Source of the DNA: Candidatus Dojkabacteria bacterium
GTDB lineage: Bacteria; Patescibacteriota; Dojkabacteria; SC72; JAFGCJ01
Direction of reading: 5' to 3'
Length of the DNA: 21,840 bases
NCBI GenBank assembly: GCA_028696915.1
Contig: JAQVGB010000007.1
Location: 1-21,840, forward strand
Shown here: positions 1 to 21,840 of the stretch, in pieces
Layout: the number at the start of each line of letters is the position of its first letter
How positions within the stretch are numbered: position 1 is the stretch's first letter
Position numbers and translations under genes: made by a program
Notes under the pieces: model-generated
Database searches by the model: none
What the model saw: the letters and a program-made list of their open reading frames with translations, nothing else
What the model was told of the DNA's origin: nothing

Positions 1-1935
1 ATCGTCCATATCGCTCCCGGGTGCGGCGCGGAAGACTATGATCTCGGCAAGGAGGTTGGAGCGGACATAACGCTTTCACCGCTTGATGGAAGTGGTCACT
101 TCGTGGATGGGTACGGGGATATGGTCGGGAAATTTGCGCACGATGTGACTGACGAGGTGATCGCGTATCTGAAGGAACAGGGATCGTTGTACAAAACCGA
201 AGAGATAACCCACAGCTATCCTCACTGCTGGCGGTGCGGCACAAAGTCGCTGTTCCGTCTTGAGGACAACTGGTTTATCAATATTGAGAAAATCCGCGCG
301 AAGTTGAAAGAAAAGGCCGCAGATGCGAAATGGATCCCCGAATTTGCAGGTTATCGCATGCAGGACTGGCTGAACAACATGGGAGACTGGATGATCAGCA
401 GAAAACGCTTCTACGGGCTTTCACTGCCATTTTACGAGTGCTCTGCATGCGGAGAGCTGGTTGTGGTCGGAAGCAAGGAAGAGCTGAAAGAGCGTGCGGT
501 GAATCCCGAGGTCGTCGACTCGCTTCCGAGCCTTCACCGGCCATGGATCGACGAAGTCGCTATCACGTGTCCCTCCTGTGGCAAGGAAGTTCGCCGGATC
601 CAGGATGTGGGTGACTGCTGGCTCGATGCCGGAGTTGTGCCGTTTTCGACACTCAAGTATTTCGAAGACCGGTCCTACTGGGAAAAATGGTTCCCCGCCA
701 ATTATATTATTGAGATGATAGAACAGGTCAGACTGTGGTTCTACTCGATGCTTGTGTACGGAGTAATGTTTGAAAACGAGGTTCCGTACAAAGTGGTTGG
801 AAACTACGGAGAAGTCCGTGACGAAAACGGTATCCGCTTCAGTAAATCGAAAGTCAACTACATTCCCTTCGATGAAGCGGCTGAGAAAGCGGGGAGCGAT
901 GTCATCAGATGGGTGTATGTCACACAGTCACCGGGAACAAATCTGCGGTTTGGTTGGAGTGTGACCGAGGATGTGCGACGACGGTTTTATCTGCCGGTGT
1001 GGAACCTGTACTGTTATCTTGTCACCTATGCCAACCAGCACGGGTTTTCCCCTGACAAGGTACAGGACACGGGAAGTGATTCGGTGATGGACCGATGGGT
1101 ATTGGCTGAGCTTAATGAAGTTATCGAACGTGTGACCGAAAGTCTTGAGGCGTACGATGCATCGACCGCAAGCCGGAGAATTGAGCAGTTCGTAACCGAT
1201 CTGTCCACCTGGTATGTCCGACGGTCGCGTGACCGGTTCATGAAGGGCGATTTGCAGGCGCTGAGCACGTTGTATACCGTTATGACAACGCTGGCGAGAC
1301 TTCTAGCACCGTTTACTCCGTTTATCGCGGAGGAGATGATGCGCAACCTTCGCAGGAAAGACGATCCGGAAAGCATTCACCTTGCTGATTTTCCGGAGTC
1401 AAATTCCTCATGGGCAGATCCGGAGCTCACAAAGACAATGAAACAGGCGAGAGCTGTTGCCGCGTTGGGTCAAAGTGCTCGGGTTTCTGCGGGCATCCGC
1501 GTCAGACAGCCATTGTCGGAATTGCAGGTGAGCGGTGTTGCGCTCGAGGACGAGCTTTTGCGGATCATTGCCGACGAAATGAACGTCAAAACGGTGACAG
1601 CGGTCAGGAAGGTCAATGAGGCCGAGCATTGGGTGGTCCAGAAGGACAAAGCGCTCACGGTCAGTCTCAATACCGAGCTTTCTGGCGAGTTAATGGTCGA
1701 GGGGCTGTTCCGTGATGTCGTGCGGAAGGTCCAGCAAAGCCGCAAAGATGCAGGTCTGAAACCGGGCGAGCCGGTAAAAGTGACGATCGTTTCTCAGAAC
1801 GATTCGGTCCGTGAATTGGTCTCACAAAAAAATGAGGAGTTGAAACAGAGTGTATCGGCAAGCGACGTCGTTTTTACCGACGCGGTGCCATCCGAAGGCT
1901 CTCGAGAGCACGGCATTTCTGTTACAATTGACTAA
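1..1935 (+). CDS. ileS: Isoleucyl-tRNA synthetase, C-terminal 644 codons (5' end lies outside the window)
   Basis: Frame 1 is open from nt 1 (IVHIAPGCGAEDYDLGK...), upstream of the first Met listed in the ORF track at 103. It has a class-I KMSKS-type motif (RFSKSK) and Cys-pair zinc knuckles (CWRCGT, CSACG, CPSCG). The long C-terminal anticodon-binding region is typical of IleRS. Confidence 0.9.
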   Translation: MVHIAPGCGAEDYDLGKEVGADITLSPLDGSGHFVDGYGDMVGKFAHDVTDEVIAYLKEQGSLYKTEEITHSYPHCWRCGTKSLFRLEDNWFINIEKIRAKLKEKAADAKWIPEFAGYRMQDWLNNMGDWMISRKRFYGLSLPFYECSACGELVVVGSKEELKERAVNPEVVDSLPSLHRPWIDEVAITCPSCGKEVRRIQDVGDCWLDAGVVPFSTLKYFEDRSYWEKWFPANYIIEMIEQVRLWFYSMLVYGVMFENEVPYKVVGNYGEVRDENGIRFSKSKVNYIPFDEAAEKAGSDVIRWVYVTQSPGTNLRFGWSVTEDVRRRFYLPVWNLYCYLVTYANQHGFSPDKVQDTGSDSVMDRWVLAELNEVIERVTESLEAYDASTASRRIEQFVTDLSTWYVRRSRDRFMKGDLQALSTLYTVMTTLARLLAPFTPFIAEEMMRNLRRKDDPESIHLADFPESNSSWADPELTKTMKQARAVAALGQSARVSAGIRVRQPLSELQVSGVALEDELLRIIADEMNVKTVTAVRKVNEAEHWVVQKDKALTVSLNTELSGELMVEGLFRDVVRKVQQSRKDAGLKPGEPVKVTIVSQNDSVRELVSQKNEELKQSVSASDVVFTDAVPSEGSREHGISVTID

Positions 1936-3182
1936 TGCGAAAAGACTGGCTGTTATTCATCGATATCGTCTTATTGATGGCGATCGGTCTGACGACACTG
2001 ATCTCGACGGTTATCGGATCGGAGTCACTCCTGACCGGCGGGGGAGTGGTGAACAAACAACTGATCTTCATCATCGTCGGATTGACGGCATATTTTTGTG
2101 TGTCGTACTTCGATTTCCGTTTTACAGCCCATCCTCAGGTCTTGCTTCCGGTGTACCTTGTGATCCTCGCAAGCCTTATCGCATTGCTTTTTTTCGGGGT
2201 AGAGATTAACAATGCCAAACGGTGGATCCTCATCGGCGGGATTCAAATCCAGCCATCGGAGTTCATGAAATTGGTGCTGATTTTGGTCAATGCATGGATT
2301 TTCACCCGAAGGAAACGGTACAACGTGTACTTGCTGGCGGGTCTTTCATTCATTGTGACTGTTATTCCGGTCTTTTTCATATTCAAAGAACCTGACGCAG
2401 GCACGGCGATTGTGATGATGGGCTTCTGGGCGGCAATGGTGTTTTTTATTATTCCAGACCAGGTTCGGACTCTTCTGGTCGTTTCTACGGTAATTCTTGG
2501 TATTATTGCGGTTAACCTATTCCTTTCGGGCTTGTTGGTGGGCGGTGCGGTTACGGCGTTGGTCCTGTTGACGGTGGCGCTGTTCCTCATCATCCTCAGG
2601 AAGGTGCCGGTTGTGCTTGCTGTTATTATTCTTGGTGCGTCTGTCCTTCTTGGTTTTGGAGCACGATATATGTGGAACGATGTGCTTGGACAGTACCAGC
2701 GTGATCGCATTGAAGTATTTTTAAACCCCGAGGCACACCTGCAAGATAAAGGATTTCAGGTTGACCAGTCGAAAGTGGCGATCGGGTCGGGGATGCTTTA
2801 TGGAAAAGGGTTTGGACACGGGACGCAGAGCAAACTACAGTTTTTGCCGGAACACCAAACCGACTTCGCGTTTGCCGCGTTTGCCGAGGAGTTCGGGCTT
2901 GTGGGGGTGCTGACTTTGTTTGTGCTGTATGCCTTCCTCCTGGTGCGTATCCTGGCCACCGCGCTGACTGCAACCGATGAATACGGAACCCTCATATGTA
3001 TCGGCCTTGCAAGCAAATTGCTTATCGAGGTTTGTATTAATGTTGGAATGAACCTTGGGGTTACACCGGCAACCGGAGTACCTCTGCCTCTTATCAGCGC
3101 GGGGGGTAGTATTATGCTTATGACTCTTGTTGGACTGGGGATGGTTCAGAGTGTCAGACTTCACCGCGAGATTGAAAGTTAA
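1935..3182 (+). CDS. SEDS-family peptidoglycan polymerase / cell-division or elongation protein (FtsW/RodA/SpoVE family)
   Basis: 415 aa polytopic membrane protein with family-typical blocks: EPDAGTAIV, QSKVAIGSGMLYGKGFGHG, LPEHQTDFAFAAFAEEFGLVG and PATGVPLPLISAGGS. Its ATG overlaps the ileS stop by 1 nt. The FtsW versus RodA paralog cannot be decided from sequence alone. Confidence 0.85.
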   Translation: MRKDWLLFIDIVLLMAIGLTTLISTVIGSESLLTGGGVVNKQLIFIIVGLTAYFCVSYFDFRFTAHPQVLLPVYLVILASLIALLFFGVEINNAKRWILIGGIQIQPSEFMKLVLILVNAWIFTRRKRYNVYLLAGLSFIVTVIPVFFIFKEPDAGTAIVMMGFWAAMVFFIIPDQVRTLLVVSTVILGIIAVNLFLSGLLVGGAVTALVLLTVALFLIILRKVPVVLAVIILGASVLLGFGARYMWNDVLGQYQRDRIEVFLNPEAHLQDKGFQVDQSKVAIGSGMLYGKGFGHGTQSKLQFLPEHQTDFAFAAFAEEFGLVGVLTLFVLYAFLLVRILATALTATDEYGTLICIGLASKLLIEVCINVGMNLGVTPATGVPLPLISAGGSIMLMTLVGLGMVQSVRLHREIES

Positions 3183-3189
3183 GGAATAA

Positions 3190-3219
3190 TTGACACTATA
3201 CGTACCCCTACGCTAGAAT
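3190..3219 (+). promoter_or_regulatory. Sigma70-type promoter directly abutting the rplU start codon
   Basis: TTGACA (3190-3195), 18 nt spacer, TAGAAT (3214-3219). Only 9 nt separate the -10 box from the ATG at 3229, and there is no Shine-Dalgarno in between. Confidence 0.55.
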
Positions 3220-3228
3220 AGCCCTGTT

Positions 3229-3690
3229 ATGAAAAACAACTTCGCAGTCGTCGGTTTAGGCGGCACACAGCATATCGTATCGATAGGGGATGAAATCGTG
3301 GTTAACCGCCTTGAGGGAAAGAAAGGCGACCGTATCAATCTCGACGACGTCTTTCTTCTCCAAGATGATTCGAAGGTCACCTTGGGCACTCCGGTCCTTC
3401 CGGTGTCGGTCCAGGCCGTCATTGTGGAGCACCTGAAGGGCCCGAAGATTGATATTTTGACGTACAAAGCCAAGGCACGGTATCGCCGGGCAAAAGGACA
3501 CCGACAACTTCTCACAAAGATCTCTATCACAGTAATTGGAAAAGCGGCTACATCTTCGACCAAAGCGTCAGCTGACACATCCCCCGAAAAATCACGGAAA
3601 TCCGCCTCACCGTCAAGCAAGCCTGCTTCAGTCAAACGACCGTCTGCAACGTCAGCATCAAAAAAAAGGGTTGACCAGAAGAAAAAATAA
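3229..3690 (+). CDS. rplU: 50S ribosomal protein L21 with a ~50 aa Lys/Ser/Pro/Ala-rich C-terminal extension
   Basis: The N-terminal ~100 aa match the L21 pattern (FAVVGLGGTQHIVSIGDEIVVNRL...KGPKIDILTYKAKARYRRAKGHRQ). It sits in the conserved rplU...rpmA neighbourhood. The tail GKAATSSTKASADTSPEKSRKSASPSSKPASVKRPSATSASKKRVDQKKK is low complexity. Confidence 0.85.
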   Translation: MKNNFAVVGLGGTQHIVSIGDEIVVNRLEGKKGDRINLDDVFLLQDDSKVTLGTPVLPVSVQAVIVEHLKGPKIDILTYKAKARYRRAKGHRQLLTKISITVIGKAATSSTKASADTSPEKSRKSASPSSKPASVKRPSATSASKKRVDQKKK

Positions 3691-3705
3691 TCGGGGTCCT
3701 CTCCC

Positions 3706-4890
3706 ATGGTGTACTTTTTCACTCCCGGGCGCAAATGGCATCTCTCTCGTGCTGAACTCATCCGCGCTCTTCAAACAGCGGGCCTTCGGTTCGTCGAAAC
3801 AGCTTCAAACGAACAGGTTTTCCTCTTCGATATCGCCGCAGATCCGAATATGATGAAGGCGTTTTTTGAACGACTCGGCGGATTCATCCGGTTCGGAGAG
3901 GTTCTCGAAGATCCATTCGATTTCCTTGAAGCACACTTCACCGGCGGGGAAGCGTCCGACCGGCGTGTGTTATATGCGGTGTCGGTTTTTCAGCCCAGTA
4001 TTTCCAAAAAAGACAAAATTGAGAAAAAGATGAAGCTCGGGATGGCCATCAAGAAGTGGCTTAAGGAAAAAGGATACCGATGCCGTTTTGTTTCAAAAGG
4101 AAGTGATCCTGAGTCGTCTCTTGTGCTTTTGAAAGAAAATGACGTTATTGCGCGGGGATTTGAACTGGTGCTTGTTACGCATCCGAAACGACATGAGCCG
4201 TTATGGGGAAGGACCCTGTCTTACCAGGACTATGCGTCATTCTCGAAGAGAGATTACGACCGTCCTGCGGTGAATAAGAAAAAGGGAATGATACCGCCGA
4301 AACTTGCGCGGATGATGGTCAATCTTGCCGGTAAGCCAGAGGGAAGCACGGTGTGGGACCCATTTTGTGGAAGTGGGACAATCCTTATGGAGGCGCTTCT
4401 GCTCAAACAGAGAGCAGTGGGATCTGATATTGACCCCGTTTCGATTGAGGAAACGAAAAAGAACCTCGAGTGGACGAGCAACGAATTCTGGATTTCACAT
4501 CGTCAGTACTCGGTGTTCAGGCATGATATTACGCAGGGTATGCCGGAGGAGCTTACGTTTGACTGCATTGTGACCGAGCCGTACCTCGGTCCGGTGCTTC
4601 GAAAATCAATAAGCATTAACCAGCTGGAGCAGATTATCGATCAGTTGACTCCGCTGTACACGGCACTGGAGAACGTCCTCCTTGACGCAGCTAAAACAAA
4701 ACCCGTGACTGCAGTGTTTGTCGTTCCGAGCTTTAAGACGGAGCACGATTGGTTGGATATGGAAATCCCTCTGCCGTCAAATGATAAAATTCGCGATATA
4801 ACAGCGGAAATCAGTTCACAGCCCTTGCAATGGGACCGTCCGCATAGTATCATCAGACGTACTGTTAAGATTGTTCAAGCGGGAAGTTAG
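3706..4890 (+). CDS. Class I SAM-dependent methyltransferase, Trm11/RlmL-like (UPF0020-type) putative RNA methylase
   Basis: SAM motif I VWDPFCGSGTILMEALL, acidic motif II residue in VGSDID, and motif IV-like IVTEPYLGP in place of (D/N)PPY. The ~190 aa N-terminal domain precedes the catalytic domain, as in THUMP/Trm11-type enzymes. Substrate is unknown. Confidence 0.55.
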   Translation: MVYFFTPGRKWHLSRAELIRALQTAGLRFVETASNEQVFLFDIAADPNMMKAFFERLGGFIRFGEVLEDPFDFLEAHFTGGEASDRRVLYAVSVFQPSISKKDKIEKKMKLGMAIKKWLKEKGYRCRFVSKGSDPESSLVLLKENDVIARGFELVLVTHPKRHEPLWGRTLSYQDYASFSKRDYDRPAVNKKKGMIPPKLARMMVNLAGKPEGSTVWDPFCGSGTILMEALLLKQRAVGSDIDPVSIEETKKNLEWTSNEFWISHRQYSVFRHDITQGMPEELTFDCIVTEPYLGPVLRKSISINQLEQIIDQLTPLYTALENVLLDAAKTKPVTAVFVVPSFKTEHDWLDMEIPLPSNDKIRDITAEISSQPLQWDRPHSIIRRTVKIVQAGS

Positions 4891-5175
4891 ATGGCACATC
4901 TGAAATCAGCAGGATCAAAAGCGCATCAAGGCGTAAATATTGTAGGTAAACGGCTTGGACTGAAGCTCTATGATGGTCAGTTCGTCAAATCCGGGAATAT
5001 AATCGCCCGTCAGCGGGGCACGGTCTATCATCCAGGCAAAAACGTGCGGCTTGGCAGGGATTTTACACTGTACGCCGACAGTGAAGGAGTTGTGAAATTC
5101 CGGAGAATGACCGGAAACAAACGAAACCGATATTGTATTGATGTTCTTCCGCAGGAAGAACCACAAGGAGCGTAA
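4891..5175 (+). CDS. rpmA: 50S ribosomal protein L27
   Basis: MAHLKSAGS...[44 protein letters not shown] matches the L27 core (KRLG.K..GGQ.V..G.IIVRQRGT...PG.NVG.G.D.TLFA). It starts directly with MAH, so there is no Prp-cleaved N-terminal propeptide. Confidence 0.9.
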
Positions 5176-5187
5176 CCCAGCATTCGT

Positions 5188-5940
5188 ATGCCGCGTCAAC
5201 GGACACGCTATATTCATGTCGAGAGCAAGAACGCCCTTCTCGAGCTACTCTATTCGGGCGCCGATTTCATAAAGATTTTTGTCGCAAACCACGCGTTCCG
5301 CGATCCCAAGACGAAAAAAATCATCGAAGCAGCCCGTCAGCGCGGTATTCCCGTAGAGCGCATCAACAGGCGCAGATTGGACCGGCTTGCACGAACTTCT
5401 ACCTGTGAGGGCCTGATCGGACTCAAACCTGCCCCGAAAGAGGTTCCCCTCAAAGAGATACTCAGACAGATTCGTGAGACACGCAAGCGGATCTTTGTCC
5501 TGCTACTCAATGACGTCAGCTACATGCAAAATATCGGAGCTCTATTGAGAACTGCATTTGCCTCCGGGGTGGATGTTGTCATCATCCCCAAACGGAAAGA
5601 TTCGCACCTGACCGAAGATGTCACGCGGATATCAAAGGGAGCAAGCGAGCGTGTTCCAATCGTTCAGATGAACCTTTTTCAGGCGATCACTATGTTAAAA
5701 GACGAGGGTGTTTCGATTATCGGGGTTCACATGGAAGGCACACCGTATCATGAGGCGGATCTTCGCGGTGATGTCGCGCTTGTGCTGGGAAACGAAGAGA
5801 TTGGCATTTCCGCACGCATCCTTCCGCGATGCGATAGCGTGGTGTCGATCCCGATGGAGGAAGGTCTTGACTCGCTCAATGTTGCCGCCGCCGGGGCAAT
5901 TGTCATGTTTGAAAAGAAGCGGCAGGATTCACAGAAGTAG
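5188..5940 (+). CDS. SpoU/TrmH-family RNA 2'-O-ribose methyltransferase (RlmB-like)
   Basis: SPOUT motifs are present: LLLNDVSYMQNIGALLRTAFASGVDVVII, LVLGNEEIGIS and SIPMEEGLDSLNVAAAGAIVMFE. The N-terminal substrate-binding domain is L30e-like. Confidence 0.8.
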   Translation: MPRQRTRYIHVESKNALLELLYSGADFIKIFVANHAFRDPKTKKIIEAARQRGIPVERINRRRLDRLARTSTCEGLIGLKPAPKEVPLKEILRQIRETRKRIFVLLLNDVSYMQNIGALLRTAFASGVDVVIIPKRKDSHLTEDVTRISKGASERVPIVQMNLFQAITMLKDEGVSIIGVHMEGTPYHEADLRGDVALVLGNEEIGISARILPRCDSVVSIPMEEGLDSLNVAAAGAIVMFEKKRQDSQK

Positions 5941-5972
5941 GGTCTACATTCTGCAAGACGTGGTTGATGCCT

Positions 5973-6848
5973 CTATCCGACAACTTTCCTGAGTATTTCC
6001 TCAAGATCGTCCGAGCTTCGGTATCGTATGACAATCTTTCCGCCGCCTTTCAGTTTCATGATCGAAAGTTTCATGCCCAGATGCCGTCTGAGGCGTTCCT
6101 CTATTTCAAGTGACCTCTTATCGAGCCTGCGTGGTCTTCCTTTTGCTGCTTGCTCTATCCCCTGAACGATCGTTCTGACAAGCTCTTCTGTCGCATGGAC
6201 AGATAGATTTTTGCGAATTACCGCGTCCGCGGCTGCAATCATGGAGTCAGGATCCTGGATCCCAAGTAGTGCACGTGCATGGCCTTCCGAGAGAATGTTG
6301 TCTAGCACCAGTTGTTTGATCTTTTCAGGGAGTTTGAGCAAACGGATCTTGTTGACGACGGCGACCCTGCTGAGACCGACTTTTTTGGCAATGTCAGATT
6401 GGGACAGAGAGAACTTTTCGCTGAGCTGTTTGAAGGCAAGTGCCTCTTCAATCGGGTTCAGGTCCTGCCGCTGGACATTTTCGATAACAGCCATCTCGAG
6501 CATTTGCTTCGGAGATGCCTCACGGACAACAACCGGGACGGTTCTTTGCTGAGATAATTGAGCTGCACGAAGCCGGCGTTCTCCGGCGATGAGCACGAAA
6601 TCCTTGTCACCTCGTTTTGTGACGATAAGTGGTTGAATAATGCCATTTTCTCTAATCGAGTCGGCTATCTCGATCAAATCTTCAGGCTTAATGGTCATCC
6701 GGGGCTGGTGCGGGTTGGGCGAGATATACTCGATCGGGAGGTTGGGAATATAGCCCTTTGACGACATATCGAGCGATTCTGTCGATATCAGTGCGGAAAG
6801 TCCCTTTCCAAGGGGGCTGGTTTTGACTGCGTCCGAGGAAGTGTTCAC
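5973..6848 (-). CDS. parB: Chromosome partitioning protein ParB/Spo0J (GTG start)
   Basis: ParB box LIAGERRLRAA, HTH segment SQSDIAKKVGLSRVAVVNKIRLLKLP, and a position immediately downstream of parA. Confidence 0.9.
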   Translation of the reverse strand: MNTSSDAVKTSPLGKGLSALISTESLDMSSKGYIPNLPIEYISPNPHQPRMTIKPEDLIEIADSIRENGIIQPLIVTKRGDKDFVLIAGERRLRAAQLSQQRTVPVVVREASPKQMLEMAVIENVQRQDLNPIEEALAFKQLSEKFSLSQSDIAKKVGLSRVAVVNKIRLLKLPEKIKQLVLDNILSEGHARALLGIQDPDSMIAAADAVIRKNLSVHATEELVRTIVQGIEQAAKGRPRRLDKRSLEIEERLRRHLGMKLSIMKLKGGGKIVIRYRSSDDLEEILRKVVG

Positions 6849-6869
6849 CGGTTCTATTGTACCTGATTT

Positions 6870-7658
6870 TTAACTAAAACGTTTGGCAAATTCCTTTGCC
6901 AGATCCTTATACGCGCGGGCGCCTGAAGAAAGCGTATCGTATATGTCGATCGGCTTTCCGTGGGACGGCGCTTCCGAAAGCTTCACATTTCGGGGGATAA
7001 TGGTCTCGAACACCAATCCCTTGAAGAATTCCTGTATCTCGCAAGCGACACTCGCGGATAATTTTGTACGAGAATCGAACATAGTCAGTATAACACCTTT
7101 GATCTCCAATGTCGGATTGAGGTTTTTTACAATGCGGACAGTTTCGATCAACTGTCCCAATCCCTCAAGCGCAAAATACTCACATTGAATGGGAACAATG
7201 ATCATGTCGGCCGCCACAAATGCGTTGATGGTCAGCAGTCCAAGTGACGGCGGACAGTCGATAAACACGTAATCGAATGGTTCATTAAATTCGCGTAGGG
7301 CGTTACGCAGAATGCTTTCTCTGGCAAGCTGGCTGACGAGCTCGATCTCGGCGCCCGCAAGCGAAAGATGTGCAGGAACGAGGTAGAGGTTCTTGATTGC
7401 TGTCGGAACAAACACCGAGGACAGCTTTTTGTTTTCGGTCAACACATCGTAAATGCTTGGGTAAGGCGATTCCGTAGACTGCGACCAGTCGACTTTGTTG
7501 ACTTTCTCGTAGCCGATTCCGGAAGTCAGGTTCGACTGCGGGTCAAGATCGATCAGTAGTACTTTTTTGCCAAGGTGGGTAAGTGCAGAACCGAGATTAA
7601 TGGCGGTCGTAGTCTTACCTACGCCTCCCTTCTGGTTTGCAATAACAAAGGTCTGCAT
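6870..7658 (-). CDS. parA: Chromosome partitioning ATPase ParA/Soj
   Basis: Deviant Walker A NQKGGVGKTTT, DLDPQ, and Walker B-like VFIDCPPSLG, with parB adjacent. Confidence 0.9.
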   Translation of the reverse strand: MQTFVIANQKGGVGKTTTAINLGSALTHLGKKVLLIDLDPQSNLTSGIGYEKVNKVDWSQSTESPYPSIYDVLTENKKLSSVFVPTAIKNLYLVPAHLSLAGAEIELVSQLARESILRNALREFNEPFDYVFIDCPPSLGLLTINAFVAADMIIVPIQCEYFALEGLGQLIETVRIVKNLNPTLEIKGVILTMFDSRTKLSASVACEIQEFFKGLVFETIIPRNVKLSEAPSHGKPIDIYDTLSSGARAYKDLAKEFAKRFS

Positions 7659-7670
7659 ATTGATGGTGTG

Positions 7671-8282
7671 CTATTCTGAATAATCCGGCCTCGGCACTAG
7701 TTTCATATGAGAAAACGGCCAGTAAATAAATAGTGCCCGGCCTTTTATCTGCTCCTCTTCAATCGGGCCGAAAGACCGTGAATCGGAGCTGTGGTTGCGG
7801 TTGTCTCCCATCACAAAGTATTTACCCTCCGGGACCGAATACACCTGCCCCTCCTTCAAGAACGCTCCGGGATCGGTGTACACACCTGCGTCCAGATACT
7901 CAGACTCGTCAAGGGGTTCTCCATTCACATGCACGGAACCGTCCCTGACCTCGACCGTATCGCCCGGGCCACCGATGACCCGCTTAATGTAGTCGTCGGT
8001 CTCAGTCTGTTTGAAAATGACAACGTCCCCTCGATTTGGTGAATTCAGGTGATAGGAAATCTTGTCGGCAAGCAGATACTCGCCGTTCCAGAAGCTGTCC
8101 TCCATGGAGCGCCCGATAACCTCGTGGGGCGAGGCGACGAACAGATAGACAAAAATAACAATAGCTCCGGCGATCACAAGGGTCTCGACGATGTCATACA
8201 CGCCGCGGACAAAGCGTCGTGCGACTCTTTTGGCTGCGGATTCCTGTTTGATGATTGTCTCGTCCGGTAGCATTCCTTCCAT
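7671..8282 (-). CDS. lepB: Signal peptidase I
   Basis: N-terminal TM segment, catalytic Ser box GRSMEDSF, Lys box YIKRVIGGPGD, and GDNRNHSSDSR. Confidence 0.9.
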   Translation of the reverse strand: MEGMLPDETIIKQESAAKRVARRFVRGVYDIVETLVIAGAIVIFVYLFVASPHEVIGRSMEDSFWNGEYLLADKISYHLNSPNRGDVVIFKQTETDDYIKRVIGGPGDTVEVRDGSVHVNGEPLDESEYLDAGVYTDPGAFLKEGQVYSVPEGKYFVMGDNRNHSSDSRSFGPIEEEQIKGRALFIYWPFSHMKLVPRPDYSE

Positions 8283-8476
8283 GTGATAGTGGCAGATTTA
8301 ACTAAGGTCCAAACGGATACTTCGATTATACGCTCTTGACCGGGCTTTGCCTATACAAGGCGGGCGTGTCCGGATTCTACACTGATCGAACGACAAAAAA
8401 CTCGTCTGGAACGACCCGCGACGTTATTGTTTGTCCGTCGCCCACCTCCCCTGTTTCCCCTATAGGTGGATGGGAT

Positions 8477-8549
8477 TGCCGCTACGGGGAATCGAACCCC
8501 GGTTTACGGGATGAAAACCCGTTGTCCTAGGCCACTAGACGATAGCGGC
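8477..8549 (-). tRNA. tRNA-Glu (anticodon UUC), CCA not encoded
   Basis: The reverse complement folds as a cloverleaf. The acceptor is GCCGCTA/TAGCGGC, the anticodon stem ACGGG/CCCGT with loop TTTTCAT, and the T arm CGGGG-TTCGATT-CCCCG. The D arm is identical in pattern to bacterial tRNA-Glu. Confidence 0.9.
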
Positions 8550-8575
8550 GTACATTTCCACACGATTGTACACGC

Positions 8576-8803
8576 TCATGCCCGTTTTGAAAACTCTTCC
8601 GCTTCGCGGAAAGTGGCGCGGCGGTAGCAGTCTGCGGTCCGGTCATACACAAACATACGTCTGCAGGAGCAGATCACAATTTCTTCTGTACCGTTGAATG
8701 CATGCTTCTGCATTTTATCAAGCGGTGCGGTGCACCCGGGACACAGTCGTTTCGCAAGCAGTACACGCTGGAACGGTGCGATAAGATTTTTAAATGTTTT
8801 CAT
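8576..8803 (-). CDS. Small hypothetical zinc-ribbon protein (75 aa from ATG 8803; TTG at 8818 is possible)
   Basis: Contains CPGC...(20 aa)...CSC, giving four Cys in two knuckles. The ORF lies between tRNA-Leu and tRNA-Glu on the same strand. No recognisable family. Confidence 0.4.
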   Translation of the reverse strand: MKTFKNLIAPFQRVLLAKRLCPGCTAPLDKMQKHAFNGTEEIVICSCRRMFVYDRTADCYRRATFREAEEFSKRA

Positions 8804-8880
8804 GACGTTTCGGTTCAAATGTTCAAGTTATGCTCGTCTTCTTCGTGTTCTTTTCGACGTATTTGTTCTCCAGGTCAGCT

Positions 8881-8909
8881 ATTATATGACAAAATGATGT
8901 CGTTGTGAT
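8881..8909 (-). promoter_or_regulatory. Candidate sigma70 promoter for the zinc-ribbon ORF / tRNA-Glu / lepB-parAB transcription unit
   Basis: On the minus strand: ATCACA (8904-8909), 17 nt spacer, then a perfect TATAAT (8881-8886). Confidence 0.35.
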
Positions 8910-8917
8910 CATCGATG

Positions 8918-9002
8918 TGCCGAGGAGAGGACTCGAACCTCCACAGGATATGCTCCCACATGGTCCTAAGCCATGCGCGTCTGCCAGTTCCGCCACCTCG
9001 GC
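8918..9002 (-). tRNA. tRNA-Leu (anticodon UAG), long variable arm, CCA not encoded
   Basis: Reverse complement GCCGAGGTGGCGGAACTGGCAGACGCGCATGGCTTAGGACCATGTGGGAGCATATCCTGTGGAGGTTCGAGTCCTCTCCTCGGCA. The acceptor is 7 bp, the anticodon loop is CTTAGGA, and the extra arm is class II. Confidence 0.9.
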
Positions 9003-9048
9003 AGGGTAAAATCCTCAAATTTCAGGAGGTGAACGTAATGCAGGAAGA

Positions 9049-10176
9049 TTATATCACCATTTCGCTGTCGTTGATGACCCGTACGACCGTTTTCTTCCGT
9101 TCCAGTTTGGTAACCGGCTGTTCATCTTCGGGCTTGGGAAGCCGGTAGTACGTTGATCGTCCCCCGTGATGTACTGAAACAAGCTTTTTCCGGACAAGTT
9201 CATTGAGGTCACGGTAGGCAGTCATGGTTGAAACACCCGTCATCCCCACATACTCGCGGCGGGAGATCCTGGGGTGATACTGGAGGTGCCGTACGAGCCT
9301 CTGTTGGCGTGGGTTGAGCACGAGCAGCTGTTCTCTTTGCAGGTGAACTTTCTTTTCTGCCGCTCGCACGACATCGTTTTTTAATGAAACCATATCGGAC
9401 GAAATTCCGTTGAGGTAGGTCTCGATCCATCCGGTCACATCCGCAGTTGTCCAGTCGATTGATGACAGCGCGTCAATAAATTGTTCTTTATGATTGAGGA
9501 AACTTCCAGCGACCGGGAAAAGGCCCTTGAGCGAGAGTCGCGAGCGCTCCATGAGCAGTTCCGTAGAAGCAAGCATGGTGATGAAATTGCCGGACATGAA
9601 CGGATACCACCGATACAACTCCGATATGACACAGGCACACTTGATTGCGGGGTGCACCTGATGCCGCTTTTCCCCGAACCAATGGAGCACATCCGTGAAG
9701 TACCGCTGAGGATCTATCGAAAGCCTCGGCAGTTCCCTGTCTTTCAGAAGAGGGTCCGCCGGATCGCTTACGGTGTCCATAATCGACCTGAACCGCCCGC
9801 TTTCCCACGATTCGACGATCGTGTTGAGAAGAAGCTTGTTTAAATGAAGAAGCAGTGATGCTGAGAGCGATAGGTACGGGTCATTGCTTGATGCATACAT
9901 GAAATCACTGGTGCTCCGGTAGTTTGCAAGAATGACTGATTTTGAACCGGGCAGTGGAATATCTCTTCCCGAGGCAAGGTTTGAGGCATCAGGCTGAGAG
10001 AGTGGAATATTCAGCTGTGTGGCAAGCGCTGAAATGTTGCTTGATGCCTGCTGGTGTAGAAGCGATTTTTGCACTTTCGCCGAAAGTGGCGTGCTTCGGA
10101 TATCGTGGATTGCAAGCTCGAGACGGATCAAGTGCGAAACGATTGTGTTCGTCAGAGAGAATGTTGGAACGTACAT
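9049..10176 (-). CDS. Fic/DOC-fold protein with degenerate catalytic motif and a C-terminal winged-HTH
   Basis: At the position of the Fic signature HPFxxGNGRxxR the protein reads YPFMSGNFITML (nt 9571-9606). The C-terminus LNPRQQRLVRHLQYHPRISRREYVGMTGVSTMTAYRDLNELVRKKLV resembles the wHTH found on long Fic proteins. Confidence 0.6.
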   Translation of the reverse strand: MYVPTFSLTNTIVSHLIRLELAIHDIRSTPLSAKVQKSLLHQQASSNISALATQLNIPLSQPDASNLASGRDIPLPGSKSVILANYRSTSDFMYASSNDPYLSLSASLLLHLNKLLLNTIVESWESGRFRSIMDTVSDPADPLLKDRELPRLSIDPQRYFTDVLHWFGEKRHQVHPAIKCACVISELYRWYPFMSGNFITMLASTELLMERSRLSLKGLFPVAGSFLNHKEQFIDALSSIDWTTADVTGWIETYLNGISSDMVSLKNDVVRAAEKKVHLQREQLLVLNPRQQRLVRHLQYHPRISRREYVGMTGVSTMTAYRDLNELVRKKLVSVHHGGRSTYYRLPKPEDEQPVTKLERKKTVVRVINDSEMVI

Positions 10177-10221
10177 TTTTGAGCTCTCAAGTAGAATCTG
10201 GTCCTGGAGCAGTCAGTACTA

Positions 10222-10294
10222 AGCTGGCGGTGAGGATCGAACTCACGACCTACGCTTTACGAAAGCGTCGCTCTACCAACTGAGCTACGCCAGC
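10222..10294 (-). tRNA. tRNA-Thr (anticodon CGU), CCA not encoded
   Basis: Reverse complement GCTGGCGTAGCTCAGTTGGTAGAGCGACGCTTTCGTAAAGCGTAGGTCGTGAGTTCGATCCTCACCGCCAGCT. The anticodon loop is TTCGTAA. Confidence 0.9.
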
Positions 10295-10494
10295 TTTTTG
10301 TGACCACAAGCCTGGTTATAGTTAGGGCATCGTGGTCAAATGAAGGGCCGATTCGTATCGGATTTATATCACAGACGAGATGGCATGTCCACGGGGATAA
10401 GGTAGCAGAACGCCCTCGCAGATGCTTCGCATCTACTCGTTCTTCACGGTCATCCAGTCCAGCGTCCTCTCCTCACGGTGTGAGGAAATGCCGC

Positions 10495-10570
<76 letters not shown>

Positions 10571-10599
10571 ATCGGTCCTGAGGCCAAGAAATCAACTTT

Positions 10600-11430
10600 C
10601 TAAAGGATTTTCTTCTTGTCCAGATTATAATAGATTCCGCCCAGCATCGCACTATGAACGAGAAATCCTGCGGTCTCAACCGTTGGAGAAACGATAGGGC
10701 CACAGCAACACAGCACGACCGTCAATATGCCGAAGAGTACATTAATGACCAGCATGATGACAGCAACCCCAAGAAACTGCGGCCATGCATGCGTGATGAC
10801 CGTCATGATCGTGGACGGTGACATAAGCTTCCCGAGATCCCGATATTTCAGGTACACATACATGAGTGCCGGAATGACCAGGATGGCAACAGCAAACATA
10901 ACCACGCTGAGAATGATCATGAGAAAGACAAACGCGGCGATCAGGAGCGCCGTTATCCATGTGGAATCAATAGAAGACAGCAGAACGATCGGAAGAGCGG
11001 CGGAGATCATGGTGATCAGAACGAGCGGGCCAATCAACAGAAACTGTGCTCCAATGTATACAAGTCCGGTTGTCAACGTTTTTCCTAGGTTTGAATGCTC
11101 CGGAAGGACATCCAGATCATCCTTCTTGACCGCAGAAGTCCTGATTGAGTCAGCGGTCTCCAAAAAGTAGCCTCTGACATACAGCATCACCGGAAGCAAA
11201 ATGAGAGAGCTCAATGTCGGCATAGCGATCGCAAGAAGCGGGAATGCGTCATTGGAGAATCCCCGAGGAAAGGCAAAACTGGAAAACCTGAAGATGTCGG
11301 TGGAGGTTAGTGCCGCATTGATCCCCAGGGAGAAGATTGTATTAAAGAAAAAAATAGCCCAAATAACCCCGGCTTTCGGCAGAAGTCTGCGGTCGTTGAA
11401 GACGCGCGGTATAAAATTGAGAAATTCCAT
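10600..11430 (-). CDS. Hypothetical polytopic integral membrane protein
   Basis: 276 aa with at least six long hydrophobic segments. No catalytic motif is recognisable. The antisense ORFs in the track (10727-11170, 10742-10960) are shadows. Confidence 0.6.
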   Translation of the reverse strand: MEFLNFIPRVFNDRRLLPKAGVIWAIFFFNTIFSLGINAALTSTDIFRFSSFAFPRGFSNDAFPLLAIAMPTLSSLILLPVMLYVRGYFLETADSIRTSAVKKDDLDVLPEHSNLGKTLTTGLVYIGAQFLLIGPLVLITMISAALPIVLLSSIDSTWITALLIAAFVFLMIILSVVMFAVAILVIPALMYVYLKYRDLGKLMSPSTIMTVITHAWPQFLGVAVIMLVINVLFGILTVVLCCCGPIVSPTVETAGFLVHSAMLGGIYYNLDKKKIL

Positions 11431-11437
11431 GGTTTCG

Positions 11438-11446
11438 ATTGTAGCA
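11438..11446 (-). promoter_or_regulatory. Extended -10 element (TGCTACAAT on the minus strand) 7 nt upstream of the membrane-protein ATG
   Basis: The reverse complement of 11431-11446 reads TGCTACAATCGAAACC and is followed by the ATG at 11430. There is no Shine-Dalgarno. Confidence 0.35.
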
Positions 11447-11457
11447 TACTTGTTTGA

Positions 11458-11486
11458 TTGACTGTACCCGGATTATTAGATATAGT
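11458..11486 (+). promoter_or_regulatory. Candidate sigma70 promoter for tRNA-Asp
   Basis: TTGACT (11458-11463), 17 nt spacer, TATAGT (11481-11486), located 53 nt upstream of the tRNA 5' end. Confidence 0.4.
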
Positions 11487-11539
11487 TATGCCGCTAACCT
11501 CTAGTTGAGGCGATCATTAAAACATAATGAAGAATTTGT

Positions 11540-11613
11540 GGGGCGGTAGTTCAGTTGGCTAGAACATCGCACTGTCACTGCGAAGGTCGCGGGTTCGAGC
11601 CCCGTCCGCCCCG
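11540..11613 (+). tRNA. tRNA-Asp (anticodon GUC), CCA not encoded (followed by TAG)
   Basis: 74 nt cloverleaf. The acceptor is GGGGCGG/CCGCCCC with discriminator G, the D arm GTTC-AGTTGGCTA-GAAC, the anticodon arm TCGCA-CTGTCAC-TGCGA, and the T arm GCGGG-TTCGAGC-CCCGT. Confidence 0.92.
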
Positions 11614-11730
11614 TAGGCAATCAAAAATCGTCCGAAAGGGCGATTTTTTGTTGCCTCGCTGGAAGGACGAAGGGCGAGAAGCAAGGTCCCACGAAACGAA
11701 GTGTAGTGGGGAGCCCCGTCCGCCCCGCCA
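11612..11730 (+). repeat. Junction module alpha, copy 1 (119 nt), ending in the 13-mer GTCCGCCCCGCCA (11718-11730)
   Basis: 116/119 identical to 14821-14939. It begins right at the discriminator of tRNA-Asp. The last 20 nt, GAGCCCCGTCCGCCCCGCCA, repeat the tRNA T-loop/acceptor 3' strand and add CCA. Confidence 0.95.
11623..11649 (+). terminator. Intrinsic-terminator-like hairpin downstream of tRNA-Asp
   Basis: AAAAATCGTCC-GAAA-GGGCGATTTTT has an 11 bp stem with one G-U pair, a GNRA-type loop and a T tract. It is nested in an outer inverted repeat AGGCAA (11615-11620) / TTGCCT (11652-11657). Confidence 0.65.
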
Positions 11731-11893
11731 TTTTCAACATGTTCCAACAAGACCCGTCCACTATCTCTAGGAATCCCTTGGTTGCTTCGTAAAATCGCCC
11801 CTAAATTTAAGTATTTCAATTTCACATCCTGGTGGATGAAAATATCCATATTTTAACCAGTTTTTACTTCCCCACGGTTCGAAGATAGAATCC
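11731..11893 (+). repeat. Cassette left arm L, copy 1 (upstream of the ABC gene)
   Basis: Colinear with 13858-14024 in four blocks. The blocks are a 36-nt block TTTTCAACATGTTCCAACAAGACCCGTCCACTATCT (34/36), CCTGGTGGATGAAAA (15/15), CAGTTTTTA (9/9) and CGGTTCGAAGA (11/11). They sit at matching distances from the CCA (97/99 nt and 144/145 nt). Confidence 0.85.
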
Positions 11894-11936
11894 TTTTGTG
11901 ATATACTTTTCAAATAATTACAATAGATATAACGAC

Positions 11937-13715
11937 ATGCTTAAAGAAATAATAAAAGGATTAAAGTACGGACTTAATACACACAAATTCCTTATTACCT
12001 CGCAATGGATTCTTAACACCATTAACCAAACAACACCGCTATTTTTTGCAATCATCTGGGCAAAACTAATAGATACAGCAATAGATGGGATTCAGAATAA
12101 CAACCTCACCTTTTCCTTAATGATAGTTCCCTTCATCCTGTATGGCGTCATAGAAATAGCTAGATCTCTTACAGGGAAATTAGATGATGCATTACAAACA
12201 CTGGCCTATGACAAATTAGAGTTAAAAGTTCATACAGATGTAGTTAAGAAATATTCATCACTTGATATACAAAGCCTAGAAGATCCAGAAGTTAACAGAC
12301 TATTTCAAGTTATAAGGGAGTCATATGAATGGAGAATTAGACATTTAATATTTACATTCGGTAAAGCACTAAGGGCATTTGTAATACTTGGTATTGGTTC
12401 ATTTATACTTTTCAAAATCTCTCCTCTTGTTATGCTCATTATAATTATATCCTCTATACCATCCGTATTAGGAAAAATGAAGTTTGGCTCTATTGATTGG
12501 GGAATATGGCATGCAGATGCAGATAAGTTTAGAAAATTTAACCTAACTAAAGACTTTTTACTTAACAAAGATAATCTTCTGGAGGCAAATATAAACAATA
12601 TATCTCCACATCTCGTTGAAGTAATAAAAGAAATACTGAATTCATATCATCAGAAGAGAAAGCCAGTAATTAAAAAGCGTTTTTTTGTTCTAATTTTAAC
12701 AGACTTAATAGGAATAGTAGGTTCAATATATTCCGTATATCTACTGATTACTCTAGCTTTAACTGGCTCTATCTCAATTGGAAGTTTAATCTTAGGATCA
12801 TCTATCTTCCTTTCATTTTCTGGTGGACTAGGATCTTTCTTGTATGAAATTACAGAATTATATGATTCAGGATTATTCATGAGAGATTTCAACTCTTTTA
12901 TGAATCTTAAGCCTAAAATATCTAAAGGGAATATTCTGTTAGAAAAACTTGATACTCCTCCTACTATAGAGTTTAAGAACGTATCCTTTACATACCCCAA
13001 TACAGACAAAATTGTATTAAAGGATATAGACCTTGTTATTAAACCTGGTATGAAAGTAGCATTAGTAGGTGAAAATGGAGTAGGAAAAACAACCTTAATT
13101 AAACTACTCGCTCGATTCTATACACTGAACAATGGAATGATCGAAATTAATGGTCAAAATCTCGCAGATATTGATACAGAAAGCTGGGAACAGAACTTAG
13201 GTTTACTCACACAACATTTTAATACATACCCTGCATTTAGTGTTGAGGAGAATATATATTTTGGAGATGTATCCAAGGAGAGGAGAAGTAAGAGTATAGA
13301 AAGTGCTGCTGATAAAGCAAATGTTACAAGCTTTATTAACAAATATAAAAACAAATTTAAACAGATTCTTTCTATACAATTTAAGGATGGAATAGATCCA
13401 TCATGGGGACAATGGCAAAGATTAGGAATAGCTAGAACATTATATAGGGATGCACCCGTAGTAATATTTGATGAACCCACATCCTCTATAGATGCTCAAG
13501 CAGAGTATGAGATATTTGAAAACATTAATAGTTCTACTAAAGATAAAACCGTTATATATGTATCACATAGGTATTCTACAGTAAGGAATGCTGACTTAAT
13601 ATGCGTTTTAAAGGATGGAAGAATTGTTGAGTCAGGAAACCATCAAGATTTAATGAGTATTAATGGTGAGTATGCTAAGAACTTTAAATTACAAGCATCG
13701 GGGTATTCAGATTGA
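11937..13715 (+). CDS. ABC exporter, fused permease-ATPase (type I half-transporter) with an atypical signature motif
   Basis: The N-terminal ~330 aa carry about 6 hydrophobic segments. The NBD has Walker A GENGVGKTT, a Q-loop region, Walker B VVIFDEPTSSID and H-loop YVSHR. The signature reads PSWGQWQR instead of LSGGQRQR. ATG 11937 is preferred; the track start at GTG 11898 is possible. The gene is very AT-rich. Confidence 0.85.
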   Translation: MLKEIIKGLKYGLNTHKFLITSQWILNTINQTTPLFFAIIWAKLIDTAIDGIQNNNLTFSLMIVPFILYGVIEIARSLTGKLDDALQTLAYDKLELKVHTDVVKKYSSLDIQSLEDPEVNRLFQVIRESYEWRIRHLIFTFGKALRAFVILGIGSFILFKISPLVMLIIIISSIPSVLGKMKFGSIDWGIWHADADKFRKFNLTKDFLLNKDNLLEANINNISPHLVEVIKEILNSYHQKRKPVIKKRFFVLILTDLIGIVGSIYSVYLLITLALTGSISIGSLILGSSIFLSFSGGLGSFLYEITELYDSGLFMRDFNSFMNLKPKISKGNILLEKLDTPPTIEFKNVSFTYPNTDKIVLKDIDLVIKPGMKVALVGENGVGKTTLIKLLARFYTLNNGMIEINGQNLADIDTESWEQNLGLLTQHFNTYPAFSVEENIYFGDVSKERRSKSIESAADKANVTSFINKYKNKFKQILSIQFKDGIDPSWGQWQRLGIARTLYRDAPVVIFDEPTSSIDAQAEYEIFENINSSTKDKTVIYVSHRYSTVRNADLICVLKDGRIVESGNHQDLMSINGEYAKNFKLQASGYSD

Positions 13716-13759
13716 GATACTTTCCCCTTTTTTATACTGTCTTATTTGTCTCATTTTGT

Positions 13760-13781
13760 GGTCCAGACTCGTATGTCCCGT
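13760..13781 (+). repeat. Degenerate tRNA 3'-end-like cassette right end, copy 1
   Basis: GGTCCAGACTCGTATGTCCCGT matches GGTTCCAGACGTGTATGTCCCGT at 14801-14823. Both align loosely (about 13-15 of 22) to the tRNA-Asp T-loop/acceptor GGTTCGAGCCCCGTCCGCCCCG. Confidence 0.7.
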
Positions 13782-13857
13782 TGTCCACGAATGTAATGAG
13801 TGGTAACAACGGGCGATCCCGCAATCGCGAAGCGAGCTGCGGTGGTCCGCCCCGCCA
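13777..13857 (+). repeat. Junction module beta, copy 1: hairpin, 35-nt conserved body and 13-mer (13845-13857)
   Basis: The hairpin is CCCGTTGT-CCAC...GTGG-ta-ACAACGGG (13777-13813). AACAACGGGCGATCCCGCAATCGCGAAGCGAGCTG (13805-13839) is identical to 20847-20881. The module ends in GTCCGCCCCGCCA. Confidence 0.9.
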
Positions 13858-14024
13858 TTTTCAATATGTTCCAACAAGACCCGTGCACTATCTTTTAAAA
13901 CCCTTATGGGAATTGAGTTATTAAGACTCTAAAAAGTGAAAGTTTTAAAAGTAAGGCCTGGTGGATGAAAAAGATCAAAAAAAAGCAGTTTTTAAGAGCT
14001 CTCGGTTCGAAGAAAAACTAATCC
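13858..14024 (+). repeat. Cassette left arm L, copy 2 (here abutting the 3' end of the minus-strand S51 peptidase gene)
   Basis: See 11731-11893: the same four colinear blocks at the same spacing from the CCA. Confidence 0.85.
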
Positions 14025-14059
14025 TATATACACAAACAAAAAATCATTACGGATAAGTA

Positions 14060-14701
14060 TTACCTCAATTTTGTTTCACTTATAATAACTTCCCCATCTC
14101 TTAAAGGCTTATAAGGTATGCCTTCATGCTTAAAGTACTTTATCGCCTCATTAATCATTTCTGATTCAGGATGATCAGAGTCAAAATGTGGTGCTATTGA
14201 ATAATCTATTAAACCAATTCCCTCCCAAACAATCTCTTTTCCATAGACTTCGGTTACTTTCTCTGGTTCGTCAGCTAATTCAATACCCTTTAAAGAAGGT
14301 GCTAATACACATGCTCCTGCAGAAAAACCTGCGTAAAGGAATTCTGTTTTATCACTCCTGTTTTTATATTCAATTAAAATCTTGTCGAGACCACTTTCTG
14401 CCATTGCACTACGAAGTAAAAAAGCATTTCCACCAATAACCCATAAACCTCCAAATTCGTCCAATTTTGATCTTAATCCTTCCATATCCCCAAAGTAATC
14501 TCTTAGATCTAAGAGCTCCGGTTCAAATCCAAGATCTTTTAATCCATCAATTTGTTTCTGTTCAGAAGCCAATCTTCTTTCGGTGTCATTACTAAAATCT
14601 AGAGCATTAGCTATTAGTGCAATTCTTTTATTTGAAGAAGCTAACTGAGCCAATTTATTAGGATCATCTCCAAATTTGTATGAAGACAAATATAATTTCA
14701 T
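14060..14701 (-). CDS. Peptidase family S51 (dipeptidase E-like)
   Basis: VIGGNAFLL (compare GGGNTF), nucleophile elbow YAGFSAGACV (compare GWSAGA) and IAPHFDSD (compare NPHF). Length is 213 aa. A strong Shine-Dalgarno AGGAGA lies 6 nt before the ATG. Confidence 0.8.
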   Translation of the reverse strand: MKLYLSSYKFGDDPNKLAQLASSNKRIALIANALDFSNDTERRLASEQKQIDGLKDLGFEPELLDLRDYFGDMEGLRSKLDEFGGLWVIGGNAFLLRSAMAESGLDKILIEYKNRSDKTEFLYAGFSAGACVLAPSLKGIELADEPEKVTEVYGKEIVWEGIGLIDYSIAPHFDSDHPESEMINEAIKYFKHEGIPYKPLRDGEVIISETKLR

Positions 14702-14800
14702 AAGAATTCTCCTATTTAAATTACTAACTTTATCTTACTAAAAAATTCTCGAGAAAACCATGTAAATCCATCCTACCTAATTCATACCTTTTCCACTCTT

Positions 14801-14823
14801 GGTTCCAGACGTGTATGTCCCGT
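14801..14823 (+). repeat. Degenerate tRNA 3'-end-like cassette right end, copy 2
   Basis: GGTTCCAGACGTGTATGTCCCGT runs directly into alpha copy 2, exactly as the genuine tRNA-Asp 3' end runs into alpha copy 1. Confidence 0.7.
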
Positions 14824-14939
14824 AGGCAATCAAAAATCGTCCGAAAGGGCGATTTTTTGTTGCCTCGCTGGAAGGACGAAGGGCGAGAAGCACGGTCCCA
14901 CGAAACGAAGTGTAGTGGAAAGCCCCGTCCGCCCCGCCA
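14821..14939 (+). repeat. Junction module alpha, copy 2 (119 nt), ending in the 13-mer (14927-14939)
   Basis: 116/119 identical to 11612-11730. The three differences are A/C at 14893 and GG/AA at 14919-14920. Confidence 0.95.
14832..14858 (+). terminator. Second copy of the terminator-like hairpin
   Basis: Identical to 11623-11649 (AAAAATCGTCCGAAAGGGCGATTTTT plus T tract). Confidence 0.55.
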
Positions 14940-15233
14940 GACGGAACGGTGCTTATAGGTAAACAGTAAATAATGTCAGGACAATGAAAGTTGGCACCTC
15001 CTCAGTTCGAACCTCACACTATGGGCAAATAAGGCGTCCGGAACAGATTTCATAGGATAATCCATTTTCCTTATTATTAAAGCAAAAGTAGGGGTAATTA
15101 TGCGTTCGAACCTAACAATCTAAAAATATGAAAAAATGTAGGTTGCATGTGATAACCAAGAATATCAAGAGAACCTGGATGTATTTGCTAAAACTTTGAA
15201 CATAATTGCGGTGAATATTGCGAAATTGAGCCC

Positions 15234-16433
15234 TTAGATGGGCTCTGCAACCGTTTCTTCCAGTACACGTTCGAGATCTTTTGTCTGAGCCTCTATTGAT
15301 TTACTTGCCCAGTCTCGTTCCTGATACATTTTGAGCCCCATCCATGGTTTACCAAGTTCGTCAAGGCAGAGTGCAAGTAGTGCCAGTCGTTCTTCTCGAG
15401 GTGTAGGGGTACTTAATCTTCCTCCCCCACGAATTGCCTTCATTTGATATGTATACGCTGTGTAATCAATATGTAATTGCATAAGAAACTCAAACGTTTT
15501 TTCGTCAATAATTTTATATTCCATCGCTCTTCTCCATAACGCGACAGAGATAGCTTCCTGTTCCATTTGATGACTAGTGACATTATAAAGACCCTGAATT
15601 TCACGAGTTTTATCTAAAAACTCTGAATCTGGTTCAATATCAAATGGATATAACGGTATCCCTTTTTGATCAATACCGTACAATACGTTTCTATGTTGTT
15701 TTTCCAGTTGCGCTATTGTTTCTTTGTATTGGGTTTCTCTTTTTTGAAAATCAGTATCTGACTCACCTAGCTTTCTTACTGGTTCTTTTGGGCGATTGAC
15801 ATCAAGATATCGGTCCCAGAGTTTCCCTGCATCGTGGGTGCCAGCCCAAACAATAAAAGCGCGGCGCTCTTCTTCGGAAATATGCAAAGATTCAAACAAG
15901 TGCCGAGAAAACCGGAATATATTACGACGCACTGCCAGCATGTCCAGTTCTGATTGGGTTAATTGTTCCCATCCGCTTTGATCCAGAATTCTTGAAATAG
16001 TCTCTGATAAGTCGTCCACTGTCGCAACGTATGCCTCACTGTGTCCTTCAATGGGTTGAAAGTAGTGGTATGCTGATGGCGGTATTTCATTTCCAGAAAG
16101 AGCTTGAAAAACAGAAAGAAGTGCTCGCATATGGTCTGTCACATCGTATCCATGAAATGGACACACCTGATCAACCAGTAATCCTCCATCTGGCCTTTTT
16201 CTAAGAGAAACCGTAGATGTAACTAATGCACGACGATCGTCTGTTGCTTCAGATCCAACAAGATCAGGATTAGTTTCAATTAGATTAGTAGCATCTACAG
16301 CAAGTCTCGACCAGACAGTTGGTTGATCAAGCTGCCCCATAAGATACCCAATTCCATCACATATCGACTGAGTGCGCGCTTCAATCGCTTGGTTCATAAT
16401 TTCATTACCTTCACCATCTGGAGCATTTGCCAT
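15234..16433 (-). CDS. HD-domain metal-dependent phosphohydrolase-like protein (399 aa from ATG 16433)
   Basis: FSRHLFESLHISEEERRAFIVWAGTHDAGK (nt 15822-15902) fits the HD-domain pattern H...(~20 aa)...LHDxGK. The rest of the protein is unassignable by eye. The internal Met (MANAPDG) is preferred as start because it removes the overlap with the divergent kinase gene. Confidence 0.5.
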   Translation of the reverse strand: MANAPDGEGNEIMNQAIEARTQSICDGIGYLMGQLDQPTVWSRLAVDATNLIETNPDLVGSEATDDRRALVTSTVSLRKRPDGGLLVDQVCPFHGYDVTDHMRALLSVFQALSGNEIPPSAYHYFQPIEGHSEAYVATVDDLSETISRILDQSGWEQLTQSELDMLAVRRNIFRFSRHLFESLHISEEERRAFIVWAGTHDAGKLWDRYLDVNRPKEPVRKLGESDTDFQKRETQYKETIAQLEKQHRNVLYGIDQKGIPLYPFDIEPDSEFLDKTREIQGLYNVTSHQMEQEAISVALWRRAMEYKIIDEKTFEFLMQLHIDYTAYTYQMKAIRGGGRLSTPTPREERLALLALCLDELGKPWMGLKMYQERDWASKSIEAQTKDLERVLEETVAEPI

Positions 16434-16446
16434 ATGAGACAATTTC

Positions 16447-16474
16447 TTGTAAAAACTGTGATACCTGCTATTAT
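16447..16474 (+). promoter_or_regulatory. Candidate promoter in the 74-nt divergent intergenic region, oriented toward the kinase gene
   Basis: TTGTAA (16447-16452), 16 nt spacer, TATTAT (16469-16474). Confidence 0.3.
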
Positions 16475-16507
16475 AGTAATCACATAAGTAAAAAACAAGC
16501 ATGTATT

Positions 16508-17458
16508 ATGAATAATCTTTCCTTTGGTGATGTCGTCCAGAAGCTCCAGGAGGATTACGCGGATCTTCAGAAATACGACCTAACGGTACAAAAGCAATTT
16601 GTTTCAAAAACAGGACGTAAGTACAATACTTTTCTTGTTGATGCACCTGATTCCCCATATGGTATATTTGTAGCCAAAAGCTTTTGGCATGAGAACCAGA
16701 ACCTTGATGATGAAGTTCGCATTATGAATTTTCTCTCTGATAAAGAGGTATTTGTGCCAAAGCTGTTGTTTCCATACAAAGCAGGGAATACGTTTATTGT
16801 GATGGAATATATCAAAGGAACTGATGCTGCGGAATTGCTTCAAAATCCAGAACATGCACTAAATGCATTTAGAAGTATTGGTACATCCTTGAGTAAAGTA
16901 TATGAAGTGTCTGTCCCGGCTTTTAACAAATTCTGGGAAAACGATCCAACAGTATGGTCAGAGTATGTTCAGGAAAAGTTTGATGAACGGTTAACAAAAG
17001 CCATTGATAAAGATCTTTGGGATCAAATTCGGTCGATTTATCAAAAAGGTACAGAAGTTATAGCGGAAGATGCAAAGTCTGGATCAGTTTTGATACACAG
17101 AGATATTTATGCTGACAACTTTATTATTGAAGAGTCGACCGGGCGGGCAATTTTAATTGACTTCGCTATGGCTCGCGGAGGCAGGCCCTTTTATGATCTT
17201 GCCAAGTTTTACATCATCGATCTAGCGAGACATTCTGAAGGTCAAAATGCTTTTCTGGAGGGACTGAATATTGCTGAAAGAAGTGAAGCAAACTTTTATA
17301 TGCTCCGATCCTATATCCTCATTGAGCTCCTTGGCATGATTAACTTTTATATGAGTATTAATCAAACTGAGCCCTTAAAACACGCACAAACATGTCTGAG
17401 AGAATTAGTAACAGAAAAGGGAAGTTTCCATGAGTTAGTGAAAGCATATGTAACGTAA
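16508..17458 (+). CDS. APH/choline-kinase-family small-molecule kinase (aminoglycoside phosphotransferase fold)
   Basis: Catalytic loop LIHRDIYADNFII (HxDxxxxN), metal-binding ILIDFAMA (the DFG equivalent), and an N-lobe with VAKSF containing a Lys. ATG 16508 (MNNLSFGD) is preferred over the track's TTG at 16427. Confidence 0.75.
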   Translation: MNNLSFGDVVQKLQEDYADLQKYDLTVQKQFVSKTGRKYNTFLVDAPDSPYGIFVAKSFWHENQNLDDEVRIMNFLSDKEVFVPKLLFPYKAGNTFIVMEYIKGTDAAELLQNPEHALNAFRSIGTSLSKVYEVSVPAFNKFWENDPTVWSEYVQEKFDERLTKAIDKDLWDQIRSIYQKGTEVIAEDAKSGSVLIHRDIYADNFIIEESTGRAILIDFAMARGGRPFYDLAKFYIIDLARHSEGQNAFLEGLNIAERSEANFYMLRSYILIELLGMINFYMSINQTEPLKHAQTCLRELVTEKGSFHELVKAYVT

Positions 17459-17566
17459 ACTAACCTTGTCTTATAAAGGATATTTATATCCGGACCTCAA
17501 ACGACAACTCCGGTACCTGCACTTTAATTCTCGCATCCCGCATCACCTCCATTAGAGTTTTGTTCT

Positions 17567-17579
17567 GTCCGCCCCGCCA
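17567..17579 (+). repeat. Solo copy of the tRNA-Asp 3'-terminus 13-mer GTCCGCCCCGCCA
   Basis: Exact 13/13 match in the same orientation, located in the 165-nt gap between the kinase gene and ORF374. It has no alpha or beta body upstream. Confidence 0.9.
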
Positions 17580-17623
17580 GCCTCTTTTCGGTCATCTGTT
17601 AAAAGCCAACAAACATTGATATA

Positions 17624-18748
17624 TTGATAGAGTTAAATTCGGCTTTGCAGTTGATGTCTGGAGAATCACCAGTGCATGATGATGTACTAGCCCCCGCTGG
17701 TGTTGCGGATGTAGCAGATCCGTTACCCCAAGATCCCGATTTTCAGCGTCTTCATGCACAGTATCTAGAGTATCTACAAAACGAGCCTGTTACCAAGGTA
17801 AAGCTTCCGCTATACCACGGAACTGGCTCATATGCACTGAGACGGATCTTGCATGATGGATTTGTCCCACGCTCTTCCAGTGCGTCATTGACGGGAGATA
17901 GTGCTTCAAGCCCCTGGACACCGGAAGAGGGATCCGCGTTCACGTCATTTGCACCGGGTACTTCTGAAGGAGCCGTCTTTGCACGGGGGTATGCATACCA
18001 ATCAAGTAGAGAGTGGGGATTAAGCTACACGGCAGATGAAGCTCTAGGTGCTTCGTTTCTTGAGCGAGTGCAAACCAAATTCTTTCCAGATATGAATGCG
18101 GCAGTGGAAGCTGAGCACAAGCGTGTTATTGGCCTAGGTAACAATGATCCTGAAGATGAAGTTCGTGAGGCTATTAAAATGGAGATGGACATTCAGAGGG
18201 AGCGGATGCAAACCCCTGGAGCTTTCGTATTCAGTCCCGATTCTGCTCGAGAGATGATAGGTGAATTACAGAGGCTTCAAAATGGAGAGATTGAAGATAC
18301 TGTTGCTGCAGAGAGACTGTTAAGGGCAAACAACGTCCTCTGGCGACGAGGGGCTAGCGTTGTTAGACAGACCTTGCAAACGCTATCTGATCCGCAGAGT
18401 TGGCTTACAAAACGAATAGAGGAACTTAAGGCTTCATATGCCCAGATGATTATAGCGTATGAGAATTTGTCAGATGATGAACGAAATGAGCTGGAACACC
18501 AATTTCCCTGCATGGTCTTGGTAGAAGGTGATGGTATGAAGCTCGGGAATAAGGCAACGGCCTTTGTCCCCGAAGTTCAGGCGCTAGAAAGAACCGAACC
18601 GCAGAGGGTAAGAGAGATTTCGGTGCCAGAGTCAAAAGTGGAAACGGTACAGAAGTGGATCGAGGCTGAAGGACTAAAAGGTGTTATAGTTACCCCTCTG
18701 GAGTTTTCAGAAGTTAAGGATGTTCTTGATTCTGTCGAAAAGGAATAG
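17624..18748 (+). CDS. Hypothetical protein with a PARP/ADP-ribosyltransferase-like N-terminal NAD-binding motif (tentative)
   Basis: LPLYHGTGSYALRRILHDGFVP (nt 17804-17869) resembles the ART/PARP/Tpt1 motif hhHG(S/T)x7-8ILxxG(F/L). A possible second-strand motif is EGAVFARGYAYQSS (compare GxGxYFA..S.S). The central region is helical and charged. The start is TTG 17624 or ATG 17654. Confidence 0.35.
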   Translation: MIELNSALQLMSGESPVHDDVLAPAGVADVADPLPQDPDFQRLHAQYLEYLQNEPVTKVKLPLYHGTGSYALRRILHDGFVPRSSSASLTGDSASSPWTPEEGSAFTSFAPGTSEGAVFARGYAYQSSREWGLSYTADEALGASFLERVQTKFFPDMNAAVEAEHKRVIGLGNNDPEDEVREAIKMEMDIQRERMQTPGAFVFSPDSAREMIGELQRLQNGEIEDTVAAERLLRANNVLWRRGASVVRQTLQTLSDPQSWLTKRIEELKASYAQMIIAYENLSDDERNELEHQFPCMVLVEGDGMKLGNKATAFVPEVQALERTEPQRVREISVPESKVETVQKWIEAEGLKGVIVTPLEFSEVKDVLDSVEKE

Positions 18749-18804
18749 AGGTCGATGAAGGTTTGAGTAGCCATAGATCTCCAAACTCGTCCCATGCCTT
18801 CCGC

Positions 18805-18822
18805 CAGCAGCGCTTTCTGCTG
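18805..18822 (+). other. Perfect 6-bp hairpin downstream of ORF374
   Basis: CAGCAG-cgcttt-CTGCTG has no T tract. It immediately follows a degenerate 13-mer-like string, GTCCCATGCCTTCCGCCAG (18789-18807). Confidence 0.35.
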
Positions 18823-18848
18823 ACTCCTCCATACGCTATACTTGCTTC

Positions 18849-19295
18849 ATGTATCAGATTCCGGAGGACAAGGGATTCCTCATAGCAGTAAAAGCACTAA
18901 TAATCAACTCGTCAGGTGAAGTTCTTCTCCTTAAAGTGAATAGTGGCCTGCGTGATTCAGAGAGATGGGATCTACCCGGCGGTTTAATGGAATATGACGA
19001 TACGGTTGAGAGCAGATTACAGAAAGAAGTGATTGAGGAAACCGGCATTAAAATCAAAGATCCGAAGCTAATTGCTGTTTCTGAAACGATATTTGAAGAT
19101 TTCGTTCTTGACGAAAATAACGTAAAAGACATGAAAGTTGTAGTTATTGGTTTTGAATTGCATATAGGCGCAACAAAGGAGACTATCAGATTATCAGAGG
19201 AACATGCAGGTTATGCTTGGTATAGAATGGAAGATTTGAATACCATTGAGCTCTCCAAACCTTCCAAGGCAATCATCACAAAGATTCCTAAGTAA
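18849..19295 (+). CDS. Nudix hydrolase
   Basis: Nudix box G-LMEYD-D-TVESRLQ-KEVIEETGI (nt 18978-19049) fits Gx5Ex7REUxEExGU with conservative E-to-D and R-to-K changes. Length is 148 aa. TATACT lies 6 nt before the ATG. Confidence 0.8.
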   Translation: MYQIPEDKGFLIAVKALIINSSGEVLLLKVNSGLRDSERWDLPGGLMEYDDTVESRLQKEVIEETGIKIKDPKLIAVSETIFEDFVLDENNVKDMKVVVIGFELHIGATKETIRLSEEHAGYAWYRMEDLNTIELSKPSKAIITKIPK

Positions 19296-19301
19296 CATCG
19301 T

Positions 19302-19329
19302 CTCGGTTCGATACTGTGCCACGCGGCCA
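19302..19329 (+). other. Fragment resembling a different tRNA 3' end (T-loop to CCA)
   Basis: CTCGG-TTCGATA-CTGTG-CCACGCG-G-CCA has exactly the T-loop-to-CCA spacing of a tRNA. It is followed by GTAGGCAA, the same octamer that follows the tRNA-Asp 3' end. There is no 5' half, and the T stem pairs at only 4 of 5 positions. Confidence 0.5.
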
Positions 19330-19331
19330 GT

Positions 19332-19359
19332 AGGCAAAAGCACGCAGCTTTTGTATCCT
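19332..19359 (+). other. Hairpin analogous to the alpha-module hairpin
   Basis: AGG-CAAAAGC-acgca-GCTTTTG-tat-CCT then CG. It has the same flanks (GTAGGCAA...TTTTGT..CCTCG) as 11613-11659 but a different stem and loop sequence. Confidence 0.5.
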
Positions 19360-19381
19360 CGAGCAATGTGAAGTCAATATC

Positions 19382-20710
19382 TCATAGGTTAACCGTCACG
19401 TCATCCGGTTCAATATCTCCACACATTGCCAAATACCAGGAATTGCTTCCAAAATACTTTTGCGCAGCCCGTTGTGTCGCCTCTGGAGTACAACGTAATA
19501 TAGCCTCTGAGTATGCTTTAATTCCGAAGGGGCCTCCTACACCTCTTTCCCAGTCTGAGTATTGTTCAACCCAACTCCTGGAATCTTGAAGGCGCATTCT
19601 TAATGATTTAATCTTCCTCGTCTGCCCGAATACTAACTCTTCTTGCGAAAGGCCACTGGTAACGACGCGTCTGATTTCTCCGGCAAGAACATCAAGCACC
19701 TCCTGCACATTTTGCCTTGAAGTCGAAGTTTTAATAAGAAATCGCCCTGAGTCGCTATTTCTTTGAGCACCAGCACTTGCCTCATAGGTCAGTCCTCTTT
19801 CATATCTTAGTAAGCGTTTTAACGAAGATGCCCTTCCTCCTCCGAGCGATTCTGCAATCATTTCTAACGCCAGGTTGTCTGCCTCGCTACTAGTTTGAAA
19901 TCTAAATCCGAAAAGAATATGAACTTGTTCAAGACCAGGATATCTTTCCACAAGAATCTGCCCTCCGATAGGTAGAGGCAATTCTTCGGCGGCTTTCAGA
20001 GGAACGCTTGCTGGGACCAATAAACTCTGCTCTGCGTGATCTTTTAGATCGTGAACCTGTGTTCCACCGCAGGCTACAAATAACAGTCGCCCAGATGTTA
20101 CGACTTCTTTGTAGAAACGAATCAAGTCATCTCTTGAAATTGACCTAATTGATTCCGGGGTTCCAAGAATCGATCTTCCAAGATCTGTCCCTCCAAAGAA
20201 AAGCCGTGGATACAACTCCATGAGCATTTTTTCTGGACTTGATACTTTTGCTCCGAGTTCTCGTAAAATTGCCCCTCTTTCCATCTCCACTGTTCGAGGA
20301 TCAAACAGTGGATCGAGTAACATTTCGTGCATCAAGTCGACACATACTCCAAGATCGTCAGGATCCGCTACCGTGGAATTGATACTCAACCGTTCCCACC
20401 CGGTTGTTGCGCCAATTTCTCCTCCATAGCGTTCAATGTATGCAGCTAGTCTGTCTTTAGTAGGAAAACGAGGTGTTCCCGCGAGGAGCATGTGCTCAAG
20501 AAAATGTGCTGTTCCTTCTTGTCCCGGTGGATCAAAACGTGCCCCACCAATGGAAACAGCGCGAAGATGAATAGGTGCCCGAGGTCGCTCCAAAACAACC
20601 AGTTTTGAACCATTTGATAGGAACGTTTCCTCCCGTCTCGTTCCCAGGTCTTCAGCAGATAAAGAATTGTGGGTCGGATCGGTATCAACCTCATTGGGTT
20701 TGTCAATCAT
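19382..20710 (-). CDS. M16-family (pitrilysin/insulinase-like) zinc metallopeptidase
   Basis: Inverted zincin motif GTAHFLEHMLL (HxxEH) near the N-terminus, a downstream Glu region (ERGAILRE), and a two-domain length of 442 aa. Confidence 0.85.
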   Translation of the reverse strand: MIDKPNEVDTDPTHNSLSAEDLGTRREETFLSNGSKLVVLERPRAPIHLRAVSIGGARFDPPGQEGTAHFLEHMLLAGTPRFPTKDRLAAYIERYGGEIGATTGWERLSINSTVADPDDLGVCVDLMHEMLLDPLFDPRTVEMERGAILRELGAKVSSPEKMLMELYPRLFFGGTDLGRSILGTPESIRSISRDDLIRFYKEVVTSGRLLFVACGGTQVHDLKDHAEQSLLVPASVPLKAAEELPLPIGGQILVERYPGLEQVHILFGFRFQTSSEADNLALEMIAESLGGGRASSLKRLLRYERGLTYEASAGAQRNSDSGRFLIKTSTSRQNVQEVLDVLAGEIRRVVTSGLSQEELVFGQTRKIKSLRMRLQDSRSWVEQYSDWERGVGGPFGIKAYSEAILRCTPEATQRAAQKYFGSNSWYLAMCGDIEPDDVTVNL

Positions 20711-20717
20711 AAGAATA

Positions 20718-20746
20718 AGTATATGTTAGGTCCTGATTTTTGTCAT
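20718..20746 (-). promoter_or_regulatory. Candidate promoter abutting the M16 start codon
   Basis: On the minus strand: ATGACA (20741-20746), 17 nt spacer, TATACT (20718-20723), then 7 nt to the ATG at 20710. No Shine-Dalgarno. Confidence 0.4.
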
Positions 20747-20818
20747 CCGGCACAGAGAGTTGTACCACTCTCAATCTGAACTTAAATGAAATCACCATAG
20801 CACCAAACTCTTCCCACC

Positions 20819-20898
20819 CCCGTTGTCTGTGGCCAAAGCGATCAGCAACAACGGGCGATCCCGCAATCGCGAAGCGAGCTGAGCGGTCCGCCCCGCCA
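20819..20898 (+). repeat. Junction module beta, copy 2: hairpin, 35-nt body and 13-mer (20886-20898); distal boundary of the island
   Basis: The hairpin is CCCGTTGT-CTG...CAG-ca-ACAACGGG (20819-20855). Its outer 8 bp are the same as copy 1, and its inner pairs differ but still pair. The body 20847-20881 is 35/35 identical to 13805-13839. The module ends in GTCCGCCCCGCCA. Confidence 0.9.
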
Positions 20899-21033
20899 CA
20901 TTTGAATTCATAAATGAAACTATTCAACATCCCATTGCACAATGATGAAGGTAATCTAGTAAGTTGAGATCCCAAATCCATGCCCCGCCTCCCGGCTACA
21001 TGATCTCTCCGCTTTCCTGTACAATCATGCCCT

Positions 21034-21840
21034 ATGCCGTCATTCTGGACAAAGTTACCGCGTCCGTTCTTTGCACTCGCTCCCATGCGGGGCATCACCA
21101 ACGGTGTGTTTCGTACGATCATATCTCAATACGCTCCTCCCGATGTGATTTTCACGGAATTTGCGAATGTTGAGACACTATTCTCTCCCGGCAAGGACGC
21201 AGAAATGGTCAAATTGACACTATCTTCTGCTACATGCCCTGTGGTAGCACAGCTGTGGGGATCGAATCCTGAAAACTTCATGAAATCCGCGAGAATTCTC
21301 TCCCGGCAGGGGTTTAGCGGTATTGATATCAATATGGGCTGCTCAATTAACAAAATTCTGAAGAAAGACTCCTGCGGCGCACTGATTAAAAATCCCAGTC
21401 TCGCACGTGAAATTATCATTGCAACAAAGGAGGGAGCCGCGCCGCTACCGGTCAGTGTGAAAACACGGCTCGGACATGACGCTTTTTCTCCGCAGTGGAT
21501 CGAATGGCTTCTTCAATCGGATATCGATGCGCTGACGATACACGGAAGGACGGTCATTCAGGGCTTTAGGGGAAGTGCAGACTGGACGAGCATCGGCAAG
21601 GCGGTGGAAATCAAAAAACAGCTGGGGGTGTCGACCTGTATTATCGGAAATGGCGATGTGAGGTCCCGAGCACAGGGTGTTGAGCGTGCCCGTGACTATG
21701 AGGTGGACGGCATTATGATCGGCCGTGCGGAGTTGTCAGACCTCTTTGTCTTTTCTTCAAAATCCCGGAACGGTCATGCGCGGGATACACGTCTGCGTAT
21801 CCTCACCGACCACATTGACCGTGTTCTCAAGGAAAAAAGG
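21034..21840 (+). CDS. dus: tRNA-dihydrouridine synthase (N-terminal 269 codons; 3' end outside the window)
   Basis: The gene is not in the ORF track because it runs off the window. Frame 1 is open from 21004 with an ATG at 21034. The translation MPSFWTKLPRPFFALAPMRGITNGVFRTII...VAQLWGSNPENF...GIDINMGCS...VSVKTRLG...LTIHGRT...IIGNGDV...DGIMIGRA shows the Dus TIM-barrel motifs, including catalytic-Cys-region NMGC and FMN-binding K.R/HGR. Confidence 0.85.
   Translation, partial: MPSFWTKLPRPFFALAPMRGITNGVFRTIISQYAPPDVIFTEFANVETLFSPGKDAEMVKLTLSSATCPVVAQLWGSNPENFMKSARILSRQGFSGIDINMGCSINKILKKDSCGALIKNPSLAREIIIATKEGAAPLPVSVKTRLGHDAFSPQWIEWLLQSDIDALTIHGRTVIQGFRGSADWTSIGKAVEIKKQLGVSTCIIGNGDVRSRAQGVERARDYEVDGIMIGRAELSDLFVFSSKSRNGHARDTRLRILTDHIDRVLKEKR

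Follow-up and report, generated by a model that had tools for sequence, protein, structure and literature searches.

Tycheposon remnants are recognised by displaced copies of a tRNA end and by serial integration. In integrons, small co-oriented cassettes are collected at an attI site beside intI and joined at G|TTRRRY. Serine integrases, for their part, normally recombine only attP with attB. Here we analyse a window that is an entire contig (21,841 bp) of a Candidatus Dojkabacteria (candidate phyla radiation) MAG, in which 9.3 kb of foreign composition separate tRNA-Asp from dus. As in integrons, the cassettes of this interval are small and co-oriented, but the anchor is a tRNA and the cassettes meet at CCG|CCA; the ABC and S51 cassettes have intact conserved ends, and no integrase fragments accompany them.

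Results

The 13-mer GTCCGCCCCGCCA occurs in five exact copies, all on the + strand (Table 1), at the same positions as given in the preliminary description of this DNA. The chance expectation is 0.22 and five copies were reached in 0/100 shuffles. No additional copy was found in the window even when 2 mismatches were allowed, and the copies lie only at unit boundaries, as expected of a sequence tied to gene boundaries and not dispersed. The 13-mer had been equated with the tRNA-Asp 3' end including CCA. Its bases 1-10 are indeed the last ten of tRNA-Asp (T-stem GT, 3' acceptor strand and discriminator G), but the CCA is not encoded by the gene, which ends in ...GGTTCGAGCCCCGTCCGCCCCG and continues with TAGGCA and a terminator hairpin. 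Hence the CCA of the 13-mers was not copied from the present tRNA gene.

Table 1. Features of the tRNA-Asp–dus region (window coordinates).
Feature	Position	Strand	Description	Match
tRNA-Asp(GTC)	11539..11613; 11539-11614 (ARAGORN); 11540-11613 (Rfam)	+	array anchor	RF00005, 69.9 bits
alpha1	11614..11717	+	104-nt non-coding unit (TAGGCAATC, terminator hairpin, ...GGGGAGCCCC)	
13-mer copy 1	11718..11730	+	GTCCGCCCCG|CCA; alpha1 end joined to starting CCA of cassette 1	
Cassette 1	11728..13780	+	2,053 nt; CCA + gamma1, ABC exporter gene, delta1	
gamma1	11728-11905			
ABC exporter gene	11937-13715	+	cassette 1	Pfam ABC_tran 1.8e-29
delta1	13729-13780		ends in TATGTCCCG	
beta1	13781..13854	+	74-nt non-coding mini-unit (TTGTCC...AACAACGGGCGATCCCGCAATCGCGAAGCGAGCTG...GTCCGCCCCG)	
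13-mer copy 2	13845-13857	+	formed by beta1 end	
Cassette 2	13855..14822	+	968 nt; CCA + gamma2, S51 peptidase gene, delta2	
gamma2	13855-14032			
S51 peptidase gene	14060-14701	-	cassette 2	Pfam Peptidase_S51 4.5e-18
delta2	14798-14822			
alpha2	14823..14926	+	3' flank native to the tRNA; now follows delta2-CCCG without a gap	
13-mer copy 3	14927..14939	+	alpha2 end joined to starting CCA of unit 3; also in L108	
Unit 3	14937..17576	+	2,640 nt; no gamma or delta; ends in host-type GTCCGCCCCG	
422-aa protein	15234-16502	-	unit 3, family unknown	
APH-type kinase	16508-17458	+	unit 3	Pfam APH 3.1e-18
13-mer copy 4	17567..17579	+	confirmed in L108	
Unit 4	17577..20822	+	3,246 nt; ends in ...CCCACCCCCG	
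374-aa protein	17624-18748	+	unit 4, family unknown	
Nudix	18849-19295	+	unit 4	Pfam NUDIX 1.3e-14
M16 peptidase	19382-20710	-	unit 4	Pfam Peptidase_M16/M16_C
beta2	20823..20895	+	73-nt non-coding mini-unit	
13-mer copy 5	20886-20898	+	formed by beta2 end	
Distal flank, dus	20896..21840 (dus from 21034)	+	chromosomal flank (CCACATTTGAATTC...)	NCBIfam DusB 7.5e-43

The four units measure 2.1, 1.1, 2.6 and 3.3 kb and not 1.0-2.6 kb as first estimated. Pfam matches agree with the cargo assigned from the letters alone for the ABC exporter, the S51 peptidase, the APH-like kinase, the Nudix protein and the M16 peptidase. Neither the 422-aa protein, labelled "HD hydrolase", nor the 374-aa protein, labelled "ART-like", has a match in Pfam, NCBIfam or PDB sequences, and both labels are unsupported. 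Between and around the units lie non-coding mini-units, alpha and beta. Alpha1 duplicates alpha2 (139-nt repeat, 11592-11730 and 14801-14939, 93% identity), and its hairpin folds at -50.6 kcal/mol (z = -3.8). The same flank follows the tRNA in other samples (L001 and L002), and L108, an independent and 100% identical assembly, begins exactly at the alpha2 start. Alpha is the native terminator flank of tRNA-Asp, duplicated. The gamma/delta array ends distally at alpha2, where delta2-CCCG is fused exactly to the TAGGCA of this native flank. Beta1, which follows delta1-CCCG and precedes the CCA of cassette 2, has 35 nt in common with beta2 at 100% identity. The host-specific 13-mers are the ends of these extra mini-units or of the older units 3 and 4.

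Formal GC and tetranucleotide tests separate all four units from the core, in agreement with the distinct composition reported at first. GC is 0.33, 0.34, 0.40 and 0.46 in cassettes 1 and 2 and units 3 and 4 respectively, against 0.505 in the core, and tetranucleotide distances reach z = 14-34 against size-matched core windows (18.9 for unit 3, 14.4 for unit 4). Gene GC3 is 0.21-0.41 in the interval (0.24 and 0.21 in cassettes 1 and 2, 0.36-0.41 in unit 4) versus 0.54-0.63 in the core, which the dus flank resembles (GC 0.50, GC3 0.55, z = 0.5). The interval is confirmed to be a genuine array of small gene cassettes of foreign origin. Because units 3 and 4 contain neither gamma nor delta, composition and the 13-mers beside them are the only grounds for inferring that they are mobile.

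The ABC and S51 units are members of a cassette family observed at no fewer than 221 loci, mostly in Dojkabacteria. Among species-representative genomes the pattern CCAGACNNRTATGTCCCGCCA detected 91 stretches, the great majority of them in Dojkabacteria or Patescibacteria MAGs, and a metagenome scan with the same pattern gave at least 120 stretches. Cassettes of the family comprise CCA and a gamma of ~175 nt, 1-2 genes, and a 22-nt tRNA-like end, delta (...GGTTCCAGACnnnTATGTCCCG). For the gamma and delta of cassette 1, 79 and 242 aligning copies, respectively, were found elsewhere. Distinct complete cassettes (n = 93) have a median length of 1,435 bp and mostly 1-2 genes, in mixed orientation (116 minus, 69 plus); only 48 of them start with a full gamma. 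Two or more junctions are present in 81 delta-bearing loci, none of which has junctions on both strands. Conservation over 242 junctions extends from about -25 to +37 and includes inverted half-sites, GTTssA(n)ACrTGT, at -22..-10 and +21..+10, the left one being filled by the tRNA T-arm; gamma contains a possible long-range helix. The proposal that units are bounded by copies of the tRNA 3' terminus holds in this window but not as the general rule: mobile cassettes are in general bounded by the tRNA-mimic delta (...TATGTCCCG) joined to CCA + gamma, not by a host tRNA end.

Anchoring at tRNA-Asp was found in many genomes. In L015, L059, L060, L099, L017, L032, L042, L045 and L102, tRNA-Asp-CCA is directly followed by gamma and delta junctions, and L042 carries a relative of cassette 1 as its second cassette after the tRNA (85% identity over 2.1 kb). 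Starts at tRNA-Ser are occasional; L028 shows the same arrangement there. Among tRNA-Asp-anchored loci the region upstream of the tRNA is syntenic (65-86% identity), and downstream only gamma and delta match. Array ends in other loci read delta-CCCG|non-CCA flank. The tRNA-Asp 3' end is the array anchor and is inferred to play the role of an attB-like site.

The same cassettes were observed in different contexts. The S51 cassette recurs at 97-98% nucleotide identity on at least 18 contigs, in other metagenomes and with different neighbours, and encodes an identical protein; the homology spans exactly 13851-14822, that is, the junctions, as the proposed mobility would require. At ≥90% identity, members of fifteen cassette families are found more than once, with a different upstream neighbour in 24/67 informative pairs. 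L034 and L105 have a common distal flank but not the same last cassette; the change from one to the other lies within 18 nt of CCCG|. Strain polymorphism with a breakpoint right after a 13-mer was likewise borne out: the sister strain L001 is identical across the tRNA, alpha and 13-mer copy 1, then enters a different cassette start (gamma). L107/L108 carry the gene order of unit 3. L217 closes on itself with three complete cassettes, which a repeat could also explain; neither an excised circle nor an empty site was seen directly.

As stated at the outset, the window contains no detectable recombinase, transposase or reverse transcriptase. A six-frame phmmer search seeded with tyrosine and serine recombinases, Y1-HUH and RT (236 loci, 1.27 Mb) returned a single match, a large serine recombinase (LSR) beside one array only (L228), and 220/221 related array loci have no linked recombinase. 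Among 147 cassette proteins classified with Pfam, the 25 commonest families include no recombinase. This is apparently an undescribed, lineage-wide cassette system with conserved ends and no nearby recombinase gene.

Discussion

The interpretation that we consider probable is a tandem array of recombinase-less cassettes, formed by serial, single-orientation, site-specific insertion at the tRNA-Asp 3' end with the enzyme supplied in trans. The tRNA-Asp-anchored array proposed in the preliminary description is supported by the repeat, strain, mobility, composition and recombinase evidence; site-specific recombination itself is an inference. Delta mimics tRNA-Asp in its T-arm and 3' acceptor strand, and strand exchange, at an inferred position, would occur within or beside the shared CCG, just 5' of CCA (CCG|CCA). 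With exchange there, any (tRNA-like left half)-CCG| site could receive a unit, and units may also be excised and re-inserted. According to the order of events that we infer, the native locus would have read tRNA-Asp, alpha (terminator, ending in GTCCGCCCCG), unit 3, unit 4, beta and dus, and would already have held these older foreign units between host-type tRNA-end copies. The ABC and S51 cassettes (33% GC) may be recent arrivals from low-GC Dojkabacteria, non-coding copies of alpha and beta being duplicated into the new junctions; such duplication would explain why the boundaries are composite and why the 13-mer is present in five identical copies. The recombinase is presumed to be encoded elsewhere, its action in trans being inferred.

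Displaced tRNA-end copies and serial integration are also the textbook signature of tRNA islands, tycheposon remnants included, and full-size integrase-bearing elements (tycheposon-, phage- or IME-like), inserted serially at tRNA-Asp and later whittled by deletion, would leave cargo and displaced tRNA 3' fragments. Units 3 and 4, which bear host-type 13-mers without conserved cassette ends, could be read in this way, and LSR-bearing elements at tRNAs do exist in Dojkabacteria. We nevertheless hold island decay to be unlikely: six-frame searches of 221 array loci gave no integrase fragments, cassettes keep both conserved ends and move intact between contexts at 97-98% identity, and random decay would not produce uniform, precise-ended units of 1.4 kb median with 1-2 genes. 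Alternatively, gamma and delta could be functional intergenic repeats (RNA or regulatory), homologous recombination shuffling cassettes after DNA uptake without any dedicated recombinase. The exact register at non-homologous joins (tRNA...CCG|CCA-gamma and delta-CCCG|native flank) makes this quite unlikely, as does the first junction, where CCCGCCA is all that incoming cassettes have in common with the 50%-GC host; nor would it need the tRNA-end mimicry of delta or strict array co-orientation. It does draw on gamma (~175 nt) and long delta (~50-70 nt) copies alike enough to be homology arms, on the lack of linked recombinases, on the 139-nt alpha1/alpha2 direct repeats either side of the new cassettes, the arrangement expected after a Campbell-type crossover, and on the possible helix of gamma.

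Capture of attC-bounded cassettes by an IntI-type integrase is very improbable, even though co-oriented, mostly one-gene cassettes of ~1 kb without a nearby integrase recall CALINs. No searched locus has an IntI homologue, gene orientation is mixed, the anchor is not an attI beside intI, and the junctions consist of a tRNA mimic and a 175-nt start module, not G|TTRRRY within an imperfect palindrome with R''/R' boxes. We give equally little credence to an assembly or binning chimera, in which a 50%-GC contig would have been joined through shared repeats to low-GC cassettes from Dojkabacteria. The GC contrast is strong, internal repeats of 49-139 nt are present, and the cassette 1|beta1|cassette 2 and cassette 2|alpha2 junctions are supported only by the MAG contig. 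However, independent Logan assemblies reproduce 11825-13754 and 14819-19791, L106 and L108 match parts of the window at 99.8-100% identity, and in L001, which comes from a different sample, a gamma follows on the host tRNA, alpha and 13-mer. Host-type beta1 lies between, and alpha2 after, the low-GC cassettes. Host-to-cassette joins share only 7-13 nt, and the 7 nt common to host and cassette junction sequences are too short for k-mer chimeras.

Under the preferred reading of serial insertion in trans, the enzyme is not identified and its class is inferred. The leading candidate is an LSR of the kind found on Dojkabacteria tRNA-Ser elements. Array growth requires repeated insertion into hybrid sites, which falls outside textbook serine integrase behaviour and counts against this candidate. 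The link to arrays is one co-occurrence in 221 loci, no recombinase is tied to the sites, and neither gamma nor delta occurs within 10 kb of the LSR elements in L236-L238. The LSR clade concerned is Dojkabacteria-specific and resides on tRNA-Ser elements whose ends are marked by a 19-nt repeat of the tRNA 3' end; one of these elements adjoins a gamma/delta array.

Copies of the tRNA-Asp 3' end in an interval of foreign composition

The preliminary description had reported five exact, same-strand copies of a 13-mer, GTCCGCCCCGCCA, between tRNA-Asp and dus. All five were recovered on the plus strand; shuffled sequences gave a mean of 0.22 copies and never reached five, and no additional copy with up to two mismatches is present in the window. 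The 13-mer had also been equated with the end of tRNA-Asp followed by CCA. Its bases 1-10 are indeed identical to the final ten bases of the tRNA, but the tRNA-Asp(GTC) gene, located by both ARAGORN and Rfam, encodes no CCA: directly 3' of it lies TAGGCA, then a strong terminator-like hairpin. The window holds an intact tRNA gene and five displaced copies of its 3' end. Identity with tRNA-Asp covers 10-17 nt in the window and only CCG(CCA) in the delta ends, the tRNA-mimic ends of the cassettes. The Rfam scan of 11400-21100 returned no match other than the tRNA.

The units are distinguishable from the core by GC, GC3 and tetranucleotide z, as had been proposed from line counts. Tetranucleotide z, measured against core windows matched in size, is 14.4-33.7 in the units versus 0.5 in the dus flank, confirming that the entire tRNA-Asp to dus interval is foreign by composition. 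Pfam matches of the cargo (ABC_tran, Peptidase_S51, APH, NUDIX and Peptidase_M16) agree with the ABC exporter, S51 peptidase, APH-like kinase, Nudix and M16 assignments made from the sequence. The labels "HD hydrolase" for the 422-aa protein and "ART-like" for the 374-aa protein were not sustained, neither having a match in Pfam, NCBIfam or PDB sequences. These two proteins are also unlikely to be hidden recombinases, since they have no family or PDB match and their homologues do not recur in other arrays.

Positions and properties of the features discussed
Feature	Position	Extent or sequence	GC	Gene GC3	Tetranucleotide z
tRNA-Asp(GTC), + strand	11539-11614
13-mer, + strand	11718, 13845, 14927, 17567, 20886	GTCCGCCCCGCCA
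Core			0.505	0.54-0.63
Unit 1 (ABC)	11728-13780		0.33	0.24	33.7
Unit 2 (S51)	13855-14822		0.34	0.21	15.4
Unit 3	14937-17576		0.40	0.30-0.34	18.9
Unit 4	17577-20822		0.46	0.36-0.41	14.4
dus flank			0.50	0.55	0.5
Alpha	upstream of 13-mers 11718 and 14927	104 nt; TAGGCAATC, terminator, ...AGCCCC
Beta	upstream of 13-mers 13845 and 20886	73-74 nt; 35 nt identical in both copies
Stem at beta copies	13777-13815, 20819-20860	8 bp; CCCGTTGT/ACAACGGG
Gamma	downstream of 13-mers 11718 and 13845	~178 nt
Delta	ends of units 1 and 2	...TCCAGACnnGTATGTCCCG
Five tRNA genes (Glu, Leu, Thr, Gly, Asp)	8477-11614
ileS fragment	103-1935
tRNA-Tyr/synthetase cassette	L005 10952-12169; L006; L007; L217 216-300 and 5915-7492
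Self-closing contig L217	1-10565	delta ends (CCCG) at 133, 7621, 8422
Non-coding mini-units of L228	5930-6272	two of ~190 nt
Large serine recombinase (LSR) element	L236 6457-11599; L237 6527-11481; L238 2566-11545; L228 2-4742

Anatomy of the junctions

Unit boundaries in the window are composite. Every unit ends in CCCG, and what follows starts with CCA (gamma or other sequence), TAGGCA (alpha) or TTGTC (beta). The CCCG of the second delta is joined in register to TAGGCA..., the same sequence that stands 3' of the tRNA's ...CCCCG, and for this reason alpha is taken to be the native 3' flank of the CCA-less tRNA-Asp. Units 3 and 4 lack the ends of the cassette family. Both beta copies can form a stem across the unit boundary that uses the CCCG of the preceding unit, with loop sequences wholly different between the copies.

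The two ends of a cassette, CCATTTTCAAC... and ...GTATGTCCCG, do not form inverted repeats, and no duplication is found outside the shared core. A logo of 242 junctions reads GGTTCCAGACgTGTATGTCCCG|CCAtttTcaacatGTTCC and is conserved from about -25 to +37, with inverted half-sites GTTssA(n)ACrTGT at -22..-10 and +21..+10; the left half-site is filled by the T-arm of tRNA-Asp (GTTCGAGyCCCGT). No conserved subterminal hairpin was seen at delta.

Gamma, the module that opens a cassette after CCA, was aligned over ~178 nt in 79 non-redundant copies. The alignment has three conserved blocks: GTTCC..AGACCCGTCCACTAT, GGCCTGGTGGATGAAAA and CGGTTCGAAGGTAGAA. RNAalifold gave one possible long-range helix, in which CGTCCACTA pairs with TGGTGGATG; 77.5% of cells were paired, versus 76.0% in shuffles and 39-51% with the partners slid, and double-sided changes numbered 61 versus 43 expected. 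Gamma, which is not in Rfam, could serve as a recombination arm, as an RNA or as both.

A family of cassettes in other genomes and metagenomes

Metagenomes of JGI, ENA and NCBI encode the exact S51 protein on 18 contigs, which differ in gene neighbourhood. These contigs match the window at 97-98% DNA identity over 13851-14822 only, which is cassette 2 from within the 13-mer to the delta end. The 13-mer is absent from all of them, and at their junctions (...TTTTTATACTGTCTTATTTGTCTCATT..GGTTCCAGACGTGTATGTCCCG|CCA|TTTTCAACATGTTCCAACAAGACCCGTCCACTATG...) delta directly abuts CCA-gamma. Six such junctions lie within 13.7 kb on the related contig L005. A scan of species-representative genomes with CCAGACNNRTATGTCCCGCCA returned 91 stretches, nearly all from MAGs labelled Dojkabacteria, "Saccharibacteria" or Patescibacteria, and at least 120 stretches came from metagenomes. 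The "Saccharibacteria"-labelled loci were assigned to the Dojkabacteria lineage because they are 83-86% identical to Dojkabacteria-labelled loci upstream of tRNA-Asp.

Altogether, 339 junctions were located over 221 loci. Two or more junctions occur in 81 loci, none of which has junctions on both strands, so that the arrays are co-oriented. The 93 distinct complete cassettes measure 255-7,488 bp (median 1,435 bp) and mostly contain one gene (43/93) or two (28/93); 48 of the 93 begin with a full gamma. Their ORFs lie in mixed orientation (116 minus, 69 plus). The commonest cargo comprises methyltransferases, NUDIX, transglutaminase-like proteins, sortases, GNAT acetyltransferases, APH kinases and S51 and S66 peptidases; the 25 commonest cargo families include neither recombinases nor transposases. 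Taken together, these data show that the array first noticed in the window is real, and they support and extend its reading as a series of cassettes.

Among the most widespread cassettes is one for a Fic/DOC protein of near-identical length (335-337 aa) with a C-terminal winged helix, present in at least 10 loci (L083, L101, L041, L183, L199, L217, L228 and others). One large cassette carries a tRNA-Tyr gene and a class-I (Trp/Tyr-type) aminoacyl-tRNA synthetase, along with AlaX-like, dCTP-deaminase and methyltransferase genes, and resembles a mobile pair of tRNA and synthetase. Delta-like ends, and tRNA-Ser-CCA followed by sequence resembling a gamma start, were also observed in MAGs labelled as other Patescibacteria classes (L091 7002-7022 and L093 2809-5381, Parcubacteria MAG; L030, Saccharimonadales MAG). 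The cassette system may extend beyond Dojkabacteria.

Not all parts of the window have such relatives. Exact-protein look-ups of the ABC protein, the 422-aa protein and the Nudix protein returned the same strain only, and no record was found for the exact M16 protein. For the DUF4013 protein on the left flank of the tRNA, collections of genomes, metagenomes and viruses yielded no relative, its sole homologue cluster being itself. A viral or plasmid-like carrier was rejected: IMG/VR contains no instance of the beta, 13-mer-plus-gamma or delta pattern, and seven matches there to a 17-nt gamma block lie inside phage genes and are due to chance.

Anchoring at tRNA genes and precision of the joints

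In four other loci (L015, L059, L060 and L099), tRNA-Asp has an encoded CCA with gamma directly 3' of it; in five more (L017, L032, L042, L045 and L102), gamma variants follow tRNA-Asp. L028 has the same design at tRNA-Ser. Tracts upstream of the tRNA are syntenic among the anchored loci; matches downstream are confined to the gamma/delta repeats, and the cassettes there are different. GGDEF, TsaC and TsaD genes precede tRNA-Asp in these loci and DUF4013 in the window. The ABC cassette of the window recurs as the second cassette of L042 (85% identity over 2.1 kb).

Several comparisons locate the breakpoints closely. L001, from the same species in another sample, is identical to the window through tRNA, alpha and 13-mer and then continues into a different gamma variant, so that the breakpoint lies directly after the 13-mer. 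The alpha beside the tRNA in L001 has SNPs of the alpha2 type. At their distal ends, arrays pass from delta-CCCG to a flank without CCA; between L034 and L105 this flank is common almost base for base, the last cassettes differ, and the switch falls at most 18 nt from the boundary. Repeat occurrences at 90% identity or more were found for 15 cassette families, and in 24 of 67 informative pairs the upstream neighbour is different. Identity between partner sites can be as short as CCG, as in ...TTCCG|TATT of L077 and ...CCCCG|TAGG of the window versus ...GTCCCG|CCA. The alpha and beta mini-units of the window have a counterpart in another genome: both of the tandem mini-units of L228 close with a tRNA-Ser-like 3' end (in each ...CCTGTCCCCTCCG, also given as ...GCCTGGCTCCTGTCCCCTCCG), and CCA-gamma comes directly after the second.

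No excised circle or empty site (tRNA-alpha-13-mer-CCAGACGG, or delta(n)|gamma(n+2)) was seen directly. L217 is the only contig that closes on itself: its 120-nt terminal overlap gives a 10.4-kb circle of exactly three complete cassettes, in which no replication or recombination genes were found. This ambiguous structure may be read as several cassettes excised together in one circle, as a tandem repeat or as a closure that a repeat induced.

Search for a recombinase

Six-frame phmmer searches were run against 236 loci (1.27 Mb) with seed sequences for IntI1, XerC, XerD, lambda Int, Cre, gamma-delta resolvase, Hin, IS608 TnpA and a retron RT. The absence of a recombinase, transposase or reverse transcriptase from the window held in Pfam and seed searches alike, and no tyrosine or serine integrase and no replication module (primase, helicase) was found there; the tRNA-Asp to dus interval in particular contains no integrase gene. 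IntI1 matched nothing in the window or the 236 loci. The single significant match in the 236 loci was an LSR in L228, encoded upstream of a gamma/delta array in one module with a Replic_Relax and an HTH_36 protein. Its family, with Resolvase, Recombinase and Zn_ribbon_recom domains, contains a clade at 50-98% identity that has two Dojkabacteria-labelled members.

An LSR is adjacent to an array in only 1/221 loci. The same six-gene module, conserved in Dojkabacteria and consisting of three small or unknown ORFs, an HTH_36 rep-like protein, Replic_Relax and the LSR, lies at tRNA-Ser in L236-L238, where neither gamma nor delta was found near it. The element of L238 is bounded by a 19-nt direct repeat, AATCCCACCCTCTCCGCCA. 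Since the module lies at tRNA-Ser and, in L238, is bounded by a repeat of the tRNA end, the lineage has serine integrases specific for tRNA 3' ends. The LSR element was rejected as a general neighbour of arrays because its proteins are absent from all other array loci. In the absence of functional or co-occurrence data, involvement of the LSR with the cassettes is only a lead. In L236, the final ~100 nt of the LSR ORF run antisense over the entire tRNA-Ser gene.

Comparison with known systems and proposed mechanism

The array is most like integrons and CALINs, or SCC composite islands with ccr-less elements, and fails the defining tests of integrons, tycheposons or classical islands, SCC and transposons. 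With integrons and CALINs it shares co-oriented tandem short cassettes of mostly one or two genes, diverse accessory cargo, the same cassette in different arrays and the absence of a recombinase inside cassettes and, as in CALINs, nearby. However, Dojkabacteria arrays lack IntI, an attI/Pc platform and an attC palindrome with G|TTRRRY; inspection of 242 junctions by sequence, without an attC covariance model, found no GTTRRRY at a cassette boundary. Capture takes place at a tRNA 3' end; of the conserved sequence, a 22-nt tRNA mimic lies at the cassette end and the ~175-nt module at the start; and cargo genes face both ways. No intI, attI or attC boxes were seen, in line with the initial view that the boundary is a tRNA end and not an attC. 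SCC composite islands consist of 20-60 kb elements that accumulate in tandem, all facing the same way, behind a single conserved housekeeping gene (at the rlmH/orfX 3' end) and are separated by short direct repeats of the target gene end; their recombinase is an LSR, on which ccr-less pseudo-SCC units depend in trans. Tandem, co-oriented accumulation at one housekeeping gene's 3' end with short direct repeats between units is common to both, as are units without a recombinase that would rely on one acting in trans, and an LSR is the sole recombinase class near an array here. The anchor, however, is tRNA-Asp (or tRNA-Ser), the units are ~1.4 kb, the 175-nt module and the CPR host are peculiar to the present arrays, and the link to the enzyme is unproven.

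Tycheposons and other tRNA islands also integrate at tRNA 3' ends, where each further integration displaces older elements distally; partial tRNA copies delimit the elements, whose adaptive cargo lies in hypervariable islands of streamlined genomes (bioRxiv 10.1101/2020.12.28.424599; PMC4383910). Tycheposons have their own integrase and replication module, ~40-nt att sites and fragmented integrases in remnants (bioRxiv 10.1101/2020.12.28.424599), and the Islander definition requires a displaced tRNA 3' fragment at the far end, a regenerated tRNA and an integrase within (PMC4383910). The window has the intact tRNA and displaced 3' copies without an integrase. Serial, tRNA-anchored integration is shared with tycheposons, but the present units are complete, uniform and integrase-free, with common conserved ends, no replication module and tRNA identity as short as CCG(CCA) in place of a ~40-nt att. 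Streptococcal CIMEs, sporadic deletion derivatives of ICEs or IMEs, are likewise att-flanked, without integrase or transfer genes, arranged in tandem at a tRNA 3' end and mobilizable by the recombinase of another element; the cassettes differ in forming a large family of ~1 kb units with conserved ends of their own. The pdif modules of Acinetobacter plasmids are small recombinase-free gene modules, thought to be moved by a host enzyme, between XerC/XerD sites of alternating orientation, whereas the sites here are direct, tRNA-like and chromosomal. Insertion 3' of ...CCG fits IS200/IS605 (Y1-HUH) elements or PATEs, which have subterminal hairpins at both ends and rely on a TnpA Y1 transposase in the genome; the IS608 TnpA seed matched nothing in 1.27 Mb, and at delta no conserved subterminal hairpin was seen. 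DDE and Tn7-like transposons differ in that the cassettes have neither terminal inverted repeats nor a target-site duplication. A retro-element, with CCA added to an RNA 3' end, was rejected because units start, and do not end, with CCA, terminal cassettes abut CCA-less flanks, and no RT was found. No description of such arrays in Patescibacteria was found in the literature searched, which left out most subscription journals.

From anatomy alone, we infer site-specific accumulation of cassettes at a tRNA 3' end by an unidentified enzyme, with a putatively protein-mediated crossover within or next to CCG. Tyrosine recombinases need 6-8 bp of identical overlap and serine recombinases a two-base crossover; a two-base crossover or a single-strand mechanism appears to fit these joints better than a tyrosine recombinase. 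The native locus would have read tRNA-Asp, alpha-GTCCGCCCCG, unit 3, unit 4, beta-GTCCGCCCCG and dus, and low-GC cassettes would have entered at a CCG| site, with alpha and beta behaving as non-coding mini-cassettes. Recombination between two CCCG| sites could release a circle with alpha, or with a cassette plus alpha, whose re-insertion elsewhere would yield the observed order: tRNA, alpha1-O1, cassette 1, beta1-O2, cassette 2 and alpha2-O3 (O1-O3, 13-mer copies 1-3). A Campbell-type crossover in alpha would give an identical arrangement. The alpha2-type SNPs in the tRNA-adjacent alpha of L001 are consistent with alpha1 being the secondary copy.

CPR bacteria, whose genomes are below 1 Mb, have few mobile elements that are recognised and no genetics in culture; how they exchange accessory genes is an open question. 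We tentatively propose, as a serious possibility rather than the expected outcome, that Dojkabacteria, and probably other Patescibacteria, have an integron-like gene-capture system of a distinct kind: behind tRNA-Asp or tRNA-Ser, at the gene's 3' end, they would stockpile short cassettes, each with a tRNA mimic as its 3' end and the conserved ~175-nt module as its 5' part. Its recombinase, unlinked to the arrays, could be a serine recombinase in unorthodox, repeatable use, or an enzyme that RNA or a folded strand derived from gamma guides or assists. For these episymbionts, whose genomes are very small, such a system would then serve as the chief means of exchanging accessory genes. If true, a lineage-wide, tRNA-anchored array of ~1.4-kb cassettes would be a concrete, testable answer to that question and a second, independently evolved cassette-stockpiling design besides integrons. 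Identical cassettes cross between lineages of 33% and 50% GC. Among the cargo genes are those for peptidases, sortases, kinases, Nudix and Fic proteins, methyltransferases and ABC exporters. As potential tools for site-specific integration, the short tRNA-mimic site and its unidentified trans-acting recombinase could also be of interest.

Other features of the window

The window makes up a complete contig, of 21.8 kb, in a Candidatus Dojkabacteria MAG. Its core genes are divergent, as is usual in the candidate phyla radiation. In the cluster of five tRNA genes, CCA is encoded in tRNA-Gly only, and tRNA-Asp lies on the strand opposite to the Glu, Leu, Thr and Gly tRNAs. The ileS fragment scores almost as high with the MupA/MupB (mupirocin-resistant, eukaryote-like) IleRS models as with the general ileS model. 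Finally, in its longest ORF (TTG at 16427) the APH-type kinase shares 76 nt (16427-16502) with the start of the divergent 422-aa gene; with the kinase start at 16508 (316 aa), as called independently on the related contig L107, the two genes no longer overlap.

Follow-up and report, generated by a model that had tools for sequence, protein, structure and literature searches.

The DNA analysed here is a 21.8-kb stretch of a contig from Candidatus Dojkabacteria (Patescibacteria), referred to as the window. Its genes for tRNA-Glu, -Leu, -Thr and -Gly are followed by a DUF4013 gene and then by tRNA-Asp, an order common to the window and its syntenic relatives. An Rfam search of the whole window at E<=1 found nothing beyond these five tRNAs. 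The resident tRNA-Asp(gtc) gene lies at 11540..11613 on the plus strand (Rfam RF00005, 69.9 bits; 11539-11614 according to ARAGORN), and its 3' end reads ...GAGCCCCGTCCGCCCCG. The last ten nucleotides of the gene, GTCCGCCCCG, span 11604-11613 and finish with the discriminator G at 11613. Direct reading of the sequence places TAG at 11614-11616, right after the discriminator, so the gene has no encoded CCA. A first-pass annotation of the window had described this gene end in the same way and had counted four of the five tRNA genes as lacking a genomic CCA. Both statements are confirmed: tRNA-Glu, -Leu, -Thr and -Asp have none, and only tRNA-Gly(ccc) has CCA.

A 13-mer consisting of the ten-nucleotide tRNA end and CCA, GTCCGCCCCGCCA, occurs exactly five times downstream of the gene, on the plus strand only, at 11718, 13845, 14927, 17567 and 20886. 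The earlier report of five dispersed copies, all ending in CCA, is thus borne out. Chance would give 0.00 copies, 0/100 shuffles gave any match, and permitting one mismatch reveals no extra copies in the window. The 10-mer without CCA is found at these five junctions and at the tRNA end, and nowhere on the minus strand. Identity to the tRNA end extends over 17 nt at 11711-11727 and 16 nt at 14921-14936, and is just 10 nt in the copies at 13845, 17567 and 20886.

Directly after the tRNA-Asp gene lies a short module, A (copy 1, 11614..11727, plus strand; fold -50.6 kcal/mol, z = -3.8), with a GC content of 0.575 compared with 0.32-0.38 in the adjoining cassette. It starts with TAGGCAATC, which is the resident tRNA-Asp's own trailer. 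An 11-bp terminator hairpin with a GNRA loop and a T-run begins 9 nt past the tRNA. Next comes a second hairpin, in which GAGCCCCGTCCGCCCCG forms the 3' strand; this is designated the secondary site 't'. At junction 1 (11718..11730, plus strand) the GTCCGCCCCG that ends module A is joined to the CCA of the next cassette.

That cassette, B, begins with an element named R here (copy 1, 11731..11898, plus strand; nhmmer, model 1-169, E = 1.8e-31), in which a promoter scan places a promoter-like TTTACT-17-TAGAAT at the 3' end. Its cargo is an ABC exporter with membrane and ATPase domains (11898..13715, plus strand; Pfam ABC_tran 1.8e-29, ABC_membrane) that matches MsbA-like and type I secretion ABC proteins in NCBIfam. 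Cassette B closes with an end of the type labelled (c), CCAGACTCGTATGTCCCG, at 13763..13780 (plus strand), and the next base is T rather than CCA. There follows a second kind of module, L (copy 1, 13781..13854, plus strand; GC 0.616, fold z = -3.2), which has two hairpins and the end GGTCCGCCCCG. Junction 2 (13845..13857, plus strand) joins the GTCCGCCCCG of this end to the CCA of cassette C.

Cassette C has a second R (13858..14026, plus strand; nhmmer 13858-14017, E = 2.3e-46) and encodes a Peptidase_S51 family protein on the minus strand (14060..14701; Pfam 4.5e-18). Its (c)-type end, CCAGACGTGTATGTCCCG, at 14805..14822 (plus strand), is joined to the TAGGCAATC of a second module A and not to CCA-R. 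This copy of A (14823..14936, plus strand; fold z = -4.2) is 97% identical to the first, and its end meets the CCA of segment D at junction 3 (14927..14939, plus strand).

Segment D (14940..17576) carries a 422-aa ORF of unknown function on the minus strand (15234-16502) and an APH-family kinase on the plus strand (16427-17458; Pfam APH 3.1e-18). It ends in GTCCGCCCCG, at the 13-mer of junction 4 (17567..17579, plus strand). Segment E (17580..20822) carries an unknown 374-aa ORF and, according to Pfam, a NUDIX hydrolase and an M16 peptidase, and ends ...CCCACCCCCG. A second copy of L follows (20823..20895, plus strand), with 35 nt identical to the first, and at junction 5 (20886..20898, plus strand) its end is joined to CCA and then to CATTTGAATTC. 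Permissive nhmmer searches found no R in D or E, and neither segment has homologues among the retrieved arrays, so it is the shared 13-mer only that would assign them to the system. The contig ends 942 nt past the last junction, and this tail (20899-21840) has no similarity to a recombinase C-terminus or an R variant.

The composition of these parts differs. A and L have 56-66% GC and the host about 50%, while R and cassettes B and C have 32-38%; the island as a whole ranges over 32-47%. The view that the ends of A, L and D are decayed whole tRNA-Asp genes was considered and rejected: similarity to the tRNA body is weak and marginal for A (p = 0.014, for copy 1, and 0.07) and not significant for L and D.

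Relatives with the same gene order were reached via a signal peptidase gene. With the DUF4013 neighbour as a handle, only the gene itself was recovered, and the exact-match contigs were Logan fragments of about 1 kb. The exact whole tRNA-Asp had 0 matches among species-representative genomes, and a degenerate tRNA pattern had 0 in metagenomes. In L230 and L231, the closest of these relatives, tRNA-Asp ends ...GTCCGCCCCG without CCA and continues as TTGTCTACG...AACAACGGGCAACCCCGCA...GGCGGTCCGCCCCG/TTTTTTT (a slash marks a boundary or joint here and below), a trailer with a pair of hairpins ahead of the T-run (z = -4.0). The native hairpin trailer of L230 ends GTCCGCCCCG/TTTTTTT and is homologous to module L of the window; copy 2 of L was aligned with it. 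Neither R nor a cassette is present after tRNA-Asp in L230 or L231. In a third relative, L232, the tRNA-Asp gene differs by one base and has CCA, and a serine recombinase ORF directly abuts it, running across the junction. Judged from this homology, module L appears to be a tRNA-Asp trailer captured from another Dojkabacteria lineage, and module A is likely to be this genome's own.

These relatives bear on one way of explaining the CCA, namely that the ancestral tRNA-Asp gene encoded it. In such a case the ancestral gene abutted R, like the genes at most other arrays, and module A arrived later as a small non-coding cassette between the discriminator G and CCA, supplying the present CCA-less end; the old gene end would then be represented by the copy nearest the gene, at 11718, and not by the distal copy. 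The 17-nt direct repeat GAGCCCCGTCCGCCCCG that flanks A would fit, as would the fact that A occurs twice, each time placed exactly between ...CCCG and CCA, with L placed likewise. The CCA of the near-identical tRNA-Asp in L232 and the weak resemblance of the 3' half of A to a decayed tRNA-Asp (p = 0.014) point the same way. Nevertheless, in L230 and L231 the L trailer follows a CCA-less tRNA-Asp and leads into a T-run with no R or cassette. Of the four tRNA genes in the window besides tRNA-Asp, three have no CCA, and the same holds for the majority of such genes in these genomes. What follows the resident gene is a module of 57% GC, host-like in composition as L is, and it opens with a textbook terminator at a distance of 9 nt. 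A circle of 114 nt would also be too small to serve as a lone recombination substrate. An ancestral CCA is therefore considered unlikely. The version in the first-pass annotation, which made the copy at 20886 the original gene end, is also unlikely, since at 20886 a captured trailer, module L, appears to close, and CCA comes next there as it does at the other element arms. Nor does the suggestion that CATTTGAATTC is the native downstream flank find support: the syntenic relatives contain nothing that matches it, and it is probably a further element arm.

Evidence for where the CCA comes from is provided by other genomes. In about 45 other Patescibacteria contigs, cassettes of 0.8-3 kb are joined at a 6-nt core, CCG/CCA, and what usually follows is R, a conserved element of about 169 nt. 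These arrays lie downstream of tRNA-Asp or tRNA-Ser, in contigs from digesters, sludge and groundwater, and have up to five copies of R, all on one strand, within 5-6 kb. A metagenome scan gave 49 stretches in which ...CCGCCA leads into R, and about 38 of these are genuine. The sequence ahead of the core is an entire tRNA-Asp or tRNA-Ser, or else a cassette end of one of several conserved types that resemble tRNA ends. Altogether the core is seen at about 85 junctions in these contigs, also after sequences that are not tRNA. Encoded CCA is found in 15/15 tRNA genes that abut R but in 4/14 other tRNA genes of the same loci (Fisher p = 5e-5); four further R-adjacent tRNA-Ser genes have CCA, whereas tRNA-Arg in those loci does not. 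Viral contigs yielded 0 matches to the L motif and 0 to the 13-mer plus the start of R. A 16-mer from R gave 42 matches there, of which only L204 is genuine; the first 1.2 kb of L204 is without an ORF.

A structured RNA (bridge-RNA, attC-like or ncRNA) was among the candidates for R and was dropped, as no consensus fold appears on either strand. RNAalifold on 41 diverse copies gave 0.0 / -0.25 kcal/mol, and column shuffles did as well.

The breakpoint can be located by following a single cassette through different arrays. It then has only 6-7 nt (CCGCCA) in common with its left neighbour, and identical left contexts change partner directly after CCA; partners switch at this short core with no long shared identity. 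Cassette C is also present in metagenome contig L168, at about 80% nucleotide identity. There its end reads ...GTATGTCCCG/CCATTTTCAAC, compared with ...GTATGTCCCG/TAGGCAATC in the window; put otherwise, ...GTCCCG is joined to CCA-R in the one and to TAGGCAATC in the other, and the pairwise alignment of the two parts exactly past CCCG. Since the same cassette end is followed by CCA-R in L168 and by TAGGCAATC in the window, the crossover lies 5' of CCA. Among the 45 occurrences of the (c)-type end across loci, the next bases are CCA in 40 and 'T...' in 5, always right after CCCG, as in the ...CCCG/T... joints of the window. Two other crossover positions, the T-loop and the AACATGTT dyad within R, were rejected, because identical cassettes share CCGCCA alone with their left neighbours. 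The exact crossover dinucleotide is probably the CC that precedes the discriminator G.

From the breakpoint, the relatives and the association of CCA with R, it follows that CCA comes from the incoming arm and the 10-mer from the host. The 13-mers are best explained as hybrid attachment-site junctions of a tandem cassette array, with a host-type 10-mer and a CCA supplied by the arm of an element, and with a serine recombinase as the likely enzyme. A probability of about 0.72 is assigned to this explanation. The extent of the repeat counts against it, as the 13 identical nucleotides at the five junctions exceed the 6-nt core seen elsewhere. They are also longer than the repeats usual for large serine recombinases. 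Two earlier claims hold up. The copies are not plain duplicates of the gene end and its flank, and they do record a history of attachment sites, in an island of 32-47% GC within a host of about 50%. The earlier proposal that the cassettes came from donors whose tRNA-Asp encodes CCA came closest: the CCA is external, belonging to the CCG/CCA core found at about 85 junctions, but it was not copied from the tRNA gene of a donor.

No recombinase gene of any kind was found by domain scans of the ORFs in the window. As the contig also ends 942 nt past the last junction, the link to serine recombinases is drawn from other genomes. Related arrays and elements encode proteins with Resolvase, Recombinase and Zn_ribbon_recom domains (L144, L165, L152, L216, L218, L222, L226-L229 and L232), members of a large serine recombinase family with at least 8000 proteins at E<=1e-30. 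In 7/7 sampled contexts of homologues, and in L144, L165 and L152, the recombinase gene faces the tRNA and is situated downstream of a tRNA(Asp/Ser)-CCGCCA/R-like junction, 0.2-9.6 kb away; with L232, where it abuts the gene, the recombinase is physically linked to the attachment site. ParB-methylase and terminase-like genes accompany the recombinase in these relatives, and the sequence next to it showed no replication module. The catalyst is most likely this Patescibacteria-wide family of about 435 aa, as far as gene content and position can indicate.

Tyrosine integrases offer another mechanism, the commonest known for tRNA-linked islands (Islander, PMC4383910). The array would then consist of classical tandem islands, each with an attP that carries a 13-bp block from a CCA-encoding donor tRNA-Asp, and the repeats would be displaced 3' fragments of the tRNA. 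Each segment is indeed bounded by direct repeats that comprise 10-17 nt of the tRNA end, and in a genome scan CCA came next in 105/124 matches to the 22-nt tRNA-Asp 3' end. However, the joints of the family to which cassettes B and C belong share 6 nt only, and the left ends of B and C are tRNA-like at 15/22 nt rather than identical to the tRNA. The repeats have a CCA that the tRNA-Asp gene lacks, and the ...CCCG/TAGG and ...CCCG/TTGT joints could not arise by crossover within a block containing CCA. The Phage_integrase domain is absent from the window ORFs and is not one of the 25 families most often seen in 138 array ORFs, which may yet include a rare tyrosine integrase, and the recombinases that do accompany the arrays are of the serine type. 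This mechanism is accordingly judged quite improbable.

Under the favoured explanation, in which CCA belongs to the arm of a cassette, recombination would take place at a core formed by the 3' end of a tRNA: the last CC of the acceptor stem, the discriminator G and then CCA. The primary attachment site, 'T', has the 3' end of the resident tRNA-Asp as its left half. The left ten nucleotides of a junction, GTCCGCCCCG, would come either from the tRNA-Asp end or from the second copy that closes the downstream hairpin trailer, while CCA would be the first three bases of the incoming arm, often followed by the R of about 169 nt. The resident gene would have kept its CCA-less end and terminator trailer A, with the array attached to the secondary site that closes A.

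Modules A and L may have been picked up when cassettes excised between the tRNA end and the secondary site, in a manner comparable to specialised transduction. An excised circle of B+L or C+A would carry a joint such as ...GGTCCGCCCCG/CCATTTTCAA. The recombinase would be carried by larger elements with the same type of attachment site, and the short cassettes of the window would be passengers without a recombinase, mobilised in trans.

Because the 13-mers are hybrid attachment junctions and not copies of a tRNA, RNA intermediates become needless. The first-pass annotation had listed such an intermediate as its third explanation, with copies derived from mature, CCA-tailed tRNA. The template for reverse transcription could be mature tRNA-Asp or the tRNA-like 3' ends of transcripts from the cassettes, and a parallel would be the way in which the Mauriceville retroplasmid of Neurospora captures tRNA. 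This origin would account for copies that end in a CCA not encoded by the resident gene, and in A and L the hairpin that contains the 10-mer leaves a ...CGCCA tail unpaired, somewhat like an acceptor minihelix. Yet the copies include only 10-17 nt of the tRNA and no whole tRNAs, the sequence upstream of them is at best marginally similar to the tRNA body (p = 0.014-0.07 for A, not significant for L and D), and the copy in the native trailer of L230 is without CCA. Further, the scanned window ORFs include no reverse transcriptase, cassette genes lie on both strands, R has no conserved fold, and CCA belongs to a DNA core with sharp 6-nt joints, present after non-tRNA sequences too and co-occurring with a serine recombinase. 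A retrotranscribed origin is highly improbable.

Several known systems resemble this one. Staphylococcal cassette chromosome elements (SCC: SCCmec and others, with CcrAB or CcrC, in staphylococci and enterococci) likewise integrate site-specifically into the 3' end of a single conserved housekeeping gene, form tandem composite arrays with short direct repeats between the units, mix recombinase-less with recombinase-bearing cassettes, and use large serine recombinases with Resolvase, Recombinase and Zn-ribbon domains (PMC6222049, PMC10581047 and general knowledge). Their target is rlmH, whereas here it is the end of tRNA-Asp or tRNA-Ser and the core is the CCG/CCA terminus of the tRNA. Moreover, many cassettes here are 0.8-3 kb and begin with the 169-nt R, the recombinase shares its module with a ParB-methylase and a terminase-like gene, and the hosts are Patescibacteria, known in this respect from their sequences.

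The tycheposons of Prochlorococcus are also tRNA-linked, with newer integrations pushing older ones outward, partial tRNA repeats in the island and adaptive or defence cargo; some carry phage-packaging genes and a minority use large serine recombinases. Of 937 tycheposons, 910 use tyrosine recombinases, and they carry replication modules (bioRxiv 10.1101/2020.12.28.424599). The present system differs in its serine recombinase, its core of 6-13 nt in place of a longer partial tRNA, its shared R arm and the lack of a visible replication module; the window itself has neither an integrase nor a primase, helicase or polymerase.

Integrons (IntI, attI, attC) are similar in that short, mostly single-gene cassettes are shuffled between arrays at one platform, with non-coding mini-cassettes and a repeated element of about 100-200 nt between genes. 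Here there is no IntI, R has no conserved hairpin and no Rfam match and bears a promoter-like site, genes lie on both strands, and the platform is the end of a tRNA gene.

Finally, tRNA islands and prophages of the Islander/TIGER kind insert at tRNA 3' ends, keep the gene intact, are bounded by a repeat of the tRNA end and have atypical composition. They use tyrosine integrases, cross over in the anticodon or T-loop and share identity over tens of nucleotides; the core here consists of the final three tRNA nucleotides and CCA, with CCA supplied by the element and not by the gene.

The literature covered, which was not complete, on CPR/Patescibacteria serine recombinases, tRNA, cassettes and integrative elements does not describe this system. 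We give even odds to the broader conclusion that Patescibacteria possess an integron- or SCC-like platform, undescribed in that literature, on which a serine recombinase shuffles R-tagged cassettes at the CCG/CCA of tRNA-Asp and tRNA-Ser, with the arm supplying CCA and with trailers acting as secondary landing pads that are moved between strains. CPR bacteria have small genomes and few recognised mobile elements. If the conclusion is true, the platform would be a major route of gene flux in these organisms and would help to account for the exchange of genes for surface, defence and metabolic functions among them. It would also offer a defined pair of attachment site and recombinase for genetic tools in a nearly intractable group. 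The apparent paradox of the CCA has a fairly ordinary answer, and the cassette system is the larger outcome. For annotation, the CCA of a tRNA gene can be the scar of an integrated element instead of a property of the gene.

The trailers themselves supply a further point against the favoured explanation. Native trailers end in a copy of the last 10-17 nt of their tRNA. If this copy is itself the relic of an earlier integration, as is possible, 'native' becomes a relative term.

Five tRNA genes are found in the window by ARAGORN. The tRNA-Asp(gtc) gene lies on the plus strand at 11540-11613 according to Rfam (11539-11614 in ARAGORN). On direct reading of the sequence its 3' end is ...GAGCCCCGTCCGCCCCG and the next bases are TAGGCAATC; the gene thus encodes no CCA. 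The 13-mer GTCCGCCCCGCCA, a host-type 10-mer plus CCA, occurs five times on the plus strand of the window, starting at 11718, 13845, 14927, 17567 and 20886, and has no matches in shuffled sequence. Besides these copies, the 10-mer occurs in the window only at the tRNA-Asp end, where it lacks CCA. The contrast drawn in the first-pass annotation between a tRNA-Asp gene without CCA and five CCA-ended copies is thus borne out by sequence reading, window search and shuffles. Its count also holds: tRNA-Asp, -Glu, -Leu and -Thr, four of the five genes, lack CCA, and tRNA-Gly encodes it.

GC content is about 50% before tRNA-Asp versus 32-47% across 11.6-20.9 kb. Between the 13-mers lie genes for an ABC exporter, an S51 peptidase, an APH-type kinase, a NUDIX hydrolase and an M16 peptidase, together with three unknown ORFs; the window ORFs scanned yielded no integrase, transposase or reverse transcriptase. 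The inter-repeat segments are mosaics. R, a shared sequence of about 169 nt, stands directly 3' of 13-mer copies 1 and 2 (11731-11898 and 13858-14026). Module A (114 nt, copies 97% identical) precedes 13-mer copies 1 and 3, at 11614-11727 and 14823-14936, and module L precedes copies 2 and 5, at 13781-13854 and 20823-20895. A and L have 56-66% GC, and R and the R-bearing cassettes B and C have 32-38%. At the start of module A, 9 nt past the tRNA end, stands an 11-bp GNRA-loop hairpin with a T-run, and in A as well as L the 10-mer folds as the 3' side of a GC-rich hairpin. The motif CCAGAC(TC/GT)GTATGTCCCG, which matches the tRNA-Asp end at 15 of 22 positions, lies immediately 5' of the first L and the second A. 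Segments D and E are without R and have no relatives among the retrieved loci. The array may extend past the contig end.

No conserved RNA fold was found in R. Its 3' end carries a promoter-like site (sigma-70-like TTTACT-17-TAGAAT, 11863-11891) just 5' of the ABC exporter gene, and TAGAAT/GGTTCGAAG is one of the stretches of R that differ least between arrays. R is read as a putative DNA arm of the element with an outward promoter.

The same system can be found in other genomes. In species-representative genomes the 22-nt tRNA end has 124 matches, and in 105 of these CCA comes next. The closest tRNA in that scan belongs to a 'Saccharibacteria' MAG (L017) whose locus is syntenic with the window (tRNA-Gly-DUF4013-tRNA-Asp); there tRNA-Asp carries CCA and is followed by a relative of R. 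A metagenome scan with the pattern GCCATTTT-N11-13-ACAAGACCCGT returned 49 stretches, of which about 38 are genuine; anaerobic digesters and activated sludge are the main sources. In these, ...CCGCCA is always directly 5' of R. The sequence 5' of this core is a complete tRNA-Asp, a complete tRNA-Ser, or a tRNA-end-like cassette end from a conserved family, most commonly GGTTCCAGACGTGTATGTCCCG, the same motif as in the window. A profile search for R gave up to five same-strand copies per 5-6 kb. The arrays consist of 0.8-3-kb cassettes, in each of which R is combined with one to three genes, in either orientation, and with a tRNA-like end; their varied cargo includes hydrolases, sortase, HD and NUDIX proteins, radical-SAM enzymes, surface proteins and methylases. 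A contig classed as viral in IMG/VR (L204, IMGVR_UViG_3300023207_001384; 2.5 kb retrieved) has a tRNA-Asp-like end/R junction at 1340-1565, which may be a free attP or an integrated copy.

Evidence for the position of the break can be obtained from cassettes that recur in different arrays. Such a cassette has only 6-7 nt (CCGCCA) in common with its left neighbour, and identical left contexts change partner directly 3' of CCA. A version of the window's S51-peptidase cassette with about 80% nucleotide identity is present in contig L168; its end there reads ...GTATGTCCCG/CCATTTTCAAC (R), and that of the window cassette reads ...GTATGTCCCG/TAGGCAATC, the latter being the trailer of the resident tRNA-Asp. 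Counted over all loci, CCA comes after this cassette end 40 times and T... five times, always directly past CCCG. The partner switches at CCGCCA and the CCCG/T joints together place the break within the core, 5' of CCA. We infer that the crossover dinucleotide is the CC preceding the discriminator G, since CG would be palindromic.

In the CPR loci, CCA is encoded by 15 of 15 tRNA genes that abut R versus 4 of the 14 remaining tRNA genes there (Fisher p = 5e-5). Four further R-adjacent tRNA-Ser genes have CCA, and the tRNA-Arg genes of those loci do not; the tRNA-Asp of L168, with R not next to it, also lacks CCA. To judge from these sequences, CCA most probably belongs to the element. The only CCA-encoding tRNA gene of the window is tRNA-Gly(ccc), 10495-10570 on the minus strand; because CCA goes with elements in these loci, its CCA could be an old integration scar.

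Loci of relatives were retrieved via the signal peptidase gene, and three (L230, L231, L232) keep the window order tRNA-Glu/Leu/Thr/Gly-DUF4013-tRNA-Asp. In L230 and L231, tRNA-Asp ends ...GTCCGCCCCG without CCA and is followed by TTGTCTACGAG...AACAACGGGCAACCCCGCA...GGCGGTCCGCCCCG/TTTTTTTAAAT. This trailer folds into two hairpins and then a T-run (z = -4.0); it is homologous to module L, with similarity stopping directly past CCCCG. Given this homology, L is most probably the native tRNA-Asp trailer of the L230/L231 lineage, and the trailer-terminal copy of the tRNA end appears to be native there, with no CCA after it. An origin of A and L as small non-coding cassettes that entered an ancestral tRNA-CCA/R joint is considered improbable. 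In L232, tRNA-Asp differs from that of the window by one base and has CCA, and a large serine recombinase ORF runs directly into it, so that its final codons overlap the tRNA end in antisense. The same gene thus has no CCA beside its own trailer and has CCA where an element abuts. The syntenic relatives appear to settle the origin of the 10-mer as host-type sequence.

The L232 ORF (1-972; GCA_054920395.1 JBUDQU010000002.1) has no stop before the tRNA-Asp-CCA junction, and some 14 codons at its end overlap the tRNA-Asp 3' end in antisense; integration therefore alters the recombinase C-terminus.

The window array can be written T/a-A-t/r-B-c/l-L-t/r-C-c/a-A-t/d-D-t/e-E-x/l-L-t/h. Here T is the tRNA end, t a trailer-end copy of the 10-mer, the slash the joint after ...CCCG, c the cassette end of B or C, x that of E, r CCA plus R, and h the flank past the last junction; a, l, d and e denote the bases with which A, L, D and E begin. 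The starting state would be T/a-A-t, the resident gene with its own trailer, in which both T/ and t/ are usable attachment sites. A cassette could enter at T/ and later excise via t/, removing the trailer, and such capture would produce the pairings B+L, C+A and E+L. Integration of a composite circle [r-B-c/l-L-t/r-C-c/a-A-t/] at the resident t/ would duplicate A around B-L-C, exactly as observed. Any element arm starting with CCA would extend the host 10-mer to the 13-mer. The two A copies differ by three SNPs, compatible with donor and recipient strains that differed, and the other A variant is found at the tRNA in a Logan contig from a sister sample. This contig (L001, SRR10812146, corresponding to window 11684-11758) has A with the three SNPs of the window's second copy and R starting TATTCCAACGGTTGCTAC where the window has TTTTCAACATGTTCCAAC, with dyad symmetry retained in both; it is a strain-level mosaic or an assembly chimera, exactly at the junction.

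Proteins with Resolvase, Recombinase and Zn_ribbon domains are present in several arrays. Their ~435-aa family has more than 8000 proteins at E<=1e-30, and source names, where given among the matches listed, are mostly Patescibacteria or Dojkabacteria. In seven of seven sampled contexts, and in L144, L165 and L152, the recombinase gene follows a tRNA(Asp/Ser)-CCGCCA/R-like junction at a distance of 0.2-9.6 kb and faces the tRNA. Its module has a conserved order (ParB_N/N6_N4-methylase, ~134-aa ORF, terminase-like protein, recombinase), often beside restriction-modification or helicase cargo. The short cassettes have no recombinase gene and would be mobilised in trans. Retro-copying of tRNA, one of three explanations listed in the first-pass annotation, is disfavoured: the breakpoint, the CCA/element association, the syntenic relatives and the enzyme all count against it. 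The same evidence disfavours tyrosine-integrase islands, whose defining features the cassette system lacks.

At the sequence level the system agrees with large-serine-recombinase systems, except that no recombinase gene is present in this window. It works like SCC elements, and also like tycheposons, yet does not have the defining features of the latter; the resemblance to integrons is superficial, their defining features being absent too. No published description of this cassette system was found in the searchable literature. The CCA puzzle itself has an ordinary answer; the real interest lies in the CPR-wide cassette platform beneath it.

Several further observations concern the recombinase loci and the window. 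The four-gene module that ends in the recombinase gene, its terminase-like protein resembling a terminase large subunit, recurs in Patescibacteria elements L216, L218, L222 and L226-L229, over about 3.5 kb upstream of each recombinase gene, and may be a satellite-like or packaging-competent element. In L131 (7733-9589), a tRNA-Val gene with encoded CCA is abutted at its 3' end by the gene, on the other strand, for a different, 602-aa large serine recombinase; because of this case, the tRNA-CCA/recombinase arrangement may reach other recombinase families and other tRNAs. In the window, a 139-aa ORF without family matches (20703-21122, minus strand) reads from the distal flank across the last junction (20898/20899) and into module L; it may not be a real gene, or integration may have altered an element ORF here as in L232. 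A Fic/DeoR-like gene (9049-10176, minus strand) between tRNA-Leu and tRNA-Thr is homologous to post-R cassette genes of arrays L142, L144, L149, L151 and L170; the equivalent place in the syntenic relatives holds a 392-399-aa gene with DIP2311-like_C, with a faint HTH_DeoR match in L232.

Follow-up and report, generated by a model that had tools for sequence, protein, structure and literature searches.

The window analysed here, a stretch of 21,840 nucleotides from a member of Candidatus Dojkabacteria, contains two adjacent segments with common ends and different genes. Do they result from a local event, or do they represent a family of mobile cassettes? The earlier note had favoured the second view, reading conserved ends around unrelated cargo in either orientation as the mark of a mobilisable cassette family. 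The comparisons below bear this out: the two segments belong to a widespread family of small swappable cassettes stacked behind a tRNA gene in the ultra-small Patescibacteria.

Both cassettes start just past a CCA (11728-11730 and 13855-13857) and open with a colinear arm of about 165 nt (11731-11895 and 13858-14022), as had been claimed. The arms are identical at 122 of 165 nt, with an alignment score of 58 (300 shuffles: -6.7±4.7, maximum 10.5). Together with the CCA (11728-11895 and 13855-14022, both on the + strand) they match the nhmmer arm profile with E-values of 9.8e-45 and 2.2e-48. The conserved blocks that the note had listed were all found in place, the opening 36 nt agreeing at 34 of 36 positions. 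The block CCTGGTGGATGAAAA lies 98 nt past the CCA in cassette 1 and 100 nt in cassette 2, CGGTTCGAAGA lies 145 nt past it in one arm and 146 nt in the other, and GGTTCGAAG, a putative T-loop remnant, is a near-invariant block within the arm. The cargo is unrelated and oppositely oriented, again as described. Cassette 1 carries an ABC exporter of 592 aa with fused membrane and ATPase parts (11937-13715, + strand; Pfam ABC_tran 1.8e-29), and cassette 2 an S51 peptidase of 213 aa (14060-14701, - strand; Pfam 4.5e-18). Both terminate with GGT(T)CCAGACnnGTATGTCCCG, which reads GGTCCAGACTCGTATGTCCCG at 13760-13780 and GGTTCCAGACGTGTATGTCCCG at 14801-14822 (+ strand). In cassette 1 this repeat is preceded by a right arm (TTTTTATACTGTCTTATTTGTCTCATTTT...GGTCCAGACTCGTATGTCCCG, 13721-13780, + strand), and the pair also stands before many arms in other loci. 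The right-end string had been described as diverged and T-loop/acceptor-like. It does resemble a tRNA 3' end, but it is no decayed copy of the tRNA of this genome: low-GC donor arrays have it as their commonest boundary repeat, in the form GGTTCCAGACGTGTATGTCCCGCCA. The repeat ending cassette 2 is identical to the one that bounds cassettes in loci L001-L010, and there CCA comes next.

The cassette observation was therefore right but partial, since the array extends to 20898. The two cassettes are units of an array of 9.3 kb (11614-20898) that has a tRNA-Asp gene on one side and, on the other, a dus gene beginning at about 21030, beyond the array end. The anchor is a tRNA-Asp(GTC) gene (11540-11613, + strand; Rfam tRNA 69.9 bits), also called by ARAGORN with limits one base too long at both ends compared with Rfam. 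With the Rfam limits the gene ends in ...CCGCCCCG and CCA is not encoded. The 13-mer GTCCGCCCCGCCA occurs in five exact copies ending at 11730, 13857, 14939, 17579 and 20898, a number equalled in 0 of 100 shuffles. Three further units around cassettes 1 and 2 bear the host's own tRNA-Asp end. A first copy of the A unit (11614-11727, + strand) follows the tRNA directly. It includes a strong hairpin of terminator type (11615-11657; RNA fold -50.6 kcal/mol, z = -3.8) and closes with GAGCCCCGTCCGCCCCG (11711-11727), a 17-nt copy of the tRNA-Asp 3' end. It falls in a 139-nt repeat (D1) that is 93% identical to 14801-14939, and an A unit is also found 3' of the tRNA in another sample (L056). The second copy, recognised by this repeat and by alignment, spans 14823-14936 (+ strand) and ends in AAGCCCCGTCCGCCCCG. 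The first copy of the B unit (13781-13854, + strand) is a hairpin-forming spacer (-30.5 kcal/mol, z = -2.2) ending in GTCCGCCCCG (13845-13854). It shares 35 nt with 100% identity (repeat D5) with positions 20847-20881 in its second copy (20823-20898, + strand), where a last GTCCGCCCCG followed by CCA forms the array end. Between these repeated units lie two larger segments that start with CCA. The third segment (14937-17576, + strand) contains an orphan 422-aa gene (-) and an APH-type kinase (+), then a spacer ending in GTCCGCCCCG. The fourth (17577-20822, + strand) contains an orphan 374-aa gene (+), a NUDIX gene (+) and an M16 peptidase gene (-). A test of arm similarity found no left arm in the third and fourth segments of the window. 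The GC content rises along the array from 32% in cassettes 1 and 2 to about 40% in the third segment and about 46% in the fourth; the host is a divergent Dojkabacteria lineage of about 51% GC.

Beyond the window, the arm profile detected 306 copies in 128 public loci (nhmmer), and a pattern search matched 44 genome loci and 73 metagenome loci. Almost all of the 128 loci belong to Candidatus Dojkabacteria or other Patescibacteria. A local segmental duplication confined to the window is thereby ruled out. The arms are 75-98% identical to one another, and within each of the 128 loci all copies point one way. The typical cassette consists of CCA and the left arm of about 165 nt, usually one gene in either orientation, and an end of about 25 nt built like the T-loop and 3' acceptor strand of a tRNA. 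The median arm-to-arm distance is 1163 bp (177 spacings); the units are thus mostly single-gene and share one platform. Their genes fall into 243 protein clusters, with 128 Pfam families among 150 representatives, a diversity that rules out the arm being the untranslated region of one gene family. They include SDRs, hydrolases, NUDIX proteins, methyltransferases, GNATs, aminoacyl-tRNA synthetases, RuBisCO and many unknowns, and one set is composed of TyrRS, tRNA-Tyr and a T-box. Relative to the array, 136 genes have the same orientation and 259 (66%) the opposite one.

The order of cassettes is shuffled. Among the 79 cargo clusters present in two or more loci, 40 have at least two different neighbours. 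A protein identical to the S51 peptidase of the window occurs on 18 other contigs, preceded by three different cassettes depending on the locus. Over 975 bp, cassette 2 (13851-14822) shares 98% identity with L001 and other low-GC arrays, an identity that ends at the boundary repeats. Cassette 1 (11711-13797) shares 84.6% identity over 2099 bp with a cassette of the Dojkabacteria array L028. These similarities suggest that both cassettes, at 32% GC, derive from low-GC Dojkabacteria arrays. The same junction holds a different variant of the arm in another sample from the species of the window.

Every locus with a visible array start has a genuine tRNA-Asp(GTC) or tRNA-Ser gene there. A restriction of the arms to tRNA-Asp-like ends, which the earlier note had wished to see tested, does not hold: tRNA-Ser and several tRNA-3'-like boundary repeats also precede them. 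A CCA core is present at 210 of 215 unique junctions, with CCCG or TCCG before it in 191, and the arm almost always follows ...CCG|CCA. All nine junctions of the window have CCCG on the left and, on the right, CCA, an A unit or a B unit. The position of the junction is thus narrowed to within or beside CCCG. The tRNA-derived part of the boundary is 10, 17 or about 22 nt long and ends at CCA in each case. Different boundary-repeat families join different arm types freely, exactly at the CCA, and arms cut down to 8-25 nt are still present behind intact boundary repeats. The array-anchoring tRNAs read ...CCGCCA followed by the arm in every case, whereas non-anchoring tRNA genes mostly have no encoded CCA (four of five in the window; Leu, Val, Tyr and Ser elsewhere). 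Neither an excised circle nor an empty site was seen among the loci examined.

The earlier note had proposed no candidate recombinase. The genes upstream of the array tRNA are tsaD, tsaC/tsaE and a gene for a GGDEF protein. At the far end of the arrays recurs a conserved large serine recombinase of about 435 aa, transcribed toward the tRNA. A 433-aa form with Resolvase, Recombinase and Zn_ribbon_recom domains lies past the arms, on the strand opposite to them, in L043, L107, L108, L118, L130 and L144. The large serine recombinase is also found in L154, L156 and L161, and degraded fragments of it in L031, L044, L051 and L101. In L130 four arms precede the recombinase module and in L144 two, and on a 724-kb Dojkabacteria contig about 4.7 kb separate the gene from tRNA-Asp with its arm. 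Other Patescibacteria carry homologues 64-65% identical, 0.26-10 kb from a tRNA-Ser gene that is followed by CCA and a diverged arm; in L161 the arm fills the space between the CCA of tRNA-Ser and the stop codon of the recombinase. Of the arrays followed by more than 5 kb of sequence, only about half show the gene. The 21.8-kb window contains no recombinase of any kind by tblastn and Pfam, so that action in trans is assumed.

We therefore consider it probable that the window cassettes are recombinase-less members of a tRNA 3'-end cassette family of serine-recombinase elements, and that they resemble the tandem cassettes of SCC-like systems. The arm would represent one half of the attachment site of integrative elements encoding the recombinase of about 435 aa, and the tRNA-like end the other. 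At the junction of a circularised cassette, what looks like a mature tRNA 3' end (...CCG-CCA) would lead into the arm. The serine recombinase, probably the enzyme that does the moving, would be supplied in trans and would exchange strands at the tRNA-terminal CCCG or inside it, the exact crossover bases being putative. Any segment between two such junctions could then leave the array, re-enter it or be exchanged. Several findings weigh against this reading: the window and about half of the longer arrays show no recombinase, the third and fourth segments have no arm, and neither circles nor empty sites were seen. Large serine recombinases of the canonical type, moreover, join attP to attB alone and need about 50 bp. 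Tandem growth would need hybrid junctions to remain active, as with staphylococcal Ccr. The conserved arm, at 165 nt, extends about 140 nt beyond what a serine recombinase site needs.

The same arrays might have been built and shuffled by RecA-type homologous recombination alone, acting after uptake of foreign DNA through repeats of about 190 bp (boundary repeat plus arm). The arms are long enough for exchange at their 75-98% identity, and most arrays have no recombinase in the sequence examined. Clear mosaics occur: the arm before the S51 gene of L008 changes parentage relative to that of L001 about 110 nt in, and the arm of cassette 2 in the window departs from that of L001 only within the first ~110 nt. 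Ordinary homologous recombination between strains thus also reshuffles the arrays and could explain part of the pattern. As the sole cause it is rather unlikely, since the donor-type right ends meet the host A and B units (after 13780 and 14822) with only CCCG in common. The free combination of boundary repeats and arm types exactly at the CCA, the 8-25-nt arm remnants and the physical link between recombinase and arm across distant lineages argue in the same direction. The length of the arm would also fit another role, that of a functional small RNA gene 3' of the tRNA whose copies mark cassettes through co-duplication with the tRNA end. Conservation over about 165 nt far exceeds the need of a serine-recombinase half-site, the arm is kept beside tRNA-Asp even where no later boundary repeat exists (L046, L154), and a variable hairpin followed by a T-run shows compensating changes by eye. 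However, no Rfam family matched the arm even at E up to 10, single arms fold no better than shuffles (z -1.9 to +1.2), and RNAalifold gave only 7 weak pairs and no compensatory change, a few sequence types dominating the mutual information. Such a role appears improbable.

The arm, with its several blocks, also resembles the attP arm of a tyrosine integrase more than a serine-recombinase site. The arrays could accordingly be tRNA islands of the P4-like or tycheposon-like type, with the integrase elsewhere, the arms serving as arm-type binding sites and the serine recombinase being a passenger. Such islands are recognised by partial repeats of the tRNA 3' end at every boundary and by their tandem accumulation beside a tRNA, and both hallmarks are encountered here. 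The explanation is nevertheless very improbable: no protein with the tyrosine recombinase motif (H-x-x-R...H...Y) was detected in any locus over about 0.75 Mb around the arms, in a regex screen that is cruder than an HMM screen and could miss a very divergent tyrosine integrase, and the only recurrent recombinase is of the serine type and directly abuts the arm in L161. Finally, the junctions fall exactly past the discriminator base. CCA is present at boundaries but not encoded by most tRNA genes there, including the window tRNA-Asp, and the tRNA-derived part varies in length with its end fixed at CCA. These features recall RNA-mediated joining, in which template switching by a reverse transcriptase, for which the Neurospora mitochondrial retroplasmids are the model, would attach copies of mature CCA-tailed tRNA 3' ends to cassettes. 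We regard this as highly improbable. The commonest boundary repeat matches no tRNA in the loci examined, the arm is fixed beside a DNA recombinase gene in L161, and no reverse transcriptase was noticed among the array genes, which were viewed without a dedicated screen. It is simpler to consider the CCA as the arm's own first three bases.

Under the preferred serine-recombinase reading, the closest known systems are the SCC elements of staphylococci, in which cassettes without recombinase lie beside recombinase-bearing ones and are mobilised in trans (PMC11470126). As in SCC/SCCmec (CcrAB/CcrC), a conserved chromosomal gene carries the only attachment site at its 3' end, cassettes are in tandem between short direct repeats, the (here candidate) enzyme is a large serine recombinase, and recombinase-less units stand in tandem with a recombinase-bearing one (L130, L144). 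The target is rlmH in SCC and a tRNA 3' end here, and the hosts are staphylococci and Patescibacteria, respectively. The present cassettes, putatively mobilised, have a far smaller size (median 1.2 kb) and mostly hold one gene, each has an arm of ~165 nt, and their boundary repeat mimics a tRNA 3' end with CCA. Integrons (IntI, attI, attC) are comparable in their mostly single-gene cassettes of ~1 kb at a fixed platform, their very diverse cargo (GNAT, NUDIX, hydrolases, many unknowns) and an order shuffled between strains. Integron attC sites measure 57-141 nt and form imperfect palindromes that contain inverse core and core sites. In contrast, the boundary element here is no imperfect palindrome with R''/R' core sites, there is no RYYYAAC/GTTRRRY pair, and the arm folds no better than shuffles; hairpins that take in the core do occur in the host-type A and B units, with modest z-scores. 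The motif screen of all loci found no IntI-type tyrosine recombinase, genes face either way along the array (66% opposite to it), a tRNA gene serves as platform and the candidate recombinase is at the far end. CIMEs (cis-mobilisable elements) are segments between att sites that have no recombination genes and rely on an element next to them. The ssrA islands of Dehalococcoides lie in tandem at a tRNA-like gene and have a serine recombinase as well as short direct repeats. Both differ from arrays of many ~1-kb cassettes sharing a 165-nt arm in being few large islands or single remnants. Tycheposons integrate at tRNA genes with partial tRNA repeats at their ends; successive integrations displace older elements outward and leave degraded remnants, and 910 of 937 have a tyrosine recombinase, with a minority carrying large serine recombinases (bioRxiv 10.1101/2020.12.28.424599). 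The arrays share with them the tRNA integration, the partial repeats, the tandem accretion and the degraded remnants. However, tycheposons are elements of several kb, whereas here most units are single-gene and without recombinase, the junction is at the very tRNA end and a long conserved arm is present.

A more ambitious reading, which we offer tentatively and as one joint proposal, is that of a previously undescribed gene-capture platform of Patescibacteria, integron-like but differently built. A domesticated or element-borne large serine recombinase would cut at discriminator|CCA of tRNA-Asp or tRNA-Ser, and cassette circles would bear a mimic of the mature tRNA 3' end. One-gene cassettes (including RuBisCO and the TyrRS/tRNA-Tyr/T-box set) would pass between lineages 20% apart in GC, and the long arm would have a second role, for example in directionality control or as a small RNA.

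If the serine recombinase link holds, it would provide a compact recombinase whose natural target is defined as a tRNA gene end and whose site rules are unlike the textbook attP-by-attB scheme. Cassette arrays would be a second, independently built answer to the integron problem. Patescibacteria have tiny genomes and depend on hosts; to our knowledge, little is known of how they acquire new genes. An array of swappable one-gene cassettes anchored on a tRNA, found at more than 120 loci and with one cassette 98% identical across lineages of 32% and 51% GC, would be a main route of gene flow among them, and its metabolic and accessory cargo points to a seat of strain-level differences. If moved by the serine recombinase, as is probable, these cassettes give reduced Patescibacteria genomes an integron-like means to collect genes.

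Cassette 1 (11731-13781, ABC exporter, + strand) and cassette 2 (13858-14823, S51 peptidase, - strand) belong to a family of cassettes that are arrayed at tRNA genes, are reshuffled, join at the last base of the tRNA and are physically linked, through the arm that opens each of them, to a serine recombinase. As the earlier note had described, both begin straight after CCA with a shared arm of about 165 nt. Alignment of the two arms gives 122 identical positions out of 165 (score 58 against -6.7±4.7 for shuffled sequences), and their conserved blocks lie at nearly equal distances from the CCA. They also have a common right end, GGT(T)CCAGACnnGTATGTCCCG, and carry unrelated cargo on opposite strands. 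The proposal that this reflects a mobilisable family rather than a local duplication with later gene replacement is borne out by the presence of the arm in 128 other loci. Nor is the arm the UTR of one gene family, since it accompanies 243 cargo clusters in both orientations.

Public sequences were scanned with a two-block arm pattern and then with a profile of the arm. The pattern is found in 44 loci of a one-genome-per-species collection, nearly all from Candidatus Dojkabacteria or Saccharibacteria-labelled MAGs, in 73 metagenome loci and in a single viral contig (L060), which resembles a fragment of a chromosomal array. The boundary repeat, the tRNA-3'-like right end, has no match in viral contigs, and the 19 matches of a 17-mer there are attributable to chance. 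The profile identifies 306 arm copies in the 128 loci, in one orientation per locus and with a median arm-to-arm spacing of 1163 bp (quartiles 928 and 2008). Loci L001-L010 and L081-L153 come from anaerobic-digester and activated-sludge samples. All arrays whose start can be seen are anchored on a genuine tRNA-Asp(GTC) gene or, more rarely, on a tRNA-Ser gene. The 395 complete cargo ORFs (136 in the orientation of the array, 259 opposite) form the 243 clusters, and their diversity is considerable (128 Pfam families among 150 representatives, including SDRs, alpha/beta hydrolases, NUDIX, methyltransferases, radical SAM, GNAT, HD, TyrRS and HAD). At least two different neighbours are observed for 40 of the 79 clusters found in at least two loci. 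We found no description of tRNA-anchored one-gene cassette arrays in Patescibacteria in the literature.

Two cargoes deserve mention. A cassette of the array L001 (10952-12487, - strand), also present in L002, L003 and L131 (compare L128 5807-5890), includes a T-box leader (Rfam 103 bits), a CCA-encoding tRNA-Tyr and a TyrRS gene; judged by these predicted components, its travelling cargo is a full aminoacylation set. One published paper (PMC5370408) reportedly deals with archaeal-type TyrRS/tRNA-Tyr in CPR bacteria. In L130, a RuBisCO large-chain gene (5484-7028, - strand; Pfam 9.7e-86) lies between two arm-bounded junctions and, from this position, appears to behave as a cassette in a tRNA-Asp array.

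The S51 protein occurs with exactly the same sequence on 18 other contigs. In L001 its gene lies on the opposite strand of that locus, and ...CCAGACGTGTATGTCCCGCCA is repeated six times, each copy followed by a full or partial arm-like sequence. This identifies the right end of the window cassettes as a boundary repeat from a low-GC array of foreign origin: the string is tRNA-3'-like, as had been suggested, but it is this foreign repeat that it matches. Window cassette 2 is 98% identical to the other S51 copies over 975 bp and the identity ends at the boundary repeats, beyond which the upstream neighbours are of three kinds (L001; L005 and L009; L008) and the downstream neighbours of two. For cassette 1, the Dojkabacteria MAG L028 contains a counterpart with 84.6% identity over 2099 bp. 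The window host is itself annotated as Candidatus Dojkabacteria (protein P0121) and its FtsW is just 40-56% identical to those of other members, from which we infer that cassettes 1 and 2 derived from a distant, low-GC branch of the Dojkabacteria. Look-ups of the window flank gene, the ABC exporter and the M16 peptidase returned short contigs or nothing.

In the window, the array starts at a tRNA-Asp(GTC) gene (11540-11613 according to Rfam; ARAGORN extends it by one base on both sides) whose 3' end, ...GTTCGAGCCCCGTCCGCCCCG, is followed by TAGGCAATC, so that no CCA is encoded. The 13-mer GTCCGCCCCGCCA, composed of the acceptor 3' strand, the discriminator base and CCA, occurs five times downstream (copies ending at 11730, 13857, 14939, 17579 and 20898), a count unmatched by any of 100 shuffles. 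These copies divide a 9.3-kb island into segments differing in base composition: about 32% GC for cassettes 1 and 2, 40% for segment 3 (14937-17576) and 46% for segment 4 (17577-20822), in a host of about 51% GC. The dus gene starts about 130 nt beyond the last copy and the genes upstream of the array are housekeeping genes (class I tRNA synthetase, FtsW, L27, SpoU, ParB, ParA and signal peptidase). A Fic/DOC and DeoR-type HTH protein (9049-10176, - strand) is encoded shortly before the array, flanked by a pair of tRNA genes on either side.

The array also contains two small host-type repeats. The A unit (11614-11727 and 14823-14936) is a strong terminator-like hairpin followed by a 17-nt copy of the tRNA end; a 25-mer taken from it had no match in the metagenome scan. 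The B unit (13781-13854 and 20823-20895) is a hairpin taking in GTCCGCCCCG. The spacer units preceding host-type boundary repeats (the window B units and positions 141-303 of L051, a tRNA-Ser locus) have a GCGAAGCGAGC-like motif in common and fold by pairing of the tRNA-like 3' strand with an upstream complement, with modest z scores (-1.2 to -2.6); the GCCA-type tail is free in both window folds and paired in L051. The arm-less segments carry orphan ORFs of 422 aa (15234-16502, - strand) and 374 aa (17624-18748, + strand). Neither protein has a match in Pfam, NCBIfam or PHROG, and both were rejected as recombinase candidates on these grounds; the sole other contig with the 422-aa protein, L011, is a duplicate of the window. 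The 139-aa ORF that extends over both the B unit and the last tRNA-like repeat (20703-21122, - strand) is unlikely to be a real gene. By eye, the starts of segments 3 and 4 and of the dus-side flank had seemed arm-like, an impression that was dismissed: aligned without gaps to 111 arm starts, they matched at 10-13 of 26 positions, within the random range.

CCA is at the expected place in 210 of 215 unique arm junctions; the four bases before it are CCCG in 141 cases and TCCG in 50. To its left lies a true tRNA-Asp or tRNA-Ser end, GGTTCCAGACGTGTATGTCCCG, CGTTCGAGTCCYGTCCAYYCCG or GGATACCATTCCATACCTTCCG. Arms are thus not confined to tRNA-Asp-like ends, a point that the earlier note had raised for checking: they also follow tRNA-Ser and other boundary-repeat families. 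Every left-of-CCA family has its own upstream right arm while any arm type can come after any family, and this free pairing places the reassortment point at or next to CCG/CCA. All nine window junctions have CCCG on the left; on the right, six have CCA and the others the opening base of an A or B unit. Where the donor-type ends of the two cassettes meet the host B and A units, CCCG is the only shared sequence, which speaks against simple homologous exchange there.

The CCA is apparently part of the incoming DNA. Four of the five window tRNA genes (Glu, Leu, Thr and Asp; 8477-11613) do not encode it, tRNA-Gly being the exception, and neither do non-anchoring tRNA-Leu, Val, Tyr and Ser genes in other loci, while array-anchoring tRNAs all read ...CCGCCA and then arm. 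L051 mirrors the window layout with a CCA-less tRNA-Ser, a unit of about 160 nt, a partial tRNA end with CCA, and the arm. In L056 (1-260), from another sample of the window's species, tRNA-Asp, A unit and core are identical but the arm after the CCA is another variant (TATTCCAACGGTTGCTAC...), so that strains differ at the first junction.

A tblastn search seeded with a fragment in L043 identified a conserved 433-aa protein. It is encoded beyond the arms, downstream and in every case antisense to the array, in L043, L107 (at 5222-6523), L108, L118, L130 and L144, and L031, L044, L051 and L101 contain degraded pieces of it. Its Resolvase, Recombinase and zinc-ribbon Pfam domains define it as a large serine recombinase. 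One to four arms separate it from the tRNA. The family comprises at least 8000 proteins below 1e-20, and those with a named organism are from Patescibacteria or Dojkabacteria. On a 724-kb Dojkabacteria contig (L154), a distance of about 4.7 kb separates the gene from tRNA-Asp with its arm. In two 1.1-Mb genomes of other Patescibacteria, with homologues 64-65% identical, it is 1.5 kb (L156) and 9.7 kb (L159) from a tRNA-Ser; a diverged arm comes directly after the CCA of this tRNA, and in L156 the arm retains GGTTGCTCCAAGACCC and GGTTCTAAGG. In a 1.13-Mb genome (L161) the arm takes up the whole interval from the tRNA-Ser CCA to the stop codon of the recombinase gene. Transcription is toward the tRNA in all four. 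Three motif screens of about 0.75 Mb gave no credible tyrosine recombinase, and a dif/Xer-like site at the arm start was dropped, as the resemblance was loose and judged by eye and the array is close to parAB. L089 encodes an unrelated 602-aa large serine recombinase (7733-9541, + strand; 23% identical) whose 3' end overlaps that of a tRNA-Val (9512-9589, - strand) with CCA; the tRNA-Val genes of L015 and L035 have none.

Upstream of the recombinase there is usually a module of a ParB_N/N6_N4 methyltransferase, a protein of about 134 aa and a terminase-like protein of about 500 aa, which points to a phage-related integrative element. In distant Patescibacteria the module, with its recombinase of about 435 aa, adjoins tRNA-Asp or tRNA-Ser (L154 35-11308; L156 4187-11308; L159 6786-11329; L161 6733-11314). 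Restriction-modification or helicase genes are often located beside or within it. On sequence grounds, the arm is best read as the recombinase-proximal half of the element's attachment site, the tRNA-like repeat being the other half. A known RNA is not supported: the arm has no Rfam match, whether with the gathering threshold or with E relaxed to 10. Nor is there support for the arm being structured as RNA or DNA (fold z -1.9 to +1.2; seven RNAalifold pairs, zero compensatory change); sequence types dominate the mutual information signal.

The recombinase would excise and insert any segment between two such junctions, and the small cassettes would be recombinase-less derivatives moved in trans. 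Starting from the tRNA, the window array runs A, cassette 1, B, cassette 2, A and so on, an order that CCCG-junction crossovers alone could generate. One possible path is that a block inserts at tRNA/A, leaves with an A unit and re-inserts at the A-core/CCA junction. Crossing the tRNA-Asp flank with boundary repeat/CCA-arm should yield ...CCCG/CCA-arm and ...GTATGTCCCG/TAGGCAATC. Such a scheme has its weak points. No recombinase was found in the window itself. Textbook serine integrases recombine attP with attB only and need about 50 bp, leaving about 140 nt of conserved arm over. Finally, the arms are mosaic, which implies that homologous recombination is also at work.

Among known systems, integrons have the one-gene cassette array in common with the Patescibacteria arrays, but no parts. 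Tycheposons resemble them in their tRNA target, partial tRNA repeats and accretion, but are mostly tyrosine-integrase elements of several kb (bioRxiv 10.1101/2020.12.28.424599). In function, the staphylococcal SCC comes closest: there, Ccr serine recombinases mobilise tandem cassettes, including those that are ccr-less (PMC11470126).

Follow-up and report, generated by a model that had tools for sequence, protein, structure and literature searches.

An integron-like cassette array at the 3' end of tRNA-Asp in Candidatus Dojkabacteria and its probable portable tRNA trailers

Described systems and the array at tRNA-Asp

The attC sites of integrons are imperfect inverted repeats with the cores RYYYAAC ... 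GTTRRRY, in which the crossover takes place at G/TT. Elements of the IS200/IS605 type use the Y1 HUH transposase TnpA, and subterminal hairpins at both of their ends guide cleavage 3' of a fixed tetranucleotide. Cis-mobilizable elements (CIMEs) accrete next to ICEs. Tycheposons of Prochlorococcus are tRNA-targeting integrative elements which are found in tandem, carry their own integrases and replication modules, and are rare per genome (bioRxiv 10.1101/2020.12.28.424599). We found no publication dealing with cassette arrays or with integron-like systems of Dojkabacteria or CPR, and a tRNA-anchored, integrase-unlinked cassette system in CPR bacteria appears to be undescribed.

The window, i.e., the whole stretch of 21,840 nt analysed here, contains at 11539-20898 an integron-like array of mobile units, which is situated at the 3' end of a tRNA-Asp(GTC) gene of Candidatus Dojkabacteria (WS6, CPR/Patescibacteria). 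The RodA, ABC and M16 proteins of the window are filed in databases under this name. The tRNA gene (11539..11613, + strand; ARAGORN, and Rfam tRNA with 69.9 bits) ends at the discriminator base G73 without an encoded CCA, the next base being T, and acts as the anchor of the array, equivalent to attB or attI. The genes at positions 1-11600 are bacterial housekeeping genes, including IleRS, RodA, L27, RlmB, ParAB and LepB, together with a tRNA cluster (NCBIfam). The GC content of this part is ~51% and falls to 30-46% exactly between tRNA-Asp and the last copy of the 13-mer described below. Five genuine tRNAs were found in the window by ARAGORN, and Rfam models searched over the whole window at E<=1 matched only tRNAs. 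A Fic-DeoR gene lies upstream of the tRNA cluster, and searches with the neighbouring DUF4013 gene returned no homologues other than itself.

At the end of every unit of the array, the last ~10-25 nt of tRNA-Asp are copied or mimicked up to a final CCCG, the G of which corresponds to G73. The 13-mer GTCCGCCCCGCCA corresponds to the end of the T-stem, the 3' strand of the acceptor, G73 and the CCA of the adjacent tRNA-Asp(GTC) (ARAGORN, Rfam). It has five exact copies in the window (11718, 13845, 14927, 17567 and 20886), compared with a chance expectation of ~0.22 copies, and five copies were reached in 0/100 shuffles. An earlier, sequence-only reading had placed the 13-mer at four junctions, each with a hairpin module. 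All four modules are present at the positions given and the 13-mer does occur at these four junctions, but four is not the total, as the fifth copy at 17567 (J4) has no hairpin module in front of it.

The units of the array all read on the + strand and are of two kinds, i.e., gene cassettes, which start with CCA, and the gene-less units alpha (114 nt) and beta (74 nt), which start with T and whose last bases repeat the host tRNA end perfectly. Since the cassettes start with CCA, the tRNA or tRNA mimic preceding a cassette gains an encoded CCA. The first alpha copy (11614..11727) is followed by cassette C1 (11728..13780), which has CCA and the ~170-nt conserved left end, an ABC transporter gene (11937-13715, +) and a type-1 right end (...TTTTTATACTGTCTTATTTGTCTCATTTTGTGGTCCAGACTCGTATGTCCCG). 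The first beta copy (13781..13854) then precedes cassette C2 (13855..14822), which also starts with CCA and the left end, carries a peptidase S51 gene (14060-14701, -) and has the right end GGTTCCAGACGTGTATGTCCCG. Behind the second alpha copy (14823..14936), cassette C3 (14937..17576) has a degenerate left end and a right end with the 13-mer core and without the hairpin module; its cargo is a 422-aa unknown protein (15234-16502, -) and an APH-family kinase (16508-17458, +). Cassette C4 (17577..20822) encodes an unknown protein (17654-18748, +), a NUDIX protein (18849-19295, +) and an M16 peptidase (19382-20710, -), and ends with ...CCCACCCCCG. The conserved left and right ends are both present in C1 and C2, and degenerate versions of them are present in C3 and C4. 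The second beta copy (20823..20895) is followed by CCA and sequence of ~50% GC (20896..21840, +), which is host flank or a further unit and in which the tRNA end does not recur. It is uncertain where the array stops on the right and whether the right end of C4 is that of a cassette.

Independent Logan contigs reproduce the join of tRNA and alpha (J1; L001 and L002), most of C1 though not its junctions (L069), and the stretch from J3 through J4 (L070; 99-100% identity, with the second alpha copy 100% identical). The arrangement is therefore not an assembly artefact.

The array is similar to an integron in being an ordered series of short, mostly one-gene units (here with a median of ~1 kb) with very diverse cargo, in having a repeated boundary element with one fixed crossover position, and in including gene-less cassettes as well as identical cassettes shared between distant hosts. 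As in integrons, the short cassettes vary between strains; for example, L208 and L203 have an identical TsaD protein and different first cassettes, and the cassette after alpha in L001 differs from that in the window. However, an IntI-type integrase was found neither beside the array nor within the ~0.55 Mb of related loci searched, a tRNA gene takes the place of attI as the anchor, the cassette genes are in both orientations, and the junction is a direct-repeat mimic of the tRNA 3' end (GGTTCCAGACGTGTATGTCCCG/CCA) and not an attC site.

Similarly, the array shares with tycheposons the integration at a tRNA gene, the partial tRNA copies flanking the elements, the displacement of older elements by successive integrations, and the presence of cargo-only units without a recombinase. 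It differs from them in having up to seven tRNA-end junctions within 13.7 kb (L059) with no element-encoded integrase detected, in its far smaller units with conserved left and right ends in common, and in its join, which lies at the discriminator/CCA boundary and not within a longer segment of identity. The joining of units 3' of a fixed tetranucleotide is all that recalls the IS200/IS605 elements; the searches described below detected no TnpA-like segment, and the cassette ends are without consistent subterminal hairpins.

Joins, spread of the cassettes and the recombinase

All nine joins of the window fall after CCCG, namely tRNA/T-alpha, alpha/CCA-C1, C1/T-beta, beta/CCA-C2, C2/T-alpha, alpha/CCA-C3, C3/CCA-C4, C4/T-beta and beta/CCA, and only 4-7 nt are shared at them. 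The crossover point can be observed directly by comparison of related contigs. In L158, tRNA-Asp (...GTCCACCCCG) is directly followed by the T-starting unit TTTTTACTATTCCCC..., whereas in L088, L149 and L203 this unit comes after the GTATGTCCCG of a cassette, and the tRNA there is followed by CCA and a cassette. Therefore, the join is exactly after CCCG, i.e., after the discriminator base, and the CCA travels with the left end of the cassette. Given these fixed joins and the 4-7 nt shared, site-specific recombination accounts for the breakpoints in the window better than homologous recombination does, an argument which is drawn solely from the precision of the joins.

The cassettes of the window are not confined to its lineage. 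Metagenomes of anaerobic digesters and sludge include 18 contigs that encode the peptidase S51 protein of C2 without a single difference, and ten of these contigs were examined. C2 (13851-14822) is 98% identical to the contigs L059-L068, whose GC content is 32-33%, and the homology starts at CCCGCCA (13851, CCCGCCATTTTCAAT) and stops at 14822 with GTATGTCCCG. In these contigs the cassettes abut directly (...GTATGTCCCG/CCATTTTCAA...), with neither the 13-mer nor a module. At least 120 metagenome contigs have the core of the cassette right end, and many of the arrays start at tRNA-Asp; among the right-end contigs listed, about 100 have 29-39% GC. Among the matches listed, there are 10 loci with tRNA-Asp upstream on the same strand, and in most of these the CCA of tRNA-Asp runs straight into the conserved cassette left end. 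In such contigs tRNA-Asp has TsaD as its neighbour, which shares 67% identity with a protein annotated as 'candidate division WS6'. The matches listed also include about 190 junctions in 116 related low-GC loci which recombine without a module, 62 complete units that differ from one another (median 1049 nt; those of 66 nt and 255 nt are gene-less), and 337 cargo clusters from 563 ORFs.

The right end of the cassettes is conserved over ~55 nt (...TTTTTATACTGTCTyyTTTGTCTCATTyTAGGTTCCAGACGTGTATGTCCCG), its final 25 nt reproducing those of tRNA-Asp in degenerate form. A 'type 2' family of right ends (~110 nt) ends in a perfect tRNA-Asp 3' end. The left end, which most cassettes have in conserved form, is ~170 nt in length, starts with CCA and contains the conserved blocks AGACCCGTCCACTAT, CCTGGTGGATGAAAA, GTTTTTA and GGTTCGAAG. 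One 8-bp long-range helix, with CGTCCACTA paired with TGGTGGATG at ~25 nt from the crossover, was predicted there by RNAalifold; it is the only conserved long-range helix and shows one compensatory pair and essentially no covariation.

No recombinase was detected with any of the searches made. Pfam revealed no integrase domain in the proteins of the array cassettes, in DUF4013 or in the Fic-DeoR gene, and no recombinase in 148 representatives of the cargo clusters. In phmmer searches with XerD, IntI1, a resolvase, IS608 TnpA and a phage integrase over 5324 six-frame segments, only positive controls were returned; the seed sequences were entered by hand, and the control integrases (L006, L026 and L005) were still detected. 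Thus, the window and ~0.55 Mb of related loci yielded neither a tyrosine or serine recombinase nor an IS200/IS605-type transposase. Since the seeds did find the controls, we infer an unlinked recombinase or one whose type was not recognised.

Searches for the modules in other collections yielded little. The module pattern CGAARCGA..13-mer had two matches in IMG/VR, of which one was rejected as a chance coding match and the other is contig L006. In GTDB species genomes 52 matches were obtained, mostly of high GC and none module-like by blastn, and a stricter pattern had 0 matches in JGI metagenomes. The lineage of the window is thus rare or absent in those collections. In the IMG/VR contig L006, which does not carry a Dojkabacteria cassette, the 13-mer lies between a xis-like ORF and a tyrosine integrase and is a probable phage attP. 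This layout suggests that the same tRNA end can serve as a conventional attP core.

The alpha and beta units as probable tRNA trailers

Two hairpins are predicted for beta. Hairpin 1 (13777-13813; CCCGTTGT-CCAC...GTGG-ACAACGGG) borrows the CCCG of the preceding unit, and hairpin 2 (13811-13852) has the inner helix TCGC-GAA-GCGA at 13825-13835 and, as its 3' strand, the tRNA-end copy GTCCGCCC. The 35-nt body is identical in the two window copies at 35/35 positions, as had been counted earlier. The native position of beta can be seen directly in the JGI contigs L194 and L195 (47.6% GC), in which the gene order is that of the window (IleRS-RodA-...-LepB-tRNAs-Fic-DUF4013-tRNA-Asp; RodA 56% identical). 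In these contigs tRNA-Asp (...GTCCGCCCCG) is immediately followed by beta (TTGTCTACGAGCAAAGCGAGTAGCAACAACGGGCAACCCCGCACATCCGGAGGATGGCGGCGGTCCGCCCCG), with the layout TTGTCTAC...ACAACGGGCAACCCCGC...GCGGCGGTCCGCCCCG, and then by TTTTTTT. This beta is 78% identical over 79 nt to the second window copy, compared with 64-70% for the flanking protein genes. It folds (z -3.9) into hairpin 1 and a long, GC-rich hairpin 2 with U7 directly behind it, and has therefore the GC-rich stem-loop and U-run after a transcription unit that characterize an intrinsic terminator. In the RodA relatives L192, L193 and L196-L202, tRNA-Asp was not reached within 10 kb, partly through a GatCAB insertion.

For the three beta sequences, 16 pairs were proposed, with 97.9% of the cells paired. 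Five of the 16 change on both sides, compared with 0-1 two-sided changes when the pairings were slid as a control. Two of these compensatory pairs are in the inner part of hairpin 1 (CCAC/GTGG, CTG/CAG and CTAC/GTAG) and three in the inner helix of hairpin 2 (TCGC/GCGA vs ATCC/GGAT), and the earlier observation that the inner segments of beta differ and still pair is thereby extended to three copies. Based on the position after tRNA-Asp with T7 and on the compensatory changes in three copies, beta is, as judged from its sequence, a conserved structured trailer and putative terminator of the tRNA, bearing a second copy of the tRNA end. In the window the T-run is lost in both copies, to an inserted cassette. 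A terminator scan flagged 13841-13856 weakly in the J2 copy, and the J5 copy is without a U-run. The two copies also differ in folding relative to shuffles, with z -3.5 at J2 and only -1.1 to -1.2, no better than shuffles, at J5.

Alpha begins with an 18-bp hairpin (11615-11656) with the core AAAAATCGTCC-GAAA-GGGCGATTTTTT, which has a terminator-like look. The 3' strand of its second stem is a 19-nt copy of the tRNA 3' end (AGCCCCGTCCGCCCCG). The hairpin folds well beyond shuffles in both copies (z -3.8 and -4.0), and a 7-bp GC-rich stem, a GAAA loop and U6, as read from the letters, correspond to an intrinsic terminator. The copies differ at three positions (11684 and 11710-11711), so that 118/121 positions are identical when counted from CCCGT and 113/116 from AGGCAA; the near-identity noted before holds, and its figure of 116/119 is close. 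None of the three differences is compensated, and the two-base change GG -> AA weakens a predicted stem. The pairing-preserving differences claimed for the modules, and the covariation expected from them, are hence confirmed for beta and not for alpha, the alpha sample comprising two near-identical copies and L001/L002, with no divergent copies. Alpha lies directly after tRNA-Asp in three independent contigs, i.e., the window, L001 and L002. From this position and by analogy with beta, it is probably a unit of the same kind, a trailer of tRNA-Asp.

Both modules resemble known terminators. Beta in L194/L195 is a GC-rich stem-loop with U7 after a tRNA without encoded CCA, and the core of alpha has the shape of a bidirectional terminator. 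They differ from ordinary terminators, however, in that the 3' strand of the beta stem repeats the 3' end of the tRNA itself without mismatch over 10-11 nt, and in that the whole trailer is bounded by two recombination cores and is present in several copies per array. The modules themselves are a variant of the intrinsic terminator or tRNA trailer, an ordinary mechanism for the hairpins.

We consider it probable that the modules are mobile copies of the tRNA-Asp trailer/terminator inside a tRNA-anchored cassette array. Alpha and beta would be versions of the native 3' trailer of the tRNA-Asp gene, in which a hairpin directly behind the tRNA is succeeded by a GC-rich stem, with the tRNA 3' end duplicated in the 3' strand of this stem. 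As long as no cassette is present, the second stem would be followed by a T-run and would function as an intrinsic terminator. The second CCCG core of the trailer would provide it with two flanking crossover points and could create a secondary insertion site downstream of the terminator. The trailer could then leave the array and enter it again as a cassette does, by itself or with the cassettes next to it, and such mobility would lead to two alphas and two betas interleaved with cassettes.

Cassettes inserting at the tRNA core would push the trailer distally (C2/alpha and C4/beta), and those inserting at the distal core of the trailer would spare the tRNA and the terminator (alpha/C1, alpha/C3, beta/C2 and the cassette of L001). 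Excision between the tRNA core and a downstream core may produce circles containing the trailer and cassettes, the re-insertion of which would give several trailers per array. A T-starting PNP unit is likewise found inside the L203 array. The order of events giving four trailer units in one array is a reconstruction.

Alternative explanations and significance

The sequence-only reading had proposed that the modules are recombination sites comparable to attC. In such a case the recombinase would need the hairpins as folded, single-stranded DNA and would cut at the flanking CCCG cores. This is unlikely, although the modules do sit exactly at the recombination boundaries of mobile cassettes, as had been claimed. 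Both crossover points of the module are located at predicted hairpin bases (CCCG/TTGT in beta hairpin 1, and the right core as the 3' strand of hairpin 2), and the structure of the module is conserved with compensatory changes. Moreover, a single fixed join position with no shared sequence to its right would fit mechanisms of the single-strand type, and no conventional integrase is linked to the array. The explanation is disfavoured mainly by the cassettes which recombine without modules, i.e., C2, at 98% identity, and about 190 cores in 116 low-GC loci among the matches listed, and by J4 at 17567, which has the core and no hairpin. Since C2 and these junctions recombine without it, the module is not needed for cassette recombination and is not its site, and what every join has in common is a sequence that resembles the 3' end of tRNA-Asp and finishes with CCCG. 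In addition, the native context of beta as a tRNA trailer ending in T7 explains its structure alone. The modules fold about equally on both DNA strands, with no strand asymmetry, and a role as RNA is therefore not separable by computation from one as single-stranded DNA.

It is also quite improbable that no dedicated system exists and that the array arose by homologous or illegitimate recombination after DNA uptake, with the cassette ends and tRNA-end copies as portable homology and the modules as passive scars. The ~170-nt left ends and ~55-nt right ends could be homology arms, no recombinase was found near any array, and unequal crossing-over could yield the duplicated alpha and beta copies. 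However, the homology between C2 and its relatives has exact limits, CCCGCCA on the left and CCCG on the right, beyond which alpha and beta bear no relation to the donor flanks. The identity at the joins is only 4-7 nt, and one breakpoint recurs at all nine joins of the window as well as in L158 versus L088, L149 and L203.

A small tRNA-like or minihelix RNA with a CCA 3' end, e.g., a substrate or decoy for tRNA-processing or aminoacylation enzymes, is very improbable: GGGCG does pair with CGCCC of the tRNA-end copy in the predicted beta folds, leaving a ...CG CCA tail in the window copies, and beta is more strongly conserved than the neighbouring protein genes, but neither ARAGORN nor Rfam matches the modules even at E<=1, the CCA in the arrays belongs to the left end of the next cassette and is replaced by TTTTTTT in L194/L195, the GGGCGAT of alpha is sequestered within its first hairpin, the motifs common to alpha and beta are at chance level, and no separate promoter is evident. 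The sharing of GGGCGAT by both families, on which that suggestion had partly been built, is not above chance, as 583/2000 shuffles share some 7-mer. The same applies to the 13-of-18 similarity before the 13-mer; the local alignment score between alpha and beta was reached by 621/2000 shuffles, and a relationship of alpha and beta outside the 13-mer was accordingly rejected. We also rejected the possibility that the duplicated tRNA end reflects an archaeal-type intron or a split tRNA, since the host is bacterial (RodA, LepB and ParAB) and the duplication recurs as array junctions.

Mobile trailers in a tRNA-anchored array thus remain the preferred reading of the modules. A broader and more tentative proposal is that Dojkabacteria, and perhaps other Patescibacteria, possess a gene-cassette capture system whose sites are mimics of the tRNA-Asp 3' end, with the crossover at the discriminator/CCA boundary, an unlinked recombinase of possibly new type, and alpha and beta as portable trailers. 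In such a system, alpha and beta could terminate the transcription of tRNA-Asp, re-create an insertion site downstream and insulate the essential tRNA from the cassette traffic. They would be a natural example of a terminator doubling as a secondary attachment site.

The surrounding cassette system is a more interesting result than the hairpins. The genomes of CPR/Patescibacteria are tiny, and a dedicated tRNA-Asp hotspot, seen on at least 120 metagenome contigs, would be one of the chief ways in which accessory genes move in this lineage. Cassettes that are 98% identical are common to lineages of 32% GC and 51% GC. An integron-like logic built from tRNA-end mimics, with no linked integrase, offers a concrete place to look for a new recombinase.

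The cargo spans surface proteins, peptidases, NUDIX and kinase genes, and a T-box/tRNA-Tyr/TyrRS unit, in which a T-box leader, tRNA-Tyr and TyrRS make up one unit of an array. The commonest cargo protein is ~600 aa in length and has no Pfam hit; judged from its sequence only, it reads as a secreted Cys-rich surface protein and not as an enzyme.

Conserved ends of the cassettes

The left end of the cassettes is about 170 nt long and lies at 11728-11900 and 13855-14027 of the window; 28 copies were aligned (A4). The blocks AGACC.GT, CCTGGTGGATGAAAA, GTTTTTA and GGTTCGAAG were invariant in this alignment, and one long-range helix was kept, in which CGTCCACTA pairs with TGGTGGATG, partly through conserved G·U pairs, around a variable region of ~70 nt. 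The left end could be an arm-type region for protein binding, a folded site or an RNA.

In contigs of 41-58% GC, a proper T-arm-like hairpin (CGGG-TTCCAGA-CCCG) was retained in the cassette right end, preceded by a CCCTCGAGGG palindrome (L072:~1-60; L115:~1090-1200; L186:~1350-1460; L105:~100-212; L numbers denote loci from other sequence collections). Given this hairpin and palindrome, the right ends look like decayed tRNA 3' halves. A second family of right ends (type 2, ~110 nt) has the form AGACCTGTYYCACCTAGGRAACGRTGYTCGRACCTT...TTGATAATATTT...GGTTCGAGTCCCGTCCATCCCG and terminates in a perfect, not a degenerate, tRNA-Asp 3' end; it was present at L076:~620-745 and in L077, L117, L128 (two copies), L131, L159, L164 and L191.

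Probable transfer of a cassette, and cassette cargo

The 972-nt cassette at 13851-14822 of the window showed 97-99% DNA identity to L059-L068, which are contigs of 32-33% GC from several digester and sludge metagenomes, whereas the Dojkabacteria genome carrying it has 51% GC. The combination of such identity with such different composition points to a recent transfer between genomic backgrounds of very different GC.

The commonest cargo family comprised L172:1421-3232 and 16 further ORFs from 14 loci. These proteins of ~500-600 aa combine a membrane anchor at the N-terminus with a linker rich in Ser and Gly and a C-terminus rich in Cys; they had no Pfam match and are probably surface proteins. 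A T-box leader (Rfam, 103 bits) with tRNA-Tyr(GTA) and a TyrRS-like gene also recurred as a unit in low-GC arrays (L059:12086-12487, minus strand; also L060, L061, L094, L098, L134 and L178). This unit is a complete self-regulated aminoacylation module moving as a cassette.

Related loci and neighbouring ORFs

In the relative L194, the gene-less beta hairpin module was followed by degenerate left-end blocks, GGTGGATGGAA ... CGGTTCCTCCGAAC (L194:20233-20460), and then by a class-II aaRS-like gene (PF00152); even such an "empty" locus may hold an old cassette. On the viral contig L006 (IMG/VR UViG_3300048592_000391, ~50% GC), the 13-mer copy of the tRNA-Asp 3' end was flanked by two ORFs, one xis-like with an HTH and the other for a tyrosine integrase (L006:5498-6806). 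It is probably the attP of a phage whose target is a tRNA-Asp sharing this acceptor stem.

Within the window, the 139-aa ORF at 20703-21122 (minus strand), which spans the second beta copy and the last 13-mer, is probably spurious because it had no family match and no gene of its exact sequence was on record. The gene at 9049-10176 (minus strand), between tRNA-Leu and tRNA-Thr, encodes a Fic-like protein that carries an HTH of the DeoR type. A similar Fic/HTH gene was kept at the equivalent position in the relatives L194 and L199 and also recurred as cargo of low-GC arrays (L159).
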